Below, piece after piece: positions 1-64,000 of a DNA stretch of 64,000 nucleotides. The notes under the pieces are model-generated. The model was not told the DNA's origin. It ran no database searches and saw nothing but the letters and a program-made list of their open reading frames with translations. Each line of letters opens with the position of its first letter. The stretch's first letter is position 1. The stretch is from Bugula neritina. Lineage: Eukaryota; Animalia; Bryozoa. The DNA lies in contig OZ037769.1 of NCBI GenBank assembly GCA_964035545.1, positions 6,119,929 through 6,183,928 of the forward strand, given 5' to 3'. Both the position numbers and the translations under genes were made by a program.

Positions 1-101
1 GATACAATTGTTAATGCAGTTAATAGCATTATCTGAATGTAATAACTATTGCCAATTGTACAGGTGAATGAGTTGTTACTACTGCTAGAGTGTAAACTTT
101 T

Positions 102-127
102 TGTTTACATCGGTTACGCTTAGCGAC
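102..127 (+). promoter_or_regulatory. Candidate forkhead (FOXJ1-type) site plus RFX X-box-like element upstream of the EFCAB6-like gene
   Basis: TGTTTAC at 102-108, closely followed by GTTACG-CTT-AGCGAC at 113-127 (X-box-like GTNNCN-N3-RGYRAC), ~230 nt upstream of the ATG. Motif match only. Confidence 0.35.
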
Positions 128-358
128 CACATTAAAACTATAGCATTAACCTTTAATTTACTATTTAATGTTATCTGAAATGAAGGTAACTACCTAATTA
201 TAGTTCAATTTAACTATTCCACAGGTATGTTATTATACTAATAGTTATTTATCAATAAATATGTAAGAATACTAATCAGGTTTATCATTTGTATGTAGTC
301 TGTATGACAAGTTGTATTTTATGTTGCTCTTGCTGCCGCTATGTTGAATAGATTGAAG

Positions 359-3300
359 ATGAGTCGTCCGGCATCCATGGCATCTGGGCGATTGCCGGTG
401 CTGCCACACATCAAGCATCCCCTGTCTGATTTAACGCCTGGAGATCGAGTAGGAGGTATCAATACCAGCAGACTGGGTGATCTGAATGGCCGTCCTTTGG
501 GTACTGAGGAACGGCCATTCTCTCGACCTCGTTCTAATCTGTTCAACAGACGCCATGTTATTAAAGGTACTCTATTACATATGATACAGTGTACCACCAT
601 GTAGTCTAGCTTAAACTGGGGTTATATGCGTGTTGACAAGTTTGCTAAACCTAGTTTCCTTACTACTCACTATGGATCACTGTTGTTAGGACTTATCCTT
701 TGCTTTTCAGCTCCATCAACATATTTTTGGTAGAATTTACTATAGAGCATGGTATGTGAAGCTCTAATTTAATTATTGTGATAATATCAAAATGAGTTTC
801 TGTGAACACATTGTAGCTGCTGCTGAGAAGAATCCCAATGCTCATCACCACATAACTGAACGCAAGTATACAGAAGCCGGGGCAGGTCAAGACTGCGTTG
901 ATAGAGAAGTACTAAGTCCTTATGTTGGAGACCGTGGCTATAGAGACATTAAAACACCGTCTAGCCGTCCAGGTAACTGTAGACATGCAATCAGCTACTA
1001 TATGCTGTTAAATGTTGCCGCAACGTCATATCTGTAATCTCTCTTGCCTCTTGGATTTTGGGAGGTTAATATTACAATAAACTGTATAAATAGACTTTAT
1101 AAGCATTATAAGAATGTGTTACAACCTATGCAATTTCAGACCTATAATATCATAACGTTACATTGAATATGCACACTTTTAAGCCTTTTAGAAAAAAAAT
1201 TCAACACAATTTAAATGTTTATGTCTGCACATTGCACAGCCATCTTCAAACAACATTTCTATGATTAAGCTCTTTAAAATCACCAGAGCTGCTGTAAATA
1301 GAGTCGATTATTATCTTCCTCCAATAGATTCTAAACCACTGGTCATTCCAAGAGATGGTAATAGGCTGTCATCCCGTAGTTCAACTAGAGCTGATCTCAG
1401 ACTAGAAGTTGACGAATTAGAAGCTGTTATCAGAGAAAAGTGCCGAAATAATCAAACAGAGGTTCAGAAAAGGTTTAGAGATAATGACGCCCAAGGCCAC
1501 GGTACAATTACCAGGTATAGCCATTGCAACAAGCTGATCGTCTACAAACAGGAAATAACAAACCTGATCATTTGCTAAAAGCACTTTAATATTTTGCTGT
1601 TAATATTGTAGATGTGCTTATTTTATTTGTTTTCTAATAACTATGTAGTTAAGGACTAAATGACAGTAGCCTACATCTTTTCATATACAGCTATTCCATT
1701 TACTTCCTATGTATGTGTTGTGGTAAACGCACTGTTGTTTCTGTCCATAGAGATGCCCTTCTCCGTGTGATTGTCACTCTAACAGCTCGTCCTGTCAGTC
1801 ACCTGCTCTTTCAACGTCTTCTTGTCAGATTCGGAATCGAGGATCAAACAAGTTTCACATATTCTGATTTTATTGATAGGTATGCATGGAGTTTTATGTT
1901 TTCTTTATAGTTCGTCACTAAACGTTATCATATCTAATTAAAATTTTTAATGTGTAGCAGGTCTTATTAGTTATTTGTTCCGATTTGCTATCTCATATTT
2001 GTGAGCAAATTAGTTAATGGAGATTGTCTACTTGTACAAAACTATAAAATTATTATAACAATATAAAATTATACATGCTTCACACTACAATGAATGAATT
2101 TATCAATATAATTTAAATATTTTACTGCCTACCACCTTTCTAGATCTAACTCAATGCCTGGAAATCCAGCTAACTATCCTAAATGGATAACCACAATGCA
2201 TCAGCCATACAAAGATAAATCTACAATGACCTCTACGCAGGTTCATACTGTGCTAAAGGAGAAAGCAAAGCAGAGGTAAATATTCTACTATTGTATTGGC
2301 TTTAAGAATTTTAATTGATTGTCCACCAGCATGTAAAGAAATATGTGTAAAGAAATACATGAAATTTCTATTACGACTGCAATTCCTTTTTCATTTCTTA
2401 CAGAGCTTTGAACCTGTTTAATCTGGTGCCTCAAGCTAATCCTGACGGTACGAGGCGTCTGCTTAAACCCGAGTTTCGCTCCGCATTAGCTAAACAGCTA
2501 CAAGTCAACATGACAGACGAAGAATTTGAAAAGTTGTGGCAGGTGAGTCATTCTACAAAGCTATGTGTGCTCTGTCATAGTGTCAAAGGCTTTTTCAGCT
2601 AAATGTTAGGCTTTAAACACATTATGTTATGCCAACTTCACATTTTTATTCTAACCATTCAGTCATTTGCTCTTACTGTCATATCATTATTCAAAAGTTA
2701 TAAAGTAAAAGACTTTTTAGGAATGTACGATTTAGAAAATTTTAAAAGCTGTGGGTCTCAACATTTAAATGTTTAACCCACAATTTAATTTCGAAAAACA
2801 TAAATTATGTTTTTTAAAACAATGCATATCGTAATTGTATTTATAGGCCATTTATGAAATTTTTGTTGAGCCTCACAAGTATTTTGTATGCTTTAGTAAA
2901 GTATGAAAGAGTTAAAATTCCATTTTAGAGGTATGATGAACAAAATGTGGGTGTTATTGATGGAGCTACTCTTGCTAGTAAATTGGGAATATTTTCTGAT
3001 GGAAGGGCAACTCCCAAACCTGAAGATCTGAGTAAGGGAATTATATATAGAATATTTTGTTTCTAGTATATTATATATACATTTATAATGTATTCACACT
3101 TCTGTTAATTTTTATACATAATTTAGAACTAATTAGCAACTTGCAGTCTTATAATTTGTTACATGATGGAGATTATGCACCAACTTTATTTACCAAGCCT
3201 CAATTTGAAAGACGTTATATGATTGTTTTACCCATGAAGTTTCACTAAATGTTTGATATAACTATCATGTTGAGGTCAATATTTTTCAGCCAACTGTTTA

Positions 3301-6300
3301 AAGCGTAAAGAAGAAGACAGACAGAGATCTCTGGACGTAGAACGGTGGATCAAAAACAAGTTTAGACAAGGCTATCACGATATGAAGACCGCGTTCAGAC
3401 AAAATATTAGCAGCCATAATGGCATGGTGAGCCAGTTGTATGATTCTGTTTGATTAGTTAAATTTCATAAACATTTTTATCAAGGCTTGAACCAATAGTT
3501 AATTGTACAGTAATTCACAGTTTGCTTGCATATAATTTATTATATGCAGTAATTAAATAATCAGTAAACATCTGGCATGTTCTACAATTATGAGTATCTC
3601 TACACTATAGATCCCTGCCAAGGAGTTCTGTAGTATCCTTGAGAAATATGGGCTGCGAATCACCTTGACCCACCTGGACGAGTTTCTCGCCAGATGTGGA
3701 GTTGTACAGACTAAACACGGAGTGCCCTACATGGTAAGCATGCTTGCGCGATTGCATATGTTGTTGTATTGTATCCTGAAAATCATTTTTTATATTCACC
3801 AAGTTTTAAAAACGGACTTGATAAAGAACTTAGAGTGATTTGTGTTCTTTGTGTCATAGTGTATTTTATTGAATTTTATTTAAATGTTTAGTATTTTATT
3901 GCATGGTATGGTATCGCAATGAAATTAGTAAGTAAACTGAACTTAGTGTATGTTTGTACATAGAAATTCCTGAAGATGTTTCAAGATCGAAGTGAAGTGG
4001 GGATGACTCACAAAATTCTAGCTGACCCACATCACCGCTACAATCACTTAGCGGGAGACGACGCAATGTCCACAATGTCAGCATTCGAGTCTCAGCTAAT
4101 GACCTTATTCCAAAGAGACTTTTTGTCATTGCTTGGAACTTTTCAGTAAGTATCATGTAAAATGATAGTAAAATGAATGATTTCCTGCGCACTTCAAAGT
4201 CTCAACTTATGCATTATCTCATGAGCTACAAGTTGATTGGAGAGCTTTGTGATGTCTGATAGGCTGACGATCACTCGCCCAGTTACCTGATTGGCTGATC
4301 TATCCATATTAACAGGCCGCCAAACTTATGTCTCACAAATAGTCATAAATGCAAGTCTATATTACACTTGTAGCTCATTAGACGAGCACAGACAAGGCTT
4401 CATAAAACCAGACCAGTTTAGAGGTGCCATAGAGAATGCATTTGACCTTCACCTTACAGATGAGCAGTTTTCTTCTCTGCTCGACCACGTACCTCTTAAT
4501 AAACACGGTGAAGTCAGATACCCAGAATTCATGGCCCAGTTTGATACCAGGTAATATCATATTTTGCTACTTTCTGTTACCAGGTAATGCCATATTCTGT
4601 TACTCTTAATCTGTTGCCAGGTAATTCCATTTTTTGTTACATTTAGTTAGTTACCAGGCAATATTTACTTGGTAAATTCTGGACACTTGCTTAAATGTAC
4701 AAATATTTACATTGTCAGCAAACTATCTGAAAGCTGATCTGTTTTTTTGTACTTTCTCTCTTTTTTCTGCTGGCATGAGATCTGCAGCTCCTGCCCAGTA
4801 TCAAATGTAAAAGTTTTACACAACATTTTATGGAGCAGCTGTGGCCTGGTGATGAACAGACTGCCAAATCTCATAAGAATAATCAATTATAATCTAAAAT
4901 TAGTATCCATTTGCAAGTAGAGCATTTGTGCTACTTTAAAAATTTGTAAACATTTTTTGACAGCTTGCTTAGCATAATACGTCTTTAACCTGCCAATAAA
5001 ACGATTTTGATCTAAAATAATTAATAAATCCTGCCCTTTTTTCAGCAAAAACCTTCTGACATACTTCAGAGTAGTTTAACACATGAACTGGTGCTGTAAA
5101 TCGTATGACAGACTTTTGTTCTTTGAGTTCATAAAATAAATTTCTCAGCAACAAGTCAAACCTGTAATATTTTATTTTGACAACTACAGAGGAGAAACAC
5201 AAAGCTTACTGAGTGACTCAGTCGCTCGGCCGGAAAGTGAAATGGAGATCTCTCTTGGACAGGAAGTAAGGCGAAATGTCAGCGAAGTGGCTGATATAAT
5301 TAGACAGCTTCTAACTGATGACTTCGAGAGAGTTGAACAGGCCTATTCGCAATCGGAAGCATACAGCTCACAAAAGCTGACCCAGGAGAATCTGTATGGA
5401 TTGCTCAGACAGTACGTAGGCTGTGTGAATACATTTCATATAAGATTGGGATACCCAGTTGTGGTTTAGACTTTCATTGATTGAACGCAAAATGAAGTTA
5501 TTTAATGTACTGTAGTCCAAGGATATAAGTTTTTAGTGATTTTATTGTTGCTAAATATAAGTATTTAACTTTTTAAATTTTTACTTGGGCTCTGTTTGCA
5601 AACAAAGCTTGAAATAAATTTTTAATTCGCAGGTGTAGTAATACCGATTATGTTGGTTAACCTATAGACACTGGGAAGTCAATGTGTGGCTGATTCTACT
5701 AAATAGATGTTAGTAACTTGAAGATGTAACATTTTCTCTTTGCGTAGGTTCACGTATCCCCCAGTGACCCGTGGTGAGATTAGAGAGTTGTGGTCTACTT
5801 TACACACCAACAAAGACAATTCCTTGTCATGGCTACAGTTTATATCAAACTTTGGCTTTACTGGTCAAACTCCTTCTTACGTCAACTCTCACAAAAACCC
5901 TCCAAAAAGAGGAGACTTGGATTATAGCCTTCGATCTAAAAAATTTAATAGCGATTTTGAAATTCTTCAAGATGGAACCAGACAAAAGGTGACGTATGAT
6001 AGACAAACACAATTTTAATTCTTCTACCATGAACTTCTATTAGCAATCGAACATTATTTTTGCAACAAAATTTATTTATTAGGTAATGCTTCTAGTTGGG
6101 CAGCAGCAAAGTTCAAACTTTTAACCCAGCTTATAAATGATTAAGCTGTGTGCTGCAGCACCTAAGAATAGCATGCAACAAAAGTCAGCAGTAATTAGTA
6201 ACAGTTTTACATGACTGAAAACGTCATCAGCATGAGCACAAAATTTATGACAAAACAAAATCGTCTGAGCATACAACCCCCAAACAGTATCTAGATGATA

Positions 6301-9175
6301 GCTAAGATGTACAATAATCTTTTAATGTTGTATAACTGAAGTATGCTAGGGATTCTTTACATTGTTTTAATTAGATCTTCAAAGCCACAAAGTAGACCTG
6401 CATTCTAATTTAAGCAGTCTCACCAGCATCATGTCTTTGGATCTTTGTGTAGATGGAGTATAGATATCTGTGTAGATAGAGTATAGATATCTGTGTAGAG
6501 AGAGTATAGATATTTGTGTAGAGAGAGTATAGATATATGTGTAGATAGAATATAGATATCTGTGTAGATAGAGTATAGATATCTGTGTAGGTAGAGTATA
6601 GATATTTGTGTAGATAGAGTATAAATATCTGTGTAGATAGAGTATAGATATCTGTGTAGATAGAGTATAGATATCTGTGTAGATAGAGTATAGATATCTG
6701 TGTAGATAGAGTATAGATATCTGTGTAGGTAGAGTATAGATATCTGTGTAGATAGAGTATAGATATCTGTGTAGATAGAGTATAGATAACTGTGTAGATA
6801 GAGTATAGATATCTGTGTAGGTAGAGTATAGATATCTGTGTAGATAGAGTATAGATATCTGTGTAGGTAGAGTATAGATATCTGTGTAGATAGAGTATAG
6901 ATATCTGTGTAGGTAGAGTATAGATATCTGTGTAGATAGAGTATAGATATCTGTGTAGATAGAGTATAGATATCTGTGTAGATAGAGTATAGATATCTGT
7001 GTAGATAGAGTATAGATATCTGTGTAGATAGAGTATAGATATCTGTGTAGATAGAGTATAGATATATGTGTAGATAGAGTATAGATATCTGTGTAGGTAG
7101 AGTATAGATATCTGTGTAGATAGAGTATAGATATCTGTGTAGGTAGAGTATAGATGGGAAGACTTACGAAGGTGTTTCGTAGCCTTAGACCCTCACAAAA
7201 CAGGCTGCGTGTCTGATAGGGAGTTCTATGACGTGGTGAATGAAGTCTGTGTGCACCTCAGTCTGTATGACCTTGAGCAAGCTATGAAAAGACATGCAGC
7301 AACTGATTCCAGGTGAGTCATGTTTTATAGCATCACTATTATCTTGTTAATATCTTTGTTAATATCATCGATTTTTCACCATTTCTTTGGCCTATAATAG
7401 CTACATTCATGCCTACAGGCAAATTTTATCCAATGAAAGCCCTTCCCTACTAATCTTGCCGCCTATAGTTTTCAAAAAAAATTAAGTTATGTTTTTAATG
7501 CTTGTGTCCTTTTTTCCTACCTCCACTATAACTTTAGCATTAAAATTGAGTTTATAATAAAATATTGTTCACGGAAATGACCTATCTAATCTAAACTATG
7601 TGAGATGACAAATGAAACCCTCCAAAAGCGTTTTACAACAGACAATACAATTAGGCAATAGTGATTATGGTGATATATGGGTTATGGAATTACTTTTGTA
7701 AATACAATACAGAGCAGCCATTTAGCATGTGTAACATGGTACATGTTGTGCTAGGCTGGTCGGTAACAACCTCAGCGAGATGATTGGTTATGCTAGGGAG
7801 AGTATAAGGTGCAATTGAAATGTGTCACATTGAAATAAGCTCTTAATGTATTTCTTGAGCACAATTTGAGACAAAATCATTTAATTAATATTTGCTATTG
7901 GTATCAAAACAATCACATCTGGGTATATGTTACATTTGGCTTACTCATAAATAATGCCAACACATGAAAGTGTTTTTCTAAACTGCAATGAGAGTTTAGT
8001 GTCAAAATCTCTCTTCTGTATTTTTCAGAGTAAACTATGTGAGTTTCCTGACTGAGTTTGGCCCCAAGAAGGAGGTCTGGCACACTGGTAATGACATGTT
8101 CAGCCTACTTACCCATCCCAGGACCCCTCTAGGTATTGGGGACGTGGTAGAACCACCGCAGAGAGGCCTGATTGGAATTTCAGCTAAACTCAGAAATACG
8201 GTATGCACGTACAAGTCGAACACTAGCAGTTCATTATTGGTAATTGAGTATTTTGTACATTTTCACTTGCTGGACATGTGTAACACCAACATTTACTAAA
8301 ATGACAGTGTTTCATGTATTATATAATCATAACATTATATAATTGGCAGCATTATCACTATTATGGATAATTTATTATTTTTCAGTTGTCTGGTAGTTGG
8401 AAGAACCTGAGAAGAGCCTTCCAAAAGTTAGATAAGAATGGGTCAGGGTTCTTACCCCTCCCACATTTCAGAAGTGTTCTGCAGTTGGCTAATGTAGTGC
8501 TTGATGAAGATGAGGTAAAATATTCTACAGATTAAAAGTAAAAAGTATAACTAAATACATTTAAATGATTATACTGCTGATTAATATACTATCTATCTGG
8601 TTACTAATATTATATTTAGAGTATTAGAAAACACAATAGTTTACAAGCTGTTACCAATGTGTTAAATATCAGTCATTCTTACAAGTAGCTTACTTTTAGT
8701 CCTCACTTACGCTGATGCATTGTGGGAAGTTTTTACTGCAAATAACATTAATTCTAAATAACCAAAACGTTCATCATTACTGAATCTCTTCACATACCTG
8801 TTGTTCCAAAAATTACTAGTTCAACTTGTACAATGTGTTTCTAATAATGGCAGAACTCCTTTTAATAAAATGCTCTTCTAGAATATAAATTGAAGACTAT
8901 ACAGAATTTTTGTAGTGACTCGTTGTGTTACTAGCTACTAGATGTTGTAGTTATCTCCTCTTCTCATTACTCAGGTTTACCACGTGATGTCACAGCTAGA
9001 TCAAGACCTTACTGGCCGACTAGACTATAACAAGTTTCTTGGTGAGCTGTTTCGGCCGGAAAGTCAGCGATCTTCTACAAGACAGTCAGGATTACTGCCT
9101 CTCAGTAGACAATCGGCCAGACTATCTGCCAAAGTAGAGAACAAGGCGTCCCGTACTAGAGTCTCCATAGCCTAA
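359..9175 (+). CDS. EFCAB6: EF-hand calcium-binding domain-containing protein 6-like, 17 exons, ~935 aa
   Basis: GT-AG exons with consistent phases: 359-566, 817-972, 1328-1514, 1751-1879, 2144-2275, 2404-2542, 2929-3031, 3290-3426, 3611-3733, 3964-4145, 4374-4550, 5190-5411, 5748-5988, 7143-7312, 8029-8200, 8386-8514, 8975-9175; total 2808 nt, open to TAA. Many EF-hand-like loops (DNDAQGHGTI, DEHRQGFIKPDQF, DPHKTGCVSDREF, DKNGSGFLPLPHF, DQDLTGRLDYNKF). Family call is from recognition; it may be an EFCAB6-like paralogue. Confidence 0.85.
4545..4662 (+). repeat. Degenerate ~35-bp tandem duplication spanning the exon 11 donor site
   Basis: taccag|gtaat at 4550 recurs as ccaggtaat at ~4583 and ~4620 and as taccaggcaat at ~4657. 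Confidence 0.7.
6445..7155 (+). repeat. 23-bp minisatellite (~31 copies) whose last unit is the exon 14 acceptor and first codons
   Basis: Unit atctgtgtag(a/g)tagagtatagat; the last copy reads tgtgtag|GTA GAG TAT AGA TGG (VEYRW). Confidence 0.95.
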
Positions 9176-9891
9176 GGTCCAACAGGACTGCTACAATTAC
9201 ACATTGGAACTGTTCTGGTTCTCAGTCACCTGTGAACCTCGTCATGAGTGTTGCTCAGTCAACTAGCTTTTCAATTTACTAACAAATTAGGAGAATATAA
9301 CTCCTTGAGTGTGAGACTGAGTATTCCCAAATTTTTGCTACAATGTTATTGAGTTTATTATGCCTGCCTGGGCTCATAGTAATTGTGCTGCCTTACCACA
9401 AGTAGGGTGGGAGATATATCAGTACTATTGAAATTTATATCTATCTTGTGAGTGTTACCAACACTTAGTATTTTATACTCATTCAAGAACAAAAAATTAC
9501 TAAATTGTAATATATTTCACAGAAATTGACATAAACCTGCGTTTTTTATGTTACGGAAAGCATGAGAAAAGTTATGTAAGTCTTTCATATATTATAATTT
9601 TATTATGAAAATTGAATATATATAAACTATAACACAGTATTTTTTTATTTTGTATAGCACAAGTTTTTCATCATGAAAATATGTTTTGTAATGAAATATT
9701 TTATTAGTTAATTCAACTTATAAATTAAATATACATATATATGTATCTTAGCAACCTGAACCTTATCATGAGTGAACATTAAAAGTTTATAATCTCGACT
9801 AACTCACGGTGCACTACCAAGTTACTGGGAGCCACACCTGAGGGAATTATGAAAACGTATTGGATACAAAATATTAATTATCTAAAGGCTG

Positions 9892-12800
9892 CTACTCCCA
9901 GCTTTCCCAGTCATCGTCAAGATTTATATCTTCCTACAAATTGATAGAAAATAATAATTGATTTAGTAACAAAAAGTATTATAACATATACAATGATATT
10001 CAAAGCCTTATCAATATTAAAAATATAATGGTATACACTATACAGAGTTTTCAACAGTTTTAAATAATATACACATAGCTATAATTTTAGTCTCGCGTGT
10101 GAAATACCTAAATAAGGTCAGCTATTTCCGCACACATAAAAGACAACTAACAGTAAACTAATAAAACGAGGGCCTCGCATTCCCTCATTATGGAAATTCC
10201 CAATGACTCTTATTAATGGCTGGGCATACTGCTTACTGATATAATGTGCCTGAGAAAATAACTTCTAAAAATGATGTTTTAGTTACCAGTTTATGCCAGC
10301 AATTTTTTTCGATCCCCCAATACTTAAAATGTTAAGTGGCTGACACTAAACTAAAGACACTTCTCCTTTGTTTGAAATCAAAGCCTCTTACTTGCTGTCT
10401 TAGAACATCATTCACATGAACATGTGTGCCACAATCGATACACACAGTGGATACACACAGTGGATACACACAGTAGATACATAGAATAGATGCATAGAAT
10501 AGACACATAGAATAGATACATAGAATAGACACATAGAATAGATACATAGAATAGATACATAGAATAGATACATAGAATAGATACATAGAATAGATGCATA
10601 GAATAGACACATAGAATAGATACATAGAATAGACACATAGAATAGATACATAGAATAGACACATAGAATAGATACATAGAATAGATACATAGAATAGATG
10701 CATAGAATAGACACATAGAATAGATACATAGAATAGACACATAGAATAGATACATAGAATAGATACATAGAATAGATACATAGAATAGATACATAGAATA
10801 GATGCATAGAATAGACACATAGAATAGATACATAGAATAGACACATAGAATAGATACATAGAATAGACACATAGAATAGATACATAGAATAGATACATAG
10901 AATAGATGCATAGAATAGACACATAGAATAGATACATAGAATAGATACATAGAATAGATACATAGAATAGATACATAGAATAGATACATAGAATAGATAC
11001 ATAGAATAGATGCGTAGAACAGATACATAGAATAGATACATAGAATAGATGCATAGAATAGATGCATAGAATAGATACTTAGAATAGATGCATAGAATAG
11101 ATACATAAAATAGATACATAAAATAGATACATAGAATAGATACATAGAATAGCTCACCTTCCCAGCACTGATCTGCTCAGCCAGCTCTTGGACAGCCTTC
11201 AAATCTTCCCCAAACAAGTCTTTATCCCAGTCATCATCCAGACCACTTGACTCTGTAACAGTACACCTAGTCATACAATGTGTCCTTACTAGTAACTAGT
11301 ACACCTAGTCATACAATGTTCCCTTACTAGTAACTAGTACACCTAGTCATACAATGTGCCCTTACTAGTAACTAGTACACCTAGTCATACAATGTTCCCT
11401 TATTAGTAACTAATACACCTAGTCATACAATGTGCTCTTACTAGTAACTAATACACAGTCATACAATGTTCCCTTATTAGTAACTAATACACCTAGTCAT
11501 ACAATGTGCTCTTACTAGTAACAGTACACCTAGTCATACAATGTTCCCTTACTAATAATTAGCAGTGAGTACTACACTCTAACTGTGTGCTCAACCCACT
11601 GCATGCTTTGCATCTACAAGTGTATATAAAACACAGCAGAGCAGCAGCAAATATATTCATAACAAGTAGGAAGGAGAGCAGTTGAAACTTAAATTTGTTT
11701 TCCCTCGTCACCCACGCTGTGTAACATCAGCATCAGTCAAATAGATTTACAAGATATTCCGTTGAAGTCATATAAAATTAGCAACAAATAAAGATGCTGA
11801 AGTCCACATCCCCCTCTCTACGGAGTAACCCGCCCCCCTCCTCTCCGCTCCCCCCCCCAGAAAGTAAGTAACTTACTTGTTGAGCCAACAGAGCTGGCAG
11901 GAGTTGGTCTGTCAGATCCAACCATCAGGAAATCTCCTTTCTCTTTCACCGCCACTTTCTTCCCTCCCTCATCAATTGAAACAAGATCCACTTTATCCGC
12001 CGAGTCTGTCAAAGTGTCAGACTTGGCTTTTTCTTGTGCTGTGAGATTTCTCACCTCTCCGTGTTCCTTCTTTGAGTTGCTAGTCACTACTTCTGTCTCA
12101 GGTGTTGTTACAGAATCTGCAAGAAAAAACTAGTAGCCATTAAACCATGAAACGTCCTGCAACACCAAACCATACTTTATAAAGAGTTGTGTGTGTATAG
12201 TGATTTTAAACCTGTATAGCACATAAGATATAATGATATATACACTACAAAATAGAACATAGTCGTATACTACATTAATACACTACTGATTATATTATCA
12301 GTAATAACATATTGAATAGCACTTAGTATACAAAAAACATGCATACTTTGAGGTGAAGGCTGAACATCTGATTGGTTCCTTAATTCCAAATCTTCTTCTG
12401 TCGCATGTTTGGGAGTTGTCTCCACAGCACTTGCAACAGGAGTTGTCTCCACAGCACTTGTGGCAGGAGTTGTCTCCACAGCACTTGTGACAGGAGTTGT
12501 CTTCACAGCACTTGTGGCAGGAGTTGTCTCCACAGCACTTGCGACAGGAGTTGTCTTCACAGCACTTGTGGCCGGAGTTGTCTCCACAGCACTTGCAACA
12601 GGAGTTGTCTTGACAGCACTTGTGGCAGGAGTTGTCTTGACAGCACTTGTGGTAGGAGTTGTCTCCACATCACTTGTGGCCGGAGTTGCCTCCACAGATT
12701 GAGTTTTACTGTCAGATGGAAGAGAGTCAGCTACTACAGGTGCAGACGGATCAACAAGTACAGACGTTGGAATGTTCACAGACGGTGTCCCCTGATGAGT

Positions 12801-15800
12801 TTCTCTGTCATCATCTGGTGCCACAGCTGCTGACAAAGACTCAGTGTCAGCGATAGCAGTGGGCGCCGAGAGAGTGCTATTGGAAGAGATGGGAACTGCT
12901 GCTGTCTGCTCCACTGGTGATGCCGCAGCAGCAGGCAGAGTTGGTTCAGGGTCAGCCACAACTTCCGGCTGATTCCTGGAACTGAGTTCCGCTGGCAGCT
13001 CCTCACTCTCCCAGTCATCTGAAAGGAGTACAACTAGACACTACATCTTCTGGAATAATCTGCTCAGATGGTAGAGGTGAAAACATGGACATTAAAACTC
13101 AGTCCAATGAAATATAATTATAAACACAACTAATGGCTAAGTTCAAAATTAGTAACTTTCAGATTGCAACTGCAAAATAAAATTAACAGACGTGAACAAA
13201 AACATAAATTATTTCTAAAAACGTCGATTAAAATCTTTTTTTTTTGGTATATATTTTCAAGTGTATTCATGACCACATTGTATGACACACAAACTAAATC
13301 AAACATTCTCTAAAACGTGATTGTTTAGTCTATTAGAGCTGTAGCAGAGAAATTTGAAAATTGTGGGACAAAATCACAGATAACAAAATCTCTACATGAA
13401 ACCAGCAAAAGCCTACACTCGCTATTTACCACTGTATGCTGCAAAATGGAAACATTGAATTAGAGAGGTAAAACATATAATAGTTGAAGATATTTAGGAT
13501 GACGACTTTTTACAGGTGAGTCATTATATCTAAGAGCATAATTGAATTATTTGCCAATCAGAAGTAGACAACTCTGAGGCTTAAATAGAAATGCTTCAAA
13601 TGACAAGTGACTGCAAATTCTTATATAACAAGCGCCGCGATGATGTTTGCACCAATACAAAACTAAATGGGATTAGTACAAGAAAATGAGATATTTAAAA
13701 ATTAAAAAATCATGAAAATATAACAAATGCTTCCTTTACACACTCACTAAAAACAGCTTAGATATGGATGCTGAATACTTGTATAAAATATCTCCAGCAT
13801 ATCACATACCTTCCCAGTCCTGCTCAGAATTTTCTAGTTTCAGTTGATCAGCCCTCTTCTTGAGGTCACTCTTTCTCAACTCATCCTGGTTGAGCTGGTA
13901 GACCTTGTAGAAGTACCTTTCCCAGAAGTCAGCGTGAGTCACAGCAGACGGCACCTGTGCACACGACAGTCTGACTGAATTCATTACAACTTGAGATCAA
14001 CAGCTGCAACCAGCGTGTAATCAGAGAACAGCTCTGAGTGTATATATATACCAAGTAGAAAGAATTCAAAGACTTGAAAATTGTTTATTATGATATTTTG
14101 GTTTTAGAGATATTCTTAACAACTAAAACTATCATTTACTTTCCAGTGGATGCCCTCAATTCCTTTATTGTGGTTACTCCTACGTTTGCACATTATTGTA
14201 AGTGTGATAGCTGTGAATACATGAATGAGCTACTGCTCGCTGATCACAGCGTCAATCTTTCAAAAATATAAATATCTCTCTTTGTTTCACATTATAAGTT
14301 TATTCAACAAAAATTTGTAAATAGGTAAAGGAGTTGATAAAATGTGTTTGTAACTCAACAATGTTGAACTGAAAACCTAGAGCTGAAATATAAGAGTGGA
14401 AAGACAATTTCCCATTTCTGGAAAAACTGAAAGTAACAAAAGTTACAACTTCCTATCAGTGAGCATCTCTACACTACACAGCATGTTCATAGCATATACT
14501 ATAGTAGACAGCAGCTTTTAGTTAGCAATAATCTCCTACTACTCAAAAGCAGCTTGGCAGCGGTTGATAAAATCTAAATAGTATCATCGTTACAGTCAGA
14601 TATTGATTAGAATCATTATTCTATATTAGATGTACTTTATAGGATGCTCCAACCCCCCCCCCCTCACAAACACCCTGGCTCTAAGAGAAACCCAAGAGTC
14701 AATACTAATACTAATACTAATTGATTTAGAGAACATCTGGCGGTAAGTAAAGTGATACAACAAGAGAATCTCACCAGCTTTGTATAGATACTTCTCACTT
14801 CATTCACAGACACGAGCAGATCTGAAATCTCCCCTTTCTTAGCTTCAAGGTCAAAGGTTGACTTCCAGGTGTCAAACTGGTCCTGAGGCCCATCTGGGTC
14901 AGTACAGTAGGTCTGAGGGGAGGTTTGGATCTCAAACAGTCGTGCCTGGGAAAGATTTGCCATACAACATTCAGTTATAACATCTTTTGTTCCGGTTGCA
15001 ACAAAGCCTGTGCCACAATATGTTTCACTTTGATGTGGACGTGATGCTTTGTTGGAATAAAAAAATAGATTTGGTAGCAGTGCAACGTCTAAATTAAAAG
15101 ATTTGAAAACTACTGGGCTGCAGCACCTTTCATTATTATAGTGAGAGGCTAAGACACTGTTATTATAACAGAAAATCTGCCTGGAAATGCTACAACTTTA
15201 GCAGATTCTATTGCAATGCTTTTCAAATTTCATAAAATAATACTTCAGTTACCAAAAATATTCCACTGATATAATATGATAGACAGACTGGTTTCAAAAA
15301 AATATTCTATCAGTCACCTCTAAGATATTTGTAATGATATAAATTATGTTTGTTTGACAAGTATTTTGATACAAAATTTAACTGATTGTTTGATTTATAA
15401 CCGAGTTACAAATAAAAAATAATGATATTGAGTGAGGTGAAGCAAGACTGCATAATCGTAACCAACGATAAGGGAGAGAAAGCGCCTTCACACGTATAAT
15501 ATAAAGTAGCTAAACATTAATCAACTGACCTTCGCTTTGTCAAACACCTCTAAGCTGCCCCCTGAAGTCACACGCAGTACATCCACCTCCTCGTCATCTT
15601 CAGGAGGAATAGTCAAAGCCTTGGTTATACCACCCAAGAGATCAGTGAGGCCTTTCTTCACCATCTTAGTAGCTGCACTTGTCCCATCCTCTCCAGTATT
15701 CTGTAAGCAATCGGTACCATCAGTGTTCAGGTGTCAATTATATGGAGCCACATCTGCTCCACTCATACTTGAAAACACAACATTTTAACGCGCTTTGGAG

Positions 15801-18364
15801 CTTTTTGTGCTTCTTAAACTTTACATTTTCAAGATATTTTGAAACAGGAATTAAAACACCCTATTATACTGAATCGCCATTCGTGTAAACTTAAATAAGT
15901 GTTAAGTGTGTGATTGGTAATATTTACTAAAGAGTTACAGTAAGTAAACATTCCTTGATTTTCAAAGTAAGTCATTTACATTCTAAGAAAAATTATAACT
16001 GCCAATAATCAAGATACATAATTTCAGACAAATTTTATAAAATAAAACTATCATATGCTCTCAAATGATAATAAAATCAAGTTTAAAAATCTACATGTAC
16101 TAGAGTTTAAACATCAACAACAGCTACAGTGTTTAGTGACAATGTTAAGAAGACAAATTTTTATTTAGCACACTTAGACCAACCACTAGACTGAAAGCAA
16201 ATCATTTTAAACACGTACCACCACTTAAATAAAGAATCACAATAAACACTCTAGTAACTGTTTATCCACCAGCAGATTCTACTAAGAGCTCAACAGAACA
16301 CAAACCTGCAGTGAGCCCTGAAGTCTTTCTGTAGTATTTGAAACGACGGCAGATGCATCCTGGGAGCAGACGGTTGTGAACTCACTCAGGTCGTGCTTTA
16401 TAAGCTCCAATGTCTGTGCAGACTTTAGCAACAAATAACAAGTATATTATTAGATAATAGTTCACAAGTCCTGTACCAGAATCACATGACGCAACCTTTT
16501 TATTAACTTGCATCTTCAATACATTACACATATTAATTTAGTAAAACAGGTATGGCTGCTGGAGTTCCATGTGCAGTTACATGCATATAATATATGACCG
16601 TGTATTATGAACTGATATATTCTAAGTTAAACTGAGAGAACTTTAAATAAAAACTACACAAAACCTGTTTCACTTACTTTCTCTTTAGCCGCTTGTAGCC
16701 AGTCTCCCCACCAGTTACCTGAGCTGCTACAAAGTGAGAACATCAGTAAAGAATAAATTATGTGTGAAAATCTACTTTAGCAAACAACTAGATCTAAATA
16801 TAAACATCTAATAGTACAAATGCTAGTATATATAAATGTATATAAACAATAGGTTGCCTCTAAATACAAAGGAACAGATGTGAGCTAGATATTCGAGCGG
16901 TGACCTAGAGTGTAATATGACATGAATTTGAATCTCTGCATGGTCTTTTGTGATGTCTTAAGAGCATCCAGAGTAAATTGCTACAGTTTAACAGCTTACA
17001 CAGCCCTTAACTCGTTGAAAAAGACCCTTGCCACCAGGGGGGGAGGGTCCTTCCAAACATGGAGACTTTAAACACACAAATATTTGCCATTATAATTTCA
17101 ACTATTGCAATTATACTTTACTAATAATATTTATTATTTTGCCAATACTATTTTATGATTGTATTATAATAACTATATAAAAAGGACATTCTCCTAATGA
17201 GTCAACAACGTATAGAATTATAGTAACAGAAATGATAATCATATTATGTATATAAATATGATGAAAACATATTACGTTATATTCCAAATTTCAGTATTGC
17301 ACAACATTTGCTCCCCAAAGAATAGGTATAACAATATTTATAAAGTTTATGGTGAGGTATGGTCAGTGTGAGGATGAGCCATAAGAGAGAAATGGGGGAG
17401 AAGAGGATTTTGTACAGTGCGAGTGTTTTGCCAAATAATGGATAGGAGGGGATTGACGAGTAAGAGTGTTTATCATATCTATACTATATTATTATATAAT
17501 AATATTAATTATAATTATAATAAGCATGGTTATAATGTTAAATTTAGCAAAAAGTTAATAAAGTTGTAAACTAAAATGACAACTCATAGTGATAGTAATA
17601 CCAATGAGAAATAATTATGATTATCATATTAATACTATCAGTATCATAAATATAATGATAATCAAAATAACTATCACTTATGTCTTTTCAGTATGAGTAT
17701 CACTATGGCAGTATGACTATGAGTATGCCGATGAGTCTATCAGTATGAGTATCAGTAAAATTATAAGCCTTAATCTAAATCTATCAGTATCAGTATGAGT
17801 ACCACATTCAGTCTATACTCTATGACTATCAAGATGAGTATCAGTGTGACTAGTAAGAATACTAAAGTAATACTAATAGTGATAGTCAGACTAAAACTCA
17901 GACTATCACTATGACTATGAGTATCAGTATGTCTAGAATTATTTATATATATAAGTATACTCAGTACTCAGGCTATAACTATAAGTATAAATATAAGTAT
18001 AAGTATACTGTATAAATATAATTATATAATATATTAACATTATTATTATATAATATATTATAACATTTACAAATACATGTCTATGACTATGAGTTATACT
18101 TCTTGACTAAAATTATTATTATTTAGCATAGTAATATTAATAGAGTATGTCGCAAGTATAGTATAAGTGTCAGTGATAACATTAACTGATAATATTAATT
18201 CAAATTAATAAGTAGCTTAGAGTTAGAGTTAGTATCACTATCAGTATGACTATCAGTATGAGTATGACTTGAGTATCAATACGAATATGACTAGTTTAAT
18301 TTTATAAGCATCAGAAGATTAACATAAGCATGTGTTAAGAATAGTTATAATACCTTTCTGCCAT
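9892..18364 (-). CDS. BSDC1: BSD domain-containing protein 1, 10 exons, ~570 aa
   Basis: Exons (minus): 18364-18354, 16726-16678, 16422-16306, 15700-15530, 14945-14775, 13954-13810, 13018-12347, 12116-11877, 11252-11158, 9933-9892; total 1713 nt. N-terminus MAESSSGNWWGDWLQAAKEKSAQTLELIKHDLSEF, BSD core ARLFEIQTSPQTYC...IYTKLVPSAVTHADFWERYFYKV and acidic C-terminus DDDWESWE* all match BSDC1. Confidence 0.93.
10437..11152. repeat. 13-bp minisatellite (~55 copies) starting directly after the BSDC1 exon 9 donor
   Basis: Units atagaatagatac / -gatgc / -gacac; distal copies gatacacacagtg. Minus strand reads AAG|gtgagc followed at once by the array. Confidence 0.95.
11255..11555. repeat. 38-bp tandem repeat (~8 copies) abutting the BSDC1 exon 9 acceptor
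   Basis: Unit tagtacacctagtcatacaatgtgtccttactagtaac; on the minus strand the array ends in ggtgtactgttacag|exon. Confidence 0.9.
12411..12697 (-). repeat. Coding 27-bp tandem repeat (~10-11 copies, V[E/K]TTP[A/V][T/A]SA) in BSDC1 exon 7
   Basis: In-frame 9-aa repeat visible in ORF 12270..12959. Confidence 0.92.
16870..17065 (+). mobile_element. Possible degenerate SINE remnant in BSDC1 intron 1
   Basis: Locally GC-richer segment with a weak B-box-like tttgaatct followed by tgatgtcttaagagcatccagagtaaattgct, reminiscent of conserved SINE core domains. Recognition only. Confidence 0.25.
17590..18300. repeat. Degenerate hexamer low-complexity tract (actatc/agtatg/agtatc) in BSDC1 intron 1
   Basis: Many imperfect copies such as actatcagtatgagtatcagtatg. 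Confidence 0.7.
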
Positions 18365-18496
18365 TTTGCTTGCTTTTTTAGCTCCAAAATAAGCGTGATA
18401 ACTAACCAATCTAAAAGATCATAACTGCATTTACATAATGATTATAACATCAAATTGACAATTTTCATCAATTATAAATTACGAAAGTTTCACAGA

Positions 18497-18506
18497 TTCC
18501 GGAAGT
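18497..18506. promoter_or_regulatory. ETS-family motif (TTCCGGAAGT) in the BSDC1 proximal promoter
   Basis: CCGGAAGT at 18499-18506, ~135 nt upstream of the BSDC1 ATG; typical housekeeping-promoter element. Confidence 0.55.
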
Positions 18507-19593
18507 CAACATTTGCTAGTCTTTAAACCAATACTCCCAACTTAGTTAGATAAATTGGTTTTAAATTTTTTGTAAAATAGCAACAATTTATTAATTAAAA
18601 CAGTATTCAATTAAATTCTATCAAAATGTTTTCATTTCTCTTATCTTTAAAATAGTATTTTTCACATTTGTTTTGAAACTATGAGTGCTGAAAAGATAAC
18701 TCCTTATTTTGCACTGTGTATTATTTCTCATTATATTTTTATTACACGGCTGAGTGCATTATCATCAAAAAAAGAAAAATATACTATAATGGGAGTTATT
18801 TTAAATTTTTATGCAGAGTGTGAGCATGTTTGAGCATCAGTATCTACAAGTTTTGGCAGCCTCTTCCATTATAGAAGCATTGAGTTAACTGTAAAATATT
18901 GCTAGCCTACCAATACCTAGTAATATTTAGGCCAATGGCAATAATGCTGTGCAGCAGTCTTGATAAAGTGATTAATTTGGTACAATTGCTAATCATTAGC
19001 TTGCTACTAGAGTTTTAGTCGCACATTCAAAAACAAAATTTAAAAAACACTATCAAGTGGGGTTCTCATAAAAATTTTAAAGCAAAAGTTAATTTTTAGA
19101 AAACTTCAAAACTCACTAGCATGTAGCACCTTTTAATTATACAATCTCACAGCTTGTGATAAATTATTTAAGTATCACATCACATTATGATACAATTATC
19201 ATATAAGTTGCTGTTTATTGAAATCATATAATTAATATTGTATTTTAGGCATCTTTATGATTTAATTTGTGTAATTCTCTGTAGTACCTATACTAGCTCA
19301 TATCGTTTAATGATCACGGTATTATAAACTCATATTTTACCAAGATTATTTCTAAATAAAGTTCAACAATTAAATCAATTTTTTTGAAAAGTCTACAAAT
19401 CTGAACAATGTTTGTATATTTTATATTCTTTCAATAAAAAAATATTATGTTGCATAATGAACTCCAAGAATTTAGCAATCTTGGAAAATAAACATTTTTG
19501 TAATACTTGAAATTCTGAAACTGTTTAGCTGCTGTTAGAAAGAGCTGCTGTTGAATTCTACTTAACATTACACACAGCACACACAGTTTCACT

Positions 19594-22500
19594 ATGGGAC
19601 CTTACTCATCTGGCTCTGGTGCCTGCAACAGTATTAATGGTAGCAATTCTGGTAAATCAGCCAGTAATAGTAAGTTAACTCATTTAGAATAAATTCACTT
19701 TTATTTTGCATAAATTAATGTAATACATATATGTTATATATACATACAGATATGCAATTTTTCATCGATTAGTAAATTATACATTTGATTTTTACACCAG
19801 TAAATTCAATGAGCATATACTATGATTTTAATACACTAAGCACACATATTATTATATAATATTGTCTTATTTATTGTACATAAAATGGCTTGTAGCGTTT
19901 TGAAAGCACAGTTGATTATAGCCCATAGGCTGTTATTAACTGATTGATATAAGTTAGTATAGCAGACAGAATAAAAAATTGTATTATAATGTTTTAATAT
20001 ATTATTTCAAATTATAAGGTTTTATTATGGTTAATTATATACATAGCATACCATGTTATTAACTGAAGCTGAACATTTTGTACCTAATTTTATGAAATAG
20101 TAAACTTTGTACAAGAATATATTATCCCCTGTTAAATTTTCATTCTCTTTTTCATTCAAAGGTATTGGTTTTTGTTTATATACTCAATAGAGGCTTTTCA
20201 CAAGCCCTCTGGGGACATTTGTATTTTGAAGTTGTCTCCTCCCAGAAGGGCGAAGTGTAGTCTCCATGATATATAGAACAAGCACATAAAATCAGTAGAA
20301 ATTTAAGGTTTGTGGGAAGACTATTGCTAGTACAAGTTTCATTTTTTCTGAGATTAATATTTTGGCATAAGCACACAGGTTAGCAGTTCCAGAAAAATTT
20401 TAAAAATTTTCTTTCTTCAACAATCTTGAGAAAAATTAACTTCAAAGCATGTTTGTGGTTTTGGTTACTGCACGAGCAAGCTGAATTGGCAACTATGAGA
20501 TAAGTCCCATTAATCAGTTGTTATGCTGGCTGTCATATTCAATTTATAGCTGTTGACCTTTCAACTCTTTGGTCGGAATGTGCTGTTAACACAGTGTTAG
20601 ACCACTGCTACTCTGCTAGTGCACTGAATAAGACAGCAGATTAGCTGTGTTAGCATTTTCATTACACTTACGCACTTATGCTATGATAATAGCTAGACTA
20701 TAACCTCAACATCCATCATTTTCACAAAAAGCATTTTCACAAAGCTATAGATATATATTAAATAGACAGATTAAATTTGTAGTATCAAAATGATGCGTGA
20801 TAGCATGTGCACTTAATTACACTTTGAAGAGTTTGTGCTACATTATGTTCAAAGGACCGAAAATGCTTTACATAGTTTCATGTTATGGCTAAAACTTCTT
20901 TAAAAGAAAAATATTACCAAGAAAAGCAAAGCTCAGTTTATGCAAAAATTTATTAAAAACACTTTATATTTAGGCAGGCATCTTTTCATTCAGTATCGAT
21001 CCATCTTGAAATATTTTGTCTACCCTATATCTTCATTGCATATTTTACAACAGGTCTAATAGTTTTATTTAAAAGATTTAATTGAAATGTTATACTTGAT
21101 TTTAACTTACATATCCTCGCGCATGCCTATTTTAAGATAATAGCTGTAATATTCTAATTGGTGCTGTCGTGACTTATAGCCAACCTCTAAACTTTTATGT
21201 CATTCAAATATGAGTCTCAAATTTAAGAAAGGCTTTATATTTTATAACATTTTGTGACCTATGGGATCAGCCAAGCTAGTTGTATAATTGCAGTTGAGTG
21301 TCAATAACACTAGCTCATGATATTTGAAGCATGAGAAGTTGAGGAGCTATAACATTAAACAGTCTAACTGAAAATCCAAGCAAAATGTTAATAACCCAAT
21401 TTTATCAACATGCTTTCACTGCTTCACTTGTAAGAATCTGCTTAATAGGCTACTTTTCAACCAGAATTTCCTTCTAAAGTAATTTTCAGAGAATTCAGTT
21501 TATGCTGCAATTTGATGAGTTGGGAAACTTGGGTTTTCAGGTGCAGTAGTGATTAGATTAGTTTACCTATTTTATATTGTATATCCATTTTATTATATAA
21601 CTATACTTTAACCTACCATACATTAACTAGGATCTTGAATCTACCGCAGTTGACGGCGATGACTACTACACACAAGGTAGATGCAGTACTAATGGAGAAA
21701 TTGGGAAAAGCCTTTTTTCTAGATTAGAAATGTAGCAAAAAAGTTGTGTTATACGCAACACCAACATTTGTAAAGAAAGTTAAAGAACTTAGGCTATCTC
21801 AATTTCTTCACTACTGCATGCTCCTAAATGCTACAAGCCACAGGCATAATTAAGAAATAACAAAGCTGTAACACAAGGGCCCGAATGCCAACTGCTAAAA
21901 GACTATCTCGGTTTTTGATTAAATTATCTAGATATATATTTATTTGAGCACAATTGTTACAATTGCCATAGATGCATTTAAGCTGTATTAGATAATTAAC
22001 CGACATGTGTCAAAGCACATTTCATATTCGTTCTATACTACAAATTTAATCTGTCTATTTAATATATATCTATAGCTTTGTGAAAATGCTTTTTGTGAAA
22101 ATGATGGATGTTGAGGTTATAGTCTAGCTATTATCATAGCATAAGTGCGTAAGTGTAATGAAAATGCTAACACAGCTAATCTGCTGTCTTATTCAGTGCA
22201 CTAGCAGAGTAGCAGTGGTCTAACACTGTGTCAACAGCACATTCCGACCAAAGAGTTGAAAGGTCAACAGCTATAAATTGAATATGACAGCCAGCATAAC
22301 AACTGATTAATGGGACTTATCTCATAGTTGCCAATTCAGCTTGCTCGCGCAGTAACCAAAACCACAAACATGCTTTGAAGTTAATTTTTCTCAAGATTGT
22401 TGAAGAAAGAAAATTTTTAAATTTTTTCTGGAACTGCTAACCTGTGTGCTTATGCCAAAATATTAATCTCAGAAAAAATGAAACTTGTACTAGCAATAGT

Positions 22501-24124
22501 CTTCCCACAAACCTTAAATTTCTACTGATTTTATGTGCTTGTTCTATATATCATGGAGACTACACTTCGCCCTTCTGGGAGGAGACAACTTCAAAATACA
22601 AATGTCCCCAGAGGGCTTGTGAAAAGCCTCTATTGGTAGATTTATTACTAGCATATATAAAAATACAGACATTTACGTTGTAGAGACAATATAGTTTATA
22701 TCAATGGCACTTTGATGCAACTAAAATTTGTGTACATTTATAAATGTAAACCCTATATATCTTATCATTTCAAATATGAACAACACAGCCACGACTGCTA
22801 TCTATATAATTATTTCAATATATTATATTACTTTTAAGCTAGAAACATTTCTGCATACTAATCCTATTGGATGACAGCTAGTGTGTTGCTTAGTAACAAG
22901 TAATTCTTTTCTTCTGAAGGTTATTCGGCCTCAAAATCTCGCTCTGGTAGTGTCAACAGTACCCCCTCATTAAGCTCCCAGGCTAGCTCCTATAAATCTC
23001 TGGCTCACAGGCTAAACAATCACAGAAGTAAGCTGTTTCATCAAGTCTAATATCTCAATTTGCTATTGAAAATTAGTAAAAGAAAATTCAACATTCCAGC
23101 ATAACATTGTTAATGAAAAATATTTCTGGTTAATGCTAATTTATGAGAGTGCGTGTGTGCCCGTGTGTTTATATAAATTAGTATTAACCAGAATTATTTG
23201 TCACCAATAGTTATAATTTACTTCTTATTATAGATTTTTAGAATTTTAATATTTTTATAGTCTATATATTTGAGATTATTTGTAGACCCACAATGCCTGC
23301 CGCCGCATGTTCTATACTACCTCAGCTACAATGAGAACTATTTACCTGCTTACTATAAACTAATGGAGAGGTACATCATGAGTCATTCAATGATGCCTCC
23401 GGAGTGTATAGAGCCATTTCTCTCTCAGCCAGCCGGTGGCCCTCCTCCACCTCCCTCTGTCCGGCCTCCTTCTGGTAAAAGTTCTCGCAGCAGCAGCAGA
23501 CGGAGTAGTTATGTGAGTTTATAGGTTCACCATGCATATGCTGCCTTATACCATATACTCATAGTATGTTTTTCTATCTCATGCTTACTTATACTATATA
23601 CTCATTATATATAGCTATGCATATATGTACTGACTATTATATACTCATGATAATATATAGCCACATATATTACGAGTATAATTATACTGAAATACATGTA
23701 TATATATACTCATATGCTGTAAACAGCAATCATGGCTTCAACCTGAATAGAATAACATTGAATGGTGGATTTCTTTACTACTTTAAGTCAACAAAACATT
23801 ATGTCTTCTTCAACAAAATAAAATATTTATACTTGATCTGAAGATTGTAGAAAACTCACTGTAATAATTGTGCATTATCAGCGAAATGCTAGAACAAAAT
23901 ATTTTGATATATACTTTAATTTTTTACAGTCAACTAAACTAACATTTTCAGTGAGATTTATAGTCAGATGATAGCAAATTAAAATTATAAAATAAAATTA
24001 TATTTATATACTACTGTAAGTCCTCATACACACATGCATACATATATGTAGTTATATTTGAAGGAAGACAACTCTATATAATAGTATAATTGTATTTATT
24101 GTCTTTTTGTTTTAGTCGAGCTGA
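19594..24124 (+). CDS. Orphan small gene A: Ser/Gly-rich, Tyr-rich, Pro/Ser-Arg tail, ~140-150 aa
   Basis: Exons 19594-19669 (MGPYSSGSGACNSINGSNSGKSASN, phase-1 gtaagt), optional 21650-21676 (IDGDDYYTQ), 22920-23027 (YSASKSRSGSVNSTPSLSSQASSYKSLAHRLNNHR), 23286-23512 (NPQCLPPHVLYYLSYNENYLPAYYKLMERY...SRSSSRRSSY). It then either splices via gtgagt to 24116-24124 (SS*) or reads through to the stop at 23524. All phases are compatible. Confidence 0.6.
20185..20785 (+). repeat. Left arm of a 601-bp inverted repeat
   Basis: Reverse complement of 22035-22635 with about 3 mismatches seen; explains the twin ORFs 20176..20376(-) and 22444..22683(+). Confidence 0.95.
22035..22635 (-). repeat. Right arm of the 601-bp inverted repeat
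   Basis: Pairs with 20185-20785 across a 1249-bp spacer. Confidence 0.95.
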
Positions 24125-26341
24125 TTGGCTGATGAATTAAAGCATTATTAGTAAAGATTGGTTCATATACATGGAATGATTATAGCAGGGCTATAAGTAA
24201 TGTACAGGATGTTGTGAACCTGTTTTAATTTTTCTCCAACTGTTTTTATTTTCGTTGAATCTTGTAACAACAAATAAACTATGCAATAAAAGATTAAATA
24301 AAAACCTTTAAAATCTGTTTGTTTCTCTAAGATTTGAAATTGTATTTGTGCAATGCAGAACATATATAAGCTATACATCACACCTTTATGCAACACTTAT
24401 TAGCATCAACAATTTACATTTGTAATTTTACTGGATCTATCCTGTATATACATGCATACAAATGACATTGTTATTTTCATATCTACATGTCACTATATTA
24501 TAGTATTGCTAGCTCTCCTATTTAGTTAGTTTATATTTGTGCTGAGCTGAGGTGGTGTCACTAGAATTTTGAAAATTGGAGTCATTTACTCTCAGGTGAA
24601 TAAATTGCACCACAGGTACTATTACTTTACACCTGCATAATATGATTATATAGCTTAAACTATAGCTTTACAAATTTATTTGTATTAAATGAATAGGTCT
24701 CAATAATTATCCATAACCTTCTTACATAGCTGCAGTTCTCAAAAAGACTGTAATTAAAATATGTAATGCATGTACCAAAAAGGCCTCCCAGCTGATATAA
24801 TTGACAATATGGGACCCAAAGCTACAAGTCACAAACACCTGTTAATCTAATCATAAGCCCTGCATGACTCATATTACCTCATGTAGCTGGAATTACCAGT
24901 CATTTGCCATCTGTTTATTGGAAATATACTAGTTGCAGCTTCCAGCTTAGCTTATGCAATATACAGTGTACACCGGTACAAAATTTATATAACATACCAT
25001 TGCAATGATAATCATTCTACTTGATATACAATGTGCCTATGTTATATACATAATTATTTCTGTTTGCAATTAGGAATTTCAACAGGGCAGTCACATTGTT
25101 TACGCACCGCCATGAAAACATAATTTTCTTGCCACTCACCTCTAAAAGAATTCAAAGTTTATTATCAGCTGGTCTGATTGCAGTATGGAGTAAATCCTCT
25201 CCCATTAAAATATTTTAAAAGATTTTGAAATAATATATTATACAAGCACTATTTAGAAGTCATGTCTTCTCAAAGTTCCAGCTCAGGTTGGTGGTTTTTA
25301 TCTAGTTGTTTTCTTATTGCACATCAACATTGTTACTGTAAATGTAACTTTTACAAAAAATTATTTTTTTTTTATTTTTTCATTACTAGAAATTACTATA
25401 ATTTTCATGTAATTTAATCTGTTTTATCCAGTTTAGCAGGTATTGCAAGATATTAAATCTTTTTTGATTACAACATTTTAGTAAATTGAGTTGGCCTACT
25501 TTCACCTTTTACTTTAATATAAGGTTCATATGCCTAATGACTGTTTTTAACTGTTTGTTGTTGAACTAGCATATAATACAATGTAAATTAGGTAAAACAT
25601 TATCTGAAGTAGTAATTGTTTGATATAAATAAACTATTAACTGTACTCGTCAACTTGCCCTACTAGACTGTTTAAAGACATTTATGCAGTTTTTCACCAT
25701 TTATCCCGTTGAACAAAAATTCATACTCTTGTATGTAGACTTTATATATATTATTATGTGCTCACAATAAGTTGCAAAGAATTTTAATATGTGTTGAAAG
25801 CAATCACATTAGGAACTGCAGCAAGTTAAAACAGCTGCTATTATTAGGTGTACTTAAAGCTGTACCCAGTTATATAATGCATGCAGAAAAAAATTGTTTA
25901 AATTATAATAAAGTTGTATAAACACTAAAGACAATAGTATTATATTCTAGTATTATTATTATTTTAAAATTTGCAAATTACCTACAACATTATTATGAAT
26001 ATCAATATTAATATACTGATAGTAATAGTAAATGTTATAATACTAATACATACTCAAACTTAAAGAATCCTGAACACACATGATTTATGCAGTATTAAAA
26101 TATTCATAATATATCTTAGCTATCATATACAGACTGTTTGAGATTTGTATACTCAAAAAATTTTGGTTTATAATAAAATTCGTTCCAACACATCTTGAAT
26201 TAAATTGGGATTTCTGATTGCTTGCTTATGATGTCCATGGTACAGTAGGATTAATCTAATTATTGCTGACTTTCATTGCATACCTTTCGTTGCTGCTACA
26301 GCACACAACTTGATCACTGAACTGGCCTGAATGTTTAGCTA

Positions 26342-26356
26342 ATATATATATATTCA

Positions 26357-26422
<66 letters not shown>
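26342..26422. repeat. (TA)n microsatellite
   Basis: Long TA run with small interruptions. Confidence 0.95.
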
Positions 26423-26423
<1 letters not shown>

Positions 26424-26520
26424 ATCAATATTTTTATGCTGAATATACATGTTTGTCAGAGATTCTCTAACTACAGTACAAACACAGACACAAGTATACA
26501 GTAGTTTATTGTTCTACCAG

Positions 26521-27165
26521 GTTCTGACTCAGACAGTTATGTGAGTAGAAAGAAAAGCAGCAAGAAAAAAGATGGAAGTGCCTCTGATGGAAATTGCTGT
26601 GGGTGTAAATGTGGGACAGCGTGCGGTATGTATACTTATGTTGGGTAGTGCTATATGGTGTTAACAATGTGCTACAAGATAAGATGTATCCTGGTATAGC
26701 GGAATAGAGGAGTATAATCTATATACCATATAATTAACCCATAATTCATAGCTAAGCTGAACATCTTAACTGGTCTAGATTATGTAAACTTTGAGAACAA
26801 GCACTCTTGGTTGTACCTGGTGCATCTTGTGTTTACCTTTTCCTTCTACATTCGTAATTGAGAATTAAATTACACCAGAAACCAAGTTTTTATATAAATT
26901 CACGTGTTTTAATATATAACAATAATATAGTAATTTCATACCATTATCCCACACAGGGCCTCAGGTGAACTGTGGGTTTGGACCATATGCCTGCTACTAC
27001 AACTACTACCAGTGGTATGCCAACTACCTACGATGCTGCAGCTACTACCCTAGTGCCTACTACAACTGCTATCAGCCTTGTGCACCAGCCTTTAACTGTT
27101 TCAACGGAACCTCCTGTGGCTGCAGCTGCGGAAGTGGCAGTTGCTGCAAATCTAACAAACGCTGA
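26521..27165 (+). CDS. Orphan small gene B: Cys/Tyr-rich protein, 5' start exon not located
   Basis: Exon 26521-26625 (SDSDSYVSRKKSSKKKDGSASDGNCCGCKCGTAC, phase 1 at both ends) joins exon 26957-27165 (PQVNCGFGPYACYYNYYQWYANYLRCCSYY...SCGCSCGSGSCCKSNKR*). 17 Cys in ~104 aa. AATAAA at 27219-27224. Confidence 0.7.
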
Positions 27166-27817
27166 TAGTCTGTTTGGATATCGAGGCTAAAATCTGCAAA
27201 TAATTTTATTTTGATAGCAATAAAAAAGTTCTGTTTTTGAAAATAATTATATTGCAGCCTTTTAGTTTCTACAATACTCAAAATGCAGCCATTTAAAGTA
27301 GTAATATTTTCTTATTTATTTGTTGAATGAGCATCGCTTCAAAGATCATAATTGGGGAAAATCAAAATTTAAATAAATTGCATTGAAGATGCTGTAGAAA
27401 AAGAAACATTCAACAAACTCAAACTGCAAAAGTTTTGACGGCTTCATGACTCATTTCACAATAGAAGGGCATTTCATCAAGTGCAAGCTGAATCATGAGC
27501 TATTCCTGTTATAGCAACATTATATAATAATATTATATATAATAATAACATAGTATATATAATGCAACATGGAAGTTAGTCTATAGCATACAGCTGTGTA
27601 AACATCAAACTAAGACTTTATCTATACCAAGAATTTTCATTGTTTACATAAAGTTAAGACAATTTATTACTATTAATTTATTTAAGTTTATTTCCATGAG
27701 CAGGATTCGTGTGAGAATAGACTTATTGTGATAAACTTGACCTATCATATTCCAATATAATAAGAGGTGAAAAGTCATATGTAACCAGTCTTATAACAAC
27801 TAACATCAACATCAATT

Positions 27818-29002
27818 ATGCCTTCTGCATCTCAGTATGGGACATCAGCAGGGAGTGGGTCAGAGTATTCAGGCACCTACAGCGGCAGTGGTAGTAGCAG
27901 TGGATATGCATCATGGTCAGGAAATTCTTACCCTATCCGTATGTATGCTGAGCTGTTTCAACTTTAGCTGGCATAATTTGTAGCTTATGTGAAAGATGCC
28001 TAGGGCAGACGTAAAAATATGAGTGCAGGATTTCAGTTTTTTACCAGCAGCACTATATAGCTGTAGTAGAATTTGTAACATCAAAAAATTGACTGATTAT
28101 AAAATAAAACAACAACGGTCCAATTAAACAAACCGCAAATTATAAAACAGAGCTAAGTAACTTTATTATTGGATTTTACCTGCTGACAGCCTGTTTATAC
28201 TAACCAAATTTAATTAACAACACATTTAAATTACACCATGCTATTGTAATGGCTGTAGGAAGTGTTGCTTCCCAACCACGAGGTATACAGACACTCTTCT
28301 TATAAGAAGCGTAACTATATTATATTTTCAAGGTGTGATAACTCTCTGTGATACGCTCAGGCTAACATTTCAAAATGCCGCACTTCTGCGGCATAGATAC
28401 GCGGTATCGCATCAATCGCTGCAGTCCCCACTACCTGAACCCCACCGGCCAATCAAATGACACTTAATAGAATAAACATTAATTTTAAAACAATTATTTA
28501 AAAAATTTAAATAAAGTAGTAATTATAATAAACTATAATAAATATGATATTTTGGTAACAACAGCTGTTACAAACATTTTGAAGATAACAGTTGTTACCA
28601 ATGAGATTTAAAAAGTCATTTCAACTCTTTTTTTAATATACTTTGAAATCAAAATTGTTTATTGCAGAACGTTTTAATTGTGAATATTTTCATTTTTAAT
28701 TTAACTTTATGTTTTCATAACAAAATGTGATTGACATATTTCAGTATTAGCCTAGATTCTAGAATATCACACTGTTGGGAATTGCACTCGAATTCTTTGA
28801 TTTTGATTGGTCTGATTTTCCATTACCAGGTTATGCGAGGAGCAGTCCATCAAATGCATATCCTATTAGACGGTGCGTCACACCATACATGATGTACCTT
28901 CAAACCTACTACAACACAATGAGGAGTTTTTCCCCCCACGGCTCAGCTAGCTATGCCCCATGTGCTTACGAATGCATGTACACTCCTCCACCAAGACTGT
29001 GA
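27818..29002 (+). CDS. Orphan small gene C: Ser/Gly/Tyr-rich protein, 97 aa, 2 exons
   Basis: Exon 27818-27938 (MPSASQYGTSAGSGSEYSGTYSGSGSSSGYASWSGNSYPI, phase-1 gtatgt) plus 28830-29002 (RYARSSPSNAYPIRRCVTPYMMYLQTYYNTMRSF...ECMYTPPPRL*); 294 nt. AATAAA at 29096-29101. Confidence 0.75.
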
Positions 29003-29171
29003 ACATCTTCAGAATCTAACACTGACCGACACTCAGTTACATCTGCTATTCATACTGCTTGTGTTGATGAATCATGGTCAATCAAAGTTGCAAATAATAA
29101 AAACTACGCTACTATTTGAATGCAAGAAGCATTTTATTATTATTAATGTTATTATAGTCACTGTGTGTAGG

Positions 29172-29226
29172 TGTGTGCGTGCGTGCGTGCGTGCGTGCGT
29201 GTATGCGTGCGTGCGTGCGTACGTGT
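29172..29226. repeat. (GCGT)n microsatellite
   Basis: gtgcgtgcgtgcgt run downstream of gene C. Confidence 0.9.
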
Positions 29227-29595
29227 AGGATGTCCTGTTTGTTCTAAAGAAATTAAAAGAAATTCCCGAATATATAAAATATGTTGACTTGGTATTTGAA
29301 ATATCTTAAAAATGGTTAATTAGCAGCAACAAGCTTCGAGGCTATTGGTCAACTCATTACACCATAATTCTCATTGGTCAACATGATAAGCAGCATTCCA
29401 GAATATTCTAGTAATAGTCAGGAGGTCAGCAGGGCTGAACTGACAAACTCTCAAGTTTTCTGTTCAGTGAACATATAAATACTTTAAACTACATGCATGC
29501 ATGTGTAGGCAGCAAGCTACAACTCTCAGAAAATACCTATAAGATTGTTACAGAGTCAACTTGGTTATCATAATAAATTCGCTCCAAACTAAACT

Positions 29596-30917
29596 ATGTC
29601 TGACAGCACAAATGCTGACAGTGGCAGCAGCAGCAGCAGTAGCAGTTACAGCAGCTACAGCAGCTATAGTTCTGGTAAAAAACCTCTTCAAACAAATGGT
29701 ATGTAATGAGATAGAACAGTAACTGGTGGTAAATCATTGTTATAGTCTGTGACATAATATTTTATATACTATACGTCTATATTGTGTGCTATATATAAGG
29801 GTAATGTGTAAATAATATGTTTAAATTAATCAAGAATAATAAACAACTATGTTTCATCCCTTTGAAACAACACGCAACCAAAATGGTGGACTTGCTACTA
29901 TATCACTTTGGCAAACAAATTCAAACTTCATAAAAATGCCTAAATATACTCAAGTTGTATAAAATGTATTGCAATCTATTGCAAGGCTGTATGAAACGTT
30001 TCATTATAATTAGGTCAAATTTAAAATGCATTATATGGATTTTAATATAATATGAGTAAATCTAAACTTTTCTGTCACATAAAATAAAGCGAGTTAAAGA
30101 TTTGTAAATTGACAACTTTATGAGCGCAAACAATACCTTGTATTATCATAGTTTTACAAAAATGTAGCAGGTAATAATTGAATCGGAGAATCTTGGTTGT
30201 AGATAATAACGAATCTTCTAGAAGAAGACGTGAGCCACCAATAGACCCGTGGACTGCGTACTATGCTGCATATTATCAGTATTACAACTCCTACTACACT
30301 GCCCAACTGATATCCCAGGGTGCCTTAGCACATCGCCCAATGGGTTGCTGTCATGACAAGTCGCGTTGTTGTGGTAACAAAGAGCAAACAAAAGGCAGTA
30401 AGTAAATAGCAATAGAAGGTATAAAAGGTCTGGTGCTTAAAAGTCTCCCACCATACAGCAGCACATGTATGTCATAGACAACTTGAAACTTCTAGTTCTA
30501 TACATTATATAAATATTTCATAAAACATTAGACAAAAAGATTATACGAGTACATTATGCAAGCTTAAATAAGGGCTAGGATACCTTTTTGGGGTATTTTG
30601 TCTTGCTATGTTGTATTCATAATATATTTTTAGAATTTACATGAATTTCATATTAGGTAAAATTAGTATTAAGTTTCCACAGTACACAATAATGCTAAGT
30701 TGCAGGAGAGGTCCATGTTCTTAAACCAGGAATTTGTTAAAACTTTACACTTGATGCCATGGTAATGTAATTAGTATTCTGCTGGAATGTTCTAGATGGA
30801 CATGACGCTACTTCCTGTGGGAAATCTACTTGTGTTCAGGGTCAAGGTCAGCCTGGTTGGGCAGGCGGTGCTTGTTTTCCTGGCTGGACAAGCATGACAG
30901 GTGCCCCACCATTCTGA
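29596..30917 (+). CDS. Orphan small gene D: poly-Ser, Tyr-rich, Cys-containing protein, 139 aa, 3 exons
   Basis: Exons 29596-29698 (MSDSTNADSGSSSSSSSYSSYSSYSSGKKPLQTN), 30203-30397 (DNNESSRRRREPPIDPWTAYYAAYYQYYNSYYTAQL...GCCHDKSRCCGNK) and 30796-30917 (NGHDATSCGKSTCVQGQGQPGWAGGACFPGWTSMTGAPPF*). Both introns are phase 1; total 420 nt. An unspliced alternative stops at 30405. Confidence 0.75.
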
Positions 30918-31749
30918 TTATTGTAGTCTCACTGCTTTACTAATGAGTGCTAAATGGTGATGACATGCAGTTCTTCATCAAATCAGTGAGCAGTTGTACA
31001 GTAACTTCCCTTAAAGTGCACAATGTGTTGCTGAGAAACACACACAAGGGAAGTAACAGCCACAGTGTTATTTTGTGAGGGAGAATTTTTTTTAAACATC
31101 TTTATCTATATATGCTGTATATAATAGTACCACTTTCTGGTAAAGTGAGAAGAAGTCTGCTGTCTAAAACTCATTTCATGTTTATTATATTCCAAAACTA
31201 ACTAATCCAGTAAGCATAACTTTTCACCTGTTACACATAACATACAGGCAATATTTATTAAAATAATATGTATTGAATTACACAGTAATAATATATAATA
31301 AGATTAATATTCATGTCTCATGACTTTTTCTATCATTACATGTTATCTAATTTATATAAAACATGCAATAGATTACATGTTGCATATTTACCTATATGCG
31401 CATAAAATAATTGAGCATTTCGAGTAAACAGAGAAAATGGCGAATACAGAATATAATGATATATGGACAGATTATGTATAATAAAATAGCATATGATGAC
31501 AAAACAAGAACATATAAACATTATAAGAATAGCTACTGCACACTGAGAATGTGGGTAAAATATTGTATTTACAATATTTTACTTACTTAAACACTCGCAG
31601 TTAAAATAAATAGGTTTTAGGCATCCAATTCCATTGAAAATCATAAAATAAGCTCCATTATTACATACATTAATTGTAACTACTTGACTGACAATTTAAT
31701 TAAAATTTTACATAAAAATATTGTCAACAAAATAAAACGTATTATGAAG

Positions 31750-34700
31750 TCACATGACTACCTCCGGTACAGGGTATGATTCGTCATGTAGAAAGTACTT
31801 AGGTGAAGTCTTCAATGTAATCAGAATAGGTTCTTGTTGATAATGATCATACTTGTCGATGGGGCTAGGAAACGGGTTCATATACACCCGACTTACAGGC
31901 TGCTTAATGAAAGGAACAAAGCCATACAACTGGCCGGGTGGGAGCGCCCACTCCCCGTGCCCATTTTTGTGATACTTTCGTAGATCTGTGGTAACAAGAG
32001 CAGTCTCTCTGTCCGGTTTACAACTATTGGCACCAGTATGCAGCTCCCCCAGTCTCACAAGGGCCGGTTTACTGTTCAAAGAGAAAATAAAAAGTCTTAG
32101 AAATTCTAACTCAATAAGCTTCCGGAATTTTAAACATTTTTAAAACACTAAGAACCTAATACATTGGATTTTCCCAAACAGATATTCTGCTAAGTAAGCA
32201 TACAAATGAAACTTGTCCATATACAGTACTATTGTACTCAAGTTAATACAGTTTGTATTACAGCTACTTGTGTTACAGCCACTTGTAAATTACACCGGCC
32301 ATATTAACATCCTACTAGTTGCCTCGAGAAGAAATCTAAAAAATTCAGGTAGTAAATTAACTAAACTATAATTTGAAGAAATATTGAAGAGACCGCTGAG
32401 GACTTGACCTTCACCTACAGTGAATATGTAAGTCTATTATGTACTTACACTCGCAGTTTGGGCAACACTAGCACTGTGTTCTTAGTTTCTACCAGTTTGT
32501 CATCAGCTTGTTGGACGGCTTTGGCCTTGTTTAGTTCATTACTTATTTCCATTTCACAGAAATAGTTGATACACTCTATCCATGTTGCCTTATCTATCAC
32601 ACTACTACTGGGGGGCTCGTTGAACGTCACTGTAACCATAGATAAAGAATTATATGAACCCAGACTAAAATTATACGAATCAAGCCTGATGAGCTACACC
32701 ACCAACCAATTCATTAGTACGGAGTAGTAGACAATATTTAAATAATGGAGTTTTTTCACTAGTTATTGAGAGTTGTCTTTTTGAAAAACAAAGCCAAAAA
32801 ATTGTAGTACAACTAAATTTCAAAATAAAGTCGCATTTATTGAAAAAGAAATTTAGGCAATTTTTTAACATAATTAAAAACTAAATAATTATATGGAAGA
32901 ATTTTAAAGTTAATTCTACAAGTTTTAGGTAACAATATCGAAATTTTTACAATGTGAGAGAAGCACAGAATAATAAAATGTTCCAGTTTCCTCAACTTTG
33001 TGCATACATTCTAGTATTTTGACAACATTGTCAGTTAAAACTGCATTTAGCTTGCCATTCAAATAGAAATAGCTTTAAAATTTAATAAAAGATGTCTACT
33101 AATTAAACTACAACTGAAATTTAGAATTTAAAATTGACATTTAAAAATGATAATTATTTTAACAGTTGGTATCTAACATTTTATATCAGCCTCATTATTA
33201 GTATCCTTTAAAGTTAGAGTATTATTACTAAATACTATGGAACTTACATAAGAGAAAACAACTCTCAATATTTACTCACTGCTTACTAATGAGCAGACAA
33301 CTACCTGTATACGCTTTCTTGTCTGCCAGTTTCTTAGCTTGACCTCTTCCAACTCTTGAGTGCACAGCCTGACCTCTTTTCAACATCTCTATACCTTCCT
33401 TAAGATGTGCTTGAAACCTGGTCATCCATCTAAAAAGGTGAAAACTCACTGCAAGGTGAACTTGACATACACCGCCCATGTTTACCAAGTATATCTGTAG
33501 CACTTTGGTAATAGTATTTATTCAGTAACAGCTGCGGAGCTTAGAGGAATATAACTATTGCAAATATTATCAAACCAAAAGAAAAACTTTTTAACTTTAA
33601 TATCATACAACTTCTAAAGTATTCTATTAATTTTGTTTATCCCTGAGCTGTTAGACTAAAGCTGGGGCCACATGGAGGCCATAACTCCCACAGTTAATTA
33701 TCAATTGTATTCAGTGATAAATTACTATGGGAGTTACCTGCTCCACACACTAAGTGGCTAGCTTGAGAAAAACTCAGTGACGAATCATATTTCTCCATGG
33801 CTTTACTGCCCATGACATAAACTACTGAATTTTGAAGTCTCGCACTCAACTATTCTCAATAATGAGCAATTGATTGGAATAAAAATGTAAAACTGAAACT
33901 ATTAGCCAATGAGATCACTAACAAAAGAGCTTTTTGCAATAATCGTTCAGCATTTTGACGACATAAAATCCGCTCAAAACAGCCCTTTTTGCAGTATGTA
34001 CAAAGTTTTCACTGGCGGTCCTTTCAGAAATCCTCTTCATGTAGCCCTAGCTTAAATCTTAAAAATAAAATTATGCTAATAATCTTTTAATAGTAAACCA
34101 TTACTTTCATAAAAGCGAAATTGATACTCACTTTTCAAGCCATGAGTCACAGATCTCTGATATTTTGTATTTCCTGTCAACACCCTCGAAGGCCCAAGTG
34201 TCCCAGGAGTCCATTTCCTTAGTAAAGAAGTGATGTCGGTCATTGAGACCACACTGATTGAACATGTCTATGACGTAGAGTCGTAACTCCTGATCTCCGT
34301 CAATAAACTGATTCATTAGCTCAATGTAGAACTTCTTAGAAGAACACTAAAACATGTCAGAAATAGTAAATTTAACGTAACTTTGAGTGAAAATAAACTA
34401 GATTGTATAAAAACTATATTTAGTCTAAAAATAAATGTCAACCTAATGAAACGTATGTTTTGAAAGACTCAAAACCACACAAAACTAGTTGTTTCAGTGC
34501 AGCTATATATTACCATTAACCAAAACAGCTTTAGAGATCTCATTAACATAATAAGATGAGCATTCTCAAACTGTTAGTAAATATAACATTTTTAATTACA
34601 AGTATTTGAACGGATTTTCTTGAAATTTTCTCACCAGATTGTTTGCAAAAAGCTTTGAATAGCATGGTTTGCTATAAATTAAAAACACGCCCATGCATTA

Positions 34701-37700
34701 ATGTTTCACCAACATCATCTTCACAACCACACCCACTTATTAACCACATCTACTTATTCAACAGGCCCACTTATCCAAAACACCTATTTATTAAACACAC
34801 CTACTTATTCAACGCACCCACTTATTAAACACGCCCACTTTTTCAACACACTTATTTATTTAACACACCCACTTATCCAAAACACCCACTTACTAAACAC
34901 ATCTACTTATTAAACACACCCACTTATGAACCACACCTACTTATTAAACACAGCCACTTATGAACCGCACCTACTTATTAAACACACCCACTTATTAAAC
35001 ACGCCTACATACTGCATCAACATGATGAAAAATAATTTATAGTAAATTGGCAGAATAAGATTTTCTAGTAGAAAGAGTCACAATAAAGGCAGTAAAAGAC
35101 TAACAACAACTCACACCAACTTCATGTAGGAAAGAGAGAAGTAGTTTAATGCATGACTTCTGGTCTCCATTCAGAGAGTTAGGAGGGTTTATAGGGGGAT
35201 TCAGCACATCAAAGCAGGCATCCACTGCTTCCTTCACATTTTTAAAACCTACAGTAAGTTGCGATAAACATTAAAATAAATCATATTATAATTAACAGGC
35301 AAGTTTTTAATCTCTAAATACAGCTAATTTACAGAACCCTGTGTATCTACATTTGAATACAAGATATAAAAAATCTTCCTTCAAACAACTTAAAACATAT
35401 ATAATAATATACTATAAATATAATTATATAATGTAATAATATAATATAAAACATATATAATAATATATTTTATCACCTATTAAATGAACTACATAAAATA
35501 ACTAAATTAATAATAATAATAATATAACATAATCAAGAAACTAGAGATAGCAAGTTGAATATGAAAGTTCAAGTTACTAAAACTATTGTGTAATCAACAG
35601 TAAAGACCTGTGTCAGTCATATTCAAAGCTCATTGAGTACGTTCTGGTCAAATGAAACAAAGTTTCCTTTTGGTCAATTTCTATGAAAAATTCAATCCTT
35701 TAGATTTACACATATTTACTACTCAATGAGCGAGAAGAATGATTGTAAAGAACTGCAGCTAAAGGGAAATTGAACTGAATACGAGAGAGAGCACATGCAG
35801 AGAATAAGTTAAACAGTTGAGAAAGAGCTGACTAATAAGAGGCAGCATGGCAGCTATTTACCATGTCTCTTCTGTCTCACTGCAGCTGAAACAGCACACA
35901 TGCAGGTATATGTTGAATTCACACAAACTTGAGACGAGTTTAAACAAATGATGAATGTAGCATCAAAATCATAAGAAAATGTCATTTATTTTTATAAAAA
36001 AATGCAAAAGCCAAAGTGGTAGCACTAAAATAAGGAAAAAATAAATACTTTCAATAAAGTGGCTAGACTCATGCCTTTACTATTATCATCATAAAAAAAC
36101 ATTTAATATGCTGCAAAATAGAAAAACGTGAATAGATTTTTACCATTTGTACTTGGAGTTATCTTAACCTACCTTCATTATGATACAGTTTCCTTATAGC
36201 GGCCATGATGAGCAGTTTGACAGAATAGTCAGCCATCTTTAATATTCTGAGAAGTTGTGTTATAAAATGTTCAACGGTCCACGGCTTTGGAAACGTCTAG
36301 AAAAACAATAAAATTAAAATTAATAACTATGCTTTCACAGGAATTGTATTCTCTTACAAGATTCACAATTTAAATTGGTTATTGTTTTCAAAATTAAATA
36401 TTGTTATACTAAAGCTATTATAAATCTACATAGAAACTAATCTATATTGAAGGGAGTTATTTGAGTATGAACACGTATATATCTTATTGGTTATTTATTA
36501 TTCTATAAGGATAACCATCTGGACACGACTTTTGAGCTGACTATGCAAACAACATTGTTTACAATTCTAATATAAAACATTCTTTTAGAAGTGGGCGTGA
36601 TTATTGCAGGTGCGTATTGGTCTGAGAAAATGATACAGTTTGCTGCCAAAATCACTATTAATAAACTATAGAACATCTGTAGTACTAGATATGGTTAGTT
36701 ATATACAGTACTAATACAAGGTAGCTCTAGTATTGACAGGTTACACGTAGTAGATCAACATATATAACTGTTTGCAACTAGCAAAGGGTGTATGACTCAC
36801 ATGTGATGTGCAGTTAGGGAAGTACTGCTGAAACCACTCATCCGGGAAGAACTGTGTCACAAACTCAGGCAGGGGTGTTGGCGGAGGAGGTGGAGGTGTG
36901 GGTGTCGGAGTAGGCGTTGGCTCTTTAATTAGTGGAGGTGGTGTCTTCAGCTTGGGAGGGGGTGGTGGCGGAGGGCCCTTCAATAGAATGTAACATTGCT
37001 AATATCAGCCTATATATTCTTGAAACAAGATAATAGAGAATCAGTGTGACCAACACTTGAACTAATACTTCAAATACTAAATCTGATTAATTTATAAATA
37101 ATCGACTATATTTCAGTACAAAATTTTTCATAAAGCCTTCATAGAACTGCAAGTAGTGTTTATAAAAGCACACAGAATAAGTGTACGTACCATAGATACG
37201 AGTTTGATTAAAGGTTTTCTTGGAGCTGTCGGCTGTTTCTTCACGACAACAGGTGGTGGAGGTGTGGGTGTCTTCGGTGGCTACAAAACACATGATATTA
37301 TCTATCAGTATGTACAACTATCACTGTAAAACTATCCCTTAAATGAAATTCATAGATTTACAAATAACATGAAACTTTAAACTTGACAAAAAGCATTGTC
37401 AAAAAGCTAAGTTCCCACATAGCATGCAACTATGATGACTCATTATGAACAAAGCAGCCAAAGAGGAAATGGGTATCACTGACGATTAGATGGGAGAAAA
37501 ATGAGAGTTATCTTACCTCTCCCTTTTGTTGCAAAATACCGTAGAGATATTGAGAAAAAGAAGATGATGAGTTGTGAAGTTGAGATTTGAAGATGGAGCG
37601 TTTTAGATACCACGAAGATTTGTTTTGAGTAGAAGTGTTCGGAGGAGAGTGGGAGTACTTTAAGAGGGCCCCTTTGAACGGAGAATGCGATACTTTGTCA

Positions 37701-40700
37701 GGTGGACTTTTAACTGAAGAAGAGGCAGGTGGGGGCAAAAATGGAGGAGATGAACTCTTTACTGAAGTTAAGGATAACTCTTTGGAAGGAGACGTCTGCG
37801 GTTTGGTATCTAATTGTTTTAAAGATCCAAGGCTAGGATCTACGATGACTTTACTAAAATCGCTAGTGTTTGAAGTTGCTATTTCACTGTCAACTGGAAT
37901 GTTATCAGAAGAAGAAATAGGCTTTTGTTTAATTTGTGGCAATGAGAGATTGGAGGTAGAGATAGCGTCCCGCCTTGCATACATTCTACTGTTGGCAGAG
38001 GTGGGTTTAGGTGGCTGGTAGGTACCACAAGGGATAGAATAAAAGTTCAATGATTGATTGAAGTAAGAATGAATAATTTATCTGCTAAATTTAATAAACT
38101 GACTATTGAAAAATTCAGAAATTGATAACTTATATTCAAAAACTATTTAAGGATGTAAAAGCACTGGTATAACAACATGTAGCATAGATTCATTGCAATC
38201 ATTATCAGATTTATTATTTAAGAAATCGCAAAATGCTAAACTTATTTTGAACATTTACATTTCAGCATCAACATTGCCTAAATACTTTTTGCAAAATAAT
38301 TTTGAAAGCTACAGAAATTTAAATCCATTATAAATAAAAAGCAACGAAAAACTCAAACATTGAAAACAACAGGAAATTGAAATATGATAAACCCACAAGT
38401 TTGACATGTTGATAGTAATTGTCCACTTTTACATACAGTTCATATCAACACATCATTGAGAGAGTAAAAAGAGACGTAGCAGAGTGTTAGTATATCACAA
38501 CAGACAACAGTTATTATGTAACAACATGTATCAACGTGTCAGCACATTCAGAGAGTTTGGTAACATGTGAATACAAGGGTCAAACTTTACCTGACTAACC
38601 ACCTGCACACTGTTGTCAACAACGGTGTCAGAGCTAATGGGTTGAGTGACAATCTCGCTCTGTGTTTAGACTAAACATGTTACATTTGATAAACCACACA
38701 CATAGAACATGACTAAGTCTGTTAGACTCATTCAACACATGTGACAAACTACCCATGAGTGCTATTATTAGCAACTTTGACATTCAAGTTAAAAGAACAA
38801 ATATTAAGATCACATTAAACATACAACCAAAATAAAAATAATGCTACGGAAATTAAAATGATGAGTGAATTATAAGGATTACATTATGTTAATTTATGTT
38901 ATAAACTTCTATCACAACAATAAACAAGATAGAATACTAATATTAAGAACTAATCTGGTTGTGTTGAATATAGGAAAAAGTTAGAAGATGAATATATTTA
39001 TAAAGTTGTATAGAGAGGAGATAAACTATAAGGAAATCACTAAGCAGACATTATGGTACAGCGTGTATATTATATAGCTACTCTTCACGTCTCCAGTAAG
39101 TAGTATGCTAGGCTAAGCAACTCAGAATATATATAACATGTTAGCTGTCGCAACTTCACACATGAATATTTTACAATTTGCCAAATTAAAAAAAACGTAA
39201 AGCTAATTAAGTTAAGCCAATGAGCTTAAGCTAGAGTATAGGGATAAATAAAAAGTATTTAACATGAAACAATTAGAATATTTTTAATGTAGAAACATTC
39301 CAAGGTAAAATAAAACATAGCAATAAACTTACAGGTGGTGTTGGGGGCCGCGTGAGAATCGACCCAATCTTACTAAGGAAACTGTTGCTAGTGTCATTGG
39401 CCAACTTTTGAGGATTGTTGAAGGCTACAGATTTAGTGGGTGTCTTAAACATAGTGTCTTCTTCTTCCATTCCGAAAGAGACCTGAACATTGCGTTGTAA
39501 AGTTGAGACGTACATTAAAAGATGTACTTACACATTAAATATTTATATAGTGAATGTTTATACAGTAAATATATATTTAAAAGCTTTCTTACATGGTAGA
39601 GTATATTTGATGCAACGCACTTGGAAAAAGATAAAAATGTGCTAGAACTTTAAGAAAGGCCTTCAACACAGCTGCAAATATTATTGAGAGTTTTATTAGA
39701 GCTAAAATAGATGCTTCTCAGTTGAAAGCATACATAGTACTATGTAATAATTATACAATATAATCATTTATGTGGCTATAGCACCTTAGCCCTAGCTTTC
39801 TTCTTTTTACCCTTCTTCAAACTAGACTTCATGGACTTTAATAACTGTGCATTAGAAGTTTCTTCGTCATCCGACATTATCATAACCCTGTCAGCATCTG
39901 TATTTTCTCTCTACAGTAACCAGCACTATTATTTAGAGCAATTTTCTAAAATCCTTTATTGAAAATTTAACTCTGCGTGATATAGCATTGATAGAGCATT
40001 TTAAAATGCACAAAAAAGAAGACAACTCTAATTTTACATACAACATGAACTAAACAACTGTATAAAAGATATTAGTAGACACACACTCCGTTACACCAAC
40101 AGCATGCAAGAAAATATATATCTATTAACTAATATTTAGGAATTGTCTTTCCAAAACTTATACTGCAGATAATATTAATGTAAAGCAGACAACATTTAGA
40201 AGAGTTGCAGATATTACTTTCAATGTGTAATAGATGAAGCACACACAACATAACTATGATATCACTGTGTACACGTAGAGAAAGTATACACTAAACATGC
40301 ATGTATATATTTATACCGGGTCCATTCCAGGAGGAATAGAAGCCTCTCTCTCAGCGCCCTGTGTGTGTACAGTGTTAGAATTATGTAGAGAGATATATTA
40401 TGTACAACTGGAGTTATAAAAATACATTACATATTAGCTAATAGACAGGTCATTGACTATAATATATTTGGTTTTTTCTCATGCTTTTAATTCATTTTGT
40501 TATGTATTTATACTGGGACACAAAAAACACTAAATACCAACACAGTATCAACATACCCCAAATATTGATAGTAAACATACCATATTTTATAAACTTAATA
40601 CCTCTGCAGGTGTAGCCAGGTATTTACATACAATGCATTACGAGACAAAACATGGATGCAGCCAATAAGGACTAAACGGAAATCATTATAAATGGCCATG

Positions 40701-43700
40701 AACTCAACAAGGTCACTATAGTAACACGTCTTTCAAACATGACAGTGTGAGTGGACGTAGACAAATGAGGAAATACAACTAAATGGTGGAAAGAAAATCT
40801 GTGCTAAAAAGACACAATCAGTCTGTTAAGAGGTGTTAGATTTTACAGACTGTGTTATAGCAGTTCACACTGTGCTACAGCTAGTCCAGTGCACGTTGAC
40901 ACTCTAAAACGTGAGTATTACATGAAACCAAACAAGTTCACCTGCTGTTGAAATGCTGCCAATGCCTTCTCCTCAGCCAAGTCAGCGACTGACTTGGGAC
41001 CCTAATTCAAGAAATTATGAGCATAAATGCCATGTAATTGGTACCTCAAAGGTAAAATAACTCCAACAAACCATCTATTATGTCATGTAAAGTTTGTGTT
41101 GAATATAGAGAAAAGCTCAGTTTTAAAATGAAGAGCATGTAGAAAGAGTAACGGATATTTATGAAAGAAATTATCTGAATTGATTCAATATGATGAGTGC
41201 TACATCAACAATATAAATCCACGCAGAGAATAATAAAATAATATGTGTATACTGAAGTTATAATTTTAACATCAACTTATAAACTTTGTGAAAGCAGGTG
41301 AGATACACTCTATCAGAGAAAGCTATACCAGAATTGGTTTCATCAATAATTTATCCTTCCAATTACGTACAAATCGTTTAACTCGTTCCCGTTTAGCCTA
41401 AACACAGGAAATACAAACAAAGGTCAAGGAGAGCCAGTTAATAATGATACAGGCGATCAGCAAATTGTCAGCTAGAGATACATTTTATCACAACACAACG
41501 ATTGTCAGAGCAAGGAAAGAAAGGGAACCAAACTCCTGCAATGGAAAGGTAATGGAGATAATGGGGGGATAATGGATATACAGACAGACAGACATGTTAG
41601 ATAACCAGACAGGAAGTCACGTCCTGACCGTGTACAATCCTCCGTAGTTTTGCTGACGTCGTTTCCTTTTAGGCCTACTTAGTAGACCAAATCCCACCTC
41701 ATCAAGAGATGTTAGTCTCGGGTGTAACTCAGTTCCCTTTTAATGACAGCATAACGAGTAGAAGCAGACGTCTGGCATCAATGTGACTCATGCTATGATA
41801 TGAAAACACACACTAGGAGTAATAACTTACTCTAGTCTGACCGATTTCTGCCAGCTGCTCATCGGTAAGTCGGGGCGGTCTCCAAGTGTCCTCAACTGCA
41901 CTTGTTTTAGCATCCTCGGGAAACAGCAGACGTACAAGTACAGAATTAGGCAGGAAACCTCTGGGGTCTGACGGGTAAACCAGCCGCTCATTGCCTGCGA
42001 GTCAACAAAATGAAACAAAATATTTCCAACTAGTTACCCTACACCAGCCTCCTAACAAGTTACCCTACACCAGCCTCCTAACTAGTTACCCTACACCAGC
42101 CTCCTAACTAGTTACCCTACACCAGCCTCCTAACTAGTTACCCTACACCAGCCTCCTAACTAGTTACCCTACACCAGCCCCCTAACTAGTTACCCTACAC
42201 CAGCCCTCTAACTAGTTACCCGACACCAGCCCCCCAACTAGTTACCCTACACCAGCCCCCTAACTAGTTACCCTACACCAGCCCCCTAACTAGTTACCCT
42301 ACACCAGCCCCCTAACTAGTTACCCTACACCAGCCCCCTGACTAGTTACCTTACACCAGCCCCCTAACTAGTTACCCTACACCAGCCCCCTAACTAGTTA
42401 CCCTACACCAGCCCCCTGACTAGTTACCTTACACCAGCCCCCTAACTAGTTACCCTACACCAGCCCCCTAACTAGTTACCCTACACCAGCCTCCTAACTA
42501 GTTACCCTACACCAGCCCCCTAACTAGTTACCCTACACCAGCCCTCTAACTAGTTACCCTACACCAGCCCCCTAACTAGTTACCCTACACCAGCCCCCTA
42601 ACTAGTTACCCTACACCAGCCCCCTAACTAGTTACCCTACACCAGCCTCCTAACTAGTTACCCTACACCAGCCCTCTAACTAGTTACCCTACACCAGCCC
42701 CCTAACTAGTTACCCTACACCAGCCCCCTAACTAGTTACCCTACACCAGCCCCCTAACTAGTTACCCTACACCAGCCCCCTAACTAGTTACCCTACACCA
42801 GCCTCCTAACTAGTTACCCTACACCAGCCCCCTAACTAGTTACCCTACACCAGCCTCCTAACTAGTTACCCTACACCAGCCCCTTAACTAGTTACCCGAC
42901 ACCAGCCCTCTAACTAGTTACCCTACACCAGCCCCCCAACTAGACTGATGACGTCATGATGCGCAGCTGACTGGCACAAAGTTTACTCTCTCAGTCTGAT
43001 GGGACATCAGAAATTTAATCACACATAGCATTTAACTGAATTCCATACTCTATTCTCTACTCCATATTCTATTATTATTCATTATATAATATACTCTATT
43101 ATATACTCCCTTCTATACTATATTATACTTCATTATATACTATATTCTATGCTATATACTCTTACTGAACTTGTTACTGACTGACATTGATCATAATTTG
43201 CTACTAGGCAAATCTACTCACTGTTGACTAAAGTAGAATAACTCAAGTTAGACAGCACATGTGACTAGATAAATATATCATCATGTCATTATTTCTCATA
43301 ATATACATTTTAGTATAGAAGTTATTAAAATCATGGTCATAAAATATGACAACTTGAAAACAGTCTTACAACTACCACATCCCTCCAACTCATATATACC
43401 ATATAATGTGATTGCTGTAATAGCGGTACCTGTCTCAAGTAAGTTTTTATCTTCTTCTATGTTATATCCAGTAGATTTGAGTAAATCACAAACTGGCACT
43501 GTGCCAGCTTTTTCTGCCGAAGGAAAGAATCCCTGATCTTCGTACTTCTGATACTCAGTCTCCACATCATCGTTCTTTTTAATGGCTGCCTTTGCCGAGT
43601 CAACAGGAAACTCATCTTCTCTGTACAACTGCAATACACATAAAATGATGACTTTATACAACTGCAGCACACAAAAAAAATAAATACAATTTTTTTAATT

Positions 43701-46700
43701 AAGGTGATTTTCATGACAGAATGAATAATTAGACATGCTAAAGAATCAAATGGTAAGTGCTTTAAAAAAATTATAGTTTTTGTTGCAAATGTATTAAAAT
43801 ATCTAGACTCACAAAAATTCATTAGAACAACGTTTTGATATGCAGTCATAACATTTGAAGGACTGAAACTTTCTAACTTGAGCTATTATCTGAAAATATT
43901 GATATTTTGGTTTATTGCTTACATTAAATTCAAGTCAAACTTATTCCAACCAACGCTTGAATTAATGGACTTGAACTTGACTTATTTAAAAGTTGTAACT
44001 CGACTTAACCAGTTCACGCAACATACATGACAAAAGTTTCTACATTTTCATTAATTTAGTTGATAAATGTACATTTTCATAATATGATAGTCACCAATAT
44101 TGTAAGCCCCTCCCACTTATTGTATCTATATAAACACTATGTTTTATATGATAATTCATTCAACCTAATAAACCAGTATATAATCGATCCCCATCTTTAT
44201 AAATGCCTACAAATTATTACAAATATACAAATGAAATACAACAAATTAAGACATTAAGATATACATTAAAAACAAAACAATGAGTATAAAACATCTTGCA
44301 TATGCTTGATACTTTCATCTTTTACCTCAACCTGGGGTCTGTCATAAAATATAGACAAATATTTGAGGAAAGCCTCGTTCTTCGTATAACGGTTACGAGG
44401 AGGCAGGTTCTTCACTCTGATCTCTCCACTCTTCAACTTGATAACATCTTCTTCCCTGTTTATCAGAGCTTCGTAAGCCTGTAACATGGCATTAGTTAAA
44501 CACTTGCTAACATTTGTTAAACACAACATGGCATTAGTTGATCATTTGATAACAGCAGGGGTAGGTATAGTAAACACAACAAAATACTGAGAGCACATGC
44601 AGTCCCTGCTAGCTGTTACTCAGCCTATACGTACGTCTGTTTTGGCTTTCTCCTCAGACGTCAGTAATTCTCTCTCCTGCTCTGTCAGCTCATCTGAATA
44701 TCTATCAAACCTGTAAGCTGGCCTTGATGTCTACAAAGAAAGATATATTTAATCAGTAAACTATATTTGATGTCTACAAATTAAAATATACTTAGTCAGT
44801 AGATCCCACTAACAATCTGTATGCAGAAAGGTAATGAGTAAATAATTCTCAAATTGCGACTTCATATACGAAAAACACATTAGACATGATTTTATGGTAA
44901 ATGTAAAAAGCACAAAAGCATTTTTATTAACAAAATTTAAAGGATTGCTGAGATAATGCCTTACTAGTGAGAGTATATTTTAAGAAATTGCTTTAAACAC
45001 AACTCTTACTTCAAAACATGCTTTGAGTTTCAATTTTTAAAATTTTAATAGTTTGTCAGAAATTCAAAGTAGTCAGCTGTTGAAACATTTTCTGCAATCA
45101 ACTCTCAATTGTCTTTTTATGCAGTCAAATATGAAGTTCTACTAGAAATGCATTTAGGTATATGATGTCTTTGATCCAATCACATGTAAATATAGCTTTA
45201 TTTTAAATATAGAATGTTTATCTCACGCATACCTGCAGACGTTTGAGATCTTTCTTGCTCAAGGTACTTAAGGCTTTCGGGTCAAACGGTATTCTATTCT
45301 CAGCAGTAATGGGTTTGAACCTCATTGTAATTTGCTTGAATTTGTACACTCTTGGCAACACTAGCAATGATAAAGAAAATGTATTAAATACACATCAAAA
45401 TAAAATATCTAAATCAATAAAAATTAAAAAAGTTAAACTAACGGATTTTTCTGCTCTTTTTCAGGAATACTAGATTCCTAATCAGCGATAAAAAATGATG
45501 TGATTGGCTGACATAACAATATAGTTACCACATACTGATTAATTTTTCCAATAAAAGGAAAAAAATAACTTTGATTTAGAATGTCTAAACTATACTAAAA
45601 GCATAGCTCTAAGTTCTTGATAAAAGAAAACGTAGTGGCTGGTTGCTTTGGCATCATATCATACTTTTTTCAAATTCCCATTTAATATGAAGTATATTGG
45701 TAAGTGGCCAAGTTAAAGGTAAAACTAGTAAACTAGTCATCTGTTGAATATCAGACCTAAAAATGAATATAAATTATCCTGAATACATTTACTAATATCT
45801 TACCACTATTTCATATCATATTATTTCATACAGGAAGTAAACTTACTGTCAACGGAGTCTATTTTATGGAGATTCTTTCCTACTCCGACTATCAGCGTTC
45901 CTTTGGAATCCACAAACTCTAAACTATGGGGAATAGCATTCAGCTTGAGTTGCCTACAAAGTGAAGACAACTTCATTGTACAAAATATCAGCTTAATACT
46001 CTTTATAACAACTATGTTGATTGAGCCACCTGTCTTTCCACAGCAGCGTTAAAGTACTGATTGTTGATTTTTTATGCCATGAATAATTCACATACATGTG
46101 TAATTAGATAAAAATGAAATATTAAAAGATAGCTTAGTTAGTACGAAATATAATTATTAGTAATTTAAACTAGCTTATTGTCAAGTTAATGATCTTAAGT
46201 TGATATTAATTGATATTTAAGCTAGTATTGCATTAGCAATATAGCTATATGTTTATTTATGAATAAAGACAAAATTGTTTTGTGCACAGCACACAAATTT
46301 CTATTATTATACTAATCGGTCCTTTTGAAGTTATCTCACCTCACAAGTTGGTTGGTGTCACTCCACACTCTCACTGTTCCATCCAGACTAGCTGACGCAA
46401 AGAGCTTCATTCGCTGACAGGCCGTGAGAGCGGTGATGGTATCAGTATGGTCAACTTCGGGAGAATGATCTTTTCTAGCTACAATCATAACAATACTATA
46501 CTAGCGAGTAGAGATCAATTGGCTGTAACGAGTAGATTGAGCATCATGTAAAAATTTCTTGCCAAAATTCTGTACTCTATTTTATACTCTATTCTATATT
46601 CTATTTTATACTTTATACTACGCTTTATTATATACTATATTCTATAATATATTCTACACTCTATAGTCTATACTATAATTTATTTTATACTATATTATAC

Positions 46701-49700
46701 GCTCTGTTTTACACTATATTCTATACTCTATTTTATACTAAATGCTATACTATATTATATAATAATTTCTATATATATTCTATAACATATATTCTATTCT
46801 CTATATTATACTTTATTTTACAATACATCTTAAACTATAGTAGGCCTATATAATCCATTTTACACTACATTACACTCTATTCTACACTTTATATTGTACT
46901 ATATTATATAATATATTCTATACTCCATTTTATACTTTATTATATACTCCATTCTACACTTCATTTTATCCCCTATTGTATGCTTTATTGTAGTTATGTC
47001 AGAAGATATATTTCACAATAACTTACCTTTGTTACCAATGTTGTAAACAACAACAGAGTATGTGGCAGAGGCGTGCTCATGGAACGCAACTCCCAATTTT
47101 CCCGTCATGATGCACATGTGGAGGGGGGTCTGGGAGCAGTAGAATGACATCATAGGAGACAGGGATTCGGCGGCGTACGGAAACAGCCGCCAAACTTTAA
47201 TCACATTATCTGTGAGACAATCAAAATATTATTATTTAGTTGTTTTTAAGAAGAATCCGACAGCAGCACTGCACTGCAGCAACTACTTTACATGGTTTGT
47301 AAATCTTTAGAGTACTATTGTGTATCGGAGATTATTAAAAAAACATAAAACTTGCCTTCAATTATAGAATACAGTCATATTAAAGTTAATAGGGGATGCA
47401 AATAAGAATTTAATAAATATAAATTATGAAAAGAGCGATCAATATGCATATATACAAAATACGCACTACATTATATTATCTATACTACTGTAATATATGG
47501 CTACCCGTGTAAGACGACATCTGTCTAGGTGTAAAATATAAAATATTATGATATAAAAAAATTTAATACAAAGAATTACCCCCTCTATAAAATTAATAGA
47601 TATTGAGAACTAAGGAGTTGCCCTCTCTATTAAATTAATATATATTAAGAACTAACAAATTGCCCTCTCTATTAAATCAATATATATTGAGAACTAGATA
47701 AACACGAGATTAATAAGAGTGGATATTATCAATAACCACATTGCATGAAAAAAACATTTCCATACATGTTTATTTAGTAGTTAGTATGAGAAGATTCATG
47801 CAGACGTTTGATAGCAAGGGAGGGAAGGAGAGATAGCAAATTTAGTCAATTATAGAATACCACAACAGAGCTAGTAGACTAAAAAATATTTTAAATAGAT
47901 GATAAAACTGCATGCAAATGGTTTCAATGCATTCAATACACAATTATTTTATTGTAGGATAAAATTAGCTGAAAGGAAATTAAGCAGGAAAGAGTAAATA
48001 ATATTAGAGAGTTATCATACCTCAAGGATTTGAAAATATTAAACTCATAATATGATAGTTTTGACCGAAAAAACAATTTTCAAAATGATCATATAATGTT
48101 ACAGTTTTGGTAAATGCTATCTGTAGAAAAGATCTGTAGAATCATAGAACTTTACCATCTATGAACCCAGGGTTTTAATTTAGCCATGTTGAAAAGAAAA
48201 GAAGCATTTTTACATTAGACTTGGAGGGGTGTGTCCATCAGTGAACAGTCCAAATGTTTAAAAATATAATTTATGCAGAAAATTTTTTTCAAACGTTGTC
48301 AATTGAGAAAAGAAAAGAGCATAAGTTGGAAATCAAGTTAGCTAAAGTCTAAATCTCATTTTGTAGAAAGGAAAGGAAAGCATGAGAAAAAATTTATAGA
48401 AACATACATACCATGACCAGCGGATATTAATAGATTTGGACGCTTATTTTCTGTGATAAATTAAAATGTTATTAATTGATGCAGCAATAGTAGGTGGAGC
48501 TAAACGATAACAAACTGTTATCCTTTGGTTAACAAGCAAACAAGAAAATAATTTACTTTAGGAGGCCATAAAACAGTAGTGACTTGACTGATTTTAAATC
48601 ATATTCTCACTACTAGCTAACAGTGAGTTAGTAGCGTGCTAATTTATATAGAACATGATTCCTTTGTAAACTTAAACTGACAACTCCTAACTCTGCTATA
48701 ACTTGATAAAACCAAAACCACAATGCCCACAGAAAGTAACAGAAACAAGCTCATTAAATCAAAAAGTTTACATGAACTGGCAATTACTTCTTCCTTTGAA
48801 TTTGCAGGAAACACGTGGTTGAAGTAGAATAAAAATAAATAATATGAAACTATGAGCAATAAGCCGTTATTCCTACCTCTGCCAGCCGAGACAACCTGAT
48901 CATCAGGAGAGTTGGCTATCATACTCAGCACTCCTTTGCTACCATGACCCTCTATCTCAAACTCTGTCTCACCAGTCTTCATGTTGAGCACACACAGGTA
49001 GCCATCTTTCCTGCCTGATTCAAACAGCACACTTTATATACACATTTTTTAATACTAAGCAATGAAATTTAGCCATTCTATTCTTTAAAAAGCCAACAAG
49101 TAGTTAAATGGCTTATTAAAATGATTAGCTTAAGCCCTGAGTGACAAATATTCAATGATATTTCTAATAATTGAACAATAATCATAGTGAAAATTTCGAT
49201 CAATTAAATTGGGTGAAAGATATTTCCTAAAATTTAAGGTAAACAATGCACAAGTAACACTATATTAGCCTTAAATCAAAAAGTATCAATATTCACATTT
49301 AAAGTTGTGCTTTGTTTTGTAAACATCTTTTTTAGCATTTTATTTCTATTAATAAGAATTTTCTAGCCACATGTAAAGGCTGAGAGAATAATAATGCAGA
49401 CAACTTAATCATGGTAAATATCGACATATAAAAGTTGCTATAGATGATTCTTACCTCCAAGTAGCAAAGTTCTATCCTGATTTTTGTTGACTGTAGGTTG
49501 GGGAGTGGATCTCCCAGACTCAACCTCCTCGTCATCATCCATCACGACCTCTAAATGTTTGGCAGCAAAGGCTCGGGCTATGTTCTTCCAAGGGTTGGTG
49601 CTCTGGTTACCGATGACGTACTCGTAGATGAGCAGATAGTTGCAGTAAACTGAAACACAAAAGAAACATTAAGCTAGCAAATGCTGATTGCAAACAAATG

Positions 49701-52700
49701 TATGAGGCACTGCAAAGTAACTGAAACAATAGAATGTTAACCTACAATGCAAGTAATTAAGAATATTGCTTATTAAAAAGTAAGTAATACCTTAACATAA
49801 GCATTCTCAATATAAATTACAATCATATTTATAACAAATAATGCGTTCAAAATAAAAGTGTCAAGTTCTAGAGCAAGCTTGATAGCATTAAATTTTCAAG
49901 AAAACAATATATTTAAAAATATTCATTCATGCAGTAGGCCTACTAGAATTTCATATACAGCTTAGCTATCTTCTACAAGTCTTGTATGCAACTTATTATT
50001 TTTCTAAATTTATTACAATACAAATTAAATACATGATCTAAATTTTCACTACTAAAAGCTAAGATATTATTGAATTCAAGTTTTTTCAATTCCAGTTTCT
50101 AGCAAAATAATATAAAAGTAGAAAAATAATATTGTGCAGACAGTTTTCGTCTGCATAAATTACTTATACATTCACAGATTATAATAATAAATGCACACTG
50201 CATGCTAGTAAGTAATTTTAATACATTTTGTTATATTTTTTAAAAATCAAGATATAGAACGATGCTTACGTTTCAACTCTGGAAAGCTCCATCTAGTGAG
50301 TATAGTTGCAGGGTTAGTACTAGTGCTGCACTTTAGTACATTTCCTCCCTCCAATGCCACAAATAACATTTCTACAAAGTAGCAACTGCTGTGAAAAATA
50401 CAGATAATTTAAACTACAATATAATCACCAATACTTTTTAGCAAAATCATCACCAAAACGCGCTTGGTAACACCAGATGATTGCTCATCTAAATACTAAT
50501 CAAGCTCAACTTTGATTGGATAAGAAAGTTCTGGTGTTTTCAACTTGATAAGACTGTAGATATAAAAAAAGTAAACTTATTTTACAATTTAAAGAACACA
50601 ACACGACTAACAGTTGATTGAAGAAATCTGCCAAATACTCTTCCACGAGTAAATATGTAAGTATATGCACAATATTTGCTTTAACAAAGTGCTATGAGGA
50701 TATTCTCATTGTATGCTAGTCACAGAGTCACTAGTGAGTTACTCCATGACATCTTATAGGCCGTCAAAAGAAGCTATGAGAATTAATGCATCCTATTTTA
50801 ATGTCTACTGCTCTTCTCTGATTCCTTAAGCTGAACAATATTATAGACCCGGGTGAGTTCTTAGGGAATAACAGGTGCTGAAAACTTTTTTAAAAACTAC
50901 AAATACCAATTAAGATTTACGCTCTATCTATTTTTTAAATTTTGCATATATTTTAGAAATTGAAACAGTTAAAAATTAATAACATTGATACATAATATCC
51001 CTGCATAATTAACTTAGTTATAAAAAGCAAAGGATATAATTTTTTTTAAATTAACTATAGTTTGCACTTCCCCAGTATACTAAAACTATCTACTGTAACA
51101 AACATTCTATTTGAGTGGGCTATAGGGCACGTTCGGTTTCTTGATAAGGAAAAACTTATAATATACGAATAGCTAACCCCCCCCCTCTTACTGTCACCTC
51201 TAGTACCTTGCACACAAACAACTAACCAGCATATTTGTTTACATACAACTAAATTATTACTTCTAAAGGCAATGACTATAAATTAGACAACCAATTAATC
51301 AAATACGTAACTTGGAAGAAGAAATTATAACTAGAAACATGGTTAGCCACCAGTTCCTTACCGTCAGCTATTGAGTACGCCACATCAACTATAACCTCAG
51401 TTTGTGGATCCAGAAGAAGTGTGGTCATCACTTCGCCATTGAATGGGCACATGATTCTCACAGTAGAGTCTTTACAAATGACAACAGCTCTGGTCGGGAA
51501 ATTTGGGTGAACGGTGCATTTCACTGAACTTACTTGGTATCTGTAATCACAGCATTATCAAATATAGACTAAGAATGTGATTATTTGAATACAGCAGGTA
51601 ATTTTTAATAATATAAACCACTCAGGCGTTTTTTATTTGTTCTTAAATTTGTAAATTTAAAAATGAATATAGGAAACATAACTTTAATAATTCAAGATAG
51701 CCATAACTTTGTGAAAACATTTATAACCAGAATTTGTGGTATATTTACTACTAACTACTACCCGTTTCTTGTATGTAATATAGATTTGCGTTCTTTTTTT
51801 TTAAACTGCTTTTTAAATTCAAAAATAAATTGTTTCAAAAATGTATAATTTTATTTCCATACAATTTAATGAGCCCTTCAAAATATTCTAATCAAAGTAC
51901 TGTTTGCCAGAGTAGATCAGCTATTTGTCATTTACTGATAGCACCTGCAAGATTTCTCCACGTAATCATATTGTTCTGCAAGTTGTGCTTTGTGCACAGG
52001 AAACAAATATAAAGCAGATAGAAGTTATTAGACACTTTATAACCTCTACATGTGCCCAAATAGCATAGCCTGAGCTCACCCGACTATAGTGTGCACACGG
52101 TGAAGGTCATCCACAGTCCACAGATGAAGCACATGATCAGAGTGAGTGCAGAAGTTTGTGTTTCCAAGGCTGGTGAATATTCCAATGGCATTATCATCCA
52201 GTTCTTGCCTAAAGAGAGAAAAAAAGGTAAGAAATTCAACAAATTAAACATGGTGTGCCAGTAGTTGAAGTATCAATAAAAAAATAGAAGTTGTCATTCC
52301 TTCAACAATTTCATCCAGTCAGCACAAAACACACTCTTTGCTGGCACTTTACACAAGACTTAGAGTAACTGTAGGATATTTATGGCAGCTGATCCTGTCA
52401 AAGTACTAAAATAATCATCAGAGAGGGGGGATTTCTCGTACCCACAACAAACAGCTATTTAACTGAGCACTGCAGGCAAATTACTAGAAAACCCAGCTTC
52501 TCTTATATTGTTATAGTTTTCAGATTTAGGGTTGATGTGCCACCAAGAGAGTCTATTTAACACTAGAGAAACTTCACCAGTTAAGTCGAGTAGATATCGT
52601 TATATTTAATACAAGAATACATAATAAAAATCCAATGTACAACAGTAATGATACGCACGTCTATTTAGTTTACAGCACTATCCTCGACTGAGCTAGTAGC

Positions 52701-55700
52701 GCGAAGCGGCTACTATTACTTATCAAACAGCTTAGCTAATTGGCTAATACAGTGTTCCGGGTCAATACGCAACCTTGCGTATTGTGTTGCTGGTAGCTCC
52801 ACGAGCCACCACACTGCCCCCTCCAGCAGAAAGCCCACTTTCTGATAAAATAAGGTTCACATAAAACGTATACTTCGTTGTGGGGGGTCAAGAGAACAGT
52901 ATAAAAGTATATAGAAAAAACAACAACTGGTAAAAAATATACAGGTATATATAACGTGCACTAAGTAATAAGCAAGAGAAGGTCCTATCTACATATAGAG
53001 TACGTGCCACCATTACGGTAGGGAATGCCACAGAGAGGTAGGGGAATGAGTAGTAGGGGGTTGTAGGTAGACTCGAGTTAACTGCGGGCCGCACGCTTCA
53101 TGCGTTTAATAGACTCCTGTAAATATTTGAGTTCACTGGATGCTGCCTGTACCCGTGGGGCCAGCCTGTACACTTCTTGCTCCAAGTCATGCGCCCTAGC
53201 TTCTACCTCACGTAGGTTACGGGCCCAGGGGGACGAACGAGAGGAAGTTGGCTGTCTGTGTCTTTTCCGCTCTGAGGATGGAAGGGGAGGAGGGAGTGTA
53301 TACGCATTTGTGTCTACTCTCTGTAGTACGACACGAGGAAAGGTATGCGGCATGCGTATAGGACTGTGAGGTGGAGAGTTAGTAGACTGTGTAGGTTTAT
53401 CTGCGGCTCCAGAGATGATTGGTCGCGAGGGAGGGAAGCCTTGCTCCAGGCGAGATAGCCGAGCTGAGTCAGTGATGAGTGGTTTGATGGCGTTGAGAAA
53501 GGCAGGATATGATTATTCGTCTACTTCATAGACATGCCCTTGATAGCACTGCATAGTACGTTGGTGCCGCAATAGGTAATCACGATTGTAGCTATATTCT
53601 CCGCAAGGGCAGAAAGTGGTGATGTAGTGCTGCGGCAAGTGTACTTTTAGTCTGCGGTGGGTTGTGAATCGCTGCTGGCAGAGGTTGCATTCACGATTAC
53701 TCTCACCTCCTTGATGGGTCCCGATTTCTCTCTCTGTGGCAGGGGTAATCCAGTTGGAGGTTGCTTCCAACTGGGGTGGCAGTTGCCTGGTTGTAGGAGT
53801 TGTTGGGGCCGGCTCTGGGTCCCACGCCATCTCTAGGGAAGGCATGCCCGTAGAGACGGGCGCGAGTGTGTCTACAAAAGTAGAATTATTGTTAGATCGC
53901 GGTGGATCTTTACAACATAATTCTAGTGACTGTCGACCGTTGCTAGCCTGAGAGTCACAGCTTTTGGAATGCACTCGAGGAACTGATGAATCATGTGTGG
54001 ACTGACCAAGAACAGTGTCTAGCTCCAGGTCTAACAGACCGTCGGCCATTACAGTGTCTTCATCGTCATTCACAGGAAACGTGGTTCCCAGTAATTCTGA
54101 TTCAATCTGCTGAATTAGTTCAGAATTTACTGGCATCGAGCCCGTTTCCATGAATAGGAATACAAGACTTATACTGGCTTACCTGGGAACTCGGTATTAA
54201 TGTCCATACTCAACGTTCTTGGTAAGGTTGGAGCTGGTTGTGAGATACGTCTGCCTTTGGCGATGTCAGCATAAGAAAAGGCTGAGCATCGTTTCTGAGG
54301 CACGAGGTCGGAACTATTTGCTTTACGCGCATTAATTCCTCCCACTATTCCGCCCTCGCAAAAGTTGATATTTGCGTGGGGTTCACAACTCCAACATTTT
54401 ATCGTACGGTTTTCCCCTAGACTTTCATGTGCGCCGCTTCTAATGCAGTCACATATGAAGTCTTTCAAATACAGTGGGGGTTTCCTCGTACGCTGTCCCC
54501 TTTCTAGGGGGGGTGACACGCTTGCCGGTTCGTTAGTAGGGGCCTCTAATGGCGTCTCTACTTCACCGTTAGTGGTCACCTCTTCTTGTTCTCCGGATGG
54601 AGCCCCTCCCTCCGTGGGGGTTTGCACTTCCGGAACCGGCTCGGTTTCTGGAAGTGATGGAATTAGACTTGGCGGTGGCGGACACGCTTCTGTTGACAAC
54701 AGCTGCCGCTCCTCTCTCACCAAGTTTTCCTCCCGCGGTATGACCACTTCGTATTCAGGTCCATGCCGCCGTCGCCCGCGCGTCGTTGTCTGCCTCCTGG
54801 GCTCTAACAACGGGGGGGCTTCTCCCACTCCGTCAGGGCTAGCCCAATACGGTTTCAAGCGAGACTCATTCTGGATAGACACCTGTCCTGAGCGCTCAAT
54901 CTTGTACGTATGATTGGGCATAGCCTCGACGACCACGTAGGGGCCTACGAACTTAGGCTTCAGCTTATCAGCCTGTCCGCGGCGCCTACGGTAATTGACC
55001 ATCCACACCTTATCTCCCCTTTGATAGAGAGGTGGTTCATCGGAATCTTCGTGTCGCACCTTCCACTGCTGTTGACGCAGTATATCGTGTGCGGCCTTCA
55101 TCCGTTCCACTAGTTCACTGGCATACTCGTGAACCGAGTTGTCTTGCTCTGGAACGTGATAGGTGAGATGGTCAGGGACGCGAGTCTCTCTCCCGAGCAT
55201 CAAGAGGTTTGGGGTCTCACCAGTACTGGTGTGTGGGGTGCTACGGTATGCACGCATGACTTGCGGCAACACCGTATCCCATTCCTCTTGACCTCGTCCA
55301 AGGAGGAGACTCCGGAGTGCATCACCTAGCATCCGGTTGTTGCGCTCCACCACCCCGTTACCTTGAGGGTGGTAGGGGGTGGTCCTGCTCTGATTTACTC
55401 CCCAGAGGTGGCAAAGGTCGCTCATCAGTTGAGACTGGAATTGAGCGCCTTGATCAGAGTGTATCTGTTCGGGAAGCCCAAAATAACAGAATACATGTTG
55501 GTCTAGTGCCCTGGCCACTGTTGGGGCTGATGCATCTGGGATGGCCAGAGCATCCGCCCACCTAGTAAAGTGGTCGGTTAGTACTAGGATCCAATTATTG
55601 CCTCTGGGGGTCAGGGGCATGGGTCCGACCAGGTCTACAGCGACTACTTGCCAGGGCCTACCAGCATATAGCCTCCGCCGTCCTGCTTCACCAGGGGGGC

Positions 55701-58700
55701 GGCTATGCTTACTGGCCTGGCAGATCTCACACTGTTTGACTCTGAGCCGGACGTCAAGCTCCATCTGCGGCCAATACCACCGGAGTCGTAATTTGGATAT
55801 CACTCGCTTGACCCCTGCGTGGGCCTGCTTGTGAGTATCCCAAATCAACTCACGGCGGATGGCTGTGGGGCAGACTACCCTCTTCCTTTCCGGGTGTCTA
55901 CCGCTGGCAGCTAGAGAGATGGTTAGCAACCCATCCTACCCGATCCGCAGCGAGTCCCAACGCTGACAGTATAGCCGGAACTCGGCGCATCCCTGTCGTA
56001 TGCGTTCCTCGCTGGGTCGTCGCCCTTCCCTTTTGGCCCGGTATATGTCTGCCACGACTCCAGGCAGCTCTTCTTGGAGCTTCTTCAGCTCTCGAACATT
56101 ACCGGCCAGTACAGGGTTGGCGCGGAGGTTTTGTACATCCTCCGGGGACTCATCAACTCTTTGCCTGAGTTGACCTTGATCCCAGTCAAACGGTGCTCCG
56201 TGATGAGCCAGCGTCTCCAACTCGCATCGCGGGGGACCTCCATCCCTCCTCTCGATGTTGAGACACTGTTTGCAACCTCCGTCAGGTCGGCGACTCAACC
56301 CATCCGCATTGCTGTGTCTCTTGCCCGGTCGGTGTTCAATCCGGTATGAGAATTCAGCTAGGATTTCGAGCCACCGGGCGACCTGACTAGAGGGCTCTGC
56401 TCTCCTGCACAACCAGATCAGCGAGGCATGATCCGTACGCAGCCGGAACTTCCTGCCATATAGGTATGGTCTGAAGTGCTTCACTGACTTGATTACTGCC
56501 AGCAGCTCCTTGCGGGTAGTGCAGTAATTTCGTTCAGCGGGAGAGAGAGACTTGCTGTAGTAGGCTACTACTACTTCTCGGCCTTCCTGCACTTGTGACA
56601 GCACAGCGCCAACATTCTGGTCACTGGCGTCCGTGTCGAGGATGTACTCCAGAGTGGGGTCTGGGTAGGCCAAGATGGGCGCCGTTAGGAGGCAGCCCTT
56701 GAGGCGGTCGAACGCTTCTTGTTCGACTGGGGTCCACTGCCACGTCACTCCCTTTGCGGTAAGCCGGTTTAACGGCTGGGCTATGCCCGCAAAGTCTGGT
56801 ATGTATTGCCTGTAATACCCTACCAGCCCCAAGAAAGCCCGGAGTCCGGTCAAGTCTTGGGGGGTGACCCAGTCTTCTACTGCCCGTACCTTTTCGGGAT
56901 CCGTTGCCACGCCGTTTCGACCGACAACGTGCCCCAGGTACTTGACCTCCGGCTGCAACAGAGCGCACTTGGAAGGTTTGAGCTTAAGACCGGCACCTCG
57001 GAGTCTCTCGAAAACCTCCTGCAGACGACTGACATGTGTCTCGAAGTCTGGAGAGATTACGATGACATCATCGAGGTAGACCAGCAGTGTCTTCCAATGG
57101 AGTCCGCTAAGGACTTGTTCCATCAGCCTCTGGAAGGTGGCTGGGGCGGAGGTTAACCCGAAGGGCAGCACCTTCCACTTCCACAAACCGTCCCGTGTGA
57201 TAAACGCCGCTTTCTCTTGGGCGTCGGGACTCAGAGGAACCTGCCAATAGCCGCTTAGCAAGTCTAACGTACTGAAGTACTTGCTGCCGGCTAGAGCGTC
57301 CAATGACTCGTCAATACGAGGTAGAGGGTAGGCGTCCTGTATGGTTACGCTATTGAGTTTGCGGTAGTCCACACAGAACCGCCAACTGCCGTCTTTCTTC
57401 CGGACCAGTACGACTGGCGAGCTCCACGCACTATGGGCGGGCTCTATCAGTCCCCGGTCCAGAAGATCCCGTACTTGTCGGCTAACCTCCTTCTCTTTCT
57501 CCGGCCCCAGCCTGCGCGTGGGCTGCCGGACAGGGGCTGTCCCTGCAGTCAGCGGTATTTCGTGTCTGACAATTCCAGTCAGTCCCACGTCATGCTCTCC
57601 GCTGCTGAACACATCACCGTAGTCGCGTAGTAACTTGGCCATAGCTTGGCGTTCTCTGTTACTCGCGCAGCCGCCACTGGCTGTTTCGTATAACTCCCGG
57701 AGATGTGTTGGGACTGCCCCTCGTCCCTGAATAGGGTGTCGAGGGGGTGCCTCCGTCGCGTCACCCAGCGACGGGCCCACGTCCTCTTCCTGGACGGAAT
57801 GGAACCGGCCCAGCATTGACCCAGCTGGGAGCTCAATGGGCTCGGTAAAGGGGTTGACGCACTGCACTAAGACCTCCCCTCGCTCAGTTAGTCGGTTTAA
57901 ACTACTGGCGAGTTGGATCTTTTCGTGCGCGCTTTCAACGACCCCGAGCCTGGCTATCCGGTTGCTGTTCACTCGGCAGTGGATAGTAGCTCTGGAGCGT
58001 CCGGGTACGGTGCAGTTTCGAACTACCTGAACACCGCCCACCAGAGGACGCCCAAACTTATCCACACAGGCGAGTCCTCGCCCGCCCATCAGCACCACCG
58101 ACTTACTGAAATCTATTCGGCACTGGTGTTGCTTCAAGAAGGGCATTCCGAGGATAGCATCTTCCTCCAGTTGACCTATGATAAAGGTCTCCTGTACAGC
58201 CTGATCTCGGACACGCCCAGGGAGCTCGATAATACCATAAAAGGGGATACATGACCCGTCTGCCAGGGTGCCATGTTCTCCAGTATACGGTCGTACTCTA
58301 TCCCTGTCCCGGCGGGGCAGTGCCTCAAAGACTCTACGACTGAGAAGGTTGGTAGTACAACCGGAGTCGAGCAGGAAAGTGACGGCGTTGCCGGCCACCT
58401 TTCCGGGTAGGAAATAGCTCTCTCCATGTGGTTGTACTTTCACCCCCCCCCCCCCCCGCATGTGCTGTCCTGGTTTGACAGGACGGCGGGGGTTTCACCC
58501 GTGGTTTACGGGGCTTCCGGCGGCGAGGTTGGTGCCGGCGGGGTTTGGGCCTCTCCACTGGGCCTTCTGGCTCCATTTCAGTGGCGGGCTCCTCCTCCCG
58601 AGGTAACCGGTGAAACCGGTTAGCGAGTGGCAGGGAGAAGGTACTGGGCCGTTGTGCGGGCCTACTAGTCCTGCGTGGTACCTGCCACTCGGGTGGGGTG

Positions 58701-61700
58701 TTCCGCCGTGTCCGTACGGACAGACGACGGCGCGTTCCACCATACTCCTTTAGTTGCGGCCCGCGGGGAGGGAGTGTGTCCGCGGGCCGTGACAGTTTAA
58801 CGCCCCCTGGTATTGGGGTCGTCCTTTCTGTCCCTGGTCCTGATCGGCGCTACTCCAGCCCTGCCCCACAGATGTTGGGGGCATCCGCAAGGCCTGACCG
58901 GGGCCAGCACCGGCCAGAATGGTTACCAATTGTCCCAGCATCTCTACCATGCGGTCCACTTCGGCTTCCAGCGGGAGGGCTTCGGAGCCTGTCGTAGCCC
59001 TGGCAGCGCTGACTCCAACCACTGGGGGGTTCCTTTGTGCTCGATGCATTTGGGTAGCCAACAGGTAAGCTTCTCCAGCCTTCAGGGCATCCTCTATTCT
59101 GGTTATCCCTTTAGCTCGTAGGTGATGGTCTAGGCCCAGGTCGTTTAGGGACTGGACAAAGGCGTCATAGGTGTAACGCTCCTGGTGTTGTGCTGGCAGA
59201 TCGCTATATGCAATCTGCGCCAGCTTCTTCACCGTCGCGGCATGTTCTTGCAGCGAGGTCCGCGGGGTGCGGCACAATCTCTCCAGCTTGGTCCTAGCGT
59301 CTATGACGGAGGTGCCAAAACGGGCCCGCAGCGCAGCCAGTATGCCGTCTACGTTCGTTCCCACTCCGTACGGCTTGGCTTGCTCCGTCACCGCCCTCCG
59401 CAATTGGATAAGGGCCACTCTATGCGGCCATTGAGCAACTTCCATTACCTCTCTAAATTCTTGTATAAATTGTTCGACATCTTCCGACCCAGTAAAGGTG
59501 GGAGCTTTCAAGCAATGTCTATAAGCTTCTTCTCCTTCACGATTCACAGGATTAACAGCATTTCTACGCTCACCTTCTACTGGGGGTGGTTGCATTCTAG
59601 CATTTTCAGTCTCCATCTTTGATATACACTATCCCACCGCTGCCACCACTGTTATAGTTTTCAGATTTAGGGTTGATGTGCCACCAAGAGAGTCTATTTC
59701 ACACTAGAGAAACTTCACCAGTTAAGTCGAGTAGATATCGTTATATTTAATACAAGAATACATAATAAAAATCCAATGTACAACAGTAATGATACGCACG
59801 TCTATTTAGTTTACAGCACTATCCTCGACTGAGCTAGTAGCGCGAAGCGGCTACTATTACTTATCAAACAGCTTAGCTAATTGGCTAATACAGTGTTCCG
59901 GGTCAATACGCAACCTTGCGTATTGTGTTGCTGGTAGCTCCACGAGCCACCACAATATGAGGATGCAAGAAAAAATTATTAATTATGTGTATAACTTACA
60001 GCAACACTTTAATAAATGCGACTACAGTAAACAATGATTGCACAGATAAAATCAATATTTAAAATATTATCAGAGATTTTTTATATGCACTCAAACAACT
60101 ATCATTACTGATCAACTTTTGTGTAATTTTTATTTTTTCATAAAAAAATATTATTCAATTGATGAAAATCATTATATTACTAACTACAACTAGATTTTCT
60201 ACACATTCTAGAAATATTACCTAATATTTTATATACTTAACATTGCCTACAAACACGTGTATCAGTGCAACACTGAGTGTTAAAAATAAAAATCAATCTC
60301 AGCATCCATAAACTTTTACTTGAACATTAAAAATATTTTTAACTAGGTCTTACTTATCAACTTGATCCAAAACTTCTAAATTCCAAACTCTCATAGTTTG
60401 ATCGGAGCTGAGAGAAAGGAACTGTGGACCCCAGGGATAATTAGCGAGTCCAGTTACACTCTTTGTATGACCCACAAATACAAACTGCAATTTCCAATCA
60501 CTGGACCAGACTTTGACTAAAACCATTAAAGTAAATTAATAACTAATAATCAACAGTTTACAGTGTAGTTAACGCGCTAAAATGCTGATATATTTGTTAG
60601 AGAACACAAGTTGAATAGTGGGTGAGACAAGTTCGTAGTATATAACATTTAGTATCATAACGAATATAGCTGGTACATGCTATGCTGTATTACATGGCTG
60701 GTAAAGTCGCATGTAGTAAATGTTAGGCTATGTGATGCACTGAATAGCCCGGCAGCAACTTACTCGATCCGTCATAGGCAGCAGATATCAAATACTTGAG
60801 AGGATTGAAGAACAACAAAGCTGTAATGTCTCTTTGATGTAGATTCTTTCTCCAACACACAAACTGCATGTCACTCACACTAAATACCTGCATGAATCAA
60901 CAACACAAACTTATTACAAAGAATGATAATATTTAATAAAACAAACTACAACAGTTTAAGAAAAAAAACTGTATAAAACAGTGAATGTGGGAAATTATTG
61001 AATTTAACTATTTCTCTACAGGTTCTTTTTCTCTTTTTCAATTACATTCGCTAAGTTTTTTAATATTCTAGAAATTATACAAAAAGTGATTAGCCAGCTC
61101 TTATTATATTACAAAGAAGGTAAAATACTACAACATGCCATTGATAAAAGTGTTTAAAACATCTTTAGGTGACTTGGAGTTACAAATAAAAAATTAGAGA
61201 AGAAACTAATAGATAATTTATTATGTCCATCCTAAGTAATAGAATGGACAAATTAATCATGTTAATAAACTAAATTCTATGTTTTACAAAGGTATTACGT
61301 TTTACTTACTGCTAAACAGGCATCAAATGCCACATAACACTTTTGAGTTCTGCTCGGGGTGTCTTCTAGGGCCAATAGATGCAGCTCTCTCCCTTCCAGA
61401 ATCTCATGTTCCATACGAGTGTGTCTCGCTATGAGATGACGATTCCCAAACCGGAACACATAACACTATTGAGTATATAGAATAAAGTGTATACATTATC
61501 ATGAAGAGATTATTACACTATTATATATTGCCCAATATACTGGAAAAACATTTTGACCTGCAAAATTATAAAAAAAGTATTCACTCAGATTTTTATTGAG
61601 TGGAAAAGTGCTAATTACTAGCTATTATTTTAAAAAACGGTGCAATTGTGTTAATTTACCAAATTTGTTCCAATTTAAGTTTTTGAGATGTTTTTTAGCA

Positions 61701-63517
61701 CTGCTGTCTAGCTATATTGTAAATGATACTAAAAAACATAAAACTTTTGCCCCCACTGGGATTCGAGCACGACACCTTCGGCTTGCAAGCAGGCTCGCTA
61801 GTATTACACCACAGGGGCCAACTCAACACTGCACAAAAAACTAAATAATCTGAAAACATTCATTTACCAGCAAGTATCCATTTCCACACACAATGAGCTC
61901 TTCTTTTGGTTCATTGTAAATGACTTGGTAAAGTTCACTTGGAGCGTCAGCTTGTGAATAGAGCTCAAAATCACTGCCATACAGCTACAAACATAGGCCT
62001 TTCTCCTTAAATTACCAATAATATGCTTAGAAAATGTGCGTATGTGCTTGCATATACATATACATAAGTAGGTGCGTGTATGAGGGTGTGCGTATGTGCA
62101 TTTGGGTCTTAATAGCTTTTTAAAGCGTAAGTTGTAACTTAGAAAATAACTGCTAGATTCAGTGTCCACAGAGTCAAGTCAAGTAGTATAGGCAGGAAGT
62201 AAACAATGCAGCAAGTCGAACTGACAATACAGGAACAGTTGTAACATAAAACTAAAAACTCACGTAAAGAGTTGGTTGCTTGTACTTCCAGCCAACATAC
62301 GAATTAATGTGTTTGATGTAACACAATCTGTTAATGTCCTCTGTGGGCATAAAAATATTCTTTCTCATGCCTGAGCTATGAAATATTCTAATAGCTTCTT
62401 CATCCACAGAAATATATTCCTGCATTGATATTAAGTTTCAATTTCAAACTTGCATTTCAATTGAGCATAAATTTTCAAGACTATATGTTGAAAATGTTTA
62501 TTAATTGTTTAATAACGAGTTTATAGCAACACCCTGCATTAACATTAATTATTACCATTCATATTAGGCAACATTATTCAATGAATCAACAGATACCAAA
62601 TGTAATTCAAGTTTATAGTAATTTTTCAAGAAGAACAAATAACAAACTTAAATATAACAAAAGAAAACTCGTTGTACAGTACTGATATAACAGAAAGATA
62701 TTAAAACTCACATCTGTGGTTGTGTTATGAAATGCAGTAGTGATGGCATTTCTGTGCATTATTTGTCTTTGAAAATGAACACCGTGTGACACATGCCGCT
62801 GTTTTACATCATTCTCAAGACTAGCATTGGCAGTGTCTAAGATTGTTTCTCTCAAACGGTTCCATAAGTAGCGAATCCTAAGACACATTCAATGTGACTA
62901 ATAAGCGAATATAAATTTCAGTAAACAGTGTTGTAAGTAGCAGACTACTGCCTACTCAGTAAAGAAGTCTAGCAACATAAAATCTACTTACTACTTTATA
63001 AATAGAAAACATTCAGTAATGCAATAACAATCAAACCCTGATTAAACAAGTAACTTGGATAACAGAAAAAGATATTCGAGAAGTTTTTGCAAATAGTGTT
63101 AGCAGCTATAAATACTACACAGAAACAGGTTAGCAGAAGACCAGAAGACTCAAGACTGGGTCTATTTTTAGTTTACCGTAGTTTGAGCTCCACTCGGCTA
63201 AATTATCACAAAAGAAATTAACAAAATAATAGTTTTAGGTTTTAAAGCTAACGTTCTATAAGGCAACATGTTTCCCATTTCAAAAAGTAATAATTTGCTT
63301 ATATGGTTAAACCTTCATTAATAACTAAACTCTAAAATAACGCCATCAACTCATTATCTTAGTATTTCACTTTACCAGTACCTTCATCAACATTCAAAGA
63401 AATTAAAAAACAATACTTTAAACTTTACCGAGCCGCTTTGATTTCTTCACCTCTCTCATCTTTTACTTTCTCAGACCCAGCACTGTTAATTCTTTTGCTA
63501 TTTTTATAGTCTTTCAT
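31750..63517 (-). CDS. WDR97: WD repeat-containing protein 97-like (KIAA1875 family), ~36-38 exons
   Basis: Phase-consistent exon chain from a candidate ATG at 63517 (further 5' exons possible) to TGA at 31750. WD40 repeats IKVWSSDWKLQFVFVGHTKSVTGLANYPWGPQFLSLSSDQTMRVWNL and DHTDTITALTACQRMKLFASASLDGTVRVWS; family motifs IKVWRLFPYAAESLSP and GFLPNSVL; Pro-rich region and a C-terminal helical region. One intron (52209-60353) holds the LTR element. Confidence 0.85.
34727..35010. repeat. Imperfect ~20-bp intronic tandem repeat (~14 copies)
   Basis: Unit approx. cacccacttattaaacacac. Confidence 0.85.
42029..42943. repeat. 26-bp minisatellite (~35 copies) ending ~35 nt upstream of a WDR97 acceptor
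   Basis: Unit actagttaccctacaccagcc(t/c)ccta. Confidence 0.95.
46570..46985. repeat. Degenerate pentamer (ctata/ttata) low-complexity tract; similar tract at ~43045-43160
   Basis: Runs such as tatactctattttatac. Confidence 0.7.
52509..52813 (-). repeat. 3' LTR (305 bp)
   Basis: Identical to 59650-59954 except one substitution (ctatttaacac vs ctatttcacac); preceded on the minus strand by PPT GGAGGGGGCAG (52824-52814). Confidence 0.97.
53078..54151 (-). CDS. Retroelement ORF3: zinc-finger plus C-terminal coiled-coil protein (357 codons), interrupted by one in-frame TAA at 53515-53513
   Basis: ORFs 53513..54151 and 53078..53353 share a frame and the sequence between them is open after the TAA. 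Motifs CNLCQQRFTTHRRLKVHLPQH and CPCGEYSYNRDYLLRHQRTMQC; heptad tail LREVEARAHDLEQEVYRL...LKYLQESIKRM. Confidence 0.75.
54169..58801 (-). pseudogene. pol: Gypsy pol (protease, RT, RNase H, integrase), disrupted as assembled
   Basis: Protease LLDSGCT, RT RFCVDYRKLN and YLDD, RNase H DTDASD, integrase HHCC (HKQAH...CEIC), DDE core and GPY motif. In-frame TAG at 55938-55936 and a one-base frame offset at a G15 run (58443-58457). Confidence 0.9.
58750..59616 (-). CDS. gag: Gypsy gag, 288 aa, no CCHC knuckle seen
   Basis: First ORF after the PBS; KAPTFTGSEDVEQFIQEF capsid-like start typical of Ty3/Gypsy gag. Confidence 0.85.
   Translation of the reverse strand: METENARMQPPPVEGERRNAVNPVNREGEEAYRHCLKAPTFTGSEDVEQFIQEFREVMEVAQWPHRVALIQLRRAVTEQAKPYGVGTNVDGILAALRARFGTSVIDARTKLERLCRTPRTSLQEHAATVKKLAQIAYSDLPAQHQERYTYDAFVQSLNDLGLDHHLRAKGITRIEDALKAGEAYLLATQMHRAQRNPPVVGVSAARATTGSEALPLEAEVDRMVEMLGQLVTILAGAGPGQALRMPPTSVGQGWSSADQDQGQKGRPQYQGALNCHGPRTHSLPAGRN
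59631..59648 (-). other. Primer-binding site complementary to the tRNA-Leu 3' end
   Basis: TGGTGGCAGCGGTGGGAT 1 nt inside the 5' LTR boundary; complement ATCCCACCGCTGCCACCA matches the 3' 18 nt of animal tRNA-Leu(AAG/TAG) including CCA. Confidence 0.88.
59650..59954 (-). repeat. 5' LTR (305 bp)
   Basis: Direct repeat of 52509-52813. Confidence 0.97.
61748..61818 (-). mobile_element. tRNA-derived SINE head or tRNA pseudogene
   Basis: Minus strand GCCCCTGTGGTGTAAT...GCTCGAATCCCAGTGGGGGCA: A-box-like and B-box-like motifs and pairing ends, but no proper anticodon stem. Confidence 0.5.
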
Positions 63518-64000
63518 GTCTAGCAAAAGCAGTAACACCCAGAGTCGCTTTTTAAATAAATAAATTCACCTAAAAATGTAATTCTCATCAATCATTAACA
63601 TAATTCTTATTAACATTTTGTGCTATGTCAGATTTTCAATATTTCTAGAAATTAAGTAATAAAATGTTAAGCTAGCTTATTGAAACTGTTATTTCATTAA
63701 TTATTCATTACTTGGCCACTCACATTTTTTAGCACAACTGTAATCAATTGATTTGATAAAAAGACTGTTTTTTTCGATAAACATACAACTGGTAGATCAA
63801 CTGCAATGGCTGAGTAATCCTAATCATAATTAAAATAAAATAAAAAATAAAATTACAGAAATACTTTTCAAAGTTATAGTATTACTATTATTGTAATGCT
63901 TAAAATAATAGTAATAATACAAATATATTTTCCTGACTTCACACTAAAATGTTTCTCAATAGCCCAAATATTTTAAATGATATGAATTTATTCGCAATCA

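Follow-up and report, generated by a model that had tools for sequence, protein, structure and literature searches.

Four neighbouring predicted genes of the bryozoan Bugula neritina match no known family and keep their order in other species

The described system that most resembles the genes considered here is that of the Drosophila Mst(3)CGP proteins (Mst84Da-d and Mst87F), whose definition includes a repetitive Cys-Gly-Pro motif, and of which Mst84Da-d form a four-gene cluster of Cys-Gly-Pro proteins required for axoneme assembly (PMC10645079). Our locus, with genes A to D, is like it in having four small, clustered genes for non-secreted proteins and in the Cys/Gly/Pro-rich tails of B and of the D orthologues, but its proteins carry only zero or one CGP and zero to eight Cys-x-Pro units each with no repetitive array, their N-terminus is Ser/basic and their Tyr helix conserved, and no sequence homology was found. 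Keratin-associated proteins (KRTAPs, both high Gly-Tyr and high-sulfur) and the products of the epidermal differentiation complex are likewise small, intracellular, clustered and rich in Ser, Gly, Tyr, Cys and Pro; A to D, however, lack pentapeptide Cys repeats or any Pfam match, and are multi-exon coding genes with single-copy orthologues and conserved helical cores. The tail-anchored CYSTM proteins share a low-complexity N-terminus, a basic patch and Cys clusters with the locus, which nonetheless has no hydrophobic C-terminal segment or Pfam match, and whose genes A and C lack the Cys clusters. The YG box of SMN and the tyrosine motifs of FUBP1 and KHSRP also bear a resemblance, each being a short Tyr-periodic helix (W-x-x-Y-Y, Y-x-x-x-Y) in a disordered protein, but glycine zipper, Tudor and KH domains, and Pfam or PDB matches, are all missing from the cluster.

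The cluster occupies positions 19594-30917 of a window of 64,000 nucleotides, the whole stretch of B. neritina DNA that was analysed. A first-pass annotation had proposed four co-oriented small multi-exon genes there, and had named a lack of conserved frames in related species as grounds for giving them up. The genes are confirmed as real, beyond chance, at the level of predicted gene models: all four same-strand (+) spliced models translate free of stops, each of the seven coding introns has GT-AG ends and lies in phase 1, and orthologues in other species retain the frames, splice phases and core residues. The five splice junctions listed at first pass (27938/28830, 29698/30203, 30397/30796, 26625/26957 and 23027/23286) were right, and the Tyr core motifs and basic patches that it quoted are present, the patch in C being merely IRR. 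GC is 48-49% in the coding sequence and 29.9% in the cluster's non-coding DNA, where the remaining GC islands are transposon, simple repeat, or two short stretches with no gene-like frame. Each ATG in the window is preceded by an in-frame stop 2-14 codons upstream. The proposed want of a hydrophobic signal peptide held, and now extends to B: over the first 35 residues the best 11-residue Kyte-Doolittle mean is at most 0.4 (0.5-0.8 over the whole window proteins), and no signal peptide was found in 8-9 start-complete proteins from four lineages. The argument from downstream polyadenylation signals for A to C is weak, because a 12.5-kb span of the cluster region contains 26 copies of AATAAA.

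Gene D (139 aa, + strand) has the most conserved core. Its exon 1 (29596..29698) is Ser/Tyr-rich with a phase-1 donor, exon 2 (30203..30397) encodes a near-invariant, 28-residue Tyr-faced helix (core from 30244) and a Cys/Lys tail, and exon 3 (30796..30917) encodes a Cys/Gly/Pro tail and the stop; the exon layout is identical in three orthologues. Within the core, 26-27 of the 28 residues are identical in the orthologues while some 50-80% of synonymous sites differ, and pN is 0.02-0.03, vs 0.10 in an exon of the downstream neighbour for the same species pair. The helix, predicted at residues 15-37 (pLDDT 70-83), would place 9/9 aromatics inside a 160-degree arc (p = 0.001). It contains no glycines. 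Its non-Tyr residues are invariant too, so the tyrosines are better explained by a packed interface than by dityrosine cross-linking. An orphan helix of 28 residues that is more conserved than an ordinary neighbour gene would single out an interaction that is essential and without known parallel, and the core exon might serve to mark bryozoans in metagenomes of fouling and plastic debris. The orthologues have Ser-Lys runs at the N-terminus. Their exon 3 is Cys/Pro-rich, in phase 1 and subject to purifying selection (pN 0.06 vs pS 0.67), and their tails contain 4-8 Cys-x-Pro units and one Cys-Gly-Pro; two orthologues end in CC, a pair absent from D of the window and from the orthologue on metagenome contig L023.

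Gene C (97 aa, + strand) comprises a Ser/Gly/Tyr-rich exon 1 with a phase-1 donor (27818..27938) and an exon 2 (28830..29002) with the Tyr core PY--YL-TYYN--RS and a Pro/Cys tail. Its orthologue lies directly upstream of D in contigs L023 and L024, where it is missing from the called genes, and in the orthologue comparison the selection signal of its core was not significant. Genes specific to bryozoans are almost unstudied, and this one was missed even by the gene callers of metagenomes. For gene B (112 aa, + strand), the start of which had been left open at first pass, a predicted exon 1 (25262..25286; an ATG, Ser-rich, phase-1 donor) would settle the matter. Exon 2 (26521..26625, phase 1/1) carries a Ser/Asp stretch, a Lys patch and a Cys cluster, a layout matched together with the donor position at L025:2880-3143, and exon 3 (26957..27165) carries the Tyr core YYQWYA-YLRCC, of which 11/12 residues are identical in L025 (pN 0.07 vs pS 0.98), and a Cys-rich tail. 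Gene A (140 aa, + strand) begins with an exon (19594..19669) that has an ATG with an in-frame stop upstream, a Ser/Gly/Asn-rich sequence and a phase-1 donor; its comparison with the orthologue covers exons 2-3, the orthologous exon 1 lying off the fetched contig. Exon 2 (22920..23027) is Ser-rich with a basic patch and has an equivalent, also phase 1/1, at L025:524-607, and exon 3 (23286..23524) holds a two-helix Tyr core (helices predicted at 6-14 and 18-33), a Pro/Ser/Arg tail and the stop, with 31/39 core residues identical in L025 (pN 0.15 vs pS 0.73).

Orthologues of all four genes are present on contigs of marine metagenomes that represent at least three further lineages, which by inference are bryozoan. 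The adjacencies A-B, C-D and D-next gene are kept across lineages, and the first-pass view of an old cluster was borne out. Its description of the genes as fast-diverging was wrong for the cores: purifying selection acts strongly on those of A, B and D, and the tails alone drift. The cluster is probably ancient and lineage-restricted, to cheilostome bryozoans. The synteny marker on the downstream side is the last exon (31750..32064, - strand) of a convergent gene, for which 'WDR97' is the putative first-pass label; 88/104 of its residues recur in the exon that follows the D orthologue in L022. The EFCAB6-like neighbour was also verified as EFCAB6 within the window, a protein that occurs in ciliary and sperm doublet structures, and the direct upstream neighbour of the cluster is confirmed as a BSD-domain gene, which is not ciliary.

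That the genes were undescribed was upheld, as Pfam, the PDB (searched with A and D), the Atlas and the literature yielded no known family. No Pfam family was reached at E up to 1 by any scanned exon; the best PDB match of the D profile was an antibody (E 0.19), with no axonemal chain matched; Foldseek with the A and D models gave no fold match; and the Atlas gave no match by features and only generic two-helix matches by shape (TM <=0.62). Nothing was found in the literature for the core peptides, by word search with B exon 3 or with the A/C alignment, or in the JGI collection with D. A match to P0001, a bacterial-type repeat protein, was an artefact of composition. The word search with D covered proteins of 35-112 aa, outside which its full-length relatives of 139-200 aa fell, and the search free of length limits relied on a profile from four sequences, weak enough that a true orthologue scored only 43 bits, so absence outside Bryozoa is not firm. 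Judged from their sequences, these are four neighbouring genes that match no known family, with an order conserved in other species, and the cluster is well supported as an orphan family.

As to that role, the explanation that we put foremost, tentatively and at clearly less than even confidence, is that A to D encode intracellular structural proteins, cross-linked by disulfides, that would work like the Mst84D sperm-tail proteins without being members of that family. The assembly, the cross-linking and the sperm setting are what we infer, and the helices of the cores are predicted. Each of the four single-copy genes would specify a small cytoplasmic protein of three modules: a disordered, Ser/Gly-rich basic N-terminal part that may tune solubility or bind an acidic polymer, e.g., tubulin; a short conserved helix with its tyrosines gathered on one aromatic face, through which the proteins would dock with one another or with a conserved partner; and a variable Cys-, Pro- and Gly-rich tail, which would then lock the assembly by disulfides. 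By analogy with the four-gene Mst84D cluster, the likeliest setting would be an accessory fibre of the sperm tail or cilium. The conserved phases and order, the selection on the cores, the nine aromatics on one face of the D helix, the lack of a hydrophobic segment, the selected Cys-x-Pro tails of the D orthologues, the Mst84Da-d precedent and EFCAB6 in the window all favour such a structural role. Against the sperm tail stand the upstream promoter scan, in which no X-box and no shared non-AT motif was found, the failure of the D profile to match any axonemal PDB chain, and the non-ciliary BSD-domain neighbour. In addition, sperm accessory proteins usually evolve fast, whereas the D core is almost invariant, and A and C, with only three Cys each, suit cross-linking much less well than B and D do. 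A bolder version, which we consider a long shot, is a bryozoan-specific intracellular fibre (e.g., a rod in the sperm midpiece or an accessory structure of cilia) built via a new 'tyrosine-face' helix, the helix serving four paralogues, inherited together, as their code for hetero-oligomerisation before disulfides lock the fibre, and the whole amounting to an independent invention of material like outer dense fibres. At the least, A to D are four concrete candidates for lineage-specific cell structure.

Whether the four are one paralogue family, as first proposed, is a question of origin that fits any reading of function. The part concerning A and C stood (p = 0.001 by shuffle test of the cores; hhalign E 5e-4), but for the other pairs the similarity is borderline (p 0.016-0.10, with A-B at 0.10), hhalign probabilities between cores are 0.6-31%, and orthologue profiles did not retrieve the other cluster members from the genome. 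Each gene is single-copy with no further copies; weak matches in the same genome came from satellite DNA or an ABC-transporter exon, or were noise. That A to D are instead unrelated or partly related low-complexity neighbours is a doubtful view but one with appreciable weight; it must contend with the shared strand and module order, the uniform phase of all seven introns, the Pro-capped Tyr helix right behind a phase-1 acceptor in each gene, and the TYYNTM common to C and an A orthologue.

A somatic home is unlikely, though to be taken seriously: the proteins could be cross-linked inside cells of the epidermis, pharynx or gizzard lining, tentacles or larva, like the keratin-associated and cornified-envelope proteins of vertebrates, with which they share composition, tandem clustering and the lack of a signal peptide, and their Lys patches and Cys clusters might offer places for cross-links. 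Those vertebrate families are repetitive, expanded and fast-changing, however, whereas A to D are each single-copy with a fixed helical core, and no keratin-associated Pfam match was obtained. Rather improbable, in our estimation, are small S-acylated adaptors tethered in the manner of CYSTM, with basic patch and Cys clusters anchored to the inner leaflet and the aromatic face of the helix lying on the membrane or binding a partner. The amphipathic helix, the basic patch ahead of CC clusters that B shares with its orthologue, and the terminal CC of two D orthologues suit this, but A and C have no CC pairs, the C-terminal CC is absent from the window D and from L023, and neither a hydrophobic segment (CYSTM-like) nor a CYSTM Pfam match is present. 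Nuclear or granule proteins, either protamine-like in sperm chromatin or condensate scaffolds oligomerising through the Tyr helix as SMN does through its YG box, have a slim chance: the Ser-Lys runs of the D orthologues, a net charge of +3 to +11 and a few [GS]Y[GS] motifs point that way, but Lys+Arg is 6-13%, far below protamine-like proteins, the D helix has no glycines, and no protamine-like, winged-helix or YG-box match was found in Pfam. Cuticle or glue proteins cross-linked via DOPA or dityrosine are very improbable despite a Tyr content of 8-14% in the window proteins, as they would have to be exported without the signal peptide that eight complete models from four lineages lack, and the invariance of residues other than Tyr is more in keeping with a fold than with a mere substrate.

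Two further features of gene A were observed. A possible alternative last mini-exon (24116..24124, + strand), proposed from the letters only, with a phase-0 donor after 23512, would encode two Ser and then a stop, and three AATAAA follow at 24273-24297. Intron 1 contains a non-autonomous element (20185..22635) of 2.45 kb with no stop-free frame over 63 aa; with its perfect terminal inverted repeats of 601 nt and more than 20 full-length copies in the genome at 94-99%, it is a passenger, outside the protein system.

The cluster is real: it comprises four undescribed genes in conserved order, with a strikingly conserved tyrosine helix in the last of them. The animal genome is 216 Mb in size, with the whole window on its contig 5, and each plus-strand model gives a clean translation: A (19594-19669, 22920-23027 and 23286-23524; three exons, 140 aa), B (25262-25286, 26521-26625 and 26957-27165; three exons, 112 aa, the 25-nt first exon beginning at 25262 being predicted), C (27818-27938 and 28830-29002; two exons, 97 aa) and D (29596-29698, 30203-30397 and 30796-30917; three exons, 139 aa). 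All seven introns are GT-AG and in phase 1, the five junctions proposed in the first-pass annotation were all right in these open models, and none of the four proteins has a hydrophobic N-terminus, which that annotation had said of A, C and D. An in-frame stop lies 2-14 codons 5' of every ATG, the exons have a GC content of 48-49% against 30% in the cluster's non-coding DNA, and searches of the species' own genome found one copy of each gene. Upstream, the cluster borders on a minus-strand gene with a BSD domain (Pfam BSD, E 3e-8), and downstream on a convergent minus-strand gene, earlier labelled as a putative WDR97; further upstream, the EFCAB6 gene recognised at first reading matched a PDB chain of that name (E 5e-21). 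At the end of A, a strong, apparently unused phase-0 donor at 23512 stands directly before the stop, and 600 nt past it a strong acceptor at 24116 precedes three AATAAA signals; the mini-exon there may be an alternative last exon, giving A a second C-terminus.

When the four core exons were made into a profile and compared with 1.8 billion representatives, one genuine relative appeared (P0002), and exon 2 of D, used in a word search, led to three clusters whose contigs derive from marine metagenomes; the word search is length-limited and the profile weak, and relatives beyond Bryozoa could escape both. One contig, L021, carries the label BRYA16, taken here to mean Bryant et al. 2016, a study of plastic debris in which 30-90% of the eukaryotic rRNA reads were bryozoan (PMC5069773), and the source of L020 and L024 is a marine biofilm, the BioSample of PMC6355793. 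From the sample types and the high identity of a neighbouring exon, we infer that the hosts are bryozoans. That exon, the window's downstream minus-strand one, lies past D in L022 with 88 of 104 residues identical. DNA identity separates three lineages (L019; L021, L022 and L033; L020, L023 and L024), in each of which the D orthologue has three exons, two phase-1 introns and 177-202 aa. A C orthologue sits directly 5' of D in L023 and L024, and in L025, which turned up when the A/C alignment was used as a search pattern, an A orthologue is followed 1.2 kb on by a B orthologue, with exon phases as in the window. The A-B, C-D and D-neighbour adjacencies are therefore each kept elsewhere; among the contigs found, no single one covers B through C. 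The C orthologue of L023 (L023:665-976) and L024 is apparently intronless, unlike the window's C, and in L023 it is absent from the contig's called genes. At the putative 5' end of the L025 B orthologue (L025:2827-2880), a short Met-started stretch stops at a GC dinucleotide 26 nt before the phase-1 acceptor, and another in-frame Met lies 4 codons ahead of that acceptor.

The four had been described as fast-diverging orphans, a view that the cores of A, B and D contradict. In the A core, 31 of 39 residues are identical (pN 0.15 vs pS 0.73, Fisher p 1e-8); in that of B, a short stretch picked because it matched, 11 of 12 (pN 0.07 vs pS 0.98); and in that of D, 26-27 of 28 in six contigs (pN 0.02-0.03 vs pS 0.52-0.81). 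Purifying selection on the C core was not significant (pN 0.35 vs pS 0.65, p 0.1). In the comparison of the window with L022, the neighbour's exon has changed more than the D core (pN 0.10 vs 0.03). Exon 3 of D shows purifying selection in the pair L019 and L022 (pN 0.06, pS 0.67), and over a wider span the N- and C-terminal parts keep their composition and not their sequence. The picture is of working proteins whose core is fixed while their tails drift.

AlphaFold2, with shallow alignments, gave two helices for the A core and, for D exon 2, a single helix (residues 15-37, pLDDT 70-83) between disordered flanks. With 100 degrees allowed per residue, the nine aromatics of the D core (one Trp, eight Tyr) all lie inside a 160-degree arc (p 0.001 vs shuffles), across from a face of Ala, Ser, Thr, Asn and Gln; A, B and C share the one-sided aromatic tendency weakly (p 0.04-0.12). 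Since the Asp-Pro-Trp ahead of the helix and most residues past it are likewise invariant, the D core indicates a packed interface more than tyrosines that are mere cross-link substrates.

The first-pass annotation had placed all four in one paralogue family. When orthologue columns were shuffled jointly, this was supported for A and C (p 0.001; hhalign E 5e-4), and their common origin is likely; a hexapeptide, TYYNTM, is common to C and an A orthologue. The cores were less clearly similar in A-D, B-D and C-D (p about 0.016), B-C (0.04) and A-B (0.10), all weaker in hhalign. From the pair similarities, shared layout and intron phases, a common origin of all four is plausible, not proven.

In exon-by-exon searches no Pfam family matched, no solved structure was found by sequence (D searched) or by fold (A and D searched), the Atlas gave no look-alike, and a literature search found no paper with the core peptides; the cluster was rightly held to be undescribed. 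In kind, these are small intracellular proteins, rich in Cys and Tyr, from clustered genes. A defining test went against each of the protamine-like, CYSTM, keratin-associated and secreted DOPA families. The closest working analogue would be the Drosophila Mst84D cluster, whose four small Cys-Gly-Pro genes are active in spermatocytes and, when lost, leave axoneme assembly disturbed (PMC10645079); A-D lack the repeated CGP, which rules out membership of that family. Most likely, the tyrosine-faced helix would join the proteins to one another or to a partner, the Cys-rich tails, chiefly of B and D, would lock the assembly through disulfides, and the Ser/basic N-terminus would be a disordered, probably phosphorylated region. 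By analogy, the setting could tentatively be a sperm-tail or ciliary accessory structure. A somatic cross-linked structure would be a rather unlikely home for such proteins, membrane-tethered adaptors an unlikelier reading of the sequences, a nuclear or granule role is doubtful, and exit from the cell by non-classical secretion would be very improbable. In L023, exon 3 of the D orthologue (L023:2823-2992) has a Cys-x3-Cys run without a Pfam match; it resembles the pattern of cnidarian minicollagen Cys-rich domains.

Matches of tyrosine-rich profiles to a satellite at G000:C8:814804-826850 (L009-L011), which reads as long Tyr/Cys/Val-rich open frames, were false. Intron 1 of A holds a 2.45-kb non-autonomous DNA element (20185-22635) with 601-nt perfect terminal inverted repeats and no frame longer than 63 aa; it is young, and more than 20 full-length copies, 94-99% identical, lie across the genome at AT-rich insertion sites. 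Elsewhere in the window are a minus-strand Gypsy-type LTR retrotransposon with frames for gag, pol and integrase (53078-59616) and three long, highly regular intronic minisatellites (6446-7155, 10463-11152 and 42028-42943), with units of 23, 13 and 26 nt.
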